Notes under the pieces: generated by a model | What the model saw: only the letters and a program-made list of their open reading frames with translations | Told to the model about the DNA's origin: nothing | The model's database searches: none | In this document: positions 1-64,000 of the stretch, in pieces | Layout: every line of letters starts with the position of its first letter | How positions within the stretch are numbered: the stretch's first letter is position 1 | Made by a program: the position numbers and the translations under genes | NCBI RefSeq assembly: GCF_016026235.1 | Contig: NZ_CP065613.1 | Reading direction: 5' to 3' (one strand) | DNA length: 64,000 nucleotides | Source of the DNA: Escherichia coli | GTDB taxonomy: Bacteria > Pseudomonadota > Gammaproteobacteria > Enterobacterales > Enterobacteriaceae

Positions 1-229
1 TGGTGTCATCCGCGCCCTGGTCAATCACCTTCAACACGTCGCTTTCGCCAATCACGCTGGCGGTAAGCTGAATACCGCCGGTTCCCCAGCCGTACGGCAT
101 CGGCATCTCACGCCCGCCAAACGGCACCTGATAACCGGGGATCGCCACCGCTTTTAAGATGGCGCGGCGGATCATGCGTTTGGTCTGCTCGTCGAGGTAG
201 GCAAAGTTGTAGCCGCTCAGATTAGCCAT
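1..229 (-). CDS. phnJ: C-P lyase subunit PhnJ, 5' portion only (gene continues past window start)
   Basis: Minus-strand ATG at 229..227; translation begins MANLSGYNFAYLDEQ, matching the PhnJ N-terminus; sits immediately downstream of phnI. Confidence 0.85.
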   Translation of the reverse strand, partial: MANLSGYNFAYLDEQTKRMIRRAILKAVAIPGYQVPFGGREMPMPYGWGTGGIQLTASVIGESDVLKVIDQGADDT

Positions 230-1286
230 GGTTCTGCTCCTGTTGCAGACGTTTGAGTAGCTCCAGTTCGGCCTGGAAATCGACGTAGTGCGGGAGTTTG
301 AGGTGCGAGACAAAGCCTGCGGCTTCGACGTTGTCGGCATGCGCCAGCACGAACTCTTCATCCTGCGCCGGGCCTGTCGCGTGCTCGCCGTACTCCGGAG
401 CCTGCAACGCACGATCGACCAGCGCCATCGCCATCGCTTTGCGCTCGCTCATGCCGAACACCAGCCCGTAGCCGCGCGTGAAGTGCGGCGGCTCACCCGG
501 CAGGTCGATAAAACCGTTGATCATTTCACACTCAGTCATCAGCAATTCGCCGACGTTCACCGCAAATCCCAGCTCTTTCGGCACAATCGACACGTCGATG
601 TAACCACTGCGGATTTCACCCGCGAACGGGTGGTTGCGCCCGTAACCGCGCTGGGTGGAGTAGGCCAGCGCCAGCAAATAGCCTTCGTCGCCGCGCATCA
701 ACTGCTGCAAACGGGAAGAACGTGAGCAGGGGTAAACCGGCGGCGTGCGGGTGATGTCATCCGGCTGTGCGCCGCTATCCTCTTCAAACTTCGCCAGCCC
801 CTGACGCGCCAGCAGGCTGAAAACGTGCGGCGACGGCTGTTGTTCGCTGTCGGCGGTGGTCAGTGTCGGCGCTTCGCCGTTTGCCAGCAGGGTGAAATCG
901 AGCAGGCGATGGGTGTAGTCGTAGGTTGGGCCAAGCAACTGGCCGCCGGGAATGTCTTTATAAACCGCCGAAATACGCCGTTCGAGACGCATCCCGGTGG
1001 TGTCGAGCGGCTCGCTTACCGCAAGCTTCGCCAGCGTGGTGCGGTAGGCGCGCAGCAGGAAAATTGCTTCGACGTTATCGCCGCTGGCCTGTTTTAGCGC
1101 CAGCGCCGCCAGTTCGCGGTCGGCAATGCCGCCTTCGGTCATCACGCGATCCACCGCAAGATTAAGCTGCTGTTCAATCTGGGCGACGCTCAGTTCGGGC
1201 AAATCGGTATCGCCCCGGCGTCGGCTCTCTTGCAGGGCGTGGGCGGCGTCGATCGCCTTCTCGCCCCCTTTCACGGCAACGTACAT
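222..1286 (-). CDS. phnI: C-P lyase subunit PhnI
   Basis: ORF 222..1406; internal start [16 protein letters not shown] gives ~354 aa; operon position between phnH and phnJ. Confidence 0.9.
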   Translation of the reverse strand: MYVAVKGGEKAIDAAHALQESRRRGDTDLPELSVAQIEQQLNLAVDRVMTEGGIADRELAALALKQASGDNVEAIFLLRAYRTTLAKLAVSEPLDTTGMRLERRISAVYKDIPGGQLLGPTYDYTHRLLDFTLLANGEAPTLTTADSEQQPSPHVFSLLARQGLAKFEEDSGAQPDDITRTPPVYPCSRSSRLQQLMRGDEGYLLALAYSTQRGYGRNHPFAGEIRSGYIDVSIVPKELGFAVNVGELLMTECEMINGFIDLPGEPPHFTRGYGLVFGMSERKAMAMALVDRALQAPEYGEHATGPAQDEEFVLAHADNVEAAGFVSHLKLPHYVDFQAELELLKRLQQEQNHG

Positions 1287-1870
1287 CAGCACACCTCCAC
1301 ATGAGTGGTTCGCGGAATAGCCAGCAGGCGCTCGCCGCAGGTCAGGATCAGGTCGATGCCGAGCGGGAACGGGTGCGGGCGCTCGGTGAGTTCGTGCAGA
1401 ATGCACTCCGGCAGCTGCGGGGCGATCATTCGTTCTTCGGCAATACCCGCGCCGGTGAGACGCAGCATGCGCCCGCCGCTCAGGCTGGCGACCTGTAAAA
1501 TCAGCGTTGCACCCGCTTCCGGCGCAACGGCGGTGCCGGTGGAAAGGGCGTTAAGCTGTTCGCTGGAAATCGCCTCATCCGTTACCGCGAAGGTCGCCTG
1601 TTCCGGCTGGCTGACCAGCGGCGCGTTGGTATGAAAACGCAGGCTCTGGCTGACTATATCGTTACTTAATGGGGCAGAAAGCCACACCGGCGTGTCGTTA
1701 TCGGCCAGCGTCAGCAGCACGCTGGTGGTGGCGATATTCAGCGGCTGCCAGCCGCGTTTAAGCTGATGCAGGGCGACAATCACGCCCGGCTCGCTCATGG
1801 CCTTTAACAGGCGACGAAAACTGTGCTGGGCATCCTGCACGGGAAGCATAAAAGCGGTTTCCAGGGTCAT
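1286..1870 (-). CDS. phnH: C-P lyase subunit PhnH
   Basis: 194 aa ORF, overlapping start/stop with neighbours in the phn operon. Confidence 0.9.
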
Positions 1871-2319
1871 GCGTTGTCTCCGCGAACCATCGTAAAGAAG
1901 TCGACCCGGCTGGCGTTCACTTCGGCCTGGCGTGCGGCAATGCGTGCCATACGGTCAGCGTCCAGCGGGGCAATAAGCGTTTCTGATAAGTTTTGAAAGT
2001 GGCGAGATTGCTGCATCAGCGCGTCAATCAGCGCGCAGCGTTCGGCGTGCTGTTTGTCGCGCCCCAGCACCCAGCTGTAGCCGAGCGTGCCGTCAGTCAG
2101 GCGTACGGCGGCGCGGGTGAGCGTGGCGTCGCCGGCAAAAAAGCGTTCGCCGGTGCCGCCCATTCGCGCCTGAATCTGCACCAGGCCGGTTTCGGCGGCG
2201 CGGATCACCTCATAGTCGGCGGTGATGTTCAGCGCGTTCAGGCGGGCTGCCAGTTCTGCCGGTTGGCTGTGTGCCAGTACGGACATCCAGTGCTGGCGGG
2301 TCGCGGTATCTGCGTGCAT
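1867..2319 (-). CDS. phnG: C-P lyase subunit PhnG
   Basis: 150 aa ORF in operon order. Confidence 0.9.
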
Positions 2320-3045
2320 TCAGTGCTCCATAGTGAATTCAATCATGTCGGCGCGCGTCAGGCTGACGGAGTACTCCGCCGGGCTGCTTTCACCGTCACG
2401 GTGGTTAAGGGTGCGCACGCACAGCAGCGGCGACATATTCGGGATTTCAAGACGCTGGCACTCTTTGGCCTGGGCGCGGCGGGCGCTGATCCGTGTCTGG
2501 CTGCGGCGCAGTGCAATCCCGGTTTGCTCGCGCAGAAAATCGTGCAGCGAGCCGCTGTCGAAGCGTTGCAGCGTCGGCCAGAGGGTGAGGTCCGCGAAGT
2601 AGTGGTCGATTAAACAGAGCGCGATGCCGTTGACCCGGCGCAGGGTGCGCAGGTGGATAACGTTCTCGCCCTCCTTGAACCCCAGCGCGTCAGCGACGTG
2701 ACCGGAGGCCGGGCGCAATACTGACAGCAGTTTTTCGCTGGTGGGATGGCTGCCCTGATCCAGCAGGTTCTGGCTAAAACGCGCCTGGGCGTTGAGCGGG
2801 TAATCGAACGGGCGCATCAGCACCAGTACGCCGACGCCCTGACGGCGCTGTACCCAGCCTTTTTCCACCAGTTGGTCGATGGCGCGGCGCAGGGTGTGGC
2901 GATTTACCTCAAAGCGCGCCGCCAGCTGCTGCTCGGCGGGAAGATAGTCGCCGCAGCGGTAGTGTTGACGAAGCTCCTGCTCAAGTTTTGCGGCTATCTC
3001 CTGATAGCGTGTCGGGTAGCTGGTCGGATGTGTAGACAAGTGCAT
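2320..3045 (-). CDS. phnF: GntR-family repressor of the phn operon
   Basis: 244 aa ORF; likely start MHLSTHPTSYPTRYQEI; HTH-GntR-like N-terminus. Confidence 0.88.
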   Translation of the reverse strand: MHLSTHPTSYPTRYQEIAAKLEQELRQHYRCGDYLPAEQQLAARFEVNRHTLRRAIDQLVEKGWVQRRQGVGVLVLMRPFDYPLNAQARFSQNLLDQGSHPTSEKLLSVLRPASGHVADALGFKEGENVIHLRTLRRVNGIALCLIDHYFADLTLWPTLQRFDSGSLHDFLREQTGIALRRSQTRISARRAQAKECQRLEIPNMSPLLCVRTLNHRDGESSPAEYSVSLTRADMIEFTMEH

Positions 3046-3065
3046 AGCTATCAATGCCTCGCTAA

Positions 3066-3845
3066 TCAGATAAAGTGCTTACGCAACCGTTGAGAGAGGA
3101 AATCCAGCAGGCTGACCGTGACGATAATCAGCACCATCAGGGCGCAGGTTTGCTGGAACTGGAAACCGCGAATCGCTTCCCACAGGGTGACGCCGATCCC
3201 GCCTGCACCGACCATGCCGACGACGGTCGCCGAGCGGACGTTGGATTCGAAGCGATAGAGGGAGTAGGAGATCAGCAGCGGCATCACCTGTGGCAGCACG
3301 CCGTAGAGGATCTCTTCCAGCTTGTTAGCACCGGTGGCGCGAATACCTTCCACCGGGCCGGGTTCGATCGCTTCCACCGCTTCAGAAAGCAGCTTGGAGA
3401 GCACGCCGGTGGTGTGGATAAACAGCGCCAGCACGCCAGCGAACGGGCCGAGGCCGACGGCGACCACGAACAGCATGGCGAAGACCATTTCGTTAATGGC
3501 GCGGCAGGCGTCCATCAGGCGGCGAACGGGCTGGTAAACCCACCACGGCACCAGGTTTTCGGCGCTCATCAGGCCGAAGGGGATGGAGAGAACCACCGCC
3601 AGCGCGGTGCCCCAGACGGCGATTTGCAGCGTGACGGCCATTTCGGTGAGGTAATCCTGCCACTGGCTGAAATCGGGCGGGAAGAAGTCGGCGGCGAATG
3701 TCGCCATGTTGCCGCCGTCTTTAATCAGCGTGAGCGGGGCCATTTCCGCGCCCTGCCACGAGACGACCAACACGGCGAGAACAACGGCCCAGCTCAGAAG
3801 CGAGAACCAGCTGCGCTTGGGTGGGGCGATGGTGATGGTTTGCAT
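3066..3845 (-). CDS. phnE: phosphonate ABC transporter permease, uninterrupted reading frame
   Basis: Continuous ORF 3066..3908; probable start [10 protein letters not shown]; hydrophobic membrane protein; no internal stop or frameshift. Confidence 0.85.
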
Positions 3846-3860
3846 GTTTGGCTCCGGTCT

Positions 3861-3947
3861 GTAGGCCGGATAAGGTGCTTGCACCGCATCCGGCATCAAC
3901 GCCTGCACATTGTCGGATGCGACGCCGGGGCGTCTTATCCGACCTAC
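3861..3947. repeat. REP/BIME palindromic repeats in phnE-phnD intergenic region
   Basis: gtaggccggataagg...gcatccggca and gtcggatgcgacgcc...cttatccgacctac motifs. Confidence 0.7.
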
Positions 3948-3950
3948 GAT

Positions 3951-4967
3951 TTACTGCACCGCTTTACTCACCGAACTCATCGCGCTTAACGCGTTGTTCA
4001 GGCGGTCCAGGTCATCCAGCTGCGCCTGAATCTCGGTGGTTTTTGCCAGCTTGTCCTGCTCATTCAGTCCTTTATTGCTTTTCACGCCCTGCATCTCTTT
4101 AAACAGCGCGAGCTGGCGAATCGGCACCAGTTGCAGGTCGCTGGAAGCGCGGAACGGCGCCCAGCCCAGGCGTTCCAGCACCGCTTTTTCTTCCGGCGTT
4201 TTGCCGTAGTTCATAAAGAAGTCGTAGATCTTGTCTTTGGTGGTTTCGGAAAGGTTTTTACGCCAGACGATCGGATCGCCTGGGATCAGCGGCGACTTCC
4301 AGATCACTTTCAGTTCTTTCAACTTCTCCGGCGCGGAGGTTTTCAGCTTGTCGAGGTTTTCGGTGTTGTTAGTGGCAACATCCACCTGCTTGTTGGCGAC
4401 GGCCAGCGCGTTGGTTTCATGCCCGGCGTTGACGGTGCGCTTAAAGTCGCTGGCGGAGATATTGTTTTTGGCGAAGACGTAGTAGCCGGGGACGAGGAAG
4501 CCGGAGGTAGAGTTAGGATCGCCATTGCCGAAGGTGAGATCTTTTCGCTTGGCCAGCAGATCGTTCAGGTTGTTGATCGGGCTATCTTTGTTGACGATCA
4601 ACACGCTCCAGTAACCCGGCGATCCATCCGCCGCGACGGTCTGGGCGAAGACCTGTCCATTGGCGCGATCCACCGCTTCCATCGCCGACAGGTTGCCGTA
4701 CCAGGCGATATCCACTTTGTTGAAGCGCATTCCCTGGATAATGCCCGCGTAGTCCGGGGCAAAGAAGGCGTTGACCTTCACGCCCAGCTTCTTCTCCATA
4801 TCCTGTAAAAACGGCGTCCATTGCGGTTTCAGGTTTTGCTGTGATTCCGTTGAAATAATGCCGAAATTCAGCGCCTTTTCCTGCTCTTCGGCGTGCGCCG
4901 GGCTAAACAGGGTGCTGAGGCTGAACATGCTGGTGAAGGCCAGCGAGGCAATTATCTTAGCGTTCAT
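3951..4967 (-). CDS. phnD: phosphonate ABC transporter periplasmic binding protein
   Basis: 338 aa ORF with signal peptide (MNAKIIASLAFTSMFSLSTLFSPAHA). Confidence 0.92.
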   Translation of the reverse strand: MNAKIIASLAFTSMFSLSTLFSPAHAEEQEKALNFGIISTESQQNLKPQWTPFLQDMEKKLGVKVNAFFAPDYAGIIQGMRFNKVDIAWYGNLSAMEAVDRANGQVFAQTVAADGSPGYWSVLIVNKDSPINNLNDLLAKRKDLTFGNGDPNSTSGFLVPGYYVFAKNNISASDFKRTVNAGHETNALAVANKQVDVATNNTENLDKLKTSAPEKLKELKVIWKSPLIPGDPIVWRKNLSETTKDKIYDFFMNYGKTPEEKAVLERLGWAPFRASSDLQLVPIRQLALFKEMQGVKSNKGLNEQDKLAKTTEIQAQLDDLDRLNNALSAMSSVSKAVQ

Positions 4968-4991
4968 TCGTTTTCCTCAATGATGGGGATG

Positions 4992-5780
4992 TCAGGCAGC
5001 TTTCGCGTTCTCTTCGACGCGGTTAATGCTGCGGTAGAGATGGTCAAAACGATCGTTATCAAACAATTGGCTGCTGCCGTCGTAGAAGACGTGCCCCTGA
5101 CGCAGGGCGACGATGCGCTCGCAGTAGCGCAGGGCGTAATCCACCTGATGCAGCGTGACGACCACGGTGATGCCGTCGTTCTGGTTGATGTCGCGCAGGG
5201 TGTCCATCACGATGCGCGCCGATTCTGGGTCCAGCGAGGCGATCGGTTCGTCGGCGAGAATCACCTTCGCCTGCTGCATCAGCGCGCGGGCAATCGCTAC
5301 ACGCTGCTGCTGGCCGCCGGAGAGGGTGGAAACGCGCTGATGGGCAAAATGCACCATGCCAACGCGGGTTAGCGCCTGTAATGCGCGCTGTTTCTGCTCG
5401 CGGGTGAAGTAGCTAAAACAGGTGCGCCAGAACGGCGTGCTGCCGAGCGCCCCAATCAGCACGTTCTCCAGTACGCTCAGGCGATTCACCAGGTTGAATT
5501 GTTGGAAGATGTAGCCGGTGTTGGCGCGGCTTTTGCGGATATCGCGGGCCAGGCGGCCTTCGCGCTGGACAGTGCGGCCCAGTAGCTCGATATGGCTACC
5601 GGCGGATTTATCGCCGGTAATCAAACCGCTTAAATGACGTAAAAGGGTGGATTTGCCGGAACCGGACGGCCCAAGCAGAGCCACCATTTCACCATGATGG
5701 ATATTCAGATCAACCGCGTGCAGCGCCTGATGCTGATTGAAGGTTTTGCTCAGTTGTTCGACGCGGATAATCGTTTGCAT
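4992..5780 (-). CDS. phnC: phosphonate ABC transporter ATP-binding protein
   Basis: 262 aa; Walker [10 protein letters not shown] and ABC signature LSGGQQQR. Confidence 0.93.
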
Positions 5781-5821
5781 GATGCAGCCTCCCTAAAAAA
5801 GTGGCTCCATCGTGGCGGATT

Positions 5822-5858
5822 ATTGTGACGGTTTGGTTAATGAAAAGTGACTAACAGA
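5822..5858 (-). promoter_or_regulatory. candidate Pho box (PhoB site) upstream of phnC
   Basis: Minus-strand reading CTGTTAGTCAC...CCGTCACAAT resembles direct-repeat Pho box ~40-80 bp upstream of phnC start. Confidence 0.5.
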
Positions 5859-5912
5859 TGAAGAGTTAACGGGAATTCGATGACAGTGCGGGAGGGCGGG
5901 CCTCCCGGCGGA

Positions 5913-6356
5913 TTATTGCGTTGGTTGTTGTTTGACGACATTAATCATCCACGGTACGCCAAATTTATCGGTGACTTTGCCAAAGCCATGCGCCCAGAAA
6001 GTTTCCTGCCAGGCCATTTCGATTTTTCCGTTAGCTGCAAGGTTATCAAACCAGCGTTTTCCTTCTTCGACCTGTTGCGAATCGAGCACCAGCGTAAAGC
6101 CGGAGTAGCTGGCTTTTCCTGACGGCATGGCATCGCTCATCATGATGTCGCTTCCGGCAATGCGCACGTTGGCATGAGCGATTGCGGTATCGGGAAATTG
6201 CATTCCGGAAGGGCAGTTCTCGGCGCTGTCCTGCGCTGATTTTGGCATTTCGCCGAAGCTGATTTTATAGAGCAGTTCAGCGCCCAACGTACGTTGATAA
6301 TAAGCAATTGCGTCGGCACAGTTACCGGCAAAAGAGAGGTAGGGACTTAACGGCAT
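5913..6356 (-). CDS. yjdN: PhnB/YjdN-like protein (glyoxalase-fold)
   Basis: 147 aa ORF; position between phnC and yjdM. Confidence 0.8.
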   Translation of the reverse strand: MPLSPYLSFAGNCADAIAYYQRTLGAELLYKISFGEMPKSAQDSAENCPSGMQFPDTAIAHANVRIAGSDIMMSDAMPSGKASYSGFTLVLDSQQVEEGKRWFDNLAANGKIEMAWQETFWAHGFGKVTDKFGVPWMINVVKQQPTQ

Positions 6357-6418
6357 GATGGTGACCTCAGTTAAGAGAAGCCAGTTAAGTGTAGTTCGAA
6401 ATTTGTACAGATGAGAGG

Positions 6419-6599
<181 letters not shown>

Positions 6600-6613
6600 C
6601 GATCACAATACAA

Positions 6614-6949
6614 TCAGTTCTTTTTCACGAACTCAGATTTCAGTTTCATCGGACCAAAACCGTCGATTTTGCAATCGATGTTATGGTCGCCTTCAACCAG
6701 GCGGATGTTTTTCACTTTGGTGCCAATTTTCAGCATCGAAGAGCTACCTTTCACCTTCAGATCTTTAATGATGGTAACGCTGTCGCCGTCAGCCAGCAGA
6801 TTGCCGTTAGCATCTTTAACGATCAGCTCATCGCTTTCCTGTGCAGGTTCTGCGTCGTTCCATTCGTAGGCACATTCCGGGCAGATGTACATGCCGTTAT
6901 CTTCGTAGGTGTATTCGGAGTTGCATTTTGGGCAGTGTGGTAATGACAT
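6614..6949 (-). CDS. yjdM: PhnA/YjdM zinc-ribbon protein
   Basis: Start [30 protein letters not shown] (two CxxC pairs); 111 aa. Confidence 0.88.
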
Positions 6950-7350
6950 GTGGATTTCCTCAAAAGTCAGCAGGGCAAAAGCGCCAAAAAACGGCAGATT
7001 GCCGAAAAAGGCCGCAATTATACACAAAATCCCTGAGTTTGTCGGGGGTACTGCTGATTTTAGACGACGATCGTTTTCATTTGAAAGGAAACGCAAAAAG
7101 AAAATAATCTTTTTGCCTCCATTTATTATTTAAGATAAGGTTAATGCTCTACTTGTTCTTTTTTTTATTCACATGATATTTTTATCTTTCTGACGTTTTA
7201 AACGTATCGGAAGATGTTATTTATTCTAATAAAAAACAACACTCTAAATATAAAATTATTTCTTGCAGTAATTATAAAAGCCGAAAACAGAACTCAAAAA
7301 CAATCTGGCTAAATAAAAGTAATAAAATTTGCTTTAAGGAAGAATTTTCT

Positions 7351-9579
7351 ATGTACACACAGACCCTGTATGAGTTAAGTCAGGAGGCTGAACGCCTGTT
7401 ACAGCTTTCTCGCCAACAGTTGCAGTTACTGGAAAAAATGCCTCTCTCTGTACCCAGAGACGATGCGCCACAACGGGCTTTACCCTGGAGTCAGCCTAAT
7501 ATCGCCGAACGTCACGCGATGCTGAATAATGAGTTGCGTAAAATTTCCCGACTGGAAATGGTGCTGGCGATTGTCGGTACCATGAAAGCAGGGAAATCAA
7601 CCACCATTAATGCCATTGTTGGTACGGAGGTACTGCCTAATCGCAATCGCCCAATGACTGCGCTGCCGACGCTTATTCGCCATACACCCGGGCAAAAAGA
7701 ACCGGTACTGCATTTTTCACATGTCGCGCCAATCGATTGTTTAATTCAAAAATTACAACAGCGCCTGCGTGATTGCGATATTAAGCATCTGACCGATGTG
7801 CTGGAAATAGATAAAGATATGCGTGCGCTTATGCAGCGGATCGAAAATGGCGTCGCTTTCGAAAAATATTATCTGGGTGCCCAGCCTATTTTTCATTGTC
7901 TGAAAAGTTTGAATGATTTAGTGCGACTGGCGAAGGCGCTGGACGTCGATTTTCCTTTTTCTGCTTACGCCGCCATTGAGCATATTCCCGTGATTGAAGT
8001 GGAGTTTGTCCATCTGGCGGGGCTGGAGAGTTATCCCGGTCAGTTGACGTTACTGGATACCCCCGGGCCAAATGAAGCCGGGCAACCGCATCTGCAAAAA
8101 ATGCTTAACCAGCAGCTGGCTCGCGCCTCGGCGGTACTGGCGGTGCTGGATTATACGCAACTGAAATCGATCTCCGATGAAGAGGTCCGTGAGGCGATTT
8201 TGGCGGTGGGGCAATCGGTGCCGCTGTATGTGCTGGTCAATAAGTTCGATCAACAGGATCGTAACAGTGACGACGCCGACCAGGTGCGGGCACTGATTTC
8301 CGGGACGCTGATGAAAGGCTGTATTACGCCACAGCAGATATTTCCGGTGTCGTCGATGTGGGGCTACCTGGCAAATCGGGCGCGCCATGAGTTAGCCAAC
8401 AACGGTAAGTTACCACCGCCAGAGCAACAACGCTGGGTGGAAGATTTTGCCCATGCCGCGCTCGGCAGGCGCTGGCGTCATGCCGATCTGGCGGACCTCG
8501 AACATATTCGTCATGCTGCCGATCAGTTGTGGGAAGATTCGCTGTTCGCCCAGCCAATTCAGATGTTGCTTCATGCCGCTTACGCTAACGCCTCGTTGTA
8601 TGCTCTGCGATCTGCCGCGCATAAACTGTTGAATTACGCGCAGCAGGCGCGGGAATACCTGGATTTTCGTGCGCACGGGTTAAACGTCGCTTGTGAACAA
8701 TTGCGGCAAAATATCCACCAGATCGAAGAAAGTTTGCAGCTATTGCAACTCAATCAGGCGCAGGTGAGCGGCGAGATTAAACATGAAATCGAGCTGGCCC
8801 TGACCTCCGCCAACCACTTTCTGCGTCAACAGCAAGATGCGCTGAAGGTGCAGTTAGCCGCCTTGTTTCAGGATGATTCGGAGCCGTTAAGCGAGATGCG
8901 TACCCACTGTGAGACACTGTTACAGACGGCGCAGAACACCATCAGTCGCGACTTTACGCTGCGTTTTGCCGAGCTGGAATCCACCCTTTGCCGAGTGTTA
9001 ACCGATGTTATTCGCCCCATTGAGCAACAAGTCAAAATGGAATTGAGCGAGTCAGGGTTTCGTCCTGGGTTTCATTTTCCTGTTTTTCACGGAGTAGTTC
9101 CCCACGTCAACACTCGCCAGCTGTTCAGTGAAGTCATTTCGCGCCAGGAGGCAACGGACGAGCAGAGCACGCGTTTAGGCGTTGTGCGTGAGACTTTTTC
9201 GCGCTGGTTGAATCAGCCCGACTGGGGATGGGGAAATGAGAAATCCCCGACAGAAACGGTTGATTACAGTGTGTTGCAACGAGCATTAAGCGCAGAAGTC
9301 GATCTTTATTGCCAACAAATGGCTAAAGTTCTGGCAGAGCAGGTCGATGAATCTGTTACGGCAGGCATGAATACTTTTTTCGCTGAGTTCGCTTCATGTT
9401 TGACGGAATTACAGACGCGTTTACGCGAAAGCCTGGCTCTGCGTCAACAAAATGAATCGGTGGTCAGGCTGATGCAGCAGCAATTGCAGCAGACTGTGAT
9501 GACTCACGGCTGGATTTACACCGACGCCCAGCTGTTACGCGATGATATTCAAACACTTTTCACGGCAGAACGATATTGA
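7351..9579 (+). CDS. crfC: dynamin-like GTPase (CrfC/YjdA)
   Basis: 742 aa ORF; P-loop GTMKAGKSTTINAIVG; long coiled-coil C-terminal half. Confidence 0.88.
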   Translation: MYTQTLYELSQEAERLLQLSRQQLQLLEKMPLSVPRDDAPQRALPWSQPNIAERHAMLNNELRKISRLEMVLAIVGTMKAGKSTTINAIVGTEVLPNRNRPMTALPTLIRHTPGQKEPVLHFSHVAPIDCLIQKLQQRLRDCDIKHLTDVLEIDKDMRALMQRIENGVAFEKYYLGAQPIFHCLKSLNDLVRLAKALDVDFPFSAYAAIEHIPVIEVEFVHLAGLESYPGQLTLLDTPGPNEAGQPHLQKMLNQQLARASAVLAVLDYTQLKSISDEEVREAILAVGQSVPLYVLVNKFDQQDRNSDDADQVRALISGTLMKGCITPQQIFPVSSMWGYLANRARHELANNGKLPPPEQQRWVEDFAHAALGRRWRHADLADLEHIRHAADQLWEDSLFAQPIQMLLHAAYANASLYALRSAAHKLLNYAQQAREYLDFRAHGLNVACEQLRQNIHQIEESLQLLQLNQAQVSGEIKHEIELALTSANHFLRQQQDALKVQLAALFQDDSEPLSEMRTHCETLLQTAQNTISRDFTLRFAELESTLCRVLTDVIRPIEQQVKMELSESGFRPGFHFPVFHGVVPHVNTRQLFSEVISRQEATDEQSTRLGVVRETFSRWLNQPDWGWGNEKSPTETVDYSVLQRALSAEVDLYCQQMAKVLAEQVDESVTAGMNTFFAEFASCLTELQTRLRESLALRQQNESVVRLMQQQLQQTVMTHGWIYTDAQLLRDDIQTLFTAERY

Positions 9580-10442
9580 CCAAGACGTTACTGGACGGCC
9601 CCGGTCGCGTGCTGGAGTCGGTTTATCCCCGCTTTTTAGTGGATCTGGCGCAGGGCGATGATGCCCGCCTTCCACAAGCCCATCAGCAGCAGTTTCGTGA
9701 ACGACTGATGCAGGAACTTCTTTCGCGTGTGCAGCTTCAGACATGGACGAACGGCGGCATGTTAAATGCGCCGCTTAGCCTGCGACTGACAATGGTGGAA
9801 AAACTGGCGTCGATGCTGGATCCCGGTCATCTGGCGCTGACGCAGATCGCGCAGCATCTGGCGCTGCTGCAAAAAATGGATCACCGCCAGCACTCTGCTT
9901 TCCCGGAGCTCCCCCAGCAAATTGCCGCCTTGTATGAGTGGTTTTCAGCCCGTTGTCGCTGGAAGGAAAAGGCGTTAACGCAACGAGGCCTACTGGTGCA
10001 GGCAGGTGATCAGAGCGAGCAAATTTTTACCCGCTGGCGTGCTGGGGCGTATAACGCCTGGTCGTTGCCTGGGCGCTGTTTTATCGTTCTCGAAGAGTTG
10101 CGCTGGGGTGCATTTGGCGATGCCTGCCGTCTGGGAAGCCCGCAAGCGGTGGTGTTGTTGCTGGGTGATTTGCGCGAGAAAGCGACACAACATCTGGCAG
10201 AGAGTATCAATGCGGCACCGACCACGCGTCACTATTACCATCAGTGGTTTGCCTCTTCGGGAGGGGAGCATGCTGATTTTTTAAGTTGGCTGGGAAAGTG
10301 GTCCATGGCAGATAAACAGCCCGTTTGCTGGTCAGTGACCCAACGCTGGCAAACAGTCGCGCTGGGGATGCCACGACTCTGTTCAGCGCAGCGTTTGGTG
10401 GGGGCAATGGTCGAGGAAATCTTCTCTGTAAATTTGGCGTAA
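9576..10442 (+). CDS. yjcZ: YjcZ, partner protein of CrfC
   Basis: 288 aa ORF overlapping crfC stop by 4 nt (translationally coupled). Confidence 0.8.
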   Translation: MTKTLLDGPGRVLESVYPRFLVDLAQGDDARLPQAHQQQFRERLMQELLSRVQLQTWTNGGMLNAPLSLRLTMVEKLASMLDPGHLALTQIAQHLALLQKMDHRQHSAFPELPQQIAALYEWFSARCRWKEKALTQRGLLVQAGDQSEQIFTRWRAGAYNAWSLPGRCFIVLEELRWGAFGDACRLGSPQAVVLLLGDLREKATQHLAESINAAPTTRHYYHQWFASSGGEHADFLSWLGKWSMADKQPVCWSVTQRWQTVALGMPRLCSAQRLVGAMVEEIFSVNLA

Positions 10443-10705
10443 ATAATCAGTTACATCAATGAGTCCTAAACGAAATCCATGTGTGAAGTTGATCACAAAT
10501 TTAAACACTGGTAGGGTAAAAAGGTCATTAACTGCCCAATTCAGGCGTCAACTGGTTTGATTGTACATTCCTTAACCGGAGGGTGTAAGCAAACCCGCTA
10601 CGCTTGTTACAGAGATTGCATCCTGCAATTCCCGCTCCCCTTTTGCGGCCGTCGCGCTGATTTTTCTGGCGTTTGCGGAAATGGGCCAACTCTGCGAGGA
10701 AAGCT

Positions 10706-12208
10706 ATGCTGAAAAGGAAAAAAGTAAAACCGATTACCCTTCGTGATGTCACCATTATTGATGACGGTAAACTGCGTAAAGCCATTACCGCAGCATCACT
10801 GGGTAATGCAATGGAATGGTTCGATTTTGGTGTTTATGGTTTTGTTGCTTACGCATTAGGTAAAGTTTTTTTCCCGGGGGCTGACCCCAGCGTGCAGATG
10901 GTTGCTGCACTTGCCACTTTCTCCGTTCCCTTTCTGATTCGACCGCTTGGCGGGCTCTTCTTTGGTATGTTGGGCGATAAATATGGTCGCCAGAAGATCC
11001 TCGCTATCACTATTGTGATTATGTCGATCAGTACGTTCTGTATTGGCTTAATACCGTCCTACGACACGATTGGTATTTGGGCACCGATTCTGCTGTTGAT
11101 CTGTAAGATGGCACAAGGTTTCTCGGTCGGCGGTGAATATACCGGGGCGTCGATATTTGTTGCGGAATACTCCCCTGACCGTAAACGTGGCTTTATGGGC
11201 AGCTGGCTGGACTTCGGTTCTATTGCCGGGTTTGTGCTGGGTGCGGGCGTGGTGGTGTTAATTTCGACCATTGTCGGCGAAGCGAACTTCCTCGACTGGG
11301 GCTGGCGTATTCCGTTCTTTATTGCTCTGCCGTTAGGGATTATCGGGCTTTACCTGCGCCATGCGCTGGAAGAAACTCCGGCGTTCCAGCAGCATGTTGA
11401 TAAACTGGAACAGGGCGACCGCGAAGGTTTGCAGGATGGCCCGAAAGTCTCGTTTAAAGAGATTGCCACTAAATACTGGCGCAGCCTGTTGACATGTATT
11501 GGTCTGGTAATTGCCACCAACGTGACTTACTACATGTTGCTGACCTATATGCCGAGTTATTTGTCGCATAACCTGCATTACTCCGAAGACCACGGGGTGC
11601 TGATTATTATCGCCATTATGATCGGTATGCTGTTTGTCCAGCCGGTGATGGGCTTGCTGAGTGACCGTTTTGGCCGTCGTCCGTTTGTGCTACTTGGTAG
11701 TGTTGCCCTGTTTGTGTTGGCGATCCCGGCGTTTATTCTGATTAACAGTAACGTCATCGGCCTGATTTTTGCCGGGTTACTGATGCTGGCGGTGATCCTT
11801 AACTGCTTTACGGGCGTTATGGCCTCTACCTTGCCAGCGATGTTCCCGACGCATATCCGTTACAGCGCGCTGGCGGCGGCATTTAATATTTCGGTGCTGG
11901 TTGCCGGTCTGACGCCAACACTGGCGGCCTGGCTGGTCGAAAGCTCGCAGAATCTGATGATGCCTGCCTATTACCTGATGGTAGTGGCGGTGATTGGTTT
12001 AATCACCGGCGTAACCATGAAAGAGACGGCAAATCGTCCGTTGAAAGGTGCGACACCGGCGGCGTCAGATATACAGGAAGCGAAGGAAATTCTCGTCGAG
12101 CATTACGATAATATCGAGCAGAAAATCGATGATATTGACCACGAGATTGCCGATTTGCAGGCGAAACGTACCCGCCTGGTGCAGCAACATCCGCGAATTG
12201 ATGAATAA
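10706..12208 (+). CDS. proP: proline/glycine-betaine osmosensing MFS transporter
   Basis: Start MLKRKKVKPITLRDV; 500 aa; 12 TM MFS with C-terminal coiled coil (IDDIDHEIADLQAKRTRL). Confidence 0.92.
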   Translation: MLKRKKVKPITLRDVTIIDDGKLRKAITAASLGNAMEWFDFGVYGFVAYALGKVFFPGADPSVQMVAALATFSVPFLIRPLGGLFFGMLGDKYGRQKILAITIVIMSISTFCIGLIPSYDTIGIWAPILLLICKMAQGFSVGGEYTGASIFVAEYSPDRKRGFMGSWLDFGSIAGFVLGAGVVVLISTIVGEANFLDWGWRIPFFIALPLGIIGLYLRHALEETPAFQQHVDKLEQGDREGLQDGPKVSFKEIATKYWRSLLTCIGLVIATNVTYYMLLTYMPSYLSHNLHYSEDHGVLIIIAIMIGMLFVQPVMGLLSDRFGRRPFVLLGSVALFVLAIPAFILINSNVIGLIFAGLLMLAVILNCFTGVMASTLPAMFPTHIRYSALAAAFNISVLVAGLTPTLAAWLVESSQNLMMPAYYLMVVAVIGLITGVTMKETANRPLKGATPAASDIQEAKEILVEHYDNIEQKIDDIDHEIADLQAKRTRLVQQHPRIDE

Positions 12209-12220
12209 GCTGAAACGGAT

Positions 12221-12250
12221 GGCCTGATGTGACGCTGTCTTATCAGGCCA
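12221..12250. repeat. REP element downstream of proP
   Basis: ggcctgatgtgacgctgtcttatcaggcc palindrome. Confidence 0.6.
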
Positions 12251-12319
12251 ATTGAACTCTTAAGGTTCACTTAATCTCTGCCGCGCATACTCTCCTCCAG
12301 ATTAACGGAGGAGAGTGCA

Positions 12320-12409
12320 ATGAAAAACCGTGTTTATGAAAGTTTAACTACCGTGTTCAGCGTGCTGGTGGTCAGCAGCTTTCTTTATATCTGGTTTGCC
12401 ACGTACTGA
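12320..12409 (+). CDS. pmrR: small membrane protein PmrR-like (29 aa)
   Basis: ATG 12320, MKNRVYESLTTVFSVLVVSSFLYIWFATY, stop 12407..12409; preceded by GGAGGAG SD; overlaps 3' end of basS on the opposite strand. Confidence 0.6.
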   Translation: MKNRVYESLTTVFSVLVVSSFLYIWFATY

Positions 12410-13485
12410 TCTTTCTTCAGCCGTATCCAGGCGCGCGTGCCAGAAGTCTCTTGCCGGTTTTGCAGGAAAAACTGCCCGTGATGCAACTGTGTAATGCGGC
12501 TGACAATACTTAACCCCAGACCAATCCCGCCATAACGGCTGTCCATACGTACAAACGCTTTACTCAACTCCCCGCATTTACTCTCATCAATACCCGGTCC
12601 TTCATCTTCAACGGCCATGACCGCTCCGCTATCTTCTTGCAGCTTAATCATAATGTTGCTGCCTTGCGGGCTGTAACGATGGGCGTTTTCTACTAGGTTT
12701 CGCAATAACATCCGCAGCAGGGTTGCATCACCCTGAACGGTGATGTCGGCGGCGCTCTCTGGCAATAGCAGGGTTTGCTGTCGCTGGTCGAGCATGGTAC
12801 TGAGTTCGTCATACGAGGGGAGAATGACATCTTCCAGCAGTTTTACATGTTGATAATTACCGGAAGAAAATGACTGTCCGGCACGCGCCAGTTGCAGCAG
12901 CTGGGAGACGCTCTCCATCATCTGATCAAGCCGTGCCACTAACGGTGCTACATCAATGTGATGCGTTTTCGCCAGCAGTTCCAGATGCAAACGTACCCCC
13001 GCCAGTGGCGTTCGCAGTTCGTGCGCGACGTCAGCGGTAAATAACCTTTCGTTATCCAGCGTGCTGGTCAGGCGACTGACCAGATCGTTCAACGCCGAAA
13101 CCACCGCTTCGATTTCGAGGGTGGCGCTGTGAATGGCAATGGGCGTTAAGTTGTCGGCGGTGCGCGCTTCCAGCTCTTTTTGCAGCTCCGCCAGCGGGCG
13201 GGTGATGCGGCGTACCGCCTGATAGCAGATAAATAGCGTCAGGCTGACCATAAAGACGCCGGGGACAATCAGGCTGGCGACCGCCTCGCGGATCTCACGC
13301 ATGATGTGGCGATCGTTGTTGCGATTGTCGCGTAGCGCCTGCTCAAACAGCTGAATCTGCTCGGTACTTTCATGCCATAGCCAGAAGACGCTGATCAGCT
13401 CAAACACCAACAAAATGGCCCCGATGGTCAATATCAGCCGTTGGCGCAGCGATATTGGTCGGCGCAGAAAACGCATCAGATTCAA
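12385..13485 (-). CDS. basS: sensor histidine kinase BasS/PmrB
   Basis: 366 aa ORF; H-box ADVAHELRTPLAG; HATPase motifs; start overlaps basR stop. Confidence 0.9.
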   Translation of the reverse strand: MNLMRFLRRPISLRQRLILTIGAILLVFELISVFWLWHESTEQIQLFEQALRDNRNNDRHIMREIREAVASLIVPGVFMVSLTLFICYQAVRRITRPLAELQKELEARTADNLTPIAIHSATLEIEAVVSALNDLVSRLTSTLDNERLFTADVAHELRTPLAGVRLHLELLAKTHHIDVAPLVARLDQMMESVSQLLQLARAGQSFSSGNYQHVKLLEDVILPSYDELSTMLDQRQQTLLLPESAADITVQGDATLLRMLLRNLVENAHRYSPQGSNIMIKLQEDSGAVMAVEDEGPGIDESKCGELSKAFVRMDSRYGGIGLGLSIVSRITQLHHGQFFLQNRQETSGTRAWIRLKKDQYVANQI

Positions 13486-14154
13486 TTAGTTTTCCTCATT
13501 CGCGACAAGCATATAGCCAAAGCCGCGCACGGTGCGGATACGGGCTTTGCCCACTTTGTCGCGCAGATTGTGGATATGCACTTCCAGGGTGTTGGTCGAG
13601 GGTTCATTGTCCCAGTTATAGATGTCGTTGTAGAGAATTTCCCGATGCACCGGACTGCCTGCTTTGAGCATTAACCGTGACAGCAGAGCATATTCTTTGG
13701 GCGTCAGAATCAACTCTTCACCGCCCATCCATACCTGACGGCGCCCCATGTTCAGCGTCAGATTGCCAACAATCAGCTCACTTTCGCCCTGATTATTATG
13801 GCGTCGTAGCAGGGCGCGGATACGGGCATGTAACTCTTCCAGCGCAAAAGGCTTCACCAGATAGTCGTCGGCACCGACATCCAGCCCGGCGATTTTGTCG
13901 GTCAGCGTATCGCGAGCGGTGAGGATCAGTACCGGCAGGGTATATTTTTTCTGCCGGATACGGGCGAGAAAATGCAGTCCATCTTCGTCGGGTAACCCTA
14001 AATCCAGTACCACCAGGCTGTAATGACCGGCCTCAAGGCTTTGTTCCGCCATCCGCGCGGTTGTCACGCCATCGCACGCGTAGCCTTCGGTTTGCACCGC
14101 CAGAATCAATCCCTGCAATAACAGCGTATCGTCTTCAACAATCAGAATTTTCAT
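13486..14154 (-). CDS. basR: response regulator BasR/PmrA
   Basis: 222 aa; MKILIVEDD receiver domain plus OmpR-type wHTH. Confidence 0.93.
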
Positions 14155-15794
14155 TCACTCACTCTCCTGCAAGTTTGCAGAATATCATCCGCAGCCTGGT
14201 AATACTTCGTCTCAACGCCAGTTAATCCCAATAGCGTGGAGAATAAATTGTCTTGTGAATAGTGTTGCGTTTGCGCCTGTTTTTGCAGGCAGTTCTGGTC
14301 AACCTGATACCGTTTTTGATAATCCTCCGACAGCCACAGCAGCATCGGCACCTGTTTTTGGCTATCTGGGGCGATGGCATAAGGCAGACCGTGCAGATAG
14401 ATGCCATTTTCACCTAACGATTCACCGTGGTCAGAAAGATAAACCAGGCTGGTGGTAAATTTATCCTGATGTTCTTTCAGCAGATTAATCGCTTTATCAA
14501 CAATATAGTCGACGTAAACCAGCGTGTTGTCGTAAGTGTTCACCAGTTGCTCTTTGGTACAGGTCTGGATCTCATTGGTGTCGCAGGTTGGGGTAAATTT
14601 CCTGAACTGCGGCGGATAGCGGTTGTAATAGGTCGGACCGTGGCTGCCGATGGTGTGTAAGACAATCACGCCATCACCCTGCAGGTTATTGATGTACTCT
14701 TCCAGCCCGTGGAACAGCACTTCGTCATAGCATTCGCCGTTGATGCACTGACCAGGCAGATTCAGCGCGGTGACGTTCTGGTGAGGCACGCGGTCGCAGG
14801 CACCTTTACAGCCACCATCGTTGTCATTCCACAGCACGTTGATGCCCGCTCGCTGAATGATATCCAGCACGCCTTCCTGGTGCTGTGCCAGCTCTTCTTT
14901 GTAATGCTCACGCGGCATATCCGAGAACATGCACGGTACTGAAACTGCCGTTGCCGTGCCGCAAGATGCGGTATTAGGGAAATAGACCACGTTATCTTTC
15001 GCCAGCCGCGGGTTAGTTTCACGCGGGTAGCCGTTGAGGGAGAAGTTCTCCGCCCGCGAGGTTTCGCCGACAATCAGGATGGTCAAATTTTTACGTTTTT
15101 CGTTCTGCATTAATGGGTTGCGGTGCGCGTCTTCACCAATTCGCACCAGCGGCAGATTTGCCAGTCGCTGATGGGAGTACCATGACCAGCTGGCAACAAT
15201 GCTGTTAGAGGGGCTTAAGGACTTCACCAGCTCTTTGTTGTTGCGGAACAACGAGGCGTAGTCTTTATAAAACAGTGCGGCGACCAGCAAAATCAGCAGT
15301 ACAGAAACCAGAATATTGGCTCCACGGAAAAGAACACTGCGCAGACGCGAGGTGGCAGGTTTGATTTTAATCCAGCAGGCAATCAGCGCAGCAAGCACGC
15401 CGCTGAATCCCAGCGTTAATAACATTTGCGGTGTCATCAGCGCATAGCTTTCTGCCGGAGTGGTATCAATAATATTGGCAATCATCGAGCGGTCGATGAC
15501 GATGCCGTAAGTCATTATGAAATATTGTGCAGCCGCGCCAACCAGAATAAACAGGCAGGCCAGCGGTCGATTAAGCCATAAGAAAGAGCTTAGTGTCAGG
15601 ACAATATTAATCACGCTGAAGGCGACGACCGGCATCGACAAGAAAACCAGTACGTTATGCAGCGAGTCCAGCGGCAGCGCCTGCAACACCTGTTTAAAAA
15701 AGGCAATATTCAGGCAGATAGAGATATAAAAAGCGGCCAACAATAGCCAGGCGAGTAAATTCAAAGAGGGTCTTTTTAGTAGGCGCTTCAACAT
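14151..15794 (-). CDS. eptA: lipid A phosphoethanolamine transferase EptA/PmrC
   Basis: Start [14 protein letters not shown]; 547 aa; sulfatase-like domain; 4-nt overlap with basR (pmrCAB operon). Confidence 0.9.
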
Positions 15795-15844
15795 CACGGT
15801 GTTTCCATCGAACAAAGTGCGCATATGCTCGCAAAGCAAAATTA

Positions 15845-15878
15845 AGCCAACCTTAAGTTCTTAAGGTTGGCTTTTATC
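15845..15878 (-). terminator. intrinsic terminator downstream of adiC
   Basis: Perfect hairpin gccaaccttaag/cttaaggttggc followed by T-run. Confidence 0.6.
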
Positions 15879-15897
15879 TTTGCTGGATTAAGGGGAA

Positions 15898-17235
15898 TTA
15901 ATCTTTGCTTATTGGTGCATCTAAGGGATACGGGTTTTTATGCAGCCGGTTGTAATTCAGCGCATACATGGCGGTGATGACCATCAGGGTGACAAATGAC
16001 CACATAACCTCTTTCGCCCCGGACCCCACCACGGCCCAGATGCAGTAGAGGAAGGCAATGGTAGTAACTGCCAGATATGCCGGGCGTGCTTTACCAAAGT
16101 GACCGTGTCCGAGCAGCAGTAACGCCGCACAGGTGTAAAGATATGGCACCAGTGTAAAGATGACCGAGACGGAAGAAACCAGACCGAATTCTTTGGTCGC
16201 GTTTGGTGAAATGCTGCTGAGCTGGAAGATGGTCATCAAAATACCGACGATAATCAGCCCCGCCACTGGCGTACCCGCTTTATTTACACGGGCAAAAATC
16301 GGTGGGAACAGTCCGTCATCGGCAGCGGCTTTCGCCGTTTGACCCGCCAGCAATGTCCAGCCGCCCAGTGAACCTAAGCAACCCGCAGCTGCGCAGAAGG
16401 AAACAATGGCCCCGGCGGTGTCACCCAACGCCATCCGTGCGGCATCACCGAATGGCGAGGCAGAAACGCGCAGTGCGGCATTAGGGATCATCCCCATAAT
16501 CGCGGTGGTGGAGAGCACATAGCAAACGGCGGCAATCAATACCCCACCGATGGTGGCGATAGGGACATTGCGTTTCGGGTTTTTCACCACACCTGCGGCA
16601 ACGGAGGCACTTTCCACACCGATGAACGACCACAGCGTAACGTTAAGGGTACTTTGAATTGCACCGAAGGTGCCCAGGCCGCTGACGTTCCATGCCGCCA
16701 TATAGGTTTCACCACGGAACCAGAACCAGCCAAATACGGCAATCCCGACGATGGGGATCAGCGCCAGCACGGTGGCAACGGCCTGCACACGGGTGATCAT
16801 TTTCGGACCGACAATGTTCAGCAGGACGAAGATCCACAGCACCACGACGCAGGTGATGGTTAATACCAATGGATCTTTCAGAATCGGGAAGAAGTAACTT
16901 AAATATCCTACGCCAATGACCACCATGGCGATATTGCCGATCCAGCAGGCCAGCCAGTAGAGGACGTTGGTTTGATAACCGAGAAACGGGCCAAAGCAGC
17001 GGCGGGCGTAAGCGTAAGAACCACCAGGACTTGGATCGAGGAACGACATTTTGGCGTATACCATCGAGAGCCCCAGCGCACCGATAATCGTCACCAACCA
17101 TCCATAAATGGCAATCCCGCCAGTGGAGGCCAGGTTTGCAGGTAACAGAAAAACACCTGACCCCATAATATTCCCCGACACCATCAGGGTGACGGGGATT
17201 AAGCCCACTTTGTGAGCATCAGCATCCGAAGACAT
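15898..17235 (-). CDS. adiC: arginine:agmatine antiporter
   Basis: 445 aa APC-family transporter; starts [19 protein letters not shown]. Confidence 0.92.
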
Positions 17236-17371
17236 AATTAAACTCCTGCGAAGGCGAGCTTCGTGATAATAAATTACGTCATATCATACGCCTGCATTCG
17301 ATAGTTGAATTATTATCGACCGGGTTATCGCTGATGCCGTTATTAATATAGCTCTTCGTTAAGGTTAAAAA

Positions 17372-18133
17372 TCAGGCGACAGTGCGTTCTCTGTGCTGAC
17401 TAACATAATGCAGCGGTGTCATACCGTAGAAGTCTTTAAAGACAGAAATAAAGTACGACGTACTGTTGTAGCCGCAGGACTGTGATACCTGAGAGATATT
17501 TTTACCGTCCATCATTAATTCATTTACGGCATAACGCATGCGGCAGGTGGTGATTATTTGGCTATAACTGGTGTTTTCGCTTTTCAGCTTTTTCTTTAAC
17601 AGACTAGGGCTAAGGCATAAACAACTGGCTACCATACTAAGATTCCAGTCTTTGTGAATATCGCTTTCAATAATTTGATAAACGCTGTCACTTACACAAT
17701 TACGTAACATATACATCATTAATGAAAGGAATTTTTTACTGTCGAGAAAACGGGATAGCACCGTGAATAATAATGCGCGTGTTCGTTCCTTTTCTGACTC
17801 AGTTTCTGCGGGCATCATGCTATGTTGCGCGGCAACGCGAAAGACGTCTGGCGTCAGGCATGGCAGGGTGAGTATGGGCGTAGCGCTACGTTGCCATACT
17901 GGTATTTGCGAGAGATCTTTATTCAGAAACCGGAGGTAATCTTTGATGATGTCGTGACTAATATGAGCAACCAAAGTGTTGTTAAGAGAGGAGACGTCGA
18001 TAATATTATTTTCACAATTTAATAACGCCATATGGTTAGCTTTAAGGCTAATAGGTTCTTTCCCATTCACCCTTATCCAGACATCTTTTTCAGTCAATAA
18101 AACAATACAAGGTTGGTCGCTGCAAATCCTCAT
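17372..18133 (-). CDS. adiY: AraC-family regulator AdiY
   Basis: 253 aa; C-terminal AraC HTH; between adiA and adiC. Confidence 0.9.
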   Translation of the reverse strand: MRICSDQPCIVLLTEKDVWIRVNGKEPISLKANHMALLNCENNIIDVSSLNNTLVAHISHDIIKDYLRFLNKDLSQIPVWQRSATPILTLPCLTPDVFRVAAQHSMMPAETESEKERTRALLFTVLSRFLDSKKFLSLMMYMLRNCVSDSVYQIIESDIHKDWNLSMVASCLCLSPSLLKKKLKSENTSYSQIITTCRMRYAVNELMMDGKNISQVSQSCGYNSTSYFISVFKDFYGMTPLHYVSQHRERTVA

Positions 18134-18312
18134 ACATGTACTCCTGAGTGCGAATAAAAGACCAGTTCTCGCTAAAGCAAAGCGATACCGGGAAATGGTT
18201 ATATAATTGTATGATGAATATAAACATGCATAAAAATAACGAGTTTTACTAATATTACAAATTTTTATAGTAATTTCTCATGTACATATTTTTTTACAGG
18301 ATAAATAACAGG

Positions 18313-18342
18313 CAAAAAAAAGCGCGGGGTGGGGCCGCGCAA
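18313..18342 (-). terminator. intrinsic terminator downstream of adiA
   Basis: aaaaaaaagcgcggggtggggccgcgc: GC hairpin followed by U-run on the minus-strand transcript. Confidence 0.6.
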
Positions 18343-18457
18343 AAAGTATGACATTTTTGTTTGCAGCAATTTTTATGAAAACGTTGCCATACTCAAAAGG
18401 CCTAAGGCCAGGCGGCGTAATGTTATTTAAACAATTACGCCTTCAGCGGAATAGTGG

Positions 18458-20725
18458 TTACGCTTTCACACACATAACGTGGTAAATACCGTCAATAATT
18501 TCAGTCCCTTCAGTTTCGTGTTCAAATCCAGGGAAATGGTGGTCCCAGGATTGCAGCGAGCGTAAATAACTTACTTGCGGACTGTTTTTATCGCCGAAGT
18601 TTTCACCAGACAGCAGCATCGGGATTCCTGGCGGATACGGGATAACTGAGTTTGCCGCGATGCGTCCTGGCAGATTTTCAATGGATACCAGTTCGACATT
18701 GTTGTCGACAATCGCGTTGTACGCTTCACGCGGGGTGATTTCCGCCACCGGCAGGCCGGAATAGGCTTCGTTCAACCGTGCGCCAGGGTTGTTTTCTTTC
18801 AGCCAGGCAAACATGGTGTCACCCAGATCGTGAATCCCCATGTTCGCGTAAGTGTCAGGATATTGTTCAACAAGTTCCGGCATCACCTGCGCCAGCGGTG
18901 TGTTGGCGTCATAGTGGCGTTTGAAGGAGCAAAGGGTGTTAACCAGAGTCCCCCATTTCCCACGGGTTACGCCCATAGAGAACAGGAACATAATTTGGAA
19001 GTCAGTGGTGCGGGTAGGCACAATGCCATGGCGACCAAGCCAGGCAGTGACCAGCGCCGCCGGAACACCGGTTTCTTCCAGTTCACCATCTTCACCCATT
19101 CCCGGAGCAAGGATGCTGACTTTAATCGGGTCGAGCATACTCCAGTTATCCGGAATATCTTTGAAGCCGTGCCAGCTTTCGCCCGGATGCATTACCCAGC
19201 AGTCCTGAACGGTGGTCAGCAGTTTTGTTGGTGCGTCAGCAAAGTCATAGGTTTTGCCGGTTTGTGGGTCGGTGACGACTTCTTTGTTCCACGGTTTGAA
19301 GAACCAGCTACCGTCAGCGGTGAACTCTTTATACAGCCGCGCCATCGCCTGACGAAAATCAACCGCTTCGTCAATCACTTCTTGTGTCAGTGACAGGCCG
19401 CTGTTGCCGTCCATCATCGACACCGCCACGTCGTTGGATGCGCAGATGGCATACAGCGGGGAGGTGGTGGCATGCATCATGTAGGCCTGGTTGAAGCGGG
19501 AGAAGTTAATCGCCCCACGACCTTCACGTACATGAATATAAGAAGCCTGTGAAAGCGCATTCAGCAGTTTGTGGGTGGAGTGGGTGGCGAAAACGGTAGG
19601 ACCGTTGTGATCGCCAGGTTCGCCGCGCATGGCATAGTGATCGGCATAGATCGGGTTGAAACGTGCATAGCCGTACCAGGCTTCGTCAAAGTGCAGACGA
19701 TCGGAGGTTTTTTCCAGCAGATCCTGCGCTTCTTTAGCGTTATAACACACGCCGTCATAGGTGCAGTTGGTCACCACGCAGTAAGACGGTTTTTGCCCGG
19801 CTTTGTCTTTAGTCAGCGGGCTTTCACTGATTTTCTTCTGCAAGGATTCAGGTTGCATTTCCTGCGGATAGATTGGCCCGATAATGCCGTAGCGGTTGCG
19901 GCTTGGCACCATATAGACCGGTTTCGCGCCTGTCAGCATCAAACCTTGTTCGATGGATTTATGGCAGTTACGGTCAACAACCACTACATCGTTATCGGTC
20001 ATGCAAGCCTGCATGATGGTGCGGTTAGAGCCGGAAGTACCGACGACTACCGACCAGGAGCGATCGGCACCAAATACGCGTGCGGCATATTTTTCGCTTT
20101 CGCCAAATGCGCCAGTATGGTCAAGCAAAGAACCGAGGGAAGTTCGTTCGATGCCCATGTCGGTGCGAAACAGATTTTCACCATAGTAGTCATGGTAGAA
20201 ACGTCCGGCGGGTGTTTTGGTAAAACCAACGCCGCCCTGGTGGCCTGGCGCTGCCCAGGAATATTCATGGATGTCACTATATTTCATCAGCGCGCTGAAC
20301 AGTGGCGGCAACAGCTGCTGGCGGTAGCGGGTCATCGCGGCAACGGCGCGTCCGGCGATAAAGTCGGCGGTATCTTCCAGAATCCAGGCGAATTCATCGA
20401 CAAGCTCCAGCAGATCCCGGTCCATTGCGGCGAGGGCTTTTTCCCGATCGCCCAACAGGAAGACCGGCACGTTTTGTTGGCGCTCATGAAGCTTACCGAT
20501 CAATTGTCTGACGTTTTGATGTTCGTCCGGATGTTCCATTTGATAGCTGAACATCAGGCAGTCAATGGCTTCGTTCGAAGAGAGAATGGCAAAACCATCA
20601 TCAAAGGAGGTGGATTTAATCACGGTAACATTTTGCTGGCTTAAAGCATCTGCCAGACGCTCAACGGCGTTACCGACCCAGGTGTCTTGATGGAGAAACT
20701 CGCTTTCAACAATTAATACTTTCAT
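18458..20725 (-). CDS. adiA: biodegradative arginine decarboxylase
   Basis: 755 aa; PLP fold-III decarboxylase, paralogous to CadA in this window (STHKLL lysine motif). Confidence 0.93.
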   Translation of the reverse strand: MKVLIVESEFLHQDTWVGNAVERLADALSQQNVTVIKSTSFDDGFAILSSNEAIDCLMFSYQMEHPDEHQNVRQLIGKLHERQQNVPVFLLGDREKALAAMDRDLLELVDEFAWILEDTADFIAGRAVAAMTRYRQQLLPPLFSALMKYSDIHEYSWAAPGHQGGVGFTKTPAGRFYHDYYGENLFRTDMGIERTSLGSLLDHTGAFGESEKYAARVFGADRSWSVVVGTSGSNRTIMQACMTDNDVVVVDRNCHKSIEQGLMLTGAKPVYMVPSRNRYGIIGPIYPQEMQPESLQKKISESPLTKDKAGQKPSYCVVTNCTYDGVCYNAKEAQDLLEKTSDRLHFDEAWYGYARFNPIYADHYAMRGEPGDHNGPTVFATHSTHKLLNALSQASYIHVREGRGAINFSRFNQAYMMHATTSPLYAICASNDVAVSMMDGNSGLSLTQEVIDEAVDFRQAMARLYKEFTADGSWFFKPWNKEVVTDPQTGKTYDFADAPTKLLTTVQDCWVMHPGESWHGFKDIPDNWSMLDPIKVSILAPGMGEDGELEETGVPAALVTAWLGRHGIVPTRTTDFQIMFLFSMGVTRGKWGTLVNTLCSFKRHYDANTPLAQVMPELVEQYPDTYANMGIHDLGDTMFAWLKENNPGARLNEAYSGLPVAEITPREAYNAIVDNNVELVSIENLPGRIAANSVIPYPPGIPMLLSGENFGDKNSPQVSYLRSLQSWDHHFPGFEHETEGTEIIDGIYHVMCVKA

Positions 20726-20923
20726 CATTGCTTACCCGGTTATGAAGGAATCTTCGTTGCGGGCAAGTATCTTCCGGCCTTTTCGGGCTGTAAAGCGCGT
20801 GAAAAACAAACATTTTTGAAATATTTATTTTTATAAACAATGCGTTATGTGATTATTTTAAATTATTTTCACTGCTTATTATCGACGGCTAAACTATTTT
20901 TTTGGCTGATACTGATATCGTCT

Positions 20924-21832
20924 TTAGCCGGGAAACGTCTGGCGGCGCTGTTGGCTAAGTTTGCGGTATTGTTGCGGCGACATGCCGACATATTTGCCGA
21001 ACGTGCTGTAAAAACGACTACTTGAACGAAAGCCTGCCGTCAGGGCAATATCGAGAATACTTTTATCGGTATCGCTCAGTAACGCGCGAACGTGGTTGAT
21101 GCGCATCGCGGTTATGTACTGTTTCATCGTCAATTGCATGACCCGCTGGAATATCCCCATTGCATAGTTGGCGTTAAGTTTGACGTGCTCAGCCACATCG
21201 TTGATGGTCAGCGCCTGATCATAGTTTTCGGCAATAAAGCCCAGCATCTGGCTAACATAAAATTGCGCATGGCGCGAGACGCTGTTTTTGTGTGTGCGCG
21301 AGGTTTTATTGACCAGAATCGGTTCCCAGCCAGAGAGGCTAAATCGCTTGAGCATCAGGCCAATTTCATCAATGGCGAGCTGGCGAATTTGCTCGTTCGG
21401 ACTGTTCAATTCCTGCTGCCAGCGGCGCACTTCAAACGGGCTAAGTTGCTGTGTCGCCAGTGATTTGATCACCATACCGTGAGTGACGTGGTTAATCAGG
21501 TCTTTATCCAGCGGCCAGGAGAGAAACAGATGCATCGGCAAATTAAAAATCGCCATGCTCTGACAGGTTCCGGTATCTGTTAGTTGGTGCGGTGTACAGG
21601 CCCAGAACAGCGTGATATGTCCCTGATTGATACTCACTTTTTCATTGTTGATCAGGTATTCCACATCGCCATCGAAAGGCACATTCACTTCGACCTGACC
21701 ATGCCAGTGGCTGGTGGGCATGATATGTGGTGCGCGAAACTCAATCTCCATCCGCTGGTATTCCGAATACATCGACAGCGGGCTGCGGGTCTGTTTTTCG
21801 TCGCTGCTGCACATAAACGTATCTGTATTCAT
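20924..21832 (-). CDS. melR: AraC-family melibiose operon activator
   Basis: 302 aa; divergent from melAB. Confidence 0.92.
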   Translation of the reverse strand: MNTDTFMCSSDEKQTRSPLSMYSEYQRMEIEFRAPHIMPTSHWHGQVEVNVPFDGDVEYLINNEKVSINQGHITLFWACTPHQLTDTGTCQSMAIFNLPMHLFLSWPLDKDLINHVTHGMVIKSLATQQLSPFEVRRWQQELNSPNEQIRQLAIDEIGLMLKRFSLSGWEPILVNKTSRTHKNSVSRHAQFYVSQMLGFIAENYDQALTINDVAEHVKLNANYAMGIFQRVMQLTMKQYITAMRINHVRALLSDTDKSILDIALTAGFRSSSRFYSTFGKYVGMSPQQYRKLSQQRRQTFPG

Positions 21833-22114
21833 GGATGGCTCTCTTTCCTGGAATATCAGAATTATGGCAGGAGTGAGGGAGGATGACTGCGAGTGGGAGC
21901 ACGGTTTTCACCCTCTTCCCAGAGAGGCGAGGGGACTGTCCGAGCATCATGAGGCCGAAAACTCTGCTTTTCAGGTAATTTATTCCCATAAACTCAGATT
22001 TACTGCTGCTTCACGCAGGATCTGAGTTTATGGGAATGCTCAACCTGGAAGCCGGAGGTTTTATGCAGATTTGCCTGCCATGATGAAGTTATTCAAGCAA
22101 GCCAGGAGATCTGC

Positions 22115-23470
22115 ATGATGTCTGCACCCAAAATTACATTTATCGGCGCTGGTTCGACGATTTTCGTTAAAAATATTCTTGGTGATGTGTTCCATCGCGA
22201 GGCGCTGAAAACGGCGCATATTGCCCTGATGGACATTGACCCCACCCGCCTGGAAGAGTCGCATATTGTGGTGCGTAAGCTGATGGATTCAGCAGGGGCC
22301 AGCGGCAAAATCACCTGCCACACCCAACAGAAAGAAGCCTTAGAGGATGCCGATTTTGTCGTGGTGGCATTTCAGATTGGCGGTTATGAACCTTGCACGG
22401 TGACTGATTTCGAGGTCTGTAAGCGGCATGGTCTGGAACAAACCATTGCCGATACGTTGGGGCCGGGCGGTATTATGCGCGCGCTACGTACCATTCCGCA
22501 TCTGTGGCAAATTTGCGAGGACATGACGGAAGTCTGCCCCGATGCCACCATGCTCAACTATGTTAACCCAATGGCGATGAATACCTGGGCGATGTATGCC
22601 CGCTATCCGCATATCAAACAGGTCGGGCTGTGCCATTCGGTGCAGGGAACGGCGGAAGAGCTGGCGCGTGACCTCAATATCGACCCGGCTACGCTGCGTT
22701 ACCGTTGCGCAGGTATCAACCATATGGCGTTTTACCTGGAGCTGGAGCGCAAAACCGCCGACGGCAGTTACGTGAATCTCTACCCGGAACTGCTGGCGGC
22801 TTATGACGCAGGGCAGGCACCGAAGCCGAATATTCACGGCAATACTCGCTGCCAGAATATTGTGCGCTATGAAATGTTCAAAAAGCTGGGCTACTTCGTC
22901 ACGGAATCGTCAGAACATTTTGCTGAGTACACACCGTGGTTTATTAAGCCAGGTCGTGAGGATTTGATTGAGCGTTATAAAGTACCGCTGGATGAGTACC
23001 CGAAACGCTGCGTCGAGCAGCTGGCGAACTGGCATAAAGAGCTGGAGGAGTATAAAAACGCCTCCCGGATTGATATTAAACCGTCACGGGAATATGCCAG
23101 CACAATCATGAACGCTATCTGGACTGGCGAGCCGAGTGTGATTTACGGCAACGTCCGTAACGATGGTTTGATTGATAACCTGCCACAAGGATGTTGCGTG
23201 GAAGTAGTCTGTCTGGTTGATGCTAATGGCATTCAGCCGACCAAAGTCGGTACGCTACCTTCGCATCTGGCCGCCCTGATGCAAACCAACATCAACGTAC
23301 AGACGCTGCTGACCGAAGCTATTCTTACGGAAAATCGCGACCGTGTTTACCACGCCGCGATGATGGACCCGCATACTGCCGCCGTGCTGGGCATTGACGA
23401 AATATATGCTCTTGTTGACGACCTGATTGCCGCCCACGGCGACTGGCTGCCAGGCTGGTTGCACCGTTAA
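22115..23470 (+). CDS. melA: alpha-galactosidase (GH4, NAD/Mn-dependent)
   Basis: 451 aa; N-terminal Rossmann motif KITFIGAGS. Confidence 0.93.
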   Translation: MMSAPKITFIGAGSTIFVKNILGDVFHREALKTAHIALMDIDPTRLEESHIVVRKLMDSAGASGKITCHTQQKEALEDADFVVVAFQIGGYEPCTVTDFEVCKRHGLEQTIADTLGPGGIMRALRTIPHLWQICEDMTEVCPDATMLNYVNPMAMNTWAMYARYPHIKQVGLCHSVQGTAEELARDLNIDPATLRYRCAGINHMAFYLELERKTADGSYVNLYPELLAAYDAGQAPKPNIHGNTRCQNIVRYEMFKKLGYFVTESSEHFAEYTPWFIKPGREDLIERYKVPLDEYPKRCVEQLANWHKELEEYKNASRIDIKPSREYASTIMNAIWTGEPSVIYGNVRNDGLIDNLPQGCCVEVVCLVDANGIQPTKVGTLPSHLAALMQTNINVQTLLTEAILTENRDRVYHAAMMDPHTAAVLGIDEIYALVDDLIAAHGDWLPGWLHR

Positions 23471-23572
23471 AACGCGACTAAACGCTACTGCGCCGGGGGA
23501 TTTATTCCGGCGCACACCTCTGACGATACCAATAACAGAAGGCGGGCGTTGGTAACAGCGACCCGATACCCT

Positions 23573-24994
23573 ATGAGCATTTCAATGACTACAAAACTCA
23601 GTTATGGATTTGGAGCGTTCGGGAAGGATTTTGCGATCGGCATTGTGTATATGTACCTCATGTATTACTACACCGATGTCGTTGGGCTGTCTGTGGGTTT
23701 GGTCGGTACTTTGTTTCTGGTGGCGAGGATCTGGGATGCTATTAACGATCCGATTATGGGATGGATTGTAAATGCTACGCGATCGCGATGGGGTAAGTTC
23801 AAACCCTGGATCCTGATCGGTACGTTGGCAAACTCTGTAATCTTATTTCTCCTCTTTAGTGCGCATCTGTTTGAAGGTACTACTCAGATTGTCTTTGTTT
23901 GCGTGACCTACATCCTCTGGGGCATGACTTACACCATTATGGATATTCCCTTCTGGTCGCTGGTTCCAACCATCACGCTCGATAAACGTGAGCGTGAACA
24001 ACTGGTTCCTTATCCGCGTTTTTTTGCCAGTCTGGCGGGCTTTGTTACGGCAGGTGTGACGCTACCATTTGTTAATTATGTCGGCGGTGGCGATCGGGGA
24101 TTTGGCTTTCAGATGTTCACACTGGTACTGATCGCCTTTTTTATTGTTTCAACCATCATCACTCTGCGCAATGTGCATGAAGTCTTTTCGTCAGACAATC
24201 AACCGTCTGCTGAAGGAAGCCATCTGACACTTAAAGCCATCGTTGCGCTTATTTATAAAAACGATCAGCTTTCATGCCTCTTGGGTATGGCTCTTGCTTA
24301 TAATGTAGCCAGCAATATTATTACCGGCTTTGCTATCTATTATTTCTCATATGTTATCGGTGATGCGGATTTGTTCCCCTATTATCTGTCGTATGCGGGA
24401 GCTGCTAACCTGGTGACGTTAGTATTCTTCCCACGCTTAGTTAAATCATTATCCCGACGCATTTTATGGGCCGGAGCATCTATTCTTCCGGTGTTAAGCT
24501 GTGGTGTTCTCCTGTTAATGGCATTAATGAGCTATCACAACGTCGTCCTCATTGTGATTGCGGGTATTTTGCTGAATGTGGGAACGGCGCTTTTCTGGGT
24601 ATTACAGGTCATCATGGTGGCAGATACCGTTGATTACGGTGAATATAAACTGCACGTACGCTGTGAAAGTATCGCTTACTCCGTGCAGACTATGGTGGTG
24701 AAGGGCGGTTCAGCCTTTGCGGCTTTTTTCATTGCGGTTGTGTTAGGGATGATTGGCTATGTACCGAATGTTGAACAGTCTACGCAAGCCCTATTAGGTA
24801 TGCAGTTTATTATGATTGCTCTACCAACTCTGTTTTTCATGGTAACGCTGATTCTCTACTTCCGTTTCTATCGCCTCAATGGTGACACGCTGCGCAGGAT
24901 CCAGATCCATCTGCTGGATAAATATCGCAAAGTACCGCCCGAGCCTGTTCATGCTGATATTCCGGTCGGTGCAGTGAGTGATGTGAAAGCCTGA
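23573..24994 (+). CDS. melB: melibiose:Na+ symporter
   Basis: Start [20 protein letters not shown]; 473 aa. Confidence 0.92.
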
Positions 24995-25017
24995 CGTGGA
25001 CAATAGCTAACGAAAAT

Positions 25018-25114
25018 GGCCTGATGTGTTATGTTTATCAGGCCACGTCTTAATACAATGCTTTGGATTTGCAAATTTTGTAGACCGGATAAGGAATTCA
25101 CGCCGCATCCGGCA
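25018..25114. repeat. REP elements downstream of melB
   Basis: ggcctgatgtg...tatcaggcc and tagaccggataagg...gcatccggca. Confidence 0.65.
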
Positions 25115-25132
25115 TCAACAAAGCGCACGTTG

Positions 25133-25762
25133 TTATCCGGTTATCAAGCCAAAGCGCCGTAGCTGGCGGCAATGAAAGCGAGCGAGGAATATCACCGTCG
25201 TTAATGCGCCAAGCAGCGCGCAGAACATATCGGATTGCGTGTCCCACTGGTCGCCCTGGGTGCCGAGAAAATCATCCGCTCCCTGGCCCATTGCCAGCGC
25301 CGCCCACCACTCGATTAATTCATACATCGCGCTTATCGCCAGCGCCACGCAGCAGACCAGGAACGCCACCATTTTACGTCCGCGCACGTACATCCCGCGA
25401 ACGAGAATTTCTCGTGCCACCAGTGCAGGCACCAGCCCCTGGAAAAAGTGCCCCAGCTTGTCATACGGATTACGACTCAACCCCAGCCATTCCTGCACCT
25501 CAAAACCAACGGGGACTTTCGCGTAGGTGTATTGTCCGCCGACCATCAGGATGATGGCGTGAAAGAAAATGAGCGTATAAAGCAGCGGCGTTAACGGATA
25601 ACGTTTCGCGATGGCAAGGAGTAGCGGCACGACAATAATCACCGGTGTCACTTCCATCAGCCAGGTGAGTTTGTCATGGGCCGAAATGCCGGTATAAATC
25701 AGGATTAACGTTAGCGCCAGTGCGCCGGTGTTAAGAATTAACGGCTTGAGTGTGCGGGTCAT
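25133..25762 (-). CDS. yjdF: inner membrane protein YjdF
   Basis: 209 aa hydrophobic ORF. Confidence 0.8.
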   Translation of the reverse strand: MTRTLKPLILNTGALALTLILIYTGISAHDKLTWLMEVTPVIIVVPLLLAIAKRYPLTPLLYTLIFFHAIILMVGGQYTYAKVPVGFEVQEWLGLSRNPYDKLGHFFQGLVPALVAREILVRGMYVRGRKMVAFLVCCVALAISAMYELIEWWAALAMGQGADDFLGTQGDQWDTQSDMFCALLGALTTVIFLARFHCRQLRRFGLITG

Positions 25763-25884
25763 GGTGAGTTCGCAAGTCAGGGAAAATACTGACTATTCAC
25801 CAGCAAGCGTGAAATTACAATCGCAAAAGAGGTGGCCCAGGGGGATCACCTAGCAGCATGCTGCCAGGCGCTGGGCCGAAGAGG

Positions 25885-27531
25885 TTACTTAGTGCAGTTC
25901 GCGCACTGTTTGTTGACGATCTGCTGGAAGAAGTCGTTACCTTTGTCATCGACCAGGATAAACGCCGGGAAATCTTCTACTTCGATTTTCCAGATAGCTT
26001 CCATACCCAGCTCCGGATAAGCGACGCATTCCAGATGCTTGATGCTCTGCTGCGCCAGTACCGCCGCCGGACCGCCGATACTACCGAGGTAGAAGCCGCC
26101 GTGTTTATGACACGCGTCGGTAACCTGCTGACTGCGGTTACCTTTCGCTAGCATGATCATGCTGCCGCCGTGGGATTGCAGCAGATCCACGTAGGAGTCC
26201 ATACGACCTGCGGTGGTTGGGCCAAGTGAACCTGATGGATAACCGGCAGGGGTTTTCGCCGGACCCGCGTAGTAGATCGGGTGATCTTTGATGTACTGCG
26301 GAAGTTCTTTACCGGCGTCAATCAGCTCTTTCAGCTTGGCGTGTGCAATATCTCGGCCCACGATAATGGTGCCGGTGAGCGACAAACGAGTGGAAACCGG
26401 ATATTGCGAAAGCTGGGCGAGGATCTCTTTCATCGGGCGGTTAAGGTCGACCTTCACCGCTTCGCCTTCACCGGCCTGGCGCAGTTCTTGTGGAATGTAC
26501 TGACCTGGATTGTGTTCCAGTTTTTCGATCCAGATACCTTCGCGGTTGATTTTCGCTTTAATGTTACGGTCAGCGGAGCAGGAGACGCCCATGCCTACCG
26601 GGCAGGATGCGCCGTGACGTGGCAGACGGATAACGCGAATGTCGTGCGCGAAGTATTTACCGCCAAACTGCGCGCCAAGACCGAGTTTCTGGGCCTCTTC
26701 CAGCAGTTCCTGTTCCAGCTGGACATCGCGGAACGCCTGACCATGTTCGTTCCCTTCCGTCGGCAGTTCATCGTAATAGTGAGCGCTTGCTAACTTAACG
26801 GTTTTCAGGTTGGTTTCCGCAGACGTACCGCCAATCACAAACGCGATATGGTACGGCGGGCAGGCTGCAGTACCGAGGGTACGCATTTTCTCGACGAGGA
26901 AGTTTTTCAGTTTGCCGGGAGTCAGCAGGGCTTTGGTTTCCTGGTAGAGATAGGTTTTGTTGGCAGAGCCGCCGCCTTTCGCAACGCAAAGGAATTTGTA
27001 CTCATCGCCATCTACCGCGTACAGGTCGATTTGTGCAGGCAGGTTAGTGCCGGTGTTGACCTCTTTGTACATGTCCAGCGCCGCGTTTTGCGAGTAGCGC
27101 AGGTTATCCTCGATATAGGTGTTATAGACGCCTTTCGACAGCGCTTCTTCATCACCGCCACCGGTCCACACGCGCTGGCCTTTTTTACCGACGATGATCG
27201 CGGTGCCGGTATCCTGGCAGGTCGGCAGCACGCCTTTGGCGGCGATTTCGGAGTTTCTTAAGAATTGCAGTGCCACGTACTTGTCGTTTTCGCTGGCTTC
27301 TGGATCGTGAAGAATAGCCGCAACCTGTTTCTGGTGTGCCGGACGGAGCATGAAAGAAGCGTCGTGAAAGGCTTGCTGCGCCAGCAGGGTCAGGGCTTCT
27401 GGTTCCACTTTCAGGATGGTTTCGCCGTCGAAGTCGGCAACGCTAACGTAATCGGAAGTGAGTAGATAGTATTCGGTATTGTCTTTCCCCATCGGGAAAG
27501 GTGCCTGGTAGATAAAGGGTTTGTTTGACAT
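25885..27531 (-). CDS. fumB: class I (Fe-S) fumarate hydratase, anaerobic
   Basis: 548 aa. Confidence 0.93.
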
Positions 27532-27608
27532 AGCTTCCAGCCTGTAACTCTGTATTTGTTATTCGAAAATGGCGTGCCGCGTAGTCACGGGCGGCACGCA
27601 AAGTGCAT

Positions 27609-28949
27609 TTATAAGAACCCGTACATCGCGGCGAAGATCCAGCCGAAGACGCACGATACGCTCACACCAATCAACCCCGGCAGAATAAAACTGTGGTTGA
27701 TGACGAAGCGACCGATGTGGGTGGTGCCGGAACGGTCAAACTGAATCGCTGCCAGATCGCTCGGATAAGTCGGCAGGATGTAATAACCGTAGCAAGCCGG
27801 TGCTGAAGCCACGATGTATGCCGGATCAACGCCGATCGCCAGCGCGACCGGAACAATCGCCGCCAGCGCCGCAGCCTGAGAGTTTACAAACTTGGAAACC
27901 AGCAGCAGAACAATGGCATACGCCCACGGATACTCTTTCACCATTTCACCCAGTACGCCCTGAATTTCAGACATATGCGCACCGAACATGGTTTCTGCCA
28001 TCCATGCGATACCGTACACCGCCACGATGGCGATCATACCGGAACGGAAGACTTCGTTTTTTGAGATAGACGCGGGATTGGTTTTGGTCAGGATAATAAT
28101 CAGCGCCCCGGTCAGCAGCATAAACATCTGAATAACCAGTACCATCGACAGCGGTTTGCCGCCGAAGGATGGACGCAGGTCCGAATCAGCACCAAGAAGG
28201 GCGACTACAGCGATTGCCCCGAGGAAAATCCACATTGCCAGCCAGTTGCTTTTCGGCAGTTTTTTATCCAGCAGCGTCGCGGTATCACCGTAAACATACT
28301 CACGGTTTTCCGGTACGGAGATGAATTTCTGGAACTCTTCGTCTTTATCCAGATCTTTACCGCGGAACCAGCTGAAGATACCGATCGCCAGGATACCGAT
28401 TAACGTCGATGGAATGGTGATTGCCAGCAGATCGAGGAACTCAAGATGGCGACCATCAAAGGTGACATTACCCAGCATCGCAACCAGAGACACGACCGCA
28501 ACCGACACCGGACTGGCGATAATCCCCATCTGTGCACCGATAGAACTTGCCGCCATCGGACGTTCCGGACGGATGTTGTTCTTAATGGCGACGTCGTAGA
28601 TGATCGGCAGAATGGTGTAAACCACATGACCCGTACCGCAAAGAATGGTCAGTGTACAGGTCACAAACGGCGCGACAATTGAGACATATTTCGGGTTGCG
28701 GCGCAGCAGCTTCTCGGCAATTTGCAGCATGACATCAAGACCGCCCGAAGCTTGCAAGGTCGCCGATGCCGCCACCACCGCAATGATAACCAGCATGACA
28801 TCAACTGGTGGTTTACCTGGCTGAAGGTGGAAGACGAAGACCAGAATGACCAGACCGATACCGCCTAATAAACCCAGCGCGATACCACCCTTTCTGGCAC
28901 CATAAAACAGACATATCAGTATTATGATAAGTTGGATAGTAAATAACAT
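27609..28949 (-). CDS. dcuB: anaerobic C4-dicarboxylate transporter DcuB
   Basis: 446 aa; paralog of dcuA in this window. Confidence 0.93.
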
Positions 28950-29519
28950 GTGTGAACCCTCGCGATAATCCTATTTAAATTTTTGCTGAATAGATCACAG
29001 TCACGTTCTGTTTTGTATGAACTGTTTTCAGAGCCTGACTAAATATCCGTTTGGTCGTTACCGGCTTTAGCAAATGCCTCACAGTGAATATTGGCTGATT
29101 AAAGCAGCGGCAAATTTATGCACTGTGATAAGCGGCTTTTTCAGAGAGAAAAACTCTCTGGCGATGGGTTTATAGTTTGTACTGCGCAGATGTTAATGTT
29201 TTGTTTGCTGTTATCTTATTGATATTTATCGGTCTATTTTTTGTTCTCAGGGCAGATATCATTAGGTTTAAAGATTAATCTGATCTACCCATTTGTGGGT
29301 AAAAATACACATAATGCGGGTGACATAATAGTTAATTAACTTTTGTTAGCGTTTTGAAATTAAAAACACCGTTCACCTGAAGAGATATTAATTTTTAGCG
29401 ATGATGGAGGGATAATTATATTTGATCTGGCACAAGTTTTACTGATGAAGGATGTAACTTGTGCCAGGGGTATTTTGCATTACGGTAATAATTATTACTT
29501 ACAGATAACCAGCGATCCG

Positions 29520-30239
29520 TTATTGGCAATATTGTTTCAGCAGTGAGTAGTGTTCTGCCTGAATACGGTAACGGTAAACCGGACGCCCCGTGACGCCATA
29601 ATGGATACTGGTGAACAAGATGTGGCAGTTGACCAGCCAGATGAGGTATTTTCGGCAGGAAACACGCGAGATGTTAACCTCGTTAGCCAGCTCGTCGGTT
29701 GAAAACTCATAGTCCTGATGCGCGTCAATCCACTGGCACAGCGTGCGTAACGTCTGCGGCGTTAAGCCTTTTGGCAAGCGACGAGGATCCTGTTCGTTGG
29801 AGCTGCTGCCGTGGATTAGCTGATCAAGCTCGGCCTGGTCATAATACTGATGTTTTTCCAGCGCCATTTTCTTTTGCCGCCAGCCGGTGAGCGCCTCTTC
29901 AAAGCGGGAAGCCTGGAAGGGTTTGATCAGGTAATCCACGACACCGTAATGCAGCGAATCTTTAATGGTTGCCGCATCGGCTGCGGAGGAGATGACAATC
30001 ACATCACTTTTGCAACGCGCGTTATGCAGGACAGGCAGTAAATCGAGCCCGTTCTCTTTTTGCATATAGATATCGAGCAATATCAGGTCGATAGGCGTAT
30101 CGCTATTGAAGATAATCTCTTTGGCTTTCTCCAGCGTCGAGGCTGTTCCACAGCATTGAAAGCCTGGGATTTGTGCTACGTATCGGCGATTCAGCTCCGC
30201 GACCATTGCGTCGTCATCGATAATTAATACATTGATCAT
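29520..30239 (-). CDS. dcuR: response regulator DcuR
   Basis: 239 aa; MINVLIIDDD receiver domain. Confidence 0.92.
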   Translation of the reverse strand: MINVLIIDDDAMVAELNRRYVAQIPGFQCCGTASTLEKAKEIIFNSDTPIDLILLDIYMQKENGLDLLPVLHNARCKSDVIVISSAADAATIKDSLHYGVVDYLIKPFQASRFEEALTGWRQKKMALEKHQYYDQAELDQLIHGSSSNEQDPRRLPKGLTPQTLRTLCQWIDAHQDYEFSTDELANEVNISRVSCRKYLIWLVNCHILFTSIHYGVTGRPVYRYRIQAEHYSLLKQYCQ

Positions 30240-31867
30240 CTGTTCGACCTCTCCCCGTCCCAGGGTATCTGGACAAAAAATTGTGTGAAAATCCCGGGTT
30301 CCGATTCCACGGCGATGCTGCCGCCGAGATTTTCTACCTGTTGTTTGACAAGTGCTAAACCGACGCCTCGCTCGCTTCCTTTTGTCGAGACACCTTTGTC
30401 AAAAATGTGATCGATTTTGTCGGGTGCGATCCCCGGTCCATCATCGTTAACTTCGCAGTGCAGCCAGCCGTGACGGTAGTGCAATGTTACGCTAATTTCG
30501 CCACCGGGTTCCGGCCCTAATGCTTCCAGCGCGTTTTCTATCAGATTTCCCAATGTGGTAATCAGCGTCGCGACCTGGTCCTCACTGCCGCTGTCTGGCA
30601 GCAGGCTTTCACTGTTTAAAATCAGCGTATGGCCTAAATCGGTCGCGCGGTTAATCTTGCTGATTAAAAAACCAGCGATAACCGGAGATTTGATCTTACC
30701 CAGCAGAGACCCAATCTCTTCCTGATAGTTATTGGCTGTTTTGAGAATGTAATCTTCCAACTGCTTATAACTCTTCAGATGCAATAATCCGAGAATCACA
30801 TGCAATTTATTCATAAATTCGTGGGATCGTTCACGAAGTGCATCAGCATAGTTGACCAGACCGTCGAGTCGCTGCATCAGTTTACGAACTTCAGTTTTGT
30901 CCCTGAAGGTTGAAATGGCACCGATGATAACGCCATTACTGCGCACCGGAACGGTGTTGATCAGTAATAGCCGGTCTTTAATCGTAATCTCTTCGTCGCG
31001 GCGCGGCGTACCGTCGCGTAACACTTCCGAGACATCTACCACCTGTGACCATGAGTGGCTTAGCGTCGACAGTTTCTCATCGTCCTGCGACTTACGGTAA
31101 TTCAGCAATTCTTGTGCGGCATCGTTGATCAGCGTGACCTCGCCGCGATCGTCCACGGCAACGACGCCTTCTTTGATAGACTGCAACATGGCCTGGCGCT
31201 GCTCAAACAGCGTGGAGATTTCGTAGGGTTCCAGGCCGAAAAGGATTTTTTTCAGTACCTTAACCAGAATGCAGGTGCCAATCAGTCCGACCAGCATGCC
31301 AAATAATACCGACCAGATAATGCTCCAGCGACTGTCATTGATTTGTTGGGTCACGCGGCTTAACTCAAGGCCGATCGCCACCACGCCAATTTGTTTATGA
31401 TTTTCATCGTAGATGGGGGTAAATACGCGTAAAGCCTGCGCCAGAAAACCGCGATTGATAGCGACATTTTCTTTGCCATTCAGCGCTTTAAGGATGTCAT
31501 CACCTTTAAATGGCTGACCAATACGCTGGGCTTCAGGATGCGAGTAGCGAAGACTTTGCATATCGGTAACGACAATAAACAGCAGATCGTTGCGTTTGCG
31601 CACGGCTTCCGCGATGGCCTGGATTCCGCTCTCCTGCGGTTTTTTCTGCAAGCCCTGACGGATTTCCGGCGAGTCGGCGAGAGTACGCGCCACTGCCAGT
31701 GCCTTGTTGGCCAGCCCGTCTCGCGTCATATCACTGATTTGCGAGAAGTAAATCAGATGCACCACCAATAGCACCGAGAACAGTACCGCGCTGACCATTA
31801 AGATCACTGTGGTACTCAATTTCATCGGACGTTTGCGTAACATGCGGTAGGGCAATGAATGTCTCAT
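30236..31867 (-). CDS. dcuS: C4-dicarboxylate sensor kinase DcuS
   Basis: 543 aa; 4-nt overlap with dcuR. Confidence 0.92.
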   Translation of the reverse strand: MRHSLPYRMLRKRPMKLSTTVILMVSAVLFSVLLVVHLIYFSQISDMTRDGLANKALAVARTLADSPEIRQGLQKKPQESGIQAIAEAVRKRNDLLFIVVTDMQSLRYSHPEAQRIGQPFKGDDILKALNGKENVAINRGFLAQALRVFTPIYDENHKQIGVVAIGLELSRVTQQINDSRWSIIWSVLFGMLVGLIGTCILVKVLKKILFGLEPYEISTLFEQRQAMLQSIKEGVVAVDDRGEVTLINDAAQELLNYRKSQDDEKLSTLSHSWSQVVDVSEVLRDGTPRRDEEITIKDRLLLINTVPVRSNGVIIGAISTFRDKTEVRKLMQRLDGLVNYADALRERSHEFMNKLHVILGLLHLKSYKQLEDYILKTANNYQEEIGSLLGKIKSPVIAGFLISKINRATDLGHTLILNSESLLPDSGSEDQVATLITTLGNLIENALEALGPEPGGEISVTLHYRHGWLHCEVNDDGPGIAPDKIDHIFDKGVSTKGSERGVGLALVKQQVENLGGSIAVESEPGIFTQFFVQIPWDGERSNR

Positions 31868-32047
31868 CAGCTTCCTTGTGTGACAAATTTCTTAAGCATT
31901 ATCTCTGATGAGGCGGGTAATTCAAAGGGAGTAAGAATGATTGGCTATATAGGGGAAGAGACTCTGGCAACGGAAACTGCCAGTGCTGTATGAAGATTCC
32001 AGGGCTATGCTTATAGCGATAATCATACTGATGAGAGAGGGAAAGTC

Positions 32048-32278
32048 ATGGATCAGGCGCTACTGGACGAGGGTTATCGCTGTTATACCGGCGAAAAGAT
32101 CGATGTCTATTTCAACACTGCGATATGTCAGCATTCTGGCAATTGCGTACGTGGCAACGGCAAGTTATTTAATCTCAAACGAAAGCCGTGGATCATGCCG
32201 GATGAAGTCGACGTCGCCACTGTGGTTAAAGTGATTGATACGTGCCCGAGCGGCGCGCTGAAATACCGTCATAAATAA
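32048..32278 (+). CDS. yjdI: small Cys-rich protein YjdI
   Basis: 76 aa; CxxxC...C motifs. Confidence 0.75.
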
Positions 32279-32289
32279 GCGAGGGTAAA

Positions 32290-32562
32290 ATGGAAATACG
32301 CGAAGGCCACAATAAATTTTACATTAATGACGAACAAGGCAAGCAAATCGCTGAAATTGTCTTTGTGCCGACTGGAGAGAATTTAGCGATTATCGAACAT
32401 ACCGATGTCGATGAAAGCCTGAAAGGGCAGGGGATTGGTAAACAGCTGGTTGCAAAAGTCGTGGAAAAAATGCGTCGGGAAAAACGAAAAATTATCCCAT
32501 TATGTCCATTTGCGAAACACGAATTTGATAAAACGCGGGAGTATGATGATATTCGTAGTTGA
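32290..32562 (+). CDS. yjdJ: GNAT-like small acetyltransferase YjdJ
   Basis: 90 aa; GQGIGKQL acetyl-CoA binding-like motif. Confidence 0.75.
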
Positions 32563-32788
32563 TGGAAGAGTACAGAGCCACGATATTTTTCATGCTCTCC
32601 GCGGAGTGATGCAGGAGAGCATCTGAAGGGTCGGGGGATGCACAAAGAATGGGCAGAGAGCGCGTTTTTTTGTCCCAAGTCATCCCCTTTACTGAGCAAA
32701 AAAAAGAATATCTCCTATATGAGAATCATCAATCGGGGTTAATAAGTTTTGCGTCCCCAGAGCGTTCAATATTGATAGGAGTCATATT

Positions 32789-33085
32789 ATGGAAGGTAAA
32801 AACAAGTTCAATACTTATGTTGTTTCTTTTGATTATCCATCATCTTATTCCTCAGTGTTCTTAAGGTTAAGATCATTGATGTATGATATGAATTTCTCCT
32901 CTATCGTGGCTGATGAATATGGGATACCACGACAATTGAATGAAAACTCCTTCGCAATAACGACATCGTTAGCCGCAAGTGAAATCGAGGATTTAATCAG
33001 GCTCAAATGCTTAGACTTACCGGATATTGATTTTGACCTCAACATTATGACAGTTGATGACTATTTCCGTCAGTTTTACAAGTAG
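32789..33085 (+). CDS. ghoS: type V antitoxin GhoS (endoribonuclease)
   Basis: 98 aa ORF immediately upstream of ghoT-like small hydrophobic ORF. Confidence 0.8.
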   Translation: MEGKNKFNTYVVSFDYPSSYSSVFLRLRSLMYDMNFSSIVADEYGIPRQLNENSFAITTSLAASEIEDLIRLKCLDLPDIDFDLNIMTVDDYFRQFYK

Positions 33086-33112
33086 CCAGGAAGGATAAGA
33101 AGAACATAAAAA

Positions 33113-33286
33113 ATGGCACTATTCTCTAAAATATTAATTTTTTATGTGATTGGTGTGAACATATCCTTTGTCATTATCTGGTTTATCTCACATGAGAAAA
33201 CACATATTCGTTTACTTAGTGCATTCCTGGTCGGAATAACCTGGCCAATGAGTCTGCCTGTGGCATTACTTTTTTTTCTCTTTTAG
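33113..33286 (+). CDS. ghoT: small membrane toxin GhoT (57 aa)
   Basis: ATG 33113; MALFSKILIFYVIGVNISFVIIWFISHEKTHIRLLSAFLVGITWPMSLPVALLFFLF; stop TAG 33284..33286; not in the supplied ORF track (<60 aa). Confidence 0.75.
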   Translation: MALFSKILIFYVIGVNISFVIIWFISHEKTHIRLLSAFLVGITWPMSLPVALLFFLF

Positions 33287-33404
33287 GAGCTGTAGTTGAG
33301 TGGACCCGCTGGTTATCGTGAAACGAAGCGTCTCTCCTCAAAACTGGATTTGCGGAACGATGAACGAAGCAGTCGCCTGACTGCTTCGTTCATTAAAGTG
33401 AAAA

Positions 33405-34922
33405 TTATTTCTGTGGGCGCATCGCCGGGAAGAGAATAACGTCGCGAATAGTATGACTGTTTGTAAACAGCATAATCATTCGGTCGATACCAATACCCAG
33501 ACCAGCGGTTGGCGGCAGACCATATTCCAGCGCAGTCACGTAATCTTCGTCATAGAACATGGCTTCGTCGTCACCTGCAGCTTTAGCGTTAACCTGTTCC
33601 TGGAAACGTTCAGCCTGATCTTCTGCGTCGTTTAATTCGCTAAAACCATTACCGATTTCACGACCACCGATGAAGAATTCAAAACGGTCGGTGATTTCTG
33701 GGTTAACATCATTACGGCGTGCCAGCGGTGACACTTCTGCCGGATATTCCGTAATAAAGGTTGGCTGAATCAGATGTGCTTCTGCCACTTCATCAAAGAT
33801 CTCCGTGACAATACGTCCCAGCCCCCAGCTTTTCTCTACCGTAATACCGATAGATTCAGCTAATTCTTTAGCAGCATCAAAATTATCCAGGTCGGCCATA
33901 TCGGTTTCTGGACGATATTTTTTGATTGCTTCGCGCATGGTGAGTTTTTCAAACGGTTTGCCGAAATCAAACACATGCTCGCCATAAGTGACTTTAGTGG
34001 TACCCAGAACCTCTTGTGCCAGGGTGCGGAACAGGGACTCTGTCAGTTCAATCAAATCGTGGTAATCCGCATACGCCATGTAGAGTTCCATCATTGTGAA
34101 CTCAGGATTATGGCGAACAGAAATACCTTCATTACGGAAGTTACGGTTGATTTCGAATACCCGTTCAAAACCGCCTACAACCAGACGTTTCAGATACAGC
34201 TCTGGCGCGATACGCAGATACATATCTAAATCCAGAGCATTATGATGGGTAATAAACGGGCGAGCAGATGCCCCACCTGGAATTACCTGCATCATCGGGG
34301 TTTCTACTTCCATAAAGCCGCGCGCGACCATGAACTGACGGATAGCGGCCAGAATTTTTGAACGGACAACGAACGTTTGACGGGATTTATCGTTAGCGAT
34401 GAGGTCCAGATAACGTTGACGATAACGGACTTCCTGATCCTGCAGACCATGGAATTTATCTGGTAAAGGACGTAGTGCTTTAGTCAGCAGGCGCAGCTCA
34501 GTACAGTGAATGGAAAGCTCACCCGTTTGCGTCTTAAACAGCGTACCGCGGGCACCGATAATGTCACCCAGATCCCATTTTTTAAACTGATCGTTATAAA
34601 CACCTTCTGGCAGGCTATCTCTTGCAACGTACAGTTGAATACGGCCACCGACATCCTGCAACGTTACAAAGGAGGCTTTCCCCATGATACGACGGGTCAT
34701 CATTCGGCCAGCAACCGAGACTTCAATGTTTAAGGATTCCAGTTCCTGGTTATTCTTCGCATCAAACTCTTCGTGCAACTGGTCAGAGGTATGGTCGCGG
34801 CGAAAATCATTGGGAAACGCCACACCTTGCTGACGTAGTGCCGCCAGTTTTTCGCGGCGATTTCTCAGTTCATCGTTAAAATCAATAGCCTCATTGGCTC
34901 CCCGTGTTTCTTGTTCAGACAT
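33405..34922 (-). CDS. lysU: lysyl-tRNA synthetase, inducible isoform
   Basis: Start [26 protein letters not shown]; 505 aa class II aaRS. Confidence 0.92.
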
Positions 34923-35158
34923 TTTGGTTCCTCTAAATCCAGCTTTCAATTTAGCGTAGATAAAGAGACAGATCGGTACACTGTATTATCTGCCTCGACT
35001 ATTAATAACTCAGTTTATCTTATCGAAACTAACGCTTACCTCAAGTTGATATCACTAATAAATAACCATCAAAATGGTTTAAATGACTTATTAATCTCGA
35101 TTTACCAGTGTGATAAACTGAAAGTTAATTTATTCATAACTAATTGTTTTTACGACAG

Positions 35159-36616
35159 TTAATCGTTGCTCTCCTGTACCATATTCGTCGGCGTGCTAAA
35201 CAGGAAACGGGTAGCAAAGGCCAATACGACGATGATCGCGACACAAGCCAACGTCCACTCTCCCATCTGAGAAAAGAATCGCTGGTAAGCTGCAATTGCC
35301 ATACCGCTAATTTGCGACTCTGTCGTCTGCTGTGCCACTACGCCTGCCAGCCAGTTGGCGACCGCGCCTGTTGCCAGCATATAAATCCCGGTTAATACGC
35401 CAGACATTTTCAGACGCGTGATTTGCGCAATCGCCACCGGGTCAATAAAGAGTTCGGCAAAGCCCATTAGCGCCAACCCGGATATCATCACGCCCATTGA
35501 CGCTTGACCGTCAGCCGCTGCATGTCGGGCATCAAATGCCAACAACATAAAGCCACAAGCCATCAGCAGTAAGCCAAAGGCAAACTTCAACCAGACGCGC
35601 AATGTTGAGTTGCCGCGGCTTTCTGGCGACGCCAGCCAGGCCAGTACAACCCCAGCGAGCATCACCGCAATTGCATTCACCGACTGGAATAGTGCTGTAG
35701 GTACTTCAATATTGAATGCCTGACGATTCACAAAGCGATCGATAAACAAGCTGATGGTACTGCCGCCCTGTTGTGCCAGTACCCAGAACAATGTCCCGAC
35801 AAACATCAACAATACAATTTGCCAAAGAGCACGGCGGTGTTCGGGGAATTTGATCATCATGCGGGCAATGATTTGTGCGGCAATGAGGCAAACGATCGCC
35901 AGCAAATATCCGGACCAGTCGTTCTCCAGCAGCAGGGTAAAAAATACTGGGGCTAAACAGAGCATCACCACTAACCAGCTCCATACCGGTAAGGCAAATT
36001 TGACGCTAGTGAGCGCTTTTTTATCCATACTACGCGTGGACTGGAAATGACGATGCCCGCTTAAGAAAATCAACAAACCGATAAACATGCCGCCACCCGC
36101 AAGGGCAAAGCCAACATGCCATCCATACCACTGAGCAGCCAGGCCGCAGGCGATTGGGGCGGCGATAGAACCGATATTGCCCGCAGCATACAGCAGCGAA
36201 AAACCGCCATCACGTCGATGATCGTTCTCGTCGTAGAGCTCGCCAAGCAAACAGCTGATGTTTGATTTGAATAAACCGTAGCCACAAATAATGATTGCCA
36301 GCGCCAGATACAGGCTAAAGGTTGAATTTGTATCAATACCCAGCACCACATGGCCAAGGGTCATTAACAGCGCGCCGGCAATCACTGCAGTGCGGTTGCC
36401 GAGCAGGCGGTCGGCAAGCCAGCCGCCGAGAATAGGGGTAACGTAAACCAGAGAAGCATATGCGCTGAACAGGCTGATGGCATGGTTATCATCAAAACCA
36501 AGCTGATGGGTGAGATAGAGAATGAGTAAGGCACGCATGCCGTAAAAACTGAAGTACTCCCAGATTTGGATCGCCACGATATAGTATATCGCGCGCGGCT
36601 GTGAGGGTGTTTTCAT
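35159..36616 (-). CDS. dtpC: dipeptide/tripeptide:H+ permease (POT family)
   Basis: 485 aa. Confidence 0.9.
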
Positions 36617-36674
36617 GTGTTCTCCTTATGAGCAAAAAAGGGAAGTGGCAAGCCACTTCCCTTGTACGAGCTAA

Positions 36675-38822
36675 TTATTTTTTGCTTTCTTCTTTCAATA
36701 CCTTAACGGTATAGCGGCCATCAGCCTGACGGTATGCACCGTGAATATCGGTTTCAAAGCCCGGATAGTGAGCGCCGATTTCACACAGCATCTGCAGGAA
36801 CTCCAGAACCGGACGGCTTTCTTCGGTGATCATTTCACCCGGCATTACCAGAGGAACTCCCGGCGGATATGGAAGGATCATATTGGCGTTAATACGACCT
36901 ACCATTTCGTCGAGGTAAACTTCTTCGGTCATACCGTGCAGCTCTTTCTGGAACGCAGCATACGGAGTCATTACCATTGTCGGCAGCACTTCAAATGCGC
37001 GATACATCAGATCCGGCAGATTGTGGTGAACAATCAGTTTGTGGATATTCTGAGCCAGTTCCTGAATACGCATGTTTTCATAGAATTCAGGATCTTCACG
37101 ATACAGAGACGGCAGCATGTTTTTCACACGCAGGTTCAGGTCGAACGCACGTTTGAAGTCAGTCAGAGCACGCAGCAGGCTCAGTGCTTTGGTCTTATCG
37201 ATACCGATGCTGAACAGGAACAGCAGGTTATACGGACCGGTTTTCTCAACAACGATGCCATGTTCGTCGAGGTATTTCGCCACGATGCTGGCCGGAATAC
37301 CAAAGTCGCTCATGGTGCCGTCTTTTTCCATCCCCGGAGTCAGCAGGGTGACTTTGATCGGGTCAAGATACATGTGCTCGTTATCGATGTTTTTGAAGCC
37401 GTGCCAGGTGCTGTCAGAACGCAGCGGCCAGCATTCAGTCGTATCGATATGATCCGGCTGCCATACATCAAAGAACCAGCCATCAGATTCCGTTCTCAGA
37501 CGTTTGATCTCTTTACGGAATTTGATCGCACGTTCAATGGAACCGTTGATCAGACGTTTACCTGCATTGCCTTTCATCATCGCCGCAGCGGTTTCAGTGG
37601 ACGCCACGATACCGTAGTGAGGAGAAGTGGTGGTGTGCATCATGTAGGCTTCGTTAAAGGTTTCTTCGTTTACGTCACCTTTAACGTGGATCATGGAAGC
37701 CTGAGAGAACGCCGCCAGCAGTTTGTGAGTGGACTGGGTTTCGTAAATCACTTTCCCTTCTACACGGCCACCGCTCATACCGCATTTACCTTCGTAAATC
37801 GGTGAGAAGTTGGTGTAAGGCACCCACGCGGAGTCAAAGTGGATGGATTTCACATCCAGTGTTTTCTTGATGAAGTCGGTGTTGTACAGCAGACCATCAT
37901 AGGTAGAGTTGGTAATTACAGCATGTACCGGCCAGGTTGCGTTTGGTGTTTCTTTCACGCGCTTAGCAATGGTAGCGTGCTGGAATTCACTCTGTGGGAT
38001 ACCACCAAGAATACCGTAAGCGTTACGGGTCGGGCGGAAATAGATTGGCGTAACATCGCTCATCATCATCAGGTGGGTCAGCGATTTGTGGCAGTTACGG
38101 TCAATCAGAATGGTGCTGCCTGCCGGAGCAGAGTACATGCCAACAATTTTGTTCGCAGTGGAAGTACCGTTGGTCACCATGTAGCTGCGGTCTGCGTTAA
38201 AGACGCGAGCGATATACTGTTCTGCTTCTTTGTGTGGACCACTGTGATCCAGCAGAGAACCCAGTTCAGATACTGAAATGGAAATATCAGATTTCATGGT
38301 ATTCGGACCAAAGAAATCATAGAACAGGCTACCTACCGGGCTTTTCTGAAATGCAGTACCGCCCATGTGACCAGGAGTACAGAAAGTATATTTACCTTCA
38401 CGAACATATTTAAACAGTGCTTTAGTCAGCGGAGGCAGAATAGTGTTGATATATTCGTCAGTGGTCTGCTTGATCTTATTAGCAATATCTTCAGCAGCAC
38501 CCAGCGCATATTCAAAGAAGCTAATCTGTAAACGCAGGTCATTCAGGCTTACATCGAGAGTGGAATACGTATTAGCGAACGCGTACAACGGCAGGTTCTC
38601 GTTCATTTTGCTAATTTCTTCGCACAGCTCGAGATTATATTTATCCCAGTCAAAAATAACGCCGCACAGACGCGCATTGTTTTCGATCAGTTTTAATAAG
38701 TCGTCACGGTCGTTCGGGTAAACAATCTGGAAGTTCAGACGTTCAAGCGCGCGATGAAGTTCACGGATGGGTTCTTCTTTAAAATAAACCCCCATGTGAT
38801 TCAATATTGCAATAACGTTCAT
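36675..38822 (-). CDS. cadA: inducible lysine decarboxylase
   Basis: Start MNVIAILNHMGVYFKEEPIRELH; 715 aa; intact. Confidence 0.94.
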   Translation of the reverse strand: MNVIAILNHMGVYFKEEPIRELHRALERLNFQIVYPNDRDDLLKLIENNARLCGVIFDWDKYNLELCEEISKMNENLPLYAFANTYSTLDVSLNDLRLQISFFEYALGAAEDIANKIKQTTDEYINTILPPLTKALFKYVREGKYTFCTPGHMGGTAFQKSPVGSLFYDFFGPNTMKSDISISVSELGSLLDHSGPHKEAEQYIARVFNADRSYMVTNGTSTANKIVGMYSAPAGSTILIDRNCHKSLTHLMMMSDVTPIYFRPTRNAYGILGGIPQSEFQHATIAKRVKETPNATWPVHAVITNSTYDGLLYNTDFIKKTLDVKSIHFDSAWVPYTNFSPIYEGKCGMSGGRVEGKVIYETQSTHKLLAAFSQASMIHVKGDVNEETFNEAYMMHTTTSPHYGIVASTETAAAMMKGNAGKRLINGSIERAIKFRKEIKRLRTESDGWFFDVWQPDHIDTTECWPLRSDSTWHGFKNIDNEHMYLDPIKVTLLTPGMEKDGTMSDFGIPASIVAKYLDEHGIVVEKTGPYNLLFLFSIGIDKTKALSLLRALTDFKRAFDLNLRVKNMLPSLYREDPEFYENMRIQELAQNIHKLIVHHNLPDLMYRAFEVLPTMVMTPYAAFQKELHGMTEEVYLDEMVGRINANMILPYPPGVPLVMPGEMITEESRPVLEFLQMLCEIGAHYPGFETDIHGAYRQADGRYTVKVLKEESKK

Positions 38823-38901
38823 AGTCATATCTCCAGGTAAAAAAGGCCCCTCCCAACACATGGGACAAAATGAAAGGAGGAGCCTCGGAAAATACTTTTA
38901 A

Positions 38902-40236
38902 TTAATGTGCGTTAGACGCGGTGTGGTTATCCATTGAGTGGCTCTGGCGCTCGTGCATTTTGCGAGCGTAGAACATCAGGATAATCAGGCTGACGATGAA
39001 GGTACCTGCCAGCTCGAAGGAGCTTGCGCCCATCAGCGCGATGAAGCAGAACACGCAACCCAGTACAGAGCAGATCAGGCTGACAAAGTTGCGGATGTTA
39101 ACGCCTTCAAAACGAATCAGGTCAACGCAAGAGTAGAAGTACGGCAGCATAGTCAGCAGTACTGCGATACCGGTCAGTTCACCGAACAGGTCAGATGCTT
39201 TACCACCGGCAGAGTTCATCAGAGTGATGAGGATCATCAGGGCAGTCATTTTCACTGCAGCCAGCAGCAGACCTTTTTTCGGAATACCGTTGCTGTCGAC
39301 TTCACCATAAACTTTCGGGAAGTTACCGTCGTTAGCGGCACGTACACCTGCCTGGCCTACCAACATCATCCAGGATCCCAGAGAAGTCAGGCACGCAAAG
39401 GCGGTGAATGCAGAAACCAGCGGCGCAGCCCAGTTACCGAGGATGGTTGAAGCACTGATTGCAAACGGAGCACCGGAAGCTGCCATTACAGAAGATGGAT
39501 ACATACCGGAAAGCACCTGAGTCGCAGCGATGTAAACAATACCTGCTAAACCAGTACCCAGCATGGTTGCCAGCGGAACGGTACGTTTCGGGTTTTTAAC
39601 CATACCAGTACTTACTGCTGCGGATTCAACACCCACGAAGGCCCACAGGCAGAGCAGAATACTTTTAATGATCGCATGACCATCAGTGGTATCCGCAGTA
39701 TTCCAGTTAGCTGCATAAGTTGCCGCATCAAACCAATGCCAGCCAACAATAGCAGTCATCACCACAGGAATAAGAACCAGCACCAGACCAATAGTGGTTA
39801 AACGGCTTACCCAAGTACCGCCGAGCATATTTACAAAGGTAAATACCCAGACGATAGCAATACAGGCGATACCCGCCGGAACAGGATCATTTAATACTGG
39901 GAAGAAGGTGGAAAGATAAGATACCGCGGTAATACCAATCGCCAGGTTACCAATCCAGTTAGCATGGTAATAAAGAACACCTGTCTGAAAACCAAATGCA
40001 GGGGAAATTTCTCCGGCATAAGCAATTGGGCCACCTTGTTGCGGGTTTTTTGTTGCCAGTCGGGCATATACATACGCCAGCGACATTGCACCAATAATAG
40101 AGATAATCCAACCCCAGATAGCAATACCACCGATACTTGCTAGGTTCGCAGGTAATAATGCAATACCGCTCCCCATCATATTACCGGCAACAACACCGGT
40201 ACAGGCAAATAGCCCGATCTTCTTGGCAGAACTCAT
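38902..40236 (-). CDS. cadB: lysine:cadaverine antiporter
   Basis: 444 aa APC transporter; intact. Confidence 0.93.
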   Translation of the reverse strand: MSSAKKIGLFACTGVVAGNMMGSGIALLPANLASIGGIAIWGWIISIIGAMSLAYVYARLATKNPQQGGPIAYAGEISPAFGFQTGVLYYHANWIGNLAIGITAVSYLSTFFPVLNDPVPAGIACIAIVWVFTFVNMLGGTWVSRLTTIGLVLVLIPVVMTAIVGWHWFDAATYAANWNTADTTDGHAIIKSILLCLWAFVGVESAAVSTGMVKNPKRTVPLATMLGTGLAGIVYIAATQVLSGMYPSSVMAASGAPFAISASTILGNWAAPLVSAFTAFACLTSLGSWMMLVGQAGVRAANDGNFPKVYGEVDSNGIPKKGLLLAAVKMTALMILITLMNSAGGKASDLFGELTGIAVLLTMLPYFYSCVDLIRFEGVNIRNFVSLICSVLGCVFCFIALMGASSFELAGTFIVSLIILMFYARKMHERQSHSMDNHTASNAH

Positions 40237-40601
40237 GCTCTTCTCCTAATTTCATTTTTGAATTTGGAGTCCGGGTCATGATGTATAACTATTTCCTGAC
40301 CAGACCAAACTGGCGCTAAGATTACTCACGAAAAAAGGATTAATCCTAAAGATTAGGTGAAATAACACAAAAGTTTCTGTAAGTGAGAACTTGAGGTTTT
40401 TTATTAACACATCAGGATCGCAAGTTGATATCATGAAAAGATAAACATTCAATGTTTACAATAGATTGCGTGACGTCTTCTGGTTAAATTTATGTAATAA
40501 AAATTATGCGGCAAATAAATTGCCGCAACATATTATACCAACAGGAACATACAAAAACTCAACAACAAATATTCCCTAGCATGAATCAACCCAGGAGTTA
40601 C
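40237..40601 (-). promoter_or_regulatory. Pcad promoter/operator region (cadBA control region)
   Basis: Intergenic cadC-cadB; AT-rich with perfect palindrome tgcggcaaataaattgccgca at 40507..40527. Confidence 0.5.
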
Positions 40602-41510
40602 TTATTCTGAAGCGAGAAATTTGTCGAGATAAGGTACAACATAAGGAACAGAAGTCTGGAATATACCATTTTCAATCCAGTAAAGGGTGTTTGCCCCTGG
40701 GCGTAAATTAAAGGCGGTGAGATATGCATCAGCCGCTTCCCGGTTCATCCCCTTCATTTCATAAACCTTGCCAAGCAACACATAATTTAGCCAGGACATT
40801 TCAAGATCAATGCCAGTATTTATCGCCTGGTAAGACTCATCTGTTTTACCTTTTACCAGAGCACTGACCGCTTTTATTTGATATATAATGGACAGGTTGT
40901 TCAATTCCGGCAGTGTAACAATGTTGTCTATTTCTGTGTTCAGTGCTGCTAATTGTTTTTCATCTAAAGGGTGTTGAGAATGGCGCACGATATCAACTAA
41001 TGCTTTTTCTGCTCTCGCGTAGGTAAATTCTGGGGATGATTGAACAATCTCACCTAATAATTCACTGGCACGATTCAATGATTTGTCATCGCCATGCAGT
41101 AAATAATCATGAGCCTGATAAAAATTAGTTAATAACGCACCACGATGAGGCAAAATTTGCTGGAGCGTCTCCTGCATTCGTTGTGGCCACGGTTGGTTTA
41201 ACGCTTTTGATAAACTCTCCAGTAAATCATTTTGAATCGCCAGCTGATTACCGTTAGTGATGACATAACGTTTATCCAGCATGGTTGAACCATCTGCATT
41301 GTCTACCAATTTTATCGACATAAAGCATTGTTGAGCACGGTATTGGCGCTGATTAACAAAGGCAATAGATAATGTTTTACCGGAACTGCTCGGTTCATCA
41401 ATGTTGTAGTTGATTTTGTCATGCACCATAAAGGTGGAGAAGGTGTTAAGTGATGTCGCCACCAAATCACCCACGCCTATCGCGTAAGAGAGCTGATACG
41501 GGGAACTCCA

Positions 41511-42803
41511 CTGAGGGATCCCCAGAAAATTTAGTAAACCATTATCATATTGGTATACCGTTGCTGTAGAACTTTCAGCCCTGCGTCAAGTGACAGTGTG
41601 TTTAGTATGAGTGGAGAATGTCGAATCACATTCTCCGCCAGTTTTAATAACGAGATGACTCGCCTGTGCTTCACTGTATTTGCCTGATATTTATGATGTA
41701 TCCCTTTGTTTTCCAGGCTGAAACCGCTTAACCACATAATGATACTGGCTAATGTTGCGATCAGACTCAATACCGTGACCCGCCCGGATGAATGACTGGC
41801 ACCAAACCGTAGTCCAAATCCCCAGCGAGGATTTTTTCATCCCTGAAATTTTGCTCAATTTGCATTCTACGGCTGTATAATTTCATTACCTGTTTTGGCG
41901 AGAACTCAGTACTGTTTGTGAAAATAAACCATGGTGATTTCCCGGCAGTACGAGCTTTAGCCGTCACCGATGGTCTGGTTGCTCTTTCCTTCGAGCGTTT
42001 AAATCTACGACCTTTAGGCTTACTTTTATAAAGATAAAAATGCCCTTCATGTTGTGCATTTTTATCTCGACCCAGCAGGCCTTCACCTAAATAAATTGCT
42101 GTCGTTGATGCTTTTGTGCCTGAGTCCGACACCTTTTCCCAGCCATTACCAACATTGTAATAATGATTGCCCAGTACCCGGCAAATATAGGTCCAGCCAC
42201 GGGAGCGGAGCTGTTGGAACCATCGCCCCTGAAAACCGGCATCTGTAATAACAATGACATCAGTCCCGGGGGAAAAGCACTCAGCAAGCGATTCCAGAAA
42301 ACGCTCATGTACATCTGCATTCGCTGTCTGTGATGATGGAACGACACAACTCATCAACGGTAAAGAACGCCCGTCACATGCCAGGCTTGCCCGCAAAAGC
42401 TGAAAACGAGAGGCATGATAAGCACTCCAGTCAATGAGTATCACAACACGAGACATTCCCCGCGTAATCTTTTGGGTAATTCGCTGAAAAATGGTGGAAA
42501 CCTCATTTTGCAAATGTCGATTCCCCAACAGTCGATCCACCCGCTTTATTTTGTTTTTAACTGATGCCGTACCGGTTAAATGACGCCCGATACTGGTAAG
42601 TGTGAGGGAAGCGCCATTTATTACAGCATTAGTTGCGTCAATCAGTGATTTTTGACGGTAAAGATGCAAAGGGGCCAGTATGTTGTTAAGGAAATTTTGG
42701 CATAATGAACGTGCAGGCATAGTGGTGATCTCCTTGAAATTGTTAGCACAATCAATTAGATCACATCTCACTATGCCTGTCTTGTTTTCTGGGGATTCCT
42801 CAG
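41511..42803 (-). mobile_element. IS10-like insertion sequence (IS4 family), ~1293 bp, inserted in cadC
   Basis: Imperfect terminal inverted repeats CTGAGGGATCCCCAGAAAA (41511..) and revcomp CTGAGGAATCCCCAGAAAA (..42803); flanking direct repeat gggaactcc(a) at 41501..41510 and 42804..42813; encodes IS10-related transposase. Confidence 0.85.
41531..42720 (-). pseudogene. IS10-family DDE transposase, disrupted by a frameshift near 41797..41808
   Basis: ATG 42720 preceded by AAGGAGAT SD; motifs KRVDRLLGNRHL, ILIDWS, ITDAGF, YSRRMQIEQNFRDEK align with IS10 transposase; frame ends at 41767 and C-terminal homology (QANTVKHRRV...) continues in another frame (41531..41770). Confidence 0.75.
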
Positions 42804-44018
42804 GGGAACTCCAGCTGTTACAACTTTTATTTACCATATTAATGTCAATATCGCGTGGATTGAGCAAAATACGCGATTTGCTCATCGGAAGACGTGTATC
42901 AAGACTTGAAAACGCTACCAGTGCTACACAGATACCTAAGGACAACAGGAAAAAAAACCATACCCAAAAGGTAGTGAATCGTTTGCTTTTAACTGGGGAT
43001 TGTTCAGGTGGCGTTGCGGTGTTTTGAATGTTAAGGCTGTGGGAGGGAGAATCTGTGGCAGGAACCGCCTCTGGTATAGGGGGAGGCGAAGATAGCATTA
43101 TTTCCTCTCCCTCTTCTTCGCTGTACCAGATAACCGGCACCATTAATTTATAGCCGCGCTTTGGTACAGTAGCGATATAGACAGGACTATCTTCATCATT
43201 ATCTTTTAATGAATTACGTAGTTCTGAGATACTCTGCGTCACAACGTGATTGGTGACAATACTTCTCTTCCAGACATTATCGATAAGTTCATCCCTGCTA
43301 AGTACTTCGCCACTGTGTTGAGCAAAGAAAACCAGAAGATCGATTAATCTCGGCTCAAGGGTAAGTTGACGCCCATTGCGGCTAATTTGGTTTATGGACG
43401 GAGTAACAAGCCATTCGCCAACGCGAACTACAGGTTGTTGCATAATAGAAACTCATTCGAAAAGGGAATGATGCAATGATAATTGCCACAACCTATTTTT
43501 ACCATCTATAGATGGGTTTATTTACATATTATTGGTGAATGCAAGACGTTATTTTTACCAGCCATAAACTTCTTGATTACATGGTATTACGAAAGGATTT
43601 TACTGAGAACCAGAAGTAATATTCCTTACCATCAAAATTCATCATCTTTGCCAAAGAAAAATGTTCAGAAAATAATCCATGGAAAATTGTCCGGAGCGCT
43701 TACTATTTTAATGGATTGTTAGTCTTTGCATGAGCAAGGGGACTGATACATTTCTCTTTGTTCTCATTCAGAAAATCTCATCAGTCGCCGTTCAGACCGG
43801 TGTTGTGCTTTATGGATGCGTTACGCTCCTGATGACGTCATTTGACGTTCAACAGCATCACGGGGTCGCACGACATTTCACGTCAGTTAGTGCTATAGCT
43901 CAGGAACAAATTTTCCCGAATTGGGATATGCCCGCAAATTGCTGGTGATGTGGGGAGAATCTGGTTGAGTTCGGTAGAATTGATTTGGCGGCAGAACGCT
44001 TAAATCGTGGCGTCCTGA

Positions 44019-44050
44019 AACGAAAAACGGACCTCCGTGGAGGTCCGTTT
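44019..44050 (-). terminator. intrinsic terminator downstream of pheU
   Basis: aaacggacctccgtggaggtccgttt hairpin followed by U-run on the minus-strand transcript. Confidence 0.7.
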
Positions 44051-44059
44051 ATATGAATT

Positions 44060-44135
44060 TGGTGCCCGGACTCGGAATCGAACCAAGGACACGGGGATTT
44101 TCAATCCCCTGCTCTACCGACTGAGCTATCCGGGC
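44060..44135 (-). tRNA. pheU: tRNA-Phe (GAA anticodon)
   Basis: Reverse complement reads GCCCGGATAGCTCAGTCGGTAGAGCAGGGGATTGAAAATCCCCGTGTCCTTGGTTCGATTCCGAGTCCGGGCACCA (76 nt with encoded CCA). Confidence 0.97.
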
Positions 44136-44241
44136 AACGGGGCGCATTAAACCGTAATCTGCACATCTCGTCAACCTAATTTCAGTAAAAGCGATTCAAC
44201 TGCTTAAGATTGCGGCAAATCGCTTCTTTTCTGTGTTTCTG

Positions 44242-44817
44242 TCAGGTCAATGCGCCACCCTGGCGGCAGCGGGCGAAGCGCAGGATATCTTCCGCCAGCC
44301 GATGTGCAGTGTCGACATCCGCCTGGCTACGATTCACCAGCATCCGGCTCAGGCATCCTTCCAGCACCAGTTCCATCTGCTTTGCTACCATCGCCGGATC
44401 GTCAACTTCCAGCGTGGTTAACAGTTCGTGGGTGAAATCGTAGGCCGCGCTTTTTTGCTGATCGGCCAGTTGATGAATAGGGTGGCCAGGATCGGGATAA
44501 AACGTACAGGCAGCGATAAATAGACAGCCCGGATAGCGGTTGTTTTTAACGCACTCCGATAACGCCTGATAACGTGCCAGCAGCTTTTGTTCGGCGGTTT
44601 GCGTTTCGTCCAGCATCAGCTGACGACGCCAGACATCTATCTGTTGGCTAAGATAACGCAGCGCATCGTAGAGGATTGCCTCTTTGTCTGGCCAGAAGCG
44701 GCGCAGCTCGTCCAGTGGATAATCCACACGTTCAGCAACCATCTCCAGCGTGGTGTTGGCAATCCCTTGTAATTCTAATAATTTCAGGGCTTCTCCCAGT
44801 ACATCTTCACGTTGCAC
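44242..44817 (-). CDS. yjdC: TetR-family transcriptional regulator YjdC
   Basis: ORF 44242..44841; TetR-type N-terminal HTH; start probably the GTG giving [14 protein letters not shown]. Confidence 0.8.
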
Positions 44818-44853
44818 GCTATTTTCCTCCGTCTTTCCCACTGCAAGTGTCGT

Positions 44854-46551
44854 TCACGGTTGGCGATCGCGCAAATGTGCGCTGAAGGTTTCAGCATCCA
44901 TAAAGCCCGTGACGCGTGCTTGTGGATGCTCCTGGCCTTGTCCGTCAAAAAAGAGAATTGTCGGTAGGCCAAGGACATTAAGATGCTTTAACAGCGCCAC
45001 ATCTTGTGCGTCGTTGGCCGTGACGTTGGCCTGAAGTAAGACCGTGTCTGCTAACGCTTTTTGCACCTGCGGGTCGCTGAAGGTGTATTTCTCAAACTCT
45101 TTACAGGCGACGCACCAGTCGGCATAAAGATCTAACATCACCGATTTGCCTTTGGCTTCAACGAGCGCCTGATTTAACTCATCTACCGTTTTGATTTGTG
45201 TAAAGTTGAGATGCGTCTGAGTTTGCGCGGTATGCGTCGCACCAAATGCCCAATCCTGAAGTGGGCGCACGCTAACCAATGCCGCTGCCAGCAGGATTAT
45301 TTGCATCACGCGCATCCAGCCGCGTTTGGCCTGTAGGCTGGTGATAAAGGCCCAGCCAAAGAATGCGACACCCAGCGCCGACCACAAGCGTAATCCCCAT
45401 ATATCACCAATCACTCGCTCCAGCAGGAAGACCGGCAGTGCGAGGATCACAAAACCAAACGCGGTTTTGACTTGTTCCATCCACGGGCCGCTTTTCGGCA
45501 GCAAGCGGTTACCAAAGACGGTAATTAGCATCAGCGGCAGGCCCATGCCCAACGCATAGAGATAAAGCGTGCCGCCGCCCAGCCACATGTTCCCGCTTTG
45601 GGCGATATACAGCAGAATCGCGCTAAGCGGTGCGGTGGTGCATGGTGAACAGATCAGTCCGGCAATCGCCCCCATAATAAACACTCCGCCGGGTGAGCCG
45701 CCCTGTTGGCGATTGCTCATCAGCGTGAGGCGCGTTTGCAGCGAGGAGGGGAGTTGTAGAGTAAACAAGCCAAACATTGACATCGCCAGCAAGGTAAAGA
45801 CGATGGCGAGGCCAATGAGCACGTATGGGTGCTGTAGCGCCGCCTGGAACTGTAACCCTGCGGCGGCAACTACCAGACCCAGCGCCGTGTAAGTCAGTGC
45901 CATCCCCTGCACATAAATAAAGGTCAGCAACAATGCTCTGGCAGTGGAGAGCCGCTGTTTACCACCCAGCACGATGCCAGAAATCAGTGGGTACATTGGC
46001 AGCACGCATGGCGTAAAGGCGATACCAATACCGATCAACAACGCCCAGAGCGCGGAAAAGGGCAATTGCGCGGTGGGCTGCTCTTGCTGCGGAACAGACA
46101 CAGGCTGTGGCGCTGCGTTGTTGGCGACCACTTCGCTTAACGGAACGGTTTTGGTTTCTGGCGGATAACAGAAACCGGCATCAGCACAGCCCTGGTAGGT
46201 GACAGTTAACGTCGCTCCCGCACTCGCCTGGTTGATGGTTACGGGAAGCGTCAGCCGATCGCGGTAAATCTCGCTTTTGCCGTAAAACTCATCTTCATGC
46301 CAGACGCCTTGCGGAAGCTGCACGTCGGCAATTTTCGCGTGTTCCGGCGTAATGCGGATCTGTTTACGGTAGAGGTAGTAACCGTCTTTGATCTGCCAGG
46401 TCAGATTAAGGTCATGTTGGTTTTGCTGAAAATCAAAAGTAAAGGCTTGATCCGCGGGGACAAATTGTGAACGTCCCGGCGCGTCGAATAATCCGGCAAA
46501 AACGGAAGTGCTGCAAAGTAGCAGGATCAGCGTAAAGATGCGTTGAGCCAT
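44854..46551 (-). CDS. dsbD: thiol:disulfide interchange protein DsbD
   Basis: Start [19 protein letters not shown]; 565 aa; CVAC thioredoxin motif in C-terminal domain. Confidence 0.92.
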
Positions 46552-46865
46552 GAGAGGTAATCTGTGTCTCCGTGTGTAACAGGTAAAACCAGAAGTTCCG
46601 GGGTTTGATATGGATGATGAGACTTCAGGCATTCCAGCAGTGCCTGCTGGTGAGATACGGTAGTTTTTAAAATCATCTGCACTTCGTATTCTTGCTCCAG
46701 CTTACCTTCCCAGTAATAGAGAGAGGTAGCGCCGGGGATCAAGGTCGCGCAGGCCGCCAGTTTTTCCGCCAGCACTTTGGCAGCTAAATCCTGGGCTGTC
46801 GCTTCATCTGGTGCCGTACATAGCACCACGACAGACGCGGTATTCGAACTTTTTTCATCAAGCAT
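46527..46865 (-). CDS. cutA: divalent-cation tolerance protein CutA
   Basis: Start [21 protein letters not shown]; 112 aa; overlaps dsbD start. Confidence 0.9.
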
Positions 46866-46980
46866 AAACACCTCGCAAGAACAGATGGAACCGCAAGAGA
46901 GAGGTCACTATACAACGTACGGGGGAAGGATGTTAGTCGGCGGGAAAGAAAGCGGGGCGTGAACGCCCCGCGATTGATCA

Positions 46981-48282
46981 TTACAGCATGAAGCTACCCA
47001 GCACGAAGCCGAAGCAAACGGCCAGGGCAACACCCAGAGTACCCGGGATGAAGAACGGATGGTTGAAGACGAATTTACCGATACGGGTAGTACCCGTGTC
47101 ATCCATCTGTACCGCAGCAACCAGCGTCGGGTAGGTCGGCAGAATGAACAGACCAGACACCGCAGCGAAAGAAGCAACAGCGGTCAGCGGAGAAACGTTC
47201 AGTGCCAGAGCCATCGGCATCAGTGCTTTTGCGGTTGCAGCCTGAGAGTACAGCAGAGCAGAAGCAAAGAAGAAGATGACGGCCAGCAGCCACGGATGAC
47301 CCTGAATCACTTCACCAGCGGTATCTTTGATCCAGTCGATGTTGTTGGAAACGAAAGTATCGCCCAGCCACGCAACACCCAGGATACAAATACAGGCGCT
47401 CATACCTGCTTTGAAGGTGCTGGAGTTGAGGATGTTGTCGGTATCAACTTTACAGATAACAGTGGTCAGAGTTGCAACGCTGAGCATGATGATCAGGATT
47501 GCGTTGGTGGTGTTCATCAGCGGTTTTTCAACCAGACCCATGCTTGGGCTGTTGATGATTGCATAGATAACCACGCCAACTACGCCCAGCAGGAACAGCC
47601 AGACGGACGTTTTTGCACCGGATTTGATTTCAATCTGCTTTTCACCGCGCAGTTCAACCAGGCCCTCTTCCAGACGCTTGCGATAAATCGGATCGTCAGA
47701 GAGTTTGGAGTTGAACAGCATAGTGACCAGGAAGGACATCACCAGAACCGCCAGCAGGGTGGACGGGATGACCACGGAGAGCAGATGGAGGTAGCTGATG
47801 CCATGACCTTCCATCACGGAAGACATGTAAACCACTGCCGCTGAGATTGGCGATGCGGTGATCGCAATCTGCGCGGATACCACTGCAGTAGACAGCGGAC
47901 GGGAAGGTTTAACGCCTTGTTCCTTCGCAACTTCAGCGATAACTGGCAGTGTCGCCAGAGAGATGTTGCCAGTACCAGCAAAGATAGTCAGGAAATAGGT
48001 CACGATCGGTGCGAGGATCGTGATGTATTTCGGGTTACGGCGCAGCAGCTTTTCTGTCTGATGAACCAGATAGTCCAGACCGCCAGCAACCTGCATGGCA
48101 GAAATAGCGGCGATAACCGCCATGATAATGGAAATGACATCGAACGGGATGTTACCGGGTTTAACGCCAATAGCGGCAAGAACCAGCACCCCCAATCCGC
48201 CTGCAAAACCAATACCTATTCCCCCCAATCTGGCGCCCAAGAAGATCGCCAGCAAAACTATGATGAGTTCTACAACTAGCAT
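46981..48282 (-). CDS. dcuA: C4-dicarboxylate transporter DcuA
   Basis: 433 aa; cotranscribed downstream of aspA. Confidence 0.93.
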   Translation of the reverse strand: MLVVELIIVLLAIFLGARLGGIGIGFAGGLGVLVLAAIGVKPGNIPFDVISIIMAVIAAISAMQVAGGLDYLVHQTEKLLRRNPKYITILAPIVTYFLTIFAGTGNISLATLPVIAEVAKEQGVKPSRPLSTAVVSAQIAITASPISAAVVYMSSVMEGHGISYLHLLSVVIPSTLLAVLVMSFLVTMLFNSKLSDDPIYRKRLEEGLVELRGEKQIEIKSGAKTSVWLFLLGVVGVVIYAIINSPSMGLVEKPLMNTTNAILIIMLSVATLTTVICKVDTDNILNSSTFKAGMSACICILGVAWLGDTFVSNNIDWIKDTAGEVIQGHPWLLAVIFFFASALLYSQAATAKALMPMALALNVSPLTAVASFAAVSGLFILPTYPTLVAAVQMDDTGTTRIGKFVFNHPFFIPGTLGVALAVCFGFVLGSFML

Positions 48283-48349
48283 ATTAGCCTTCCTTGTTTT
48301 TTAACAAGTTGATATTAGATTGTTATTTTTAAGTTACTGCTCACAAGAA

Positions 48350-48380
48350 AAAAGGCACGTCATCTGACGTGCCTTTTTTA
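48350..48380 (-). terminator. hairpin between aspA and dcuA (attenuator/terminator, bidirectional in form)
   Basis: aaaaaaggcacgtcatctgacgtgcctttttt: symmetric stem with A-run and T-run on either side. Confidence 0.6.
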
Positions 48381-48399
48381 TTTGTACTACCCTGTACGA

Positions 48400-49836
48400 T
48401 TACTGTTCGCTTTCATCAGTATAGCGTTTTGCTTTGTAAGCCGGGTGCATCAGATTCTGTACGGAGAAAATATCGTCAAGTTCCGCTTCAGTCAACAGAC
48501 CGCGTTCCAGAACGACTTCACGTACACTCTTACCGGTTTCGGCACAGATTTTACCCACGATGTCACCGTTGTGGTGACCGATGAACGGGTTCAGGTAAGT
48601 AACGATACCGATAGAGTTGTAAACGTAACCTTCGCACACTTCTTTGTTAGCAGTGATGCCGTTAATGCATTTTTCCAGCAGGTTGTAGCAAGCGTTGGTC
48701 AGAATGTGAACGGATTCGAACATAGCCTGGCCAATGACCGGCTCCATAACGTTCAACTGCAGTTGACCTGCTTCTGCTGCCATGGTAACAGTGGTGTCGT
48801 TACCGATGACTTTGAAGCATACCTGGTTAACCACTTCCGGAACAACCGGGTTTACTTTAGCTGGCATGATGGAAGAGCCCGCCTGCAGTTCCGGCAGGTT
48901 GATCTCGTTCAGGCCGGCACGTGGACCAGAAGAGAGCAAGCGCAGGTCGTTACAGATTTTGGACATCTTCACAGCCAGGCGTTTCAGCGCGCCGTGAACC
49001 ATAACATAAGCGCCGCAGTCAGAGGTCGCTTCGATCAGGTCTTCAGCCGGTACGCATGGGAAGCCAGTAACTTCAGCCAGTTTTTTCACTGCCAGCGGAG
49101 AGTACTCTTTCGGCGTGTTCAGACCAGTACCGATTGCTGTTGCGCCAAGGTTAACTTCCAGCAGCAGTTCAGCGGTACGTTGGATGTTTTTCACTTCTTC
49201 TTTCAGCAGGATGCTGAAAGCGCGGAATTCCTGACCGAGGGTCATCGGTACTGCGTCCTGCAGCTGGGTACGCCCCATTTTCAGGATGTCCTGGAATTCG
49301 ACAGCTTTACGTTCAAAGCCTTCACGCAGTTGGTTAATCGCATCTACCAGCTTAATCAGGGAAGAGTAAACTGCGATACGGAAACCGGTCGGGTAGGCGT
49401 CGTTAGTGGACTGACATTTGTTAACATGGTCGTTCGGGTTCAGGTACTGATATTCACCTTTCTGGTGACCCATCAGTTCCAGACCGATATTGGCCAGCAC
49501 TTCGTTGGTGTTCATGTTTACGGAAGTACCTGCGCCGCCCTGGTAGACGTCTACCGGGAACTGATCCATGCATTTTCCGTTGTTCAGGACTTCATCACAT
49601 GCGGCAATGATGGCATTCGCTACACTTTTAGGAATGGTTTGCAGCTCTTTGTTTGCCATAGCTGCGGCTTTTTTAACCATTACCATACCGCGAACAAATT
49701 CAGGAATATCACTGATTTTGTTGTTGCTGATATAGAAGTTTTCAATCGCTCTCAGAGTGTGAACACCATAGTAGGCATCAGCTGGAACTTCCCTGGTACC
49801 CAACAGATCTTCTTCGATACGAATGTTGTTTGACAT
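48400..49836 (-). CDS. aspA: aspartate ammonia-lyase
   Basis: Start [24 protein letters not shown]; 478 aa; fumarase/aspartase signature [10 protein letters not shown]. Confidence 0.94.
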
Positions 49837-50172
49837 GTGAACCTTCTTTTTCAAGCTGCCAATGATTTGCTTTAAACACACAGAATATATGTGGTTTCGA
49901 ATGTTTTTCGACCGACGATTATCCCCTGCATCGACCGAATACCCGAGATCATATGCTGCTTGAGGATTTCTACCGTAATCTGGATCACTTTAAGTGTCGG
50001 TTTTTACCCCTTAATTATTAATTTGTGAAATAGATCACCGCTTTGGGATTACTACCAAAAATAGTTGCGCAAACATCTTGAAATTTTGCTAATGACCACA
50101 ATATAAGCTGAACGCGATTCGCAACCCATTCAGGTAGCCGGGTTTTACCGGCTGCTATTACAGGAGAAACCT

Positions 50173-50649
50173 TTGCGCTGGTTACCTTTTATTGCCATTT
50201 TCCTTTATGTCTATATTGAGATTTCAATCTTTATTCAGGTTGCCCATGTATTGGGGGTATTGCTGACCCTCGTGCTGGTTATATTCACGTCAGTTATCGG
50301 TATGTCACTGGTACGTAACCAGGGCTTTAAGAATTTCGTGCTGATGCAGCAAAAAATGGCGGCGGGTGAAAACCCAGCGGCGGAGATGATTAAAAGTGTT
50401 TCGCTGATCATTGCCGGTTTGCTGCTTTTATTACCGGGCTTTTTCACCGACTTCCTCGGTCTTCTGCTTTTATTGCCGCCGGTGCAAAAGCATCTGACAG
50501 TGAAGTTGATGCCGCATTTGCGCTTTTCTCGTATGCCAGGCGGCGGTTTTAGCGCCGGGACCGGTGGCGGTAATACTTTTGATGGTGAGTACCAGCGAAA
50601 GGATGATGACCGCGACCGCCTTGATCATAAAGACGATCGCCAGGATTAA
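50173..50649 (+). CDS. fxsA: inner membrane protein FxsA
   Basis: 158 aa; hydrophobic N-terminus, acidic C-terminal tail. Confidence 0.88.
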   Translation: MRWLPFIAIFLYVYIEISIFIQVAHVLGVLLTLVLVIFTSVIGMSLVRNQGFKNFVLMQQKMAAGENPAAEMIKSVSLIIAGLLLLLPGFFTDFLGLLLLLPPVQKHLTVKLMPHLRFSRMPGGGFSAGTGGGNTFDGEYQRKDDDRDRLDHKDDRQD

Positions 50650-50664
50650 TGTCGAAACGCCGGA

Positions 50665-51921
50665 TTATGTGGTTATGCCATTTTCCGGCGTTTTTCGTTT
50701 TGGCAAAAACAGCCATAACCCCGCCAGCATGAGCAGCGCATAGAGACTTTTCCAGCCGACCATTGCCAGTAACAGAACGCATAACAGCCCGCCAACGACC
50801 GCCAGTAGTCGATAACGTCCTTGCAATAATTTACAGCCTGCCAGCATGCATAACAGATAAATCATAATAAAGATGCCATTGGCATAAATAATAAGAGCGT
50901 CCAGATTGATCTCTAAAGCATGAATCACCAGCGTGCTCACCACGCAGCAGCCGAGCACCGCATTGAGGGCATTATTCGGGATATGGCGAGAAGAGAGGCG
51001 CGCGAGGTAGTGGTCAGGATTATGTTGCGCCTGCGACCAGACCAGACGGGCGAAGCTCTGTATATAAATGTTGAGACTGGCAAAGCAGGCCAGATAGCCA
51101 ATCACGCAGGCAATCCATAACGCTCCTACTCCGAACAGTTGCACTACAATTTTTGGAAGCGATGCTGCCGCCGCCATTTGTTCACCATAGGCGTCGAAGT
51201 GTAAGACGACTACCGTACAGCCCCAGTAGACTAATCCTGCCAGCAGCAGACCAATCATCAAAGCACGAGGAAAATCACGTTCTGGATTTTTAAATTCCGA
51301 GGCAAGATGGGCAAATGCTTCAAGACCGACAAAACACCAGAACATCACTGATAACGCAGCAAATAACCCGGTAAGTTCGATATTTATTGGCGCGGGGAAG
51401 GGGATACTCGCAGGTTTGATATCGCCCGCCCACCAGATAGCGACAATCAGTGCGACGATAAGTCCGGCAATAACGGTTTGTAGATTTGCACTGGAACTGG
51501 CACCGCGAGTACCGATATACCACACCAACGCCAGCGTACCGAGTTCTGCCAACAACAGTTGCCAGCTATGCCAGCCAAACATCGCCTGGCCGAACCCGGC
51601 AGCAATTTGTAGTGCGGCGGGTAAACCCACAGGAATGACTGATAAAAACAGCCAGCCGGTGACTCGCTCAAGCCGCGAACCAAACGCCATACCTACGAAG
51701 TGCGCGACGCCGCCTGCGCTGGGATAGTGGCGACCCAGAATCGCAAACACAATCGCAATCGGGAACACTAAGATAATCAAAACGGGCCACGCCCACAGGC
51801 TGTTATTGCCCGCTACCAGTGCAGCTAACGCAGGAACGGCAAACACGCCAGTGCCTAATAATGACGTCGATAGCAGGCCAACGCCCTGGGCCAGCCCCAG
51901 TTCTTGTTTGAGTCCACTCAT
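50665..51921 (-). CDS. yjeH: APC-family amino acid exporter YjeH
   Basis: Start MSGLKQELGLAQGVGLL; 418 aa. Confidence 0.88.
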   Translation of the reverse strand: MSGLKQELGLAQGVGLLSTSLLGTGVFAVPALAALVAGNNSLWAWPVLIILVFPIAIVFAILGRHYPSAGGVAHFVGMAFGSRLERVTGWLFLSVIPVGLPAALQIAAGFGQAMFGWHSWQLLLAELGTLALVWYIGTRGASSSANLQTVIAGLIVALIVAIWWAGDIKPASIPFPAPINIELTGLFAALSVMFWCFVGLEAFAHLASEFKNPERDFPRALMIGLLLAGLVYWGCTVVVLHFDAYGEQMAAAASLPKIVVQLFGVGALWIACVIGYLACFASLNIYIQSFARLVWSQAQHNPDHYLARLSSRHIPNNALNAVLGCCVVSTLVIHALEINLDALIIYANGIFIMIYLLCMLAGCKLLQGRYRLLAVVGGLLCVLLLAMVGWKSLYALLMLAGLWLFLPKRKTPENGITT

Positions 51922-52084
51922 GGGTTGATGTCCGATTGCGCCCAAATTTTGGGCAACTGCGTAGATTTTCGATGGTAGCACAATCAGATTCGCTTATGAC
52001 GGCGATGAAGAAATTGCGATGAAATGTGAGGTGAATCAGGGTTTTCACCCGATTTTGTGCTGATCAGAATTTTTTTTCTTTTTC

Positions 52085-52120
52085 CCCCTTGAAGGGGCGA
52101 AGCCTCATCCCCATTTCTCT
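52085..52120 (+). promoter_or_regulatory. sigma-32 heat-shock promoter of groSL
   Basis: ccCTTGAAgg (-35) and CCCCATTTC (-10) match the sigma-32 consensus, ~80 bp upstream of groS. Confidence 0.7.
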
Positions 52121-52145
52121 GGTCACCAGCCGGGAAACCACGTAA

Positions 52146-52490
<345 letters not shown>

Positions 52491-52521
52491 TCCTCGCACG
52501 ACACTGAACATACGAATTTAA

Positions 52522-54180
<1,659 letters not shown>

Positions 54181-54207
54181 TTGCCCTGCACCTCGCAGAA
54201 ATAAACA

Positions 54208-54240
54208 AACCCCCGGGCAGAAATGTCTGGGGGTTTTTCT
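54208..54240 (+). terminator. groSL intrinsic terminator
   Basis: aaacccccgggcagaaatgtctgggggtttttctttt. Confidence 0.8.
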
Positions 54241-54317
54241 TTTGGTCATCTTTCTAGTATAAGATTCAGACACGGACGACGCGAGTGGCGTCCAGCTCAT
54301 TGATTATGGGGAATAAC

Positions 54318-54671
54318 ATGCACGTAAAATACTTAGCAGGGATTGTCGGTGCCGCGCTACTGATGGCGGGTTGTAGCTCCAGCAACGAATTGAGTGCTGC
54401 CGGTCAGAGTGTACGCATTGTGGACGAGCAGCCAGGCGCAGAGTGCCAGCTGATTGGTACTGCGACAGGTAAGCAAAGCAACTGGCTTTCCGGGCAACAC
54501 GGAGAAGAGGGCGGTTCTATGCGCGGCGCAGCAAACGATCTGCGCAACCAGGCGGCTGCAATGGGCGGTAACGTGATTTATGGCATCAGTAGCCCGTCGC
54601 AGGGAATGTTGTCCAGTTTTGTCCCGACGGATAGCCAGATTATCGGTCAGGTTTATAAGTGCCCGAACTGA
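54318..54671 (+). CDS. yjeI: lipoprotein YjeI
   Basis: Start MHVKYLAGIVGAALLMAGCSS (lipobox); 117 aa. Confidence 0.85.
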   Translation: MHVKYLAGIVGAALLMAGCSSSNELSAAGQSVRIVDEQPGAECQLIGTATGKQSNWLSGQHGEEGGSMRGAANDLRNQAAAMGGNVIYGISSPSQGMLSSFVPTDSQIIGQVYKCPN

Positions 54672-54705
54672 TGTGATCCAGAGGCTGGGTGACAAACGTA
54701 TAATT

Positions 54706-54808
<103 letters not shown>

Positions 54809-54873
54809 CCAACGATCACGTTATCAGTCATTTCAGGCTGGATGGCTCCAGCCTCGCATTAGCAAAGATAAGA

Positions 54874-55743
54874 TTATTTCGCCTGTGGTGCAGTTTTGCT
54901 GGTGGATTGAACACGTAAGTGATGCAGCGCGCGTAAGCATTGATCCTGGGTTAGCGGTTGGGCGTTATTTGCCGCTACGGTGCGAACATAGACCTGACAT
55001 GGCACACCCGCGAGTTTTTTCAGTCGTGGGCTGAAATCAAGCATTCGGCGAGTGATCGCCTCTACTTCTTTACCCGGCGTTGCTTCACGCGTTTTCACCA
55101 CTGCGCCGCTAAATTGTTCTTTGCCACTTTCATCTTTAAAGCGGTAAAGCACCGCCAGATAATGGTCGAACAAGTTATGTTTCCATTCCGGTTGGGAATA
55201 GGTGTCATATTCCAGATTGCCATTTTCCTGGCAGTCAACGTCATATAACGGCAGGAAATCTAACAGTGAGGTAATACGTAATGCCAGTTCACGCATTTCC
55301 GCATTATTAATTGCATGAATGATTGCTCGCGCCAGCATTTCAATCTGCAACTCATTGACGACTAACTCACATTTGCTACCGTCATGTAGCGTTAATACGA
55401 AGGTAAGATTTTCGCCTTGATTATCGGTAAGTTCCAGCGTGTTAACCCGACGATTAATATCGGCATTTTTAAGCTCATCAACCAGAATTTCTGGGATATT
55501 TTCTGCCATTTTCTTAATGACTTTATCGCGAGCTTGCTCATACTGAAGGCGTGTAGCAGCATCCAGTTTATGCTTTTGATGCAGACGACTTTCCAGCGCA
55601 ATCAGCAGGTCGCGCAGTTCCATGACAGACATAAAGAACAACGATTCTTTATTGCGAGGTTCTTTAATTTTCAGCGCCAGTGCAATGAAATTATTACTCT
55701 TGCGAATAACACCGGTATTAACACCCTTGATGCTTATGGCCAT
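54874..55743 (-). CDS. yjeJ: uncharacterised protein YjeJ
   Basis: 289 aa ORF in AT-rich context. Confidence 0.8.
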   Translation of the reverse strand: MAISIKGVNTGVIRKSNNFIALALKIKEPRNKESLFFMSVMELRDLLIALESRLHQKHKLDAATRLQYEQARDKVIKKMAENIPEILVDELKNADINRRVNTLELTDNQGENLTFVLTLHDGSKCELVVNELQIEMLARAIIHAINNAEMRELALRITSLLDFLPLYDVDCQENGNLEYDTYSQPEWKHNLFDHYLAVLYRFKDESGKEQFSGAVVKTREATPGKEVEAITRRMLDFSPRLKKLAGVPCQVYVRTVAANNAQPLTQDQCLRALHHLRVQSTSKTAPQAK

Positions 55744-56004
55744 GTAGGTTCTCCCTAACCATTTCTCAATTAAATAATTAATTTTAATTTATAAGCCAGA
55801 TAAATGGGCTTGGTAGTAATAGTTGTTAAAATAACATAAATAGCCGTACTCACTCTATATAAACAGAAAAGAAAGGTTAATTATTGGTGTTAGTTATATA
55901 AAGAGTAACAACAGCAATACATATGAATAATTAAAGGTTATGCAACGTGCAAAGATTAAATTTTCCAGTTTAATGACAGGTTGCTGTACTTGCGTTTGTT
56001 GCTC

Positions 56005-56106
56005 TTGCCGGATGTGGCGTAAACGCCTTATCCGGCCTACAGTTCATTGCAAATCCATTCAATTTCAATGCACGATGTAGGCCTGATAAGCGTAGCGCAT
56101 CAGGCA
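56005..56106. repeat. REP elements upstream of yjeJ / downstream of epmB
   Basis: gccggatgtggcgtaaacgccttatccggcctac and gtaggcctgataagcgtagcgcatcaggc. Confidence 0.8.
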
Positions 56107-56137
56107 ATTTTAATGTTTAACTTCCCTGTTTAATCAG

Positions 56138-57166
56138 TTACTGCTGGCGTAGCTGGAGATCCAGCGGCGTTTTGCTGGGTTCGCCGCCGATTTCTCGCGC
56201 CAGTTTCGGCACCAGATAACCCGACACCAATGTCAGCAACTCACGCATAATCTGCCGTGCTTCGTCATCACTCACCATAAAATGCGCCGCGCCCTGTACT
56301 TTATCGAGCACATGCAGGTAATACGGCATCACGCCGGCATCGAACAACGCATTACTCAGGTTTGCCAACGTTTGTGCGTTATCGTTCACACCACGTAACA
56401 GAACGCTCTGGTTAAGCAGGGTGACACCGACACGGCGCAATTTAGCCATCGCCTGACGGAACGTTTCATCTACCTCATTGGCATGATTGATGTGATTCAC
56501 CAGCAAGATTTGCAGCGTAGAACGGGCAAAGCGTTCAACCAGCGCCTCGGTGATGCGTGCCGGGATCACAATCGGCAGACGACTGTGAATCCGCAGACGT
56601 TTGATATGCGGGATGGCTTCCAGTTGTGTGAGCAACCAGTCCAGCTCGTGATCTTTCGCCATCAGCGGATCGCCGCCGGAGAAAATCATCTCGTCCAGTT
56701 CCGGATGCGCAGCAACATACTCAAGTGCAGTTTGCCAGTTACGCTTGTTGCCCTGATTTTCGGCATAGGGGAAGTGACGACGGAAGCAATAGCGGCAATT
56801 TACCGCGCAGCCGCCTTTGACCAGCAAAAGCGCCCGGTTGTGGTATTTATGCAACAAACCAGGCACTACGCTGTGCTGTTCTTCCAGTGGGTCGGTGGAG
56901 AATCCGGGTGCGACGACAAACTCATCTTGCGAGGTAAGTACCTGACGCAAAAGAGGATCGCCCGGATTGCCTTTCTCCATTCGATCGATAAATGAGCGGG
57001 GCACACGCAGGGCAAACAGCTTTTTGGCGCTGCGTCCGGCCAACAGTTTTTCGTCCGCGTCTATATTCAAAAGACGCAGAAGTTCATCAGGATCGGTCAC
57101 AACATCGGCAAGTTGCGTTAACCAATCTTCTCTGGATGGGGTATTTAGGGTTACAATATGCGCCAT
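56138..57166 (-). CDS. epmB: EF-P beta-lysylation lysine 2,3-aminomutase
   Basis: 342 aa; radical-SAM CxxxCxxC (CAVNCRYCFRR). Confidence 0.92.
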   Translation of the reverse strand: MAHIVTLNTPSREDWLTQLADVVTDPDELLRLLNIDADEKLLAGRSAKKLFALRVPRSFIDRMEKGNPGDPLLRQVLTSQDEFVVAPGFSTDPLEEQHSVVPGLLHKYHNRALLLVKGGCAVNCRYCFRRHFPYAENQGNKRNWQTALEYVAAHPELDEMIFSGGDPLMAKDHELDWLLTQLEAIPHIKRLRIHSRLPIVIPARITEALVERFARSTLQILLVNHINHANEVDETFRQAMAKLRRVGVTLLNQSVLLRGVNDNAQTLANLSNALFDAGVMPYYLHVLDKVQGAAHFMVSDDEARQIMRELLTLVSGYLVPKLAREIGGEPSKTPLDLQLRQQ

Positions 57167-57207
57167 TTTGTGGCTTAGCTACCAATTAACAAATTTCAGA
57201 GGGCCTT

Positions 57208-57774
57208 ATGGCAACGTACTATAGCAACGATTTTCGTGCTGGTCTTAAAATCATGTTAGACGGCGAACCTTACGCGGTTGAAGCGAGTGAATTCGTAAAA
57301 CCGGGTAAAGGCCAGGCATTTGCTCGCGTTAAACTGCGTCGTCTGCTGACCGGTACTCGCGTAGAAAAAACCTTCAAATCTACTGATTCCGCTGAAGGCG
57401 CTGATGTTGTCGATATGAACCTGACTTACCTGTACAACGACGGTGAGTTCTGGCACTTCATGAACAACGAAACTTTCGAGCAGCTGTCTGCTGATGCAAA
57501 AGCAATTGGCGATAACGCTAAATGGCTGCTGGATCAGGCAGAGTGTATCGTAACTCTGTGGAATGGTCAGCCGATCTCCGTTACTCCGCCGAACTTCGTT
57601 GAACTGGAAATCGTTGATACCGATCCGGGCCTGAAAGGTGATACCGCAGGTACTGGCGGCAAACCGGCTACCCTGTCTACTGGCGCTGTGGTTAAAGTTC
57701 CGCTGTTCGTACAAATCGGCGAAGTCATCAAAGTGGATACCCGCTCTGGTGAATACGTCTCTCGCGTGAAGTAA
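57208..57774 (+). CDS. efp: elongation factor P
   Basis: 188 aa; [22 protein letters not shown]... with KPGKGQA loop. Confidence 0.97.
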
Positions 57775-57825
57775 TGCGGTTATGGTGCGGCCTGCAGGCT
57801 GCACCATCACTTATTCAGGTCAGAG

Positions 57826-57951
57826 ATGATGAAACGCCTTATCGTTCTTGTTTTGCTTGCCAGCACGCTGCTCACGGGCTGTAACACCGCTCGCGGTTTC
57901 GGCGAAGACATCAAACATCTCGGCAACTCCATCTCTCGCGCTGCCAGCTAA
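57826..57951 (+). CDS. ecnA: entericidin A small lipoprotein (41 aa)
   Basis: [41 protein letters not shown]; lipobox LTGC; below ORF-track size cutoff. Confidence 0.8.
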
Positions 57952-58061
57952 TTTTTCTTCTCTTCCGAAAAATCATCAGATTTCCGTCATTTTTGGCGAT
58001 GTTGTCTATTATTAATTTGCTATAGGCAAACATAAATAACATTACCTAAAAGGAAGACGTT

Positions 58062-58208
58062 ATGGTGAAGAAGACAATTGCAGCGATCTTTTCTGTTCTG
58101 GTGCTTTCAACAGTATTAACTGCCTGCAACACCACGCGTGGCGTTGGTGAAGACATTTCTGATGGCGGTAACGCGATTTCTGGTGCAGCAACGAAAGCGC
58201 AGCAATAA
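58062..58208 (+). CDS. ecnB: entericidin B small lipoprotein (48 aa)
   Basis: [48 protein letters not shown]; paralog of ecnA. Confidence 0.8.
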
Positions 58209-58244
58209 GCAATATGATCCTACCCACGTAATATGGACACAGGC

Positions 58245-59111
58245 CTAAGCGAGGTTCTGGTTTTCAAATTGTTCCGGACTGAGGCCGCCACACCAACTGT
58301 GCCGCCGCCACCGATTGTAATCACATTCGATATAATTAAACACCGTTGCCCGCATTATTTCCCAGCTGATAAAGTGTTCTCCATGGATACATTCCACTTT
58401 CAGCGAATGAAAGAAGCTTTCCACGCAGGCATTATCGTAGCAGCAACCTTTTGCGCTCATACTTCCACGCAGATTATGCCGCTTCAGTTGCGCCTGATAA
58501 TCTGCTGAACAGTACTGGCCTCCACGGTCCGTGTGAACGATAACGTTCCGGGGCCTCTTACGCCGCCACAGCGCCATCTGCAGGGCATCGCAGGCCAGTT
58601 GCGCCGTCATGCGTGGCGACATTGACCAGCCAATAACGGCACGTGACCACAGGTCAATGACCACTGCCAGATACAGCCAGCCTTCATCTGTACGTAAGTA
58701 CGTGATGTCTCCTGCCCACTTCTGGTTCGGGCCACTGGCGTAAAAATCCTGCTCCAACAGATTTTCTGACACAGGCAGGCCGTGTGCGCGGTAGCTGACC
58801 GGGCTGAACTTCCGGGAGGCATTTGCCCTCAGTCCCTGACGGCGCAGGCTTGCCGCCACGGTTTTTACGTTAAAGGGGTAACCCTGAGCACGCAGTTCAT
58901 CCGTCAGGCGTGGGGCACCGTAACGCTGTTTTGACCGGGTAAAAGCCGCGAGGACAACGCTGTCGCAGTGTTGGCGGAACTGCTGACGCGTGCTTATCCT
59001 TGTCCGCCGCTGACACCACGTATACCAGCCGCTGCGGGCCACCCGGAACACGCGGCACATTGCTTTGATGCTGAACTCAGCCTGATGTTTTTCAATAAAG
59101 ACATACTTCAT
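58245..59111 (-). CDS. insF: IS3 transposase OrfB (DDE integrase domain)
   Basis: 288 aa; [21 protein letters not shown]...; ATGA overlap with orfA stop. Confidence 0.9.
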
Positions 59112-59407
59112 TTCAGGCGCTTCGCGAAGTATGTCGCGGCCTTTTGGAGGATAGCCAGCTCTTCATCCCGTTCTGCCAGCTGGCGTTTGAGACGTGCAAT
59201 CTCGGTAGACATCTCCAGTTCACGTTCAGAAGACGTCTGCTGATTTTGCTGTTTACTGCGCCAGTTGTAGAGCTGTGATTCATACAGGCTGAGTTCACGG
59301 GCTGCGGCAGTAACACCGATGCGTTCAGCAAGCTTCAGGGCTTCACTGCGAAATTCAGGCGAATGCTGTTTACGGGGTTTTTTACTGGTTGATACTGTTT
59401 TTGTCAT
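59108..59407 (-). CDS. insE: IS3 transposase OrfA (HTH)
   Basis: Start [29 protein letters not shown]; ~99 aa. Confidence 0.88.
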
Positions 59408-59580
59408 GTGAGTCACCTCTGACTGAGAGTTTACTCACTTAGCCGCGTGTCCACTATTGCTGGGTAAGATCAATAACGGTACGACAGCTGTGTCGTGCCG
59501 TTTGTTTTCTCTGCGATAGTCACAAAGGTAATAGTTGAAATTCCCCTGCCACCTGGCAAAATATCCGTTCAACCATCAGC

Positions 59581-59630
59581 TTTGCAGGACGACCTGCAAA
59601 CGCGTCTTTTCACCGGGGACGGCCCCAATT
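59581..59630 (+). ncRNA. guanidine-II riboswitch (mini-ykkC) in gdx leader
   Basis: Two short hairpins with ACGR loops: gcaggACGAcctgc (59584..59597) and ggggACGGcccc (59615..59626), followed by SD GGAG and gdx ATG at 59645. Confidence 0.8.
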
Positions 59631-59644
59631 CTCCGGAGCCTGAT

Positions 59645-59962
59645 ATGTCCTGGATTATCTTAGTTATTGCTGGTCTGCTGGAAGTGGTATGGGCCGTTGG
59701 CCTGAAATATACCCACGGCTTTAGTCGTTTGACGCCGAGTGTTATTACTGTGACGGCGATGATTGTCAGTATGGCGCTACTTGCCTGGGCGATGAAATCG
59801 TTACCAGTAGGGACGGCTTATGCCGTGTGGACGGGTATTGGCGCAGTCGGCGCGGCCATCACCGGCATTGTACTGCTCGGTGAGTCCGCTAACCCGATGC
59901 GCCTGGCGAGTCTGGCGTTAATCGTATTGGGGATTATTGGTCTGAAACTCAGCACTCACTAA
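59645..59962 (+). CDS. gdx: SMR-family guanidinium exporter
   Basis: Start [22 protein letters not shown]; 105 aa, 4 TM; ORF-track upstream extension is probably not translated. Confidence 0.9.
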
Positions 59963-60492
59963 CTACCGGGCTGCTGTACCCAAATAAACTTACTGACATC
60001 AAACCCTTCCCGGGTCGCGACTGCCAGCATCTCCTGTTTCACTTCGTCAGAAATGGTTGGCGTGCGGGAGAGTATCCACAGGTAGTCGCGGTCCGGGCCG
60101 CAAACCAGCGCATGGCGGTATTCCCGATCAAGTGCAATGACGTTATAACCGCCATAGAAAGGACCAAAGAATGACACTTTCAGCGCAGCGCGAGTTGGTA
60201 CGCCGGTAAAGTACGCTTTCCCTTCACTCTGCTGCCACATTCCTCTGTCAGGGTTATAGCCTTTATTAATGACATTCAGGCCGCCGTCATCACGCAGGCT
60301 GTATGTTGCGGTGACTTTTTCCAGTCCACGTTCAAAGCGGTGATCAAAACGGGCAATCTCATACCAGGTACCGAGATAGCGTTTAGCGTCGAAATTATTC
60401 ACTACGGTCACGCCACGCGGCGGCGTAGGAGAACTGCAGGCAACGACCAGAAATGCAGCTGTCGCTGCGGCAACGAGAGGGAGCAGGCGCAT
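59959..60492 (-). CDS. blc: outer membrane lipocalin Blc
   Basis: 177 aa; lipobox VVACSS. Confidence 0.9.
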
Positions 60493-60580
60493 AAATGTTT
60501 CCTTACTGGTTTTTTTCTAAGTGTAGATGACAGCAAGGAAAAGCGGAGAAAAGGTCCGAAAATTCGGACCCGATGAAATT

Positions 60581-62136
<1,556 letters not shown>

Positions 62137-62146
62137 CTCAGGCTCC

Positions 62147-63279
<1,133 letters not shown>

Positions 63280-63287
<8 letters not shown>

Positions 63288-64000
63288 TCGCCTTCTCCTT
63301 CTTATTGGCTGCTTCCGCCTTATCGGCTGCATCCGCTTCGCCACCGTAAACGCGTTTAGCTGGCGGCAGCGTAGTAATCTTCACGTCGCTGTACTCCAGG
63401 CGAGTCGTGCCATCAGCATCGCGGAAGGCGAGGGTGTGTTTGAGGAAGTTGACGTCGTCACGCTCGGTGCAACCTTCGTCCAGACGCTGGTGTGCGCCGC
63501 GGGACTCTTTACGTGCCATTGCGGAGTGCGCCATACATTCAGCAACGTTCAGACCGTGGCCCAGTTCAATGGTGTAGAGCAGGTCGGTGTTGAACACGCT
63601 GGAAGTGTCGGTGATGCGCACGCGCTTGAAGCGTTCCTGCAGCTCTGCCAGCTTGTCGATGGTTTTCTGCATCAGTTCCGGCGTACGGTAGATACCGCAG
63701 CCTTCTTCCATAGCCAGGCCCATTTCGTCGCGGATCTTCGCCCAGTTTTCGCCGCCATCCTGGTTAACCAGATCTTTCAGACGTTGTTCAACGCCAGCTG
63801 CCTGCGCTTCAATTGCCGCTTCGTTGCCATTACCGGCAGTTGCTGCACGCTCTGTCGCTTGTTCACCGGCCAGACGGCCGAAGACCACCAGTTCCGCCAG
63901 GGAGTTAGAACCCAGACGGTTTGCACCGTGCAGACCAACAGAGGAACATTCACCCACGGCGAACAGACCTTTAATGCGGGTTTCACAGTTCTGATCGGTT
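63280..64000 (-). CDS. frdA: fumarate reductase flavoprotein subunit, 3' portion only (gene continues past window end)
   Basis: In-frame ORF open to window end; C-terminal sequence ...[40 protein letters not shown]. Confidence 0.9.

Follow-up and report, generated by a model that had tools for sequence, protein, structure and literature searches.

The interval between yjdC (dicD) and cadC is the standard site of island insertion at pheU (PMC7686366; bioRxiv 10.1101/549998). Two occupied genomes serve here for comparison. Escherichia coli O111:H11 strain 88-19539 carries the LEE at pheU, and strain Res13-Sevr-PER06-05-b-A (Res13) carries a ~71-kb pheU island with pap, tia, ireA and resistance genes. 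The integrase of the Res13 island (WP_001218820.1) is an intact protein of 420 aa, encoded by a gene that starts 197 bp past pheU, and Pfam assigns it the P4-type architecture Arm-DNA-bind_3 + Phage_int_M + Phage_integrase. The pheU–cadC spacer itself has also been annotated. In nearly every strain sampled, RefSeq labels the equivalent stretch a tyrosine-type recombinase/integrase that is frameshifted and missing its N terminus, and in K-12 the pseudogene yjdQ (b4654) lies there at 4362191-4362353. A literature search by the name yjdQ found no paper in the collection searched.

We analyzed this locus in a 64,000-nt stretch of E. coli DNA (the window), which is colinear with K-12 from 4,319,378 to 4,381,230 except for two IS insertions. 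Our analyses indicate that the pheU attB in the window is very probably intact and unoccupied, and that the spacer next to it is a fossil integrase scar rather than a neutral gap. Two differences from K-12 lie apart from this locus. One of the IS insertions, a 1,256-bp IS3 at 58215-59470, between ecnB and gdx (K-12 site ~4,376,701-4,376,705), is 99.9% identical to the IS3 copies of strain FDAARGOS_943. In addition, the yjdN–yjdM intergenic repeat (~100-bp spacing, window 6420-6600) has fewer copies than in K-12, a single window stretch aligning to four staggered K-12 positions at 4,325,905-4,326,384.

The pheU attachment site and its occupancy

ARAGORN found a single tRNA gene in the window, the tRNA-Phe(GAA) gene pheU, at 44060..44135 on the minus strand (Rfam RF00005, 68.3 bits). 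The gene is intact and, in per-segment alignment, 100% identical to K-12 pheU. The cadC ATG ends at 43443 on the minus strand, where an ORF encoding the CadC N terminus begins. The spacer between the two genes thus spans 43444..44059, with a GC content of 40.1% compared to 50.5% for the window. The attB core comprises the last 23 nt of the pheU 3′ end (44060..44082, no strand assigned) and is present in a single, unoccupied copy. With probes of 25 and 16 nt and up to 3 mismatches allowed, the tRNA 3′ end was not detected a second time in the window, and no second att core was found on either strand of the 64 kb at up to 6 mismatches, whether the 23-nt core or a 22-nt attR variant was used. Similarly, a blastn-short search with the 51-nt 3′ part of the tRNA revealed no decayed attR of an ancient island, only chance 8-11-mers.

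A terminator scan predicted an intrinsic terminator for pheU at 44019..44050 (minus strand), in which a hairpin from 44050 to 44025 is followed by a T-rich tail. The predicted hairpin, with an 11-bp stem containing 6 GC pairs and a 4-nt loop, starts 9 nt past the tRNA end, so that a GC-rich stem and a T-run stand directly past the RNA gene, as expected for terminators of this type. It lies within island-derived sequence, and Res13 has the same hairpin after pheU, on the side of the island. An Rfam search of 43200-44400 at a permissive threshold returned only the tRNA, the two other matches being at chance level and far under their gathering scores; thus, the spacer holds no known sRNA or riboswitch. 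Two ORFs on the plus strand of the spacer, 43483..43722 and 43730..43948, were treated as chance ORFs; they are unannotated in K-12 and RefSeq and run antisense to the scar.

A 1-kb junction probe matched 5425 of 5426 complete E. coli genomes and was uninterrupted in 3770 of the 5425 (~69%). Breakpoints of interrupted genomes were sampled in 6 of the 24 chromosomal rows listed, and in these the match breaks off at positions 781-783 of the probe, the last of which corresponds to window position 44082 and lies 23 nt inside the tRNA 3′ end. In both O111:H11 and Res13, the tRNA 3′ end is repeated at the distal junction (attR) as a 22-nt copy that lacks one base, and beyond it follow the terminator and the scar, with the same sequence as after pheU in the window. 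Indeed, present-day pheU islands (LEE, pap PAIs) insert in the tRNA 3′ end, upstream of the scar, which leaves the scar on their attR side. The 1-nt deletion in attR (CCC to CC, ~6760-6782 of both loci) is shared by the two unrelated islands, the O111:H11 LEE and the Res13 pap island, and lies on the side that should be chromosomal once site-specific integration has taken place. In strain T28R (NZ_CP142708.1) an IS1A is present inside the pheU–cadC interval; the scar region is thus an IS target in some strains.

No present-day island is located at pheU in the window. There is no island-sized insert between pheU and cadC, where 616 bp stand in place of the tens of kilobases found in occupied genomes, and no functional integrase beside pheU, only an internally deleted, frameshifted remnant. 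An earlier note on this DNA had proposed a pheU–cadC distance of ~616 bp, with no direct repeat of the tRNA 3′ end and no island. The distance proved exact and the repeat is indeed absent, while the third claim holds for present-day islands, the site being K-12-colinear and uninterrupted as in the majority of genomes above.

The empty state could also be secondary, a present-day pheU island having been carried and subsequently lost by integrase excision or homologous recombination. In occupied genomes, the island is flanked by imperfect direct repeats of ~0.2-0.5 kb, one being its own left end and the other the scar, with 94% identity over the tRNA end plus 133 bp and 74-89% over the integrase 3′ end, and excision and re-integration of pheU/pheV islands have been suggested in CC95 (PMC7686366). 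However, the window bears no mark of a past excision. Its spacer is 98.9-99.4% identical to K-12 and contains no chimeric island-type stretch, and an empty pheU is the commonest state. We therefore consider such a loss quite improbable.

Anatomy of the integrase scar

Island-derived DNA extends over 43586-44059, which amounts to 474 of the 616 bp (77%) of the spacer, and shares homology with present-day pheU islands, at their left end. All of its segments lie on the minus strand. The tRNA-proximal segment, at 43897..44059, is the integrase upstream region including the terminator, as delineated by blastn and MAFFT comparison with the Res13 island. Specifically, window positions 44135-43927 (the tRNA plus 133 bp) match Res13 26709-26917 with 93.8% identity over 209 bp (blastn, E 1e-81), and identity over the upstream region is 89% in the MAFFT alignment, compared to 81% in the DNA alignment of the integrase 3′ part.

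The upstream region is followed by a stub of the integrase N terminus at 43867..43896, consisting of an ATA in place of the start codon and 9 further codons. In tblastn searches with the Res13 integrase, aa 1-10 (MALTDAKIRA) align to 43896..43867, read as IALTDVKCRA (70% identity), and blastn matches nt -6..+21 of the integrase gene. By itself the stub is weak in the window (protein E 0.51, DNA E 9e-4), and only its counterparts in other Escherichia species and its exact position make it convincing. Its start codon is 163 bp from pheU, a distance similar to the 197 bp in Res13.

The C-terminal fragment, at 43703..43862, corresponds to aa 359-420 with the native stop codon at 43703-43705, and is supported by tblastn, blastn, the RefSeq pseudogene and yjdQ. 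With WP_001218820.1 as the query, aa 359-391 align to 43862..43779 and aa 397-420 to 43777..43706, in different frames (tblastn, E 1.5e-10). The fragment contains a 16-bp deletion over the catalytic tyrosine region, a second deletion and frameshifts. In blastn comparisons with the integrase 3′ part of Res13, 43864-43821 are 88.6% identical and 43817-43779 are 84.6% identical, while 43777-43586 match Res13 28170-28361 with 73.6% identity over 193 bp (E 3e-34). The last of these matches extends 117 bp beyond the stop codon; thus, the segment at 43586..43702 corresponds to the ~117 bp found after the integrase stop in present-day pheU islands, as the DNA alignment also indicates. In total, the spacer covers nt -196 to +21 of the integrase and then jumps to nt 1073-1380. 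Missing from the gene are ~1.04 kb, or codons ~11-358 (nt ~24 to ~1072).

The remnant retains the tip of the first domain (aa 1-10) and the last 25 residues (aa 359-383) of the Phage_integrase domain (210-383). Apart from aa 1-10, the arm-DNA-binding and central domains (PF13356, PF22022) are absent from it, and no open frame encodes a catalytic domain (PF00589) that includes the tyrosine nucleophile. Indeed, the DNA alignment with Res13 shows that the GVRAAY stretch carrying the catalytic tyrosine was lost to the 16-bp deletion. Because its domains are mostly gone, the codons around the tyrosine are deleted, ATA stands in place of the start codon, and what is left is interrupted by stops and frameshifts, the remnant, judged from its sequence, cannot encode a recombinase. 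No intact integrase exists elsewhere in the window, as tblastn of the full pheU-island integrase against all of it matched only two short pieces inside the spacer. When the remnant was translated in its three minus-strand frames, with stops masked, Pfam returned no family even at E 10, and a frameshift-repaired 54-aa peptide had no match at E 1e-3 in a tblastn search of 50,697 phage genomes. Recognition of the scar thus depends on comparison with close island integrases.

The scar shares its tRNA target and orientation with the integrases of pheU/pheV PAIs, namely that of Res13, those of papGII PAIs and those of the LEE in O26 and O111. Its integrase pieces are 58% and 67% identical to the Res13 protein, and its DNA is 74-94% identical. 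Unlike the full-length Res13 integrase, the scar consists of ~72 codons with a mutated start, lacks the tyrosine region and has no island behind it. Within K-12, its counterpart is yjdQ, which has the same position between pheU and cadC, the same strand and the same sequence, the matching window segment being 98.8% identical; on these grounds, the scar is the positional orthologue of that pseudogene. The yjdQ and RefSeq annotations include only a 160-163-bp C-terminal piece, whereas our analysis adds the ~10 first codons, the upstream region and the ~117 bp after the stop codon. These added parts show that the scar is an internal deletion of the whole left end of an island and not a stray C-terminal fragment. 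The scar is ordinary and already annotated, and the sole addition made here is its fuller anatomy, which is common to several Escherichia species.

The spacer might instead be regarded as plain AT-rich intergenic DNA next to an attachment site that was never used, with no integrase-derived sequence. Consistent with that description, the window has no intact integrase, att repeat or island-sized insert, and Pfam is empty on the raw frames. However, the left end of a present-day pheU island aligns to more than three quarters of the spacer, the lowest E value being 1e-81, tblastn detects the island integrase at E 1.5e-10, and RefSeq and K-12 independently annotate an integrase pseudogene. These results refute the reading. 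The earlier note had reported no integrase in the spacer and had named integrase-derived sequence there as a finding that would contradict it. Such sequence is present at 43703..43896 (minus strand), with similarity to a P4-type integrase by both tblastn and, over the integrase 3′ end, blastn (E 3e-34). The same note had also suspected a degenerate remnant in the AT-rich spacer, and in this it was correct.

A genomic SELEX list places an RpoH-holoenzyme site in the cadC–pheU spacer at 4,360,430 in older K-12 coordinates (PMC5493296). In our promoter scan, one sigma-70-like site was found, on the plus strand only and no more than in shuffles, and no cadC promoter was callable. By our own reckoning of the older coordinates, the SELEX site presumably corresponds to window positions ~43900-43960, near the old integrase upstream region.

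Age and origin of the scar

We examined the pheU neighborhoods of 80 Enterobacteriaceae species, anchored on DicD and reaching 10 kb. The order dsbD–dicD–pheU is conserved throughout, and cadC adjoins pheU only in Escherichia, specifically in E. whittamii, Escherichia sp. E1V33 and the divergent "E. coli" SCPM-O-B-8794 (SCPM-8794). These three loci share one layout, in which the left flank and the first ~7-10 integrase codons are joined directly to nt ~1060-1073, followed by the stop codon and ~117 bp beyond it. Small lineage-specific indels are the sole differences among the Escherichia scars. E. whittamii and SCPM-8794 retain the integrase ATG and the 16 bp that are missing from E. coli; in SCPM-8794, nt -196 to +23 of the integrase are continuous (E 1e-58) and a 22-bp piece of the upstream region is retained. 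The presence of the same large deletion in these species indicates that the deletion predates their divergence and that decay has gone on since. By these sequence comparisons, the scar is old and fixed.

Only the cadC-proximal 142 bp of the spacer (43444..43585, minus strand) have no island homology, as the similarity to Res13 ends at 43586. This is the sole indel-free segment of the spacer, with 89-96% identity and 0 gap columns against three other Escherichia species. It is among the best-conserved parts of the spacer across species, and its last ~45 bp are nearly invariant. The segment probably holds the cadC promoter or 5′ leader.

Further variation was noted around pheU in other genomes. 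In E. coli E69 (CP089930.1), no homology to cadC, cadB, cadA or the integrase was found within 9.8 kb downstream of pheU, which may reflect a Shigella-like cad deletion or an island. Escherichia sp. MOD1-EC7003 encodes an N-terminally truncated integrase (aa 64-215, 89% identity) that starts 45 bp past pheU. Many non-Escherichia genera, as well as E. whittamii and E1V33, have ~1.5-2.1 kb of extra DNA between dicD and the tRNA-Phe gene, which is absent in E. coli and puts the tRNA at ~12215-12850 rather than ~10683 of the fetched loci.

The combined data suggest a history in which an island integrated at pheU in the ancestor of these Escherichia species and an internal deletion removed most of its integrase gene. 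What remained of the island would then have been lost, with its distal att repeat lost, decayed or never kept, and the scar would have become fixed as chromosomal DNA. Later islands of the same integrase family would have entered the regenerated tRNA end, which would place the scar on their far side. A distal att repeat of the ancient island was looked for and not found, so that this history is drawn from the integrase scar alone.

Alternatively, pheU might still be occupied, by a domesticated fossil island whose surviving cargo is cadCBA, perhaps with dtpC–lysU and beyond, and whose distal att has decayed. The scar directly abuts cadC and has the same orientation, and among the 80 species loci, Escherichia is the only genus in which cadC, cadB, cadA, dtpC and lysU occur less than 10 kb from pheU. 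In other genera, pheU is accompanied by unrelated DNA or by intact integrases, and in Kosakonia, Phytobacter and Enterobacter soli, yjdF and proP are 0.2-4 kb from pheU, compared to 32 kb in E. coli. Base composition also differs across the site, as cadC and its upstream region have a GC content of 37-46% versus 51-57% on the dicD/dsbD side. However, a search allowing up to 6 mismatches revealed no degenerate att repeat in the 44 kb that lie toward cadC. Moreover, the island homology stops 142 bp before cadC, so that deletion of an island up to a pre-existing cadC fits equally well, and the species loci were compared over 10 kb, with the distal boundary lying beyond. The cad operon is, in addition, a widespread housekeeping-type acid-stress machinery in Enterobacteriaceae, which speaks against its being cargo. 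Overall, we regard continued occupancy by a fossil island as unlikely but deserving of consideration. More doubtful still is the specific proposal that cadCBA, possibly together with dtpC–lysU–ghoST, came to pheU with the scar integrase in the ancestor of the genus, in which case the old upstream region, being on the same strand, might feed cadC transcription and the acid-stress cad system of E. coli would itself be a domesticated island.

The cadC insertion and the meaning of the locus

The notable biology of the window is the inactivation of the neighboring cadC by ISEc60. The 5′ part of cadC, codons 1 to ~213 with the DNA-binding domain and the transmembrane segment, is located at 42803..43443 (minus strand) according to its translation and blastn to K-12 cadC. 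It is followed by ISEc60, an IS4 family element at 41511..42802 (minus strand), which was identified from annotated copies with 99.2-99.6% identity, its junctions and inverted ends, and the gap relative to K-12. The 1.29-kb element splits cadC past codon ~211-214 and is flanked by an 11-bp target duplication, GGGGAACTCCA, at 41500-41510 and 42803-42813. The 3′ part of the gene, encoding the periplasmic sensor domain, is thereby severed from the start and lies at 40601..41510 (minus strand; blastn to K-12, ORF 40602..41474). The cadB and cadA ORFs are intact. The transposase frame of this ISEc60 copy is apparently broken, as its ORF stops at 41767 and another one, of 79 aa, spans 41531-41770, compared to an annotated gene of 1,191 bp.

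The cadC::ISEc60 allele is found in no complete RefSeq E. coli genome. EIEC O96:H19 CFSAN029787 and related strains have 7-11 copies of the element in the chromosome and further copies on plasmids, and the closest chromosome, that of FDAARGOS_943, has 38. ISEc60 is also found on the pINV-type plasmid NZ_CP065612.1 with ipaH9.8, ospI, virK and icsA. That plasmid belongs to strain FDAARGOS_945 and not to FDAARGOS_943, and it was therefore discarded as evidence that the nearest relative is an EIEC strain.

Silencing of cadC is the typical route by which lysine decarboxylase is lost in EIEC. The EIEC pattern is a cad region that is colinear with K-12 and contains a silenced cadC (PMC5723341). The window likewise keeps a K-12-colinear cad region with an inactivated cadC, the IS here being ISEc60, although this exact insertion is absent from the complete RefSeq E. 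coli genomes. The cadC::ISEc60 allele thus leans away from a commensal and toward an enteroinvasive-type lineage. An empty pheU, being the majority state, says little about lifestyle. The earlier note had rightly called cadC knocked out, as the insertion and its target duplication confirm, but its view of the backbone as commensal-type finds no support in a locus that combines the majority state of pheU with an EIEC-like cadC disruption.

For the pheU locus, the rule that a tRNA gene with an integrase fragment signifies an island and the rule that lack of an integrase signifies a pristine site both lead to misreading; the site is properly classed as an unoccupied attB with a fixed integrase scar beside it. 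The scar places at least one integration of an island at pheU earlier than the divergence of several Escherichia species. It also provides incoming pheU/pheV islands with ~0.2-0.5 kb of 74-94% similar DNA beside attB. Through this similarity, islands could be more readily gained or lost by a RecA-dependent route, and the yjdC–cadC interval becomes harder to assemble and type.

Follow-up and report, generated by a model that had tools for sequence, protein, structure and literature searches.

A complete copy of the insertion sequence IS3 lies in the 3' untranslated region (3' UTR) of ecnB, upstream of gdx (sugE), in a 64,000-nucleotide stretch of Escherichia coli DNA (contig NZ_CP065613.1; the whole stretch is called the window below). 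It is a simple IS3 insertion which leaves the gdx transcription unit intact. Its main effect would fall on ecnB, and the copy would serve as a substrate for rearrangement. The probability of this reading, taken as a whole, is put at about 0.85. Both the element and its behaviour are already known, whereas the site was previously unoccupied, and the insertion has probably not changed how gdx is regulated.

The IS3 copy and its target site

The element and its flanking duplication comprise the following features.

58212-58214, no strand: left copy of the target-site duplication, ATA, 3 bp, read directly
58215-59472, minus strand: complete IS3, 1258 bp, with 99.6% nucleotide identity to K-12 IS3A over 1255 bp
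58215-58254, minus strand: right inverted repeat (IRR), the terminus adjoining ecnB, equal to the left inverted repeat (IRL) at 28/40 positions, with ends TG...CA
59433-59472, minus strand: IRL, the terminus facing gdx, an exact match to the canonical IS3 IRL 39-mer
59407-59108, minus strand: orfA, 99 aa, identical to K-12 InsE
59111-58245, minus strand: orfB, 288 aa, with D135, D195, E231 and K238 intact
59141-59145, minus strand: A-AAA-G slippery site for the -1 frameshift that yields OrfAB, IS positions 328-332
59473-59475, no strand: right copy of the target-site duplication, ATA, 3 bp, read directly

The first-pass annotation had described a full 1258-bp IS3 with intact orfA and orfB and a 3-bp ATA duplication, located 6 bp after the ecnB stop, about 110 bp upstream of the riboswitch and about 170 bp from the gdx ATG. 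This description was borne out. The element occupies 58215-59472 on the minus strand, and its reading frames are intact in the list of open reading frames, in the comparison with K-12 and by profile score. The ecnB stop codon (TAA, 58206-58208) is separated from IS3 by 6 bp (GCAATA), and the other end of the element is 108 bp from the start of the riboswitch (59581) and 172 bp from the gdx ATG (59645). The orientation was also read correctly, as IS3 is transcribed toward ecnAB, in antisense orientation to these genes.

On the minus strand the element opens with the canonical IS3 left end, TGATCTTACCCAGCAATAGTGGACACGCGGC. The IRL terminus at 59472 reads TGATCTTACCCAGC... and the IRR terminus at 58215 reads ...GGGTAGGATCA; both repeats begin with TGATC, and the two 40-bp ends agree at 28/40 positions. 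The IRL 39-mer occurs once in the window and had 0 matches in 100 shuffles, and a search with it found no second IS3 end within the window. The orfA and orfB frames overlap, with orfB in the -1 frame, and the slippery stretch (CCAAAAGGCC / CCAAAAGG) is located at IS position 326. A-AAA-G is the motif which we take to be the IS3 frameshift site of Sekine and Ohtsubo. The OrfB protein differs from K-12 InsF1 by four substitutions (284/288 residues identical) and scores 335.5 bits on the NCBIfam model transpos_IS3, an IS3-family transposase equivalog with a cut-off of 160. Its residues D135, D195, E231 and K238 have the DD(35)E spacing, with the lysine seven residues past the glutamate. Length, inverted repeats, frames, DDE triad and 3-bp duplication, all of the marks of IS3 membership that can be read from sequence, are thus present.

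Compared with the IS3 copies of K-12 (IS3A-IS3E; insE/insF) this is the same element. It has the same length of 1258 bp and an identical OrfA, and the inverted repeats, the A-AAA-G frameshift site and the 3-bp duplication all agree. What differs is the site, as the ecnB 3' UTR is unoccupied in K-12 and in any of the 5425 other complete genomes, and an OrfB substitution, R250W, which is private to this copy. The substitution results from a T in place of C at window position 58364 (IS position 1109, OrfB codon 250) and lies 19 positions past the catalytic E231. Arginine is found at this codon in K-12 IS3A and in the copy of strain FDAARGOS_943, the close relative treated below, and IS position 1109 is the only nucleotide at which the window and FDAARGOS_943 copies differ. 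In an exact-protein look-up no record was found for either the W250 or the R250 form of OrfB. R250W may or may not impair the copy. With intact inverted repeats, orfA, orfB, frameshift site and triad, the element is complete and looks transposition-competent. Indirect evidence that this copy may be active comes from these intact parts and from the deletion in FDAARGOS_943, which begins at the IRL end. The FDAARGOS_943 copy is annotated in RefSeq as an IS3-like element with a "programmed frameshift".

The empty site was reconstructed by joining 58120-58214 to 59476-59650, which removes IS3 and one ATA and leaves 270 nt, and was compared with 5426 complete E. coli genomes. It is identical at 270/270 positions to strain XH990. 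In 5350 of the 5426 genomes, an alignment with a single ATA covers 80% or more of the reconstruction. A reconstruction with one ATA therefore fits the species-wide spacer, which means that the flanks are collinear and that the two ATA copies represent a genuine target-site duplication. Gene order is also conventional for E. coli: efp, ecnA and ecnB are followed by gdx (sugE), blc and ampC, with frd beyond. Comparison with reference genomes and re-inspection of the duplication had been proposed in the first-pass annotation. The insertion is absent from reference E. coli, and ATA stands on both sides of the element and once in the empty site, so a simple insertion stands.

A possible preference of the element for a target resembling its own inverted repeat was also considered. 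The target and the IRL have an 8-mer, CAGCAATA, in common; of 3000 sites drawn at random from the window, 6.8% gave a match that was as good or better. At P = 0.068 the likeness is not significant and the idea was dropped. About 75 of the 5426 genomes have no full-length ecnB-gdx spacer, and the number of matching places exceeds that of matching records by 71.

The divided ecnB-gdx spacer

The genes and signals on the two sides of the element are listed below.

58062-58208, plus strand: ecnB, entericidin B lipoprotein, 48 aa (NCBIfam NF007487, 121.9 bits, cut-off 94)
59475-59509, plus strand: ecnB intrinsic terminator, 12-bp stem and T-run, from a terminator scan, now 1261 bp from ecnB
59535-59562, plus strand: gdx (sugE) sigma-70 promoter, TTGAAA-16-CAAAAT with TG before the -10, from a promoter scan
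59552-59556, plus strand: Dcm site CCTGG directly upstream of the -10, inside the gdx promoter
59570, plus strand: inferred gdx transcription start, mapped over from K-12 position 4376800
59581-59627, plus strand: guanidine-II (mini-ykkC) riboswitch, two hairpins with loops ACGA and ACGG (Rfam RF01068)
59645-59962, plus strand: gdx/sugE, 105 aa, intact (NCBIfam NF008512, 193.5 bits, cut-off 126, profile positions 1-104/104)

The native ecnB-gdx spacer is 175 bp long and IS3 divides it 6/169, so that 97% of it remains joined to gdx. The element is located in the ecnB 3' UTR, past the stop codon and ahead of the foot of the terminator. The terminator hairpin (59475-59502) folds at -19.1 kcal/mol with z = -4.2 (RNA fold). 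By Term-seq, the primary ecnB 3' end was placed at K-12 position 4376736 (Adams 2021; PMC7815308). With ecnB ending at 4376699 in K-12, this position maps to 59506 in the window, inside the T-run. A GC-rich hairpin, a U-run and an RNA 3' end mapped in K-12, the marks of a Rho-independent terminator, are therefore all found here. In the window the T-run at 59503-59512 reads TGTTTTCTCT and in K-12 TGTTTTTTCT; one base differs, which slightly shortens the U-tract, and the same difference can be given as TTTTCTCT (window) versus TTTTTTCT (K-12).

The insertion cuts ecnB off from its own terminator. In the proposed course of events, IS3 would have transposed into the ecnB 3' UTR, 6 bp past the stop codon and at the foot of the terminator, with duplication of ATA. 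To reach the terminator, transcripts of ecnB would then have to extend for about 1.26 kb across IS3, in antisense to orfB and orfA, and IS3 transcripts exiting at the IRR would run antisense into ecnB. On this arrangement of signals, the main cis effect of IS3 would be on ecnB and not on gdx.

On the other side of the element, within the 169 bp retained with gdx, the ecnB terminator comes first and is followed by the gdx promoter, the transcription start and the riboswitch. The earlier statement that most of the native upstream DNA of gdx is cut off by the insertion found no support, as 169 of the 175 bp (97%) stay with the gene, promoter and transcription start included. The promoter TTGAAA-16-CAAAAT, in the spacer between ecnB and sugE, was listed as the constitutive RpoD promoter of sugE (Shimada 2014; PMC3946193), where constitutive means bound by the RpoD holoenzyme alone (PMC3946193). 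A Dcm site (CCWGG) near the sugE -10 was reported by Militello and colleagues (PMC4924334). A 3' end in the 5' UTR was placed at K-12 position 4376876, and the sugE transcription start 76 nt upstream of it (Adams 2021; PMC7815308). The gdx coding sequence starts at 4376875 in K-12; position 4376876 thus corresponds to 59646 in the window and the transcription start to 59570, 8 nt past the -10. Both the start and the terminator positions were mapped in K-12 and transferred to the window by coordinates. From the end of IS3 it is 63 bp to the -35 and 98 bp to the start site.

The riboswitch scores 49.3 bits on RF01068 with E = 8.9e-8, above the gathering score of 32. It has two hairpins with ACGR loops, and 17 nt lie between the end of the motif and the gdx ATG. 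The E. coli element has been reported to bind guanidinium and to control gdx in a ligand-dependent manner (PMC9300104, PMC7815308).

A different alteration of this locus was observed in strain UPEC129 (L004, 4973-5079), where ecnA and ecnB are absent and efp is followed by gdx after about 100 bp. Homology with the window resumes at 59572, just past the gdx -10, which indicates that the strain has lost the gdx promoter, the one that IS3 spares.

Distribution of the insertion and the adjacent deletion in FDAARGOS_943

The distribution of the insertion was examined with a query spanning both junctions (57800-59900) and a criterion of 80% coverage in one place. Among the 5426 complete E. coli genomes, none holds both junctions. 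The ecnB-IS3 junction was found in a single record of this set, FDAARGOS_943, which matches the query from its first position through the final base of IS3, with ampC following directly. A 40-mer across the left junction had 0 matches in a collection of species-representative genomes and 0 in a metagenome collection. A literature search found no published description of an IS3 at ecnB/sugE.

FDAARGOS_943 and the window differ by 33 substitutions and four 1-bp indels over the approximately 60 kb that they share (about 0.06% divergence), and the next closest genomes are only 99.2% identical. XH990 was considered as a close relative with an empty site. Its 270-bp spacer is identical to the reconstruction, but its flanks are only 98.8-99.1% identical; it is therefore not a near relative, which leaves FDAARGOS_943 as the only one in the collection. 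Since the junction is common to FDAARGOS_943, the IS3 copy was inherited in the lineage and is not a private new event. By this comparison the insertion predates the split between the window strain and FDAARGOS_943, and in the genomes searched it is restricted to a single small and IS-rich lineage of E. coli. The event had been called relatively recent in the first-pass annotation. This is true on the scale of the species, as the insertion is young where 0 of 5426 genomes hold both junctions; it is not true in the sense of an event private to the strain.

Direct alignment of the two strains revealed one further feature beside the element.

59474-60636, no strand: 1163-bp segment present in the window and deleted beside the same IS3 copy in FDAARGOS_943

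The two sequences are collinear to 59473 and again from 60637. Lost in FDAARGOS_943 are the right ATA, the ecnB terminator, the gdx promoter, the riboswitch, gdx and blc, together with the final 56 nt of ampC. In that strain (L001, 7636-8751) IS3 abuts ampC, and the last 56 nt of the gene are replaced by read-through into the IRL; RefSeq keeps the annotation of a 371-aa BlaEC beta-lactamase there. The IS3 copy would accordingly have served as a rearrangement substrate, with the insertion first and an adjacent deletion from the IRL end afterwards. We infer this order from the shared junction, which suggests that the deletion was seeded later by the inherited insertion. It could have been a transposase-driven adjacent deletion or, equally, homologous recombination with a second IS3 in ampC that has since been lost. 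Acting as a rearrangement substrate would be the more consequential role of this IS3 copy.

Insertion followed by adjacent deletion has been documented for IS150, an IS3-family element, in the long-term evolution experiment (PMC11708052). The two steps are the same here: the IS and its target-site duplication come first, and then DNA from one IS end is lost together with the duplication on that side. The evidence here differs in that it comes from a pair of natural isolates and not from a time series. In papers on ampC amplicons, ecnB/sugE is often found at the amplicon boundaries, and IS1 and IS3 copies elsewhere are the end points of duplications; an IS at the ecnB-gdx site is not described in those papers.

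Further differences between the two strains were observed along the window. The cadC gene (approximately 40602-43443, minus strand) is split by a 1289-bp IS4-like ISEc60 at 41514-42802 with an 11-bp duplication, GGGGAACTCCA. In FDAARGOS_943 cadC contains no IS and has two 1-bp deletions instead (window positions 41374 and 42950). As the defects differ between the two strains, the lesions look independent. Full-length ISEc60 is rare, with only 14 carriers among the 5426 genomes; CFSAN029787 and strains harbouring plasmids of about 290 kb belong to these, and in FDAARGOS_943 there are 38 places matching ISEc60. CFSAN029787 is presumably an enteroinvasive E. coli, a type of lineage in which cad is typically inactivated. 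Over the 64-kb stretch FDAARGOS_943 alone has two IS5-family copies and, in yjeH, an element of the IS66 family. Window positions 8058-9583 (about 1.5 kb) are missing from FDAARGOS_943, where the dynamin-family gene beside rdcB is annotated as truncated, and a 73-bp stretch in phnE (3449-3521) is missing as well, with phnE annotated as frameshifted in that strain. Against this IS-rich background, one more IS3 in a 3' UTR is unremarkable.

Elsewhere in the window, the Rfam family naRNA4 gave matches on both strands at 56001-56074 with 40.1 and 24.4 bits, below the gathering score of 59.5. These matches are in the yjeJ-epmB spacer, just downstream of epmB (56138-57166, minus strand), and the repeats look like palindromes of the REP/BIME type.

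Alternative readings and meaning of the insertion

Insertion sequences can alter the expression of neighbouring genes, and known examples of IS-mediated promoter activation include the outward -35 elements of IS1, IS2 and IS10 as well as IS5 at bgl. It had been suggested in the first-pass annotation that an IS3 end next to the riboswitch may change gdx promoter activity. The insertion would do so by removing upstream control DNA or by supplying promoter elements, and guanidine export would change as a result. Consistent with this, the IS3 end is close to the -35 and the riboswitch (63 and 108 bp, respectively), and all DNA upstream of about -98 is now IS3. The case also resembles IS-activated promoters in that the IS lies less than 200 bp upstream of the start of a gene. 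However, the core promoter, transcription start, riboswitch and coding sequence of gdx are all kept, and the promoter is of the class served by the RpoD holoenzyme alone (PMC3946193). Moreover, it is the IRL that faces gdx, and IS3 transcription leaves the IRL in the opposite direction, away from the gene. A promoter scan of IS3 (58215-59472) found no plus-strand promoter-like site, and a scan for terminators found no plus-strand terminator-like site within the element. The ecnB terminator (-19.1 kcal/mol), which stands between IS3 and the gdx promoter, should block any read-through. An IS-created or IS-activated promoter is therefore not what is found here: there is no outward promoter and the native one is retained, and with IRL transcription directed away and a strong terminator in between, the features needed for IS activation are not seen. 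As gdx keeps its promoter, start, riboswitch and coding sequence behind a terminator, a change in its promoter activity is unlikely, and its expression would be essentially unchanged. Effects may still arise from the loss of DNA beyond -98 relative to the transcription start, from supercoiling, or from a weak outward promoter below the threshold of the scan.

That the element is the scar of a larger rearrangement, produced by recombination of two IS3 copies or representing one end of a composite transposon, is hardly credible. FDAARGOS_943 does show that this copy is able to take part in a rearrangement. In the window, however, the 3-bp direct repeats match, taking out the IS together with one of them yields the spacer found species-wide, with 100% identity, the flanking gene order (efp-ecnAB and gdx-blc-ampC-frd) is standard, and no second IS3 end is present. 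Less far-fetched, and still improbable to a high degree, is selection of the insertion for its effect on entericidin, or as a step toward the loss of gdx, blc and ampC. With the ecnB terminator gone and IS3 transcription convergent, mRNA for the bacteriolytic lipoprotein EcnB would be lowered or destabilized. In favor of selection, IS3 falls precisely between the stop codon of ecnB and the terminator mapped in K-12, the insertion was kept through the split of two strains about 0.06% apart, and FDAARGOS_943 later lost gdx, blc and the tip of ampC. On the other hand, the insertion has not recurred, being found in one lineage only among 5426 genomes, and neither the coding sequence of ecnB nor the region upstream of it has been altered. 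The lineage is moreover IS-rich, with several strain-specific IS differences within 64 kb, which makes hitch-hiking or drift the simpler account. A broader version, rated slightly higher and still quite unlikely, would have the IS3 copy be non-neutral. In that version, with ecnB uncoupled from its terminator and transcription convergent, it retunes the entericidin toxin/antidote pair and predisposes the locus to loss or amplification of gdx-blc-ampC, with the deletion in the sister strain as one outcome of selected remodelling. If true, this would be an IS-driven, selected remodelling of the locus in a lineage resembling invasive E. coli.

The preferred reading remains a simple insertion beside an intact gdx unit. 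An ordinary, lineage-restricted IS3 of this kind amounts to a routine strain polymorphism and has little importance beyond strain typing. As an insertion polymorphism it is a clean marker of one small E. coli lineage. Together, the window and FDAARGOS_943 form a natural before/after pair for the IS-adjacent loss of gdx and blc and the truncation of ampC. The locus is best annotated as an intact gdx unit preceded by an IS3 in the 3' UTR of ecnB, rather than as a disrupted gdx promoter.

Follow-up and report, generated by a model that had tools for sequence, protein, structure and literature searches.

The window analyzed here, a 64,000-nt stretch of Escherichia coli DNA, contains the efp-ecnAB-sugE-blc-ampC-frd locus of that species, with ecnB upstream of gdx (sugE) and with blc and ampC downstream of it on the minus strand. 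The gdx product was recognized by the NF008512 SugE equivalog profile at 193.5 bits (cut-off 126) across residues 1-104, with Glu13 in place, so that both the full-length equivalog match and the conserved membrane-embedded Glu expected of the Gdx family were found. Its nearest solved structures are 6wk5 and 6wk8 (SMR; E = 1.5e-32), and EmrE is far behind (~1e-10). The gdx region is 100% identical to that of locus L001, whose product, WP_000118482.1, is the same protein as in K-12 MC4100. Two hairpins in the gdx leader, P1 and P2, together match a guanidine-II aptamer, and the coordinates of all features are collected in Table 1.

Table 1. Features of the gdx (sugE) leader and its surroundings, in window coordinates
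Feature	Position	Strand	Details
Terminator-like hairpin and T-run	59475-59502	+	Of the upstream ecnB gene
Promoter-like site	59535-59562	+	TTGAAA, 16-nt spacer, CAAAAT; TG before the second hexamer (consensus scan)
Guanidine-II aptamer	59581-59627	+	Rfam RF01068, 49.3 bits against a gathering score of 32
P1 hairpin	59581-59600	+	8-bp stem UUUGCAGG/CCUGCAAA, ACGA tetraloop 59589-59592
P1-P2 linker	59601-59614	+	14 nt, CGCGUCUUUUCACC; G59604, C in K-12
P2 hairpin	59615-59626	+	4-bp stem GGGG/CCCC, ACGG tetraloop 59619-59622
Candidate OFF pairing, excluding P2	59616-59651	+	Predicted; minimum-energy and consensus folds; duplex energy -13.8 kcal/mol
Shine-Dalgarno core GGAG	59635-59638	+	6 nt before the start codon
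gdx (sugE) CDS	59645-59962	+	105 aa, SMR-family guanidinium/H+ antiporter, Glu13 present

The promoter-like site is likely to be the gdx promoter, which would place the transcript start ~10-12 nt before P1; its TTGAAA hexamer is retained in the Citrobacter-type ortholog. The terminator-like hairpin directly follows the ecnB stop codon in uninterrupted genomes. We infer that this ecnB terminator is the 5' limit of the gdx transcription unit and that, with the promoter-like site, it would bracket the probable start.

In the window, ecnB and its terminator are separated by a full-length IS3 copy (58215-59472; 1,258 bp; 99.9% identical to annotated IS3 copies) with its transposase genes on the minus strand. 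From the element it is 4 nt back to the ecnB stop codon and 108 nt on to the aptamer, and a 3-bp target duplication, ATA, borders it at 58212-58214 and 59473-59475. A search of the 5,426 complete E. coli genomes found this IS3 junction in none of them, and loci without the insertion bear out the empty site. No effect of the insertion on the riboswitch is expected because the promoter-like site and the aptamer are both untouched. Transcription of gdx from IS3 was considered and is unlikely; the end of the element facing gdx is transposase-proximal and is transcribed away from the gene, and the ecnB terminator and the promoter-like site lie intact in between. The best full-length IS3 match, H83 (NZ_CP065615.1 3191383-3192640, E. 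coli FDAARGOS_943), is in another strain and lies under or next to an ampC annotation, which points to a separate IS3 insertion into this part of the chromosome.

Read directly, the letters of 59581-59630 are tttgcaggACGAcctgcaaa cgcgtcttttcacc ggggACGGcccc aatt. An earlier note, made from the letters of this DNA, had described two tandem GC-stem hairpins, each capped by an ACGR loop, ahead of a Shine-Dalgarno (SD) sequence and a start codon, and these are indeed what is seen. P1 is spelled tttgcagg-ACGA-cctgcaaa. The conserved core GGACGRCC occurs twice, as GGACGACC at 59587-59594 and as GGACGGCC at 59617-59624, each time with two G-C pairs closing the loop, and the two copies supply the 16 conserved nucleotides of the class. 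Guanidine-II riboswitches are defined by two ACGR-capped hairpins with a linker of 7-40 nt (PMC5558903); the loops here are ACGA and ACGG, and the linker of 14 nt lies within that range. P2 is followed by the SD after 8 nt and by the ATG (59645-59647) after 18 nt, which is the leader position expected of the class, and the gene that follows is a SugE/Gdx equivalog. The sequence GGAGCC was unchanged across orthologs in the ortholog leader comparison, and the same GGAG is marked as the SD in PMC13064478. Some measurements of the earlier note need adjustment. Its spacing of ~17 nt is 18 nt when taken between the 12-nt cores (59597-59614) and 14 nt between the full stems; its P1 core, caggACGAcctg (59585-59596, 4 bp), is correct as far as it goes, but the true stem has 8 bp; and its extent of 59581-59630 has the right start, with an end that runs 3-4 nt beyond the aptamer.

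The whole window was scanned against Rfam 15 at gathering thresholds. The covariance-model search for mini-ykkC that had been proposed as a check was positive: RF01068 was matched well over its gathering score (Table 1), with E = 9.5e-07 for the whole window against all 4227 Rfam families and E = 4.5e-09 in a local search. Positions 1-48 of the model, its full length, are covered and both GGACGRCC cores are aligned, with one outer P2 pair non-canonical in the Rfam alignment. Together with the NF008512 equivalog and the literature on the same leader, this match bears out the proposal of a guanidine-II architecture ahead of an SMR guanidinium exporter. No other riboswitch model was matched in the window in the Rfam 15 scan, guanidine-I, -III and -IV included. 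A match to RT-17 at 59542-59603 was dismissed as chance (16.9 bits against a gathering score of 40.4; E = 0.94). The other matches at gathering thresholds (12251-12416 +; 3864-3944 +; 6420-6496 -; 6520-6596 -; 44063-44135 -) are the sRNA STnc630 (178 bits), three naRNA4/REP-type elements (69-107 bits) and one tRNA. It had also been stated that gene-oriented annotation usually misses the element, and none of the three RefSeq E. coli records inspected lists a regulatory feature there.

The pattern GGACGRCC-N(5-35)-GGACGRCC has a single match in the 64-kb window and occurred in 0 of 100 dinucleotide-preserving shuffles of it. When a genome collection was scanned for the bare tandem pattern, at least 132 matches in at least 120 loci (L002-L121) were obtained, and the chance matches came mostly from high-GC genomes such as Nocardiopsis, Modestobacter and Solirubrobacter. 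Extended hairpins were present in 13 of the at least 132 matches listed, and six of the seven tested among these reached the Rfam threshold; a Gdx-like ORF lay downstream in only one of the at least 132. The bare GGACGRCC tandem is not diagnostic in GC-rich genomes and is unfit for use alone outside moderate-GC genomes. Its frequency by chance in such genomes is what could be said for regarding the two hairpins as chance GC-rich palindromes with no regulatory role.

Conservation bears directly on that reading. Within the 5,426 complete E. coli genomes, the stretch 59474-59965 is present in 5,424, and the 95-nt leader (59566-59660) is present at 95% identity or more in 5,420; this leader is identical in 1,121 E. 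coli records, O157:H7 among them. Orthologs for comparison were drawn from plasmid and E. coli collections. Homologs that reached the Rfam threshold are a Citrobacter-type sugE leader (L122, 47.2 bits), the Klebsiella pneumoniae leader (L123, 43.4 bits) and four distant instances recovered from other genomes (L113, 45.8 bits; L013, 42.6 bits; L022, 37.4 bits; L055, 32.4 bits). In Klebsiella, the P1 stem is CUUACGGG/CCCGUAAG and differs from that of E. coli at three pairs, all of them compensated by double changes, while P2 is invariant in the E. coli, Citrobacter-type and Klebsiella leaders. Over six distinct sequences, 85.9% of cells were paired, against 67.8% in shuffled controls. The covariation score was 0.497, against 0.167 when shuffled; 0 of 500 shuffles scored as high, and slid-partner controls reached at most 0.139. 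Seven pairs were changed on both sides, namely six of the eight P1 pairs and one of the five P2 pairs, in what is a small sample of six distinct sequences. By this sequence comparison, the P1 and P2 stems covary across orthologs and distant members, in agreement with the curated family.

A chance origin of the hairpins is therefore already refuted, and retains practically no probability, because the Rfam score is well over threshold, the motif is absent from all window shuffles, the stems covary, the element is near-universal in E. coli and ligand binding has been published for the identical sequence (PMC9300104, PMC5486947). [quoted passage not shown]

This riboswitch class was described in 2007 and validated in 2017, and Sherlock et al. 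2017 is reportedly the primary validation paper. The E. coli representative has itself been studied in some depth. Huang et al. crystallized UUUGCAGGACGACCUGCAAA with guanidine (PDB 5NDI); these are the same letters as 59581-59600, and the construct, named "E. coli P1_8bp: UUUGCAGGACGACCUG(BrC)AAA", corresponds to that interval apart from its bromo label (PMC5486947). Schamber et al. applied NMR and SAXS to a 49-nt aptamer from E. coli sugE, with a P1 loop of ACGA, a P2 loop of ACGG and a linker given as 13 nt, and reported a guanidinium KD of 130 uM and a kissing-loop interaction (PMC9300104). A 47-mer of the E. coli sugE aptamer has been followed by smFRET (PMC9094411). The literature on the E. 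coli sequence agrees that each ACGR loop binds guanidinium and that the loops associate by kissing (PMC5486947, PMC9300104, PMC9094411). The published aptamer constructs presumably carry the K-12 linker allele. A 2025 review names E. coli as a typical host of the class, which it describes as a predicted translational ON switch (PMC12186494). The phenotypes that depend on gdx are enhanced by guanidinium (PMC13064478); together with the ZX-1 deletion from the same paper, described below, this lends indirect support to activation of gdx by guanidine in vivo. The identity of the element and its overall ON-switch logic for the guanidinium exporter gdx can, taken jointly, be regarded as close to certain. 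The element is already known, in E. coli itself, and is an ordinary reference instance of its class.

The constructs in the structural papers left out the expression platform; the folding carried out here covered the leader including the SD and the AUG. In the minimum-energy fold, P1 is kept (pairing probability ~1.0), and P2 is only ~10% populated in the predicted ligand-free ensemble. The predicted OFF pairs join GGGAC (59616-59620) with GUCCU (59647-59651), including the G of the AUG, as well as GGC (59621-59623) with GCC (59638-59640) and CC (59625-59626) with GG (59635-59636). The leader has a predicted fold energy of -27.6 kcal/mol, which becomes -26.1 kcal/mol when both hairpins are forced to form. 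K-12, Citrobacter-type and Klebsiella leaders share this predicted alternative with the window; across the four, forcing P2 costs 1.5-4.2 kcal/mol, and the consensus fold shows the alternative as well. The hairpin energies are -5.6 kcal/mol for P2 and -9.8 kcal/mol for P1, and duplexes of P2-derived strands with the SD region are calculated at -12.2 to -13.8 kcal/mol.

These folds suggest a mechanism for the switch. In the ligand-free leader, P1 would be folded and the weak 4-bp P2 would be mostly open, and the open P2 nucleotides (59616-59626) would pair with the SD (59635-59640) and the start-codon region (59647-59651), hindering ribosome binding. Guanidinium bound to the loops would then stabilize the P1-P2 kissing complex and capture P2 as a hairpin. 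This capture would free the ribosome-binding region, and the exporter would be translated.

Several further results qualify the predicted fold. The whole leader is not unusually stable, with z = -1.46 and 16 of 200 shuffles folding as well. The pairs of the OFF helix, which overlap the SD and codons 1-3, are all invariant and so give no covariation signal, either for or against the helix. The SD core itself has a mean unpaired probability of 0.26 versus 0.27 between the two folds and is ~75% paired in both. When P2 is formed, the SD is predicted to pair locally with codons 2-4, and it is only the wider SD-to-AUG region that opens, from 0.46 to 0.58. Competition between P2 and the ribosome-binding site was present in two distant members (L022 and L055) and absent in the two others (L113 and L013), and was accordingly rejected as a family-wide rule.

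A deletion described by Kojima and Ito is informative about the masking strand. Their strain ZX-1 expresses gdx constitutively owing to a 20-bp deletion (PMC13064478), whose reverse complement, CCGGGGACGGCCCCAATTCT, equals window 59613-59632, i.e. P2 and six bases. The deletion takes out the P2-derived partner strand and leaves the linker and P1 intact, and it fits best with a model in which the OFF state is P2-derived. We place the probability that the OFF-state pairing is specifically P2-derived a little short of even.

A different partner for the SD has been put forward in the literature. For the E. coli aptamer, the OFF state is stated to rest on an anti-SD in the P1-P2 linker, which is pulled off the SD when preformed P1 and P2 kiss (PMC9300104, PMC9094411), and the CCUCU of the K-12 linker is in fact partly complementary to GGAG. 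The calculated energies speak against this scheme, since the best duplex of the linker with the SD region reaches only -3.5 kcal/mol with either allele and is weaker than that of the 16S anti-SD (-5.8 kcal/mol). None of the folds predicted for the E. coli (window and K-12), Citrobacter-type and Klebsiella leaders contains such a pairing, its key position varies (C in K-12, G in the window, U in the Citrobacter type), and the linker is still present in the constitutive ZX-1 deletion (PMC13064478). We consider masking by the linker unlikely.

The SD could also be masked from further upstream, with AUCAGCUUUG (59575-59584), drawn from the 5' leader and the P1 5' strand, pairing with CGGAGCCUGAU (59634-59644). 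Here the calculated duplex is much stronger than that of the linker (-11.1 kcal/mol), and Reiss and Strobel have proposed for Pseudomonas aeruginosa that the SD pairs with the linker and the 5' end of P1 (PMC5558903). However, P1 is the most stable local element in the predictions and is the first to be transcribed. The partner strand is moreover intact in both ZX-1 and a natural deletion strain, strain 167, and yet ZX-1 is constitutive. These observations make upstream masking a very improbable account of the E. coli leader.

The ZX-1 effect was itself seen as raised gdx mRNA, by RNA-seq with n = 1 per condition (PMC13064478), and control could for that reason act mainly on the amount of mRNA and not purely on translation initiation: poorly translated transcripts might undergo Rho-dependent termination or be degraded by RNase E, or P1 might serve as an attenuator. 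Guanidine-III has been reported to govern RNase E access (PMC9094411, PMC12186494), and a terminator scan flagged P1 with CGCGTCTTTT (59581-59610) as terminator-like. Against this, the T-run has only four T's, begins 6 nt past the P1 stem and is not conserved in Klebsiella; published descriptions of the class call it translational (PMC5558903, PMC12186494); and a change in mRNA can be secondary to translation. Control chiefly at the mRNA level is, in our estimation, distinctly unlikely. P1 as an intrinsic terminator was rejected on the spacing and length of the T-run, and the scan flag at 59581-59610 is probably a false positive.

Returning to P2-derived masking, a wider reading is tentatively proposed for enterobacterial gdx leaders, at a probability somewhat lower again than that of the pairing by itself. 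In place of the two preformed hairpins and linker anti-SD of published schemes, the ligand-free state would have P2 opened up, its loop and its two strands all engaged with the SD and the start codon, and guanidinium would act by capturing P2 into the kissing complex. On this model the linker polymorphism would be neutral, and strains that have naturally lost P2, such as strain 167, would carry constitutive-exporter alleles.

Naturally occurring variants of the leader were encountered in the course of the comparison. The linker SNP at G59604 (C in K-12 MC4100, U in the Citrobacter type) turns the putative linker anti-SD CCUCU into CGUCU and leaves the predicted folds unchanged. E. coli strain 167, a urine isolate (NZ_CM132950.1; L126 ~2536-2537), has a natural 29-nt deletion corresponding to window 59602-59630, which removes the linker and all of P2 and keeps the SD and gdx; it is the sole such case among 5,421 genomes with a match. 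By its extent, this deletion resembles a natural analogue of the lab-evolved ZX-1 deletion. In the Salmonella plasmid pN17S520 (CP082705.1; L124 601-652), which carries a Citrobacter-type sugE, homology to the leader starts inside P1, at about window 59593. The 5' half and the loop of P1 are replaced there by unrelated sequence, and no Guanidine-II match was obtained for this leader. A shortened sugE-leader match was found in at least two plasmids among the matches listed.

As a discovery the element carries little weight, as it is the reference E. coli example of its class and a crystal structure of the same hairpin exists. It does illustrate that a 47-nt riboswitch can be recognized by eye from the letters, though it is unannotated in the three RefSeq records inspected. 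Its research value lies solely in asking which strand covers the ribosome-binding site when no ligand is bound. In the E. coli leader, the published linker anti-SD scheme is poorly supported by sequence and energy, and it is cheaply testable. The linker SNP, the P2 deletion of the urine isolate and the P1-truncated plasmid copies could be used as they stand to test the mechanism and constitutive Gdx expression, a trait relevant to how well cells tolerate guanidinium, quaternary ammonium compounds and caesium.

Compared with the known E. coli sugE/gdx representative, the loops ACGA and ACGG, the linker length, the SD position and the downstream gene are all the same in the window. The differences from K-12 are one linker base (G59604 for C) and the IS3 copy upstream, and neither touches the 16 conserved nucleotides. 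The Citrobacter-type sugE leader of blaCMY-2 plasmids (L122) and the ecnB-sugE leader of Klebsiella pneumoniae (L123) share with E. coli the architecture, P2 and the region from GGAGCC to AUGUCCUGG, and differ from it in their linkers and P2-to-SD spacers, whereas some Citrobacter-type sugE plasmids (L124) are without the 5' half of P1. Guanidine-I (ykkC), -III and -IV riboswitches have in common with this element their ligand, the classes of genes they regulate (Gdx/SugE exporters and guanidine carboxylases) and their ON action (PMC5558903, PMC12186494). Their folds are unrelated to it: guanidine-I is a large transcription-acting aptamer, guanidine-III is a pseudoknot and guanidine-IV is transcription-acting.
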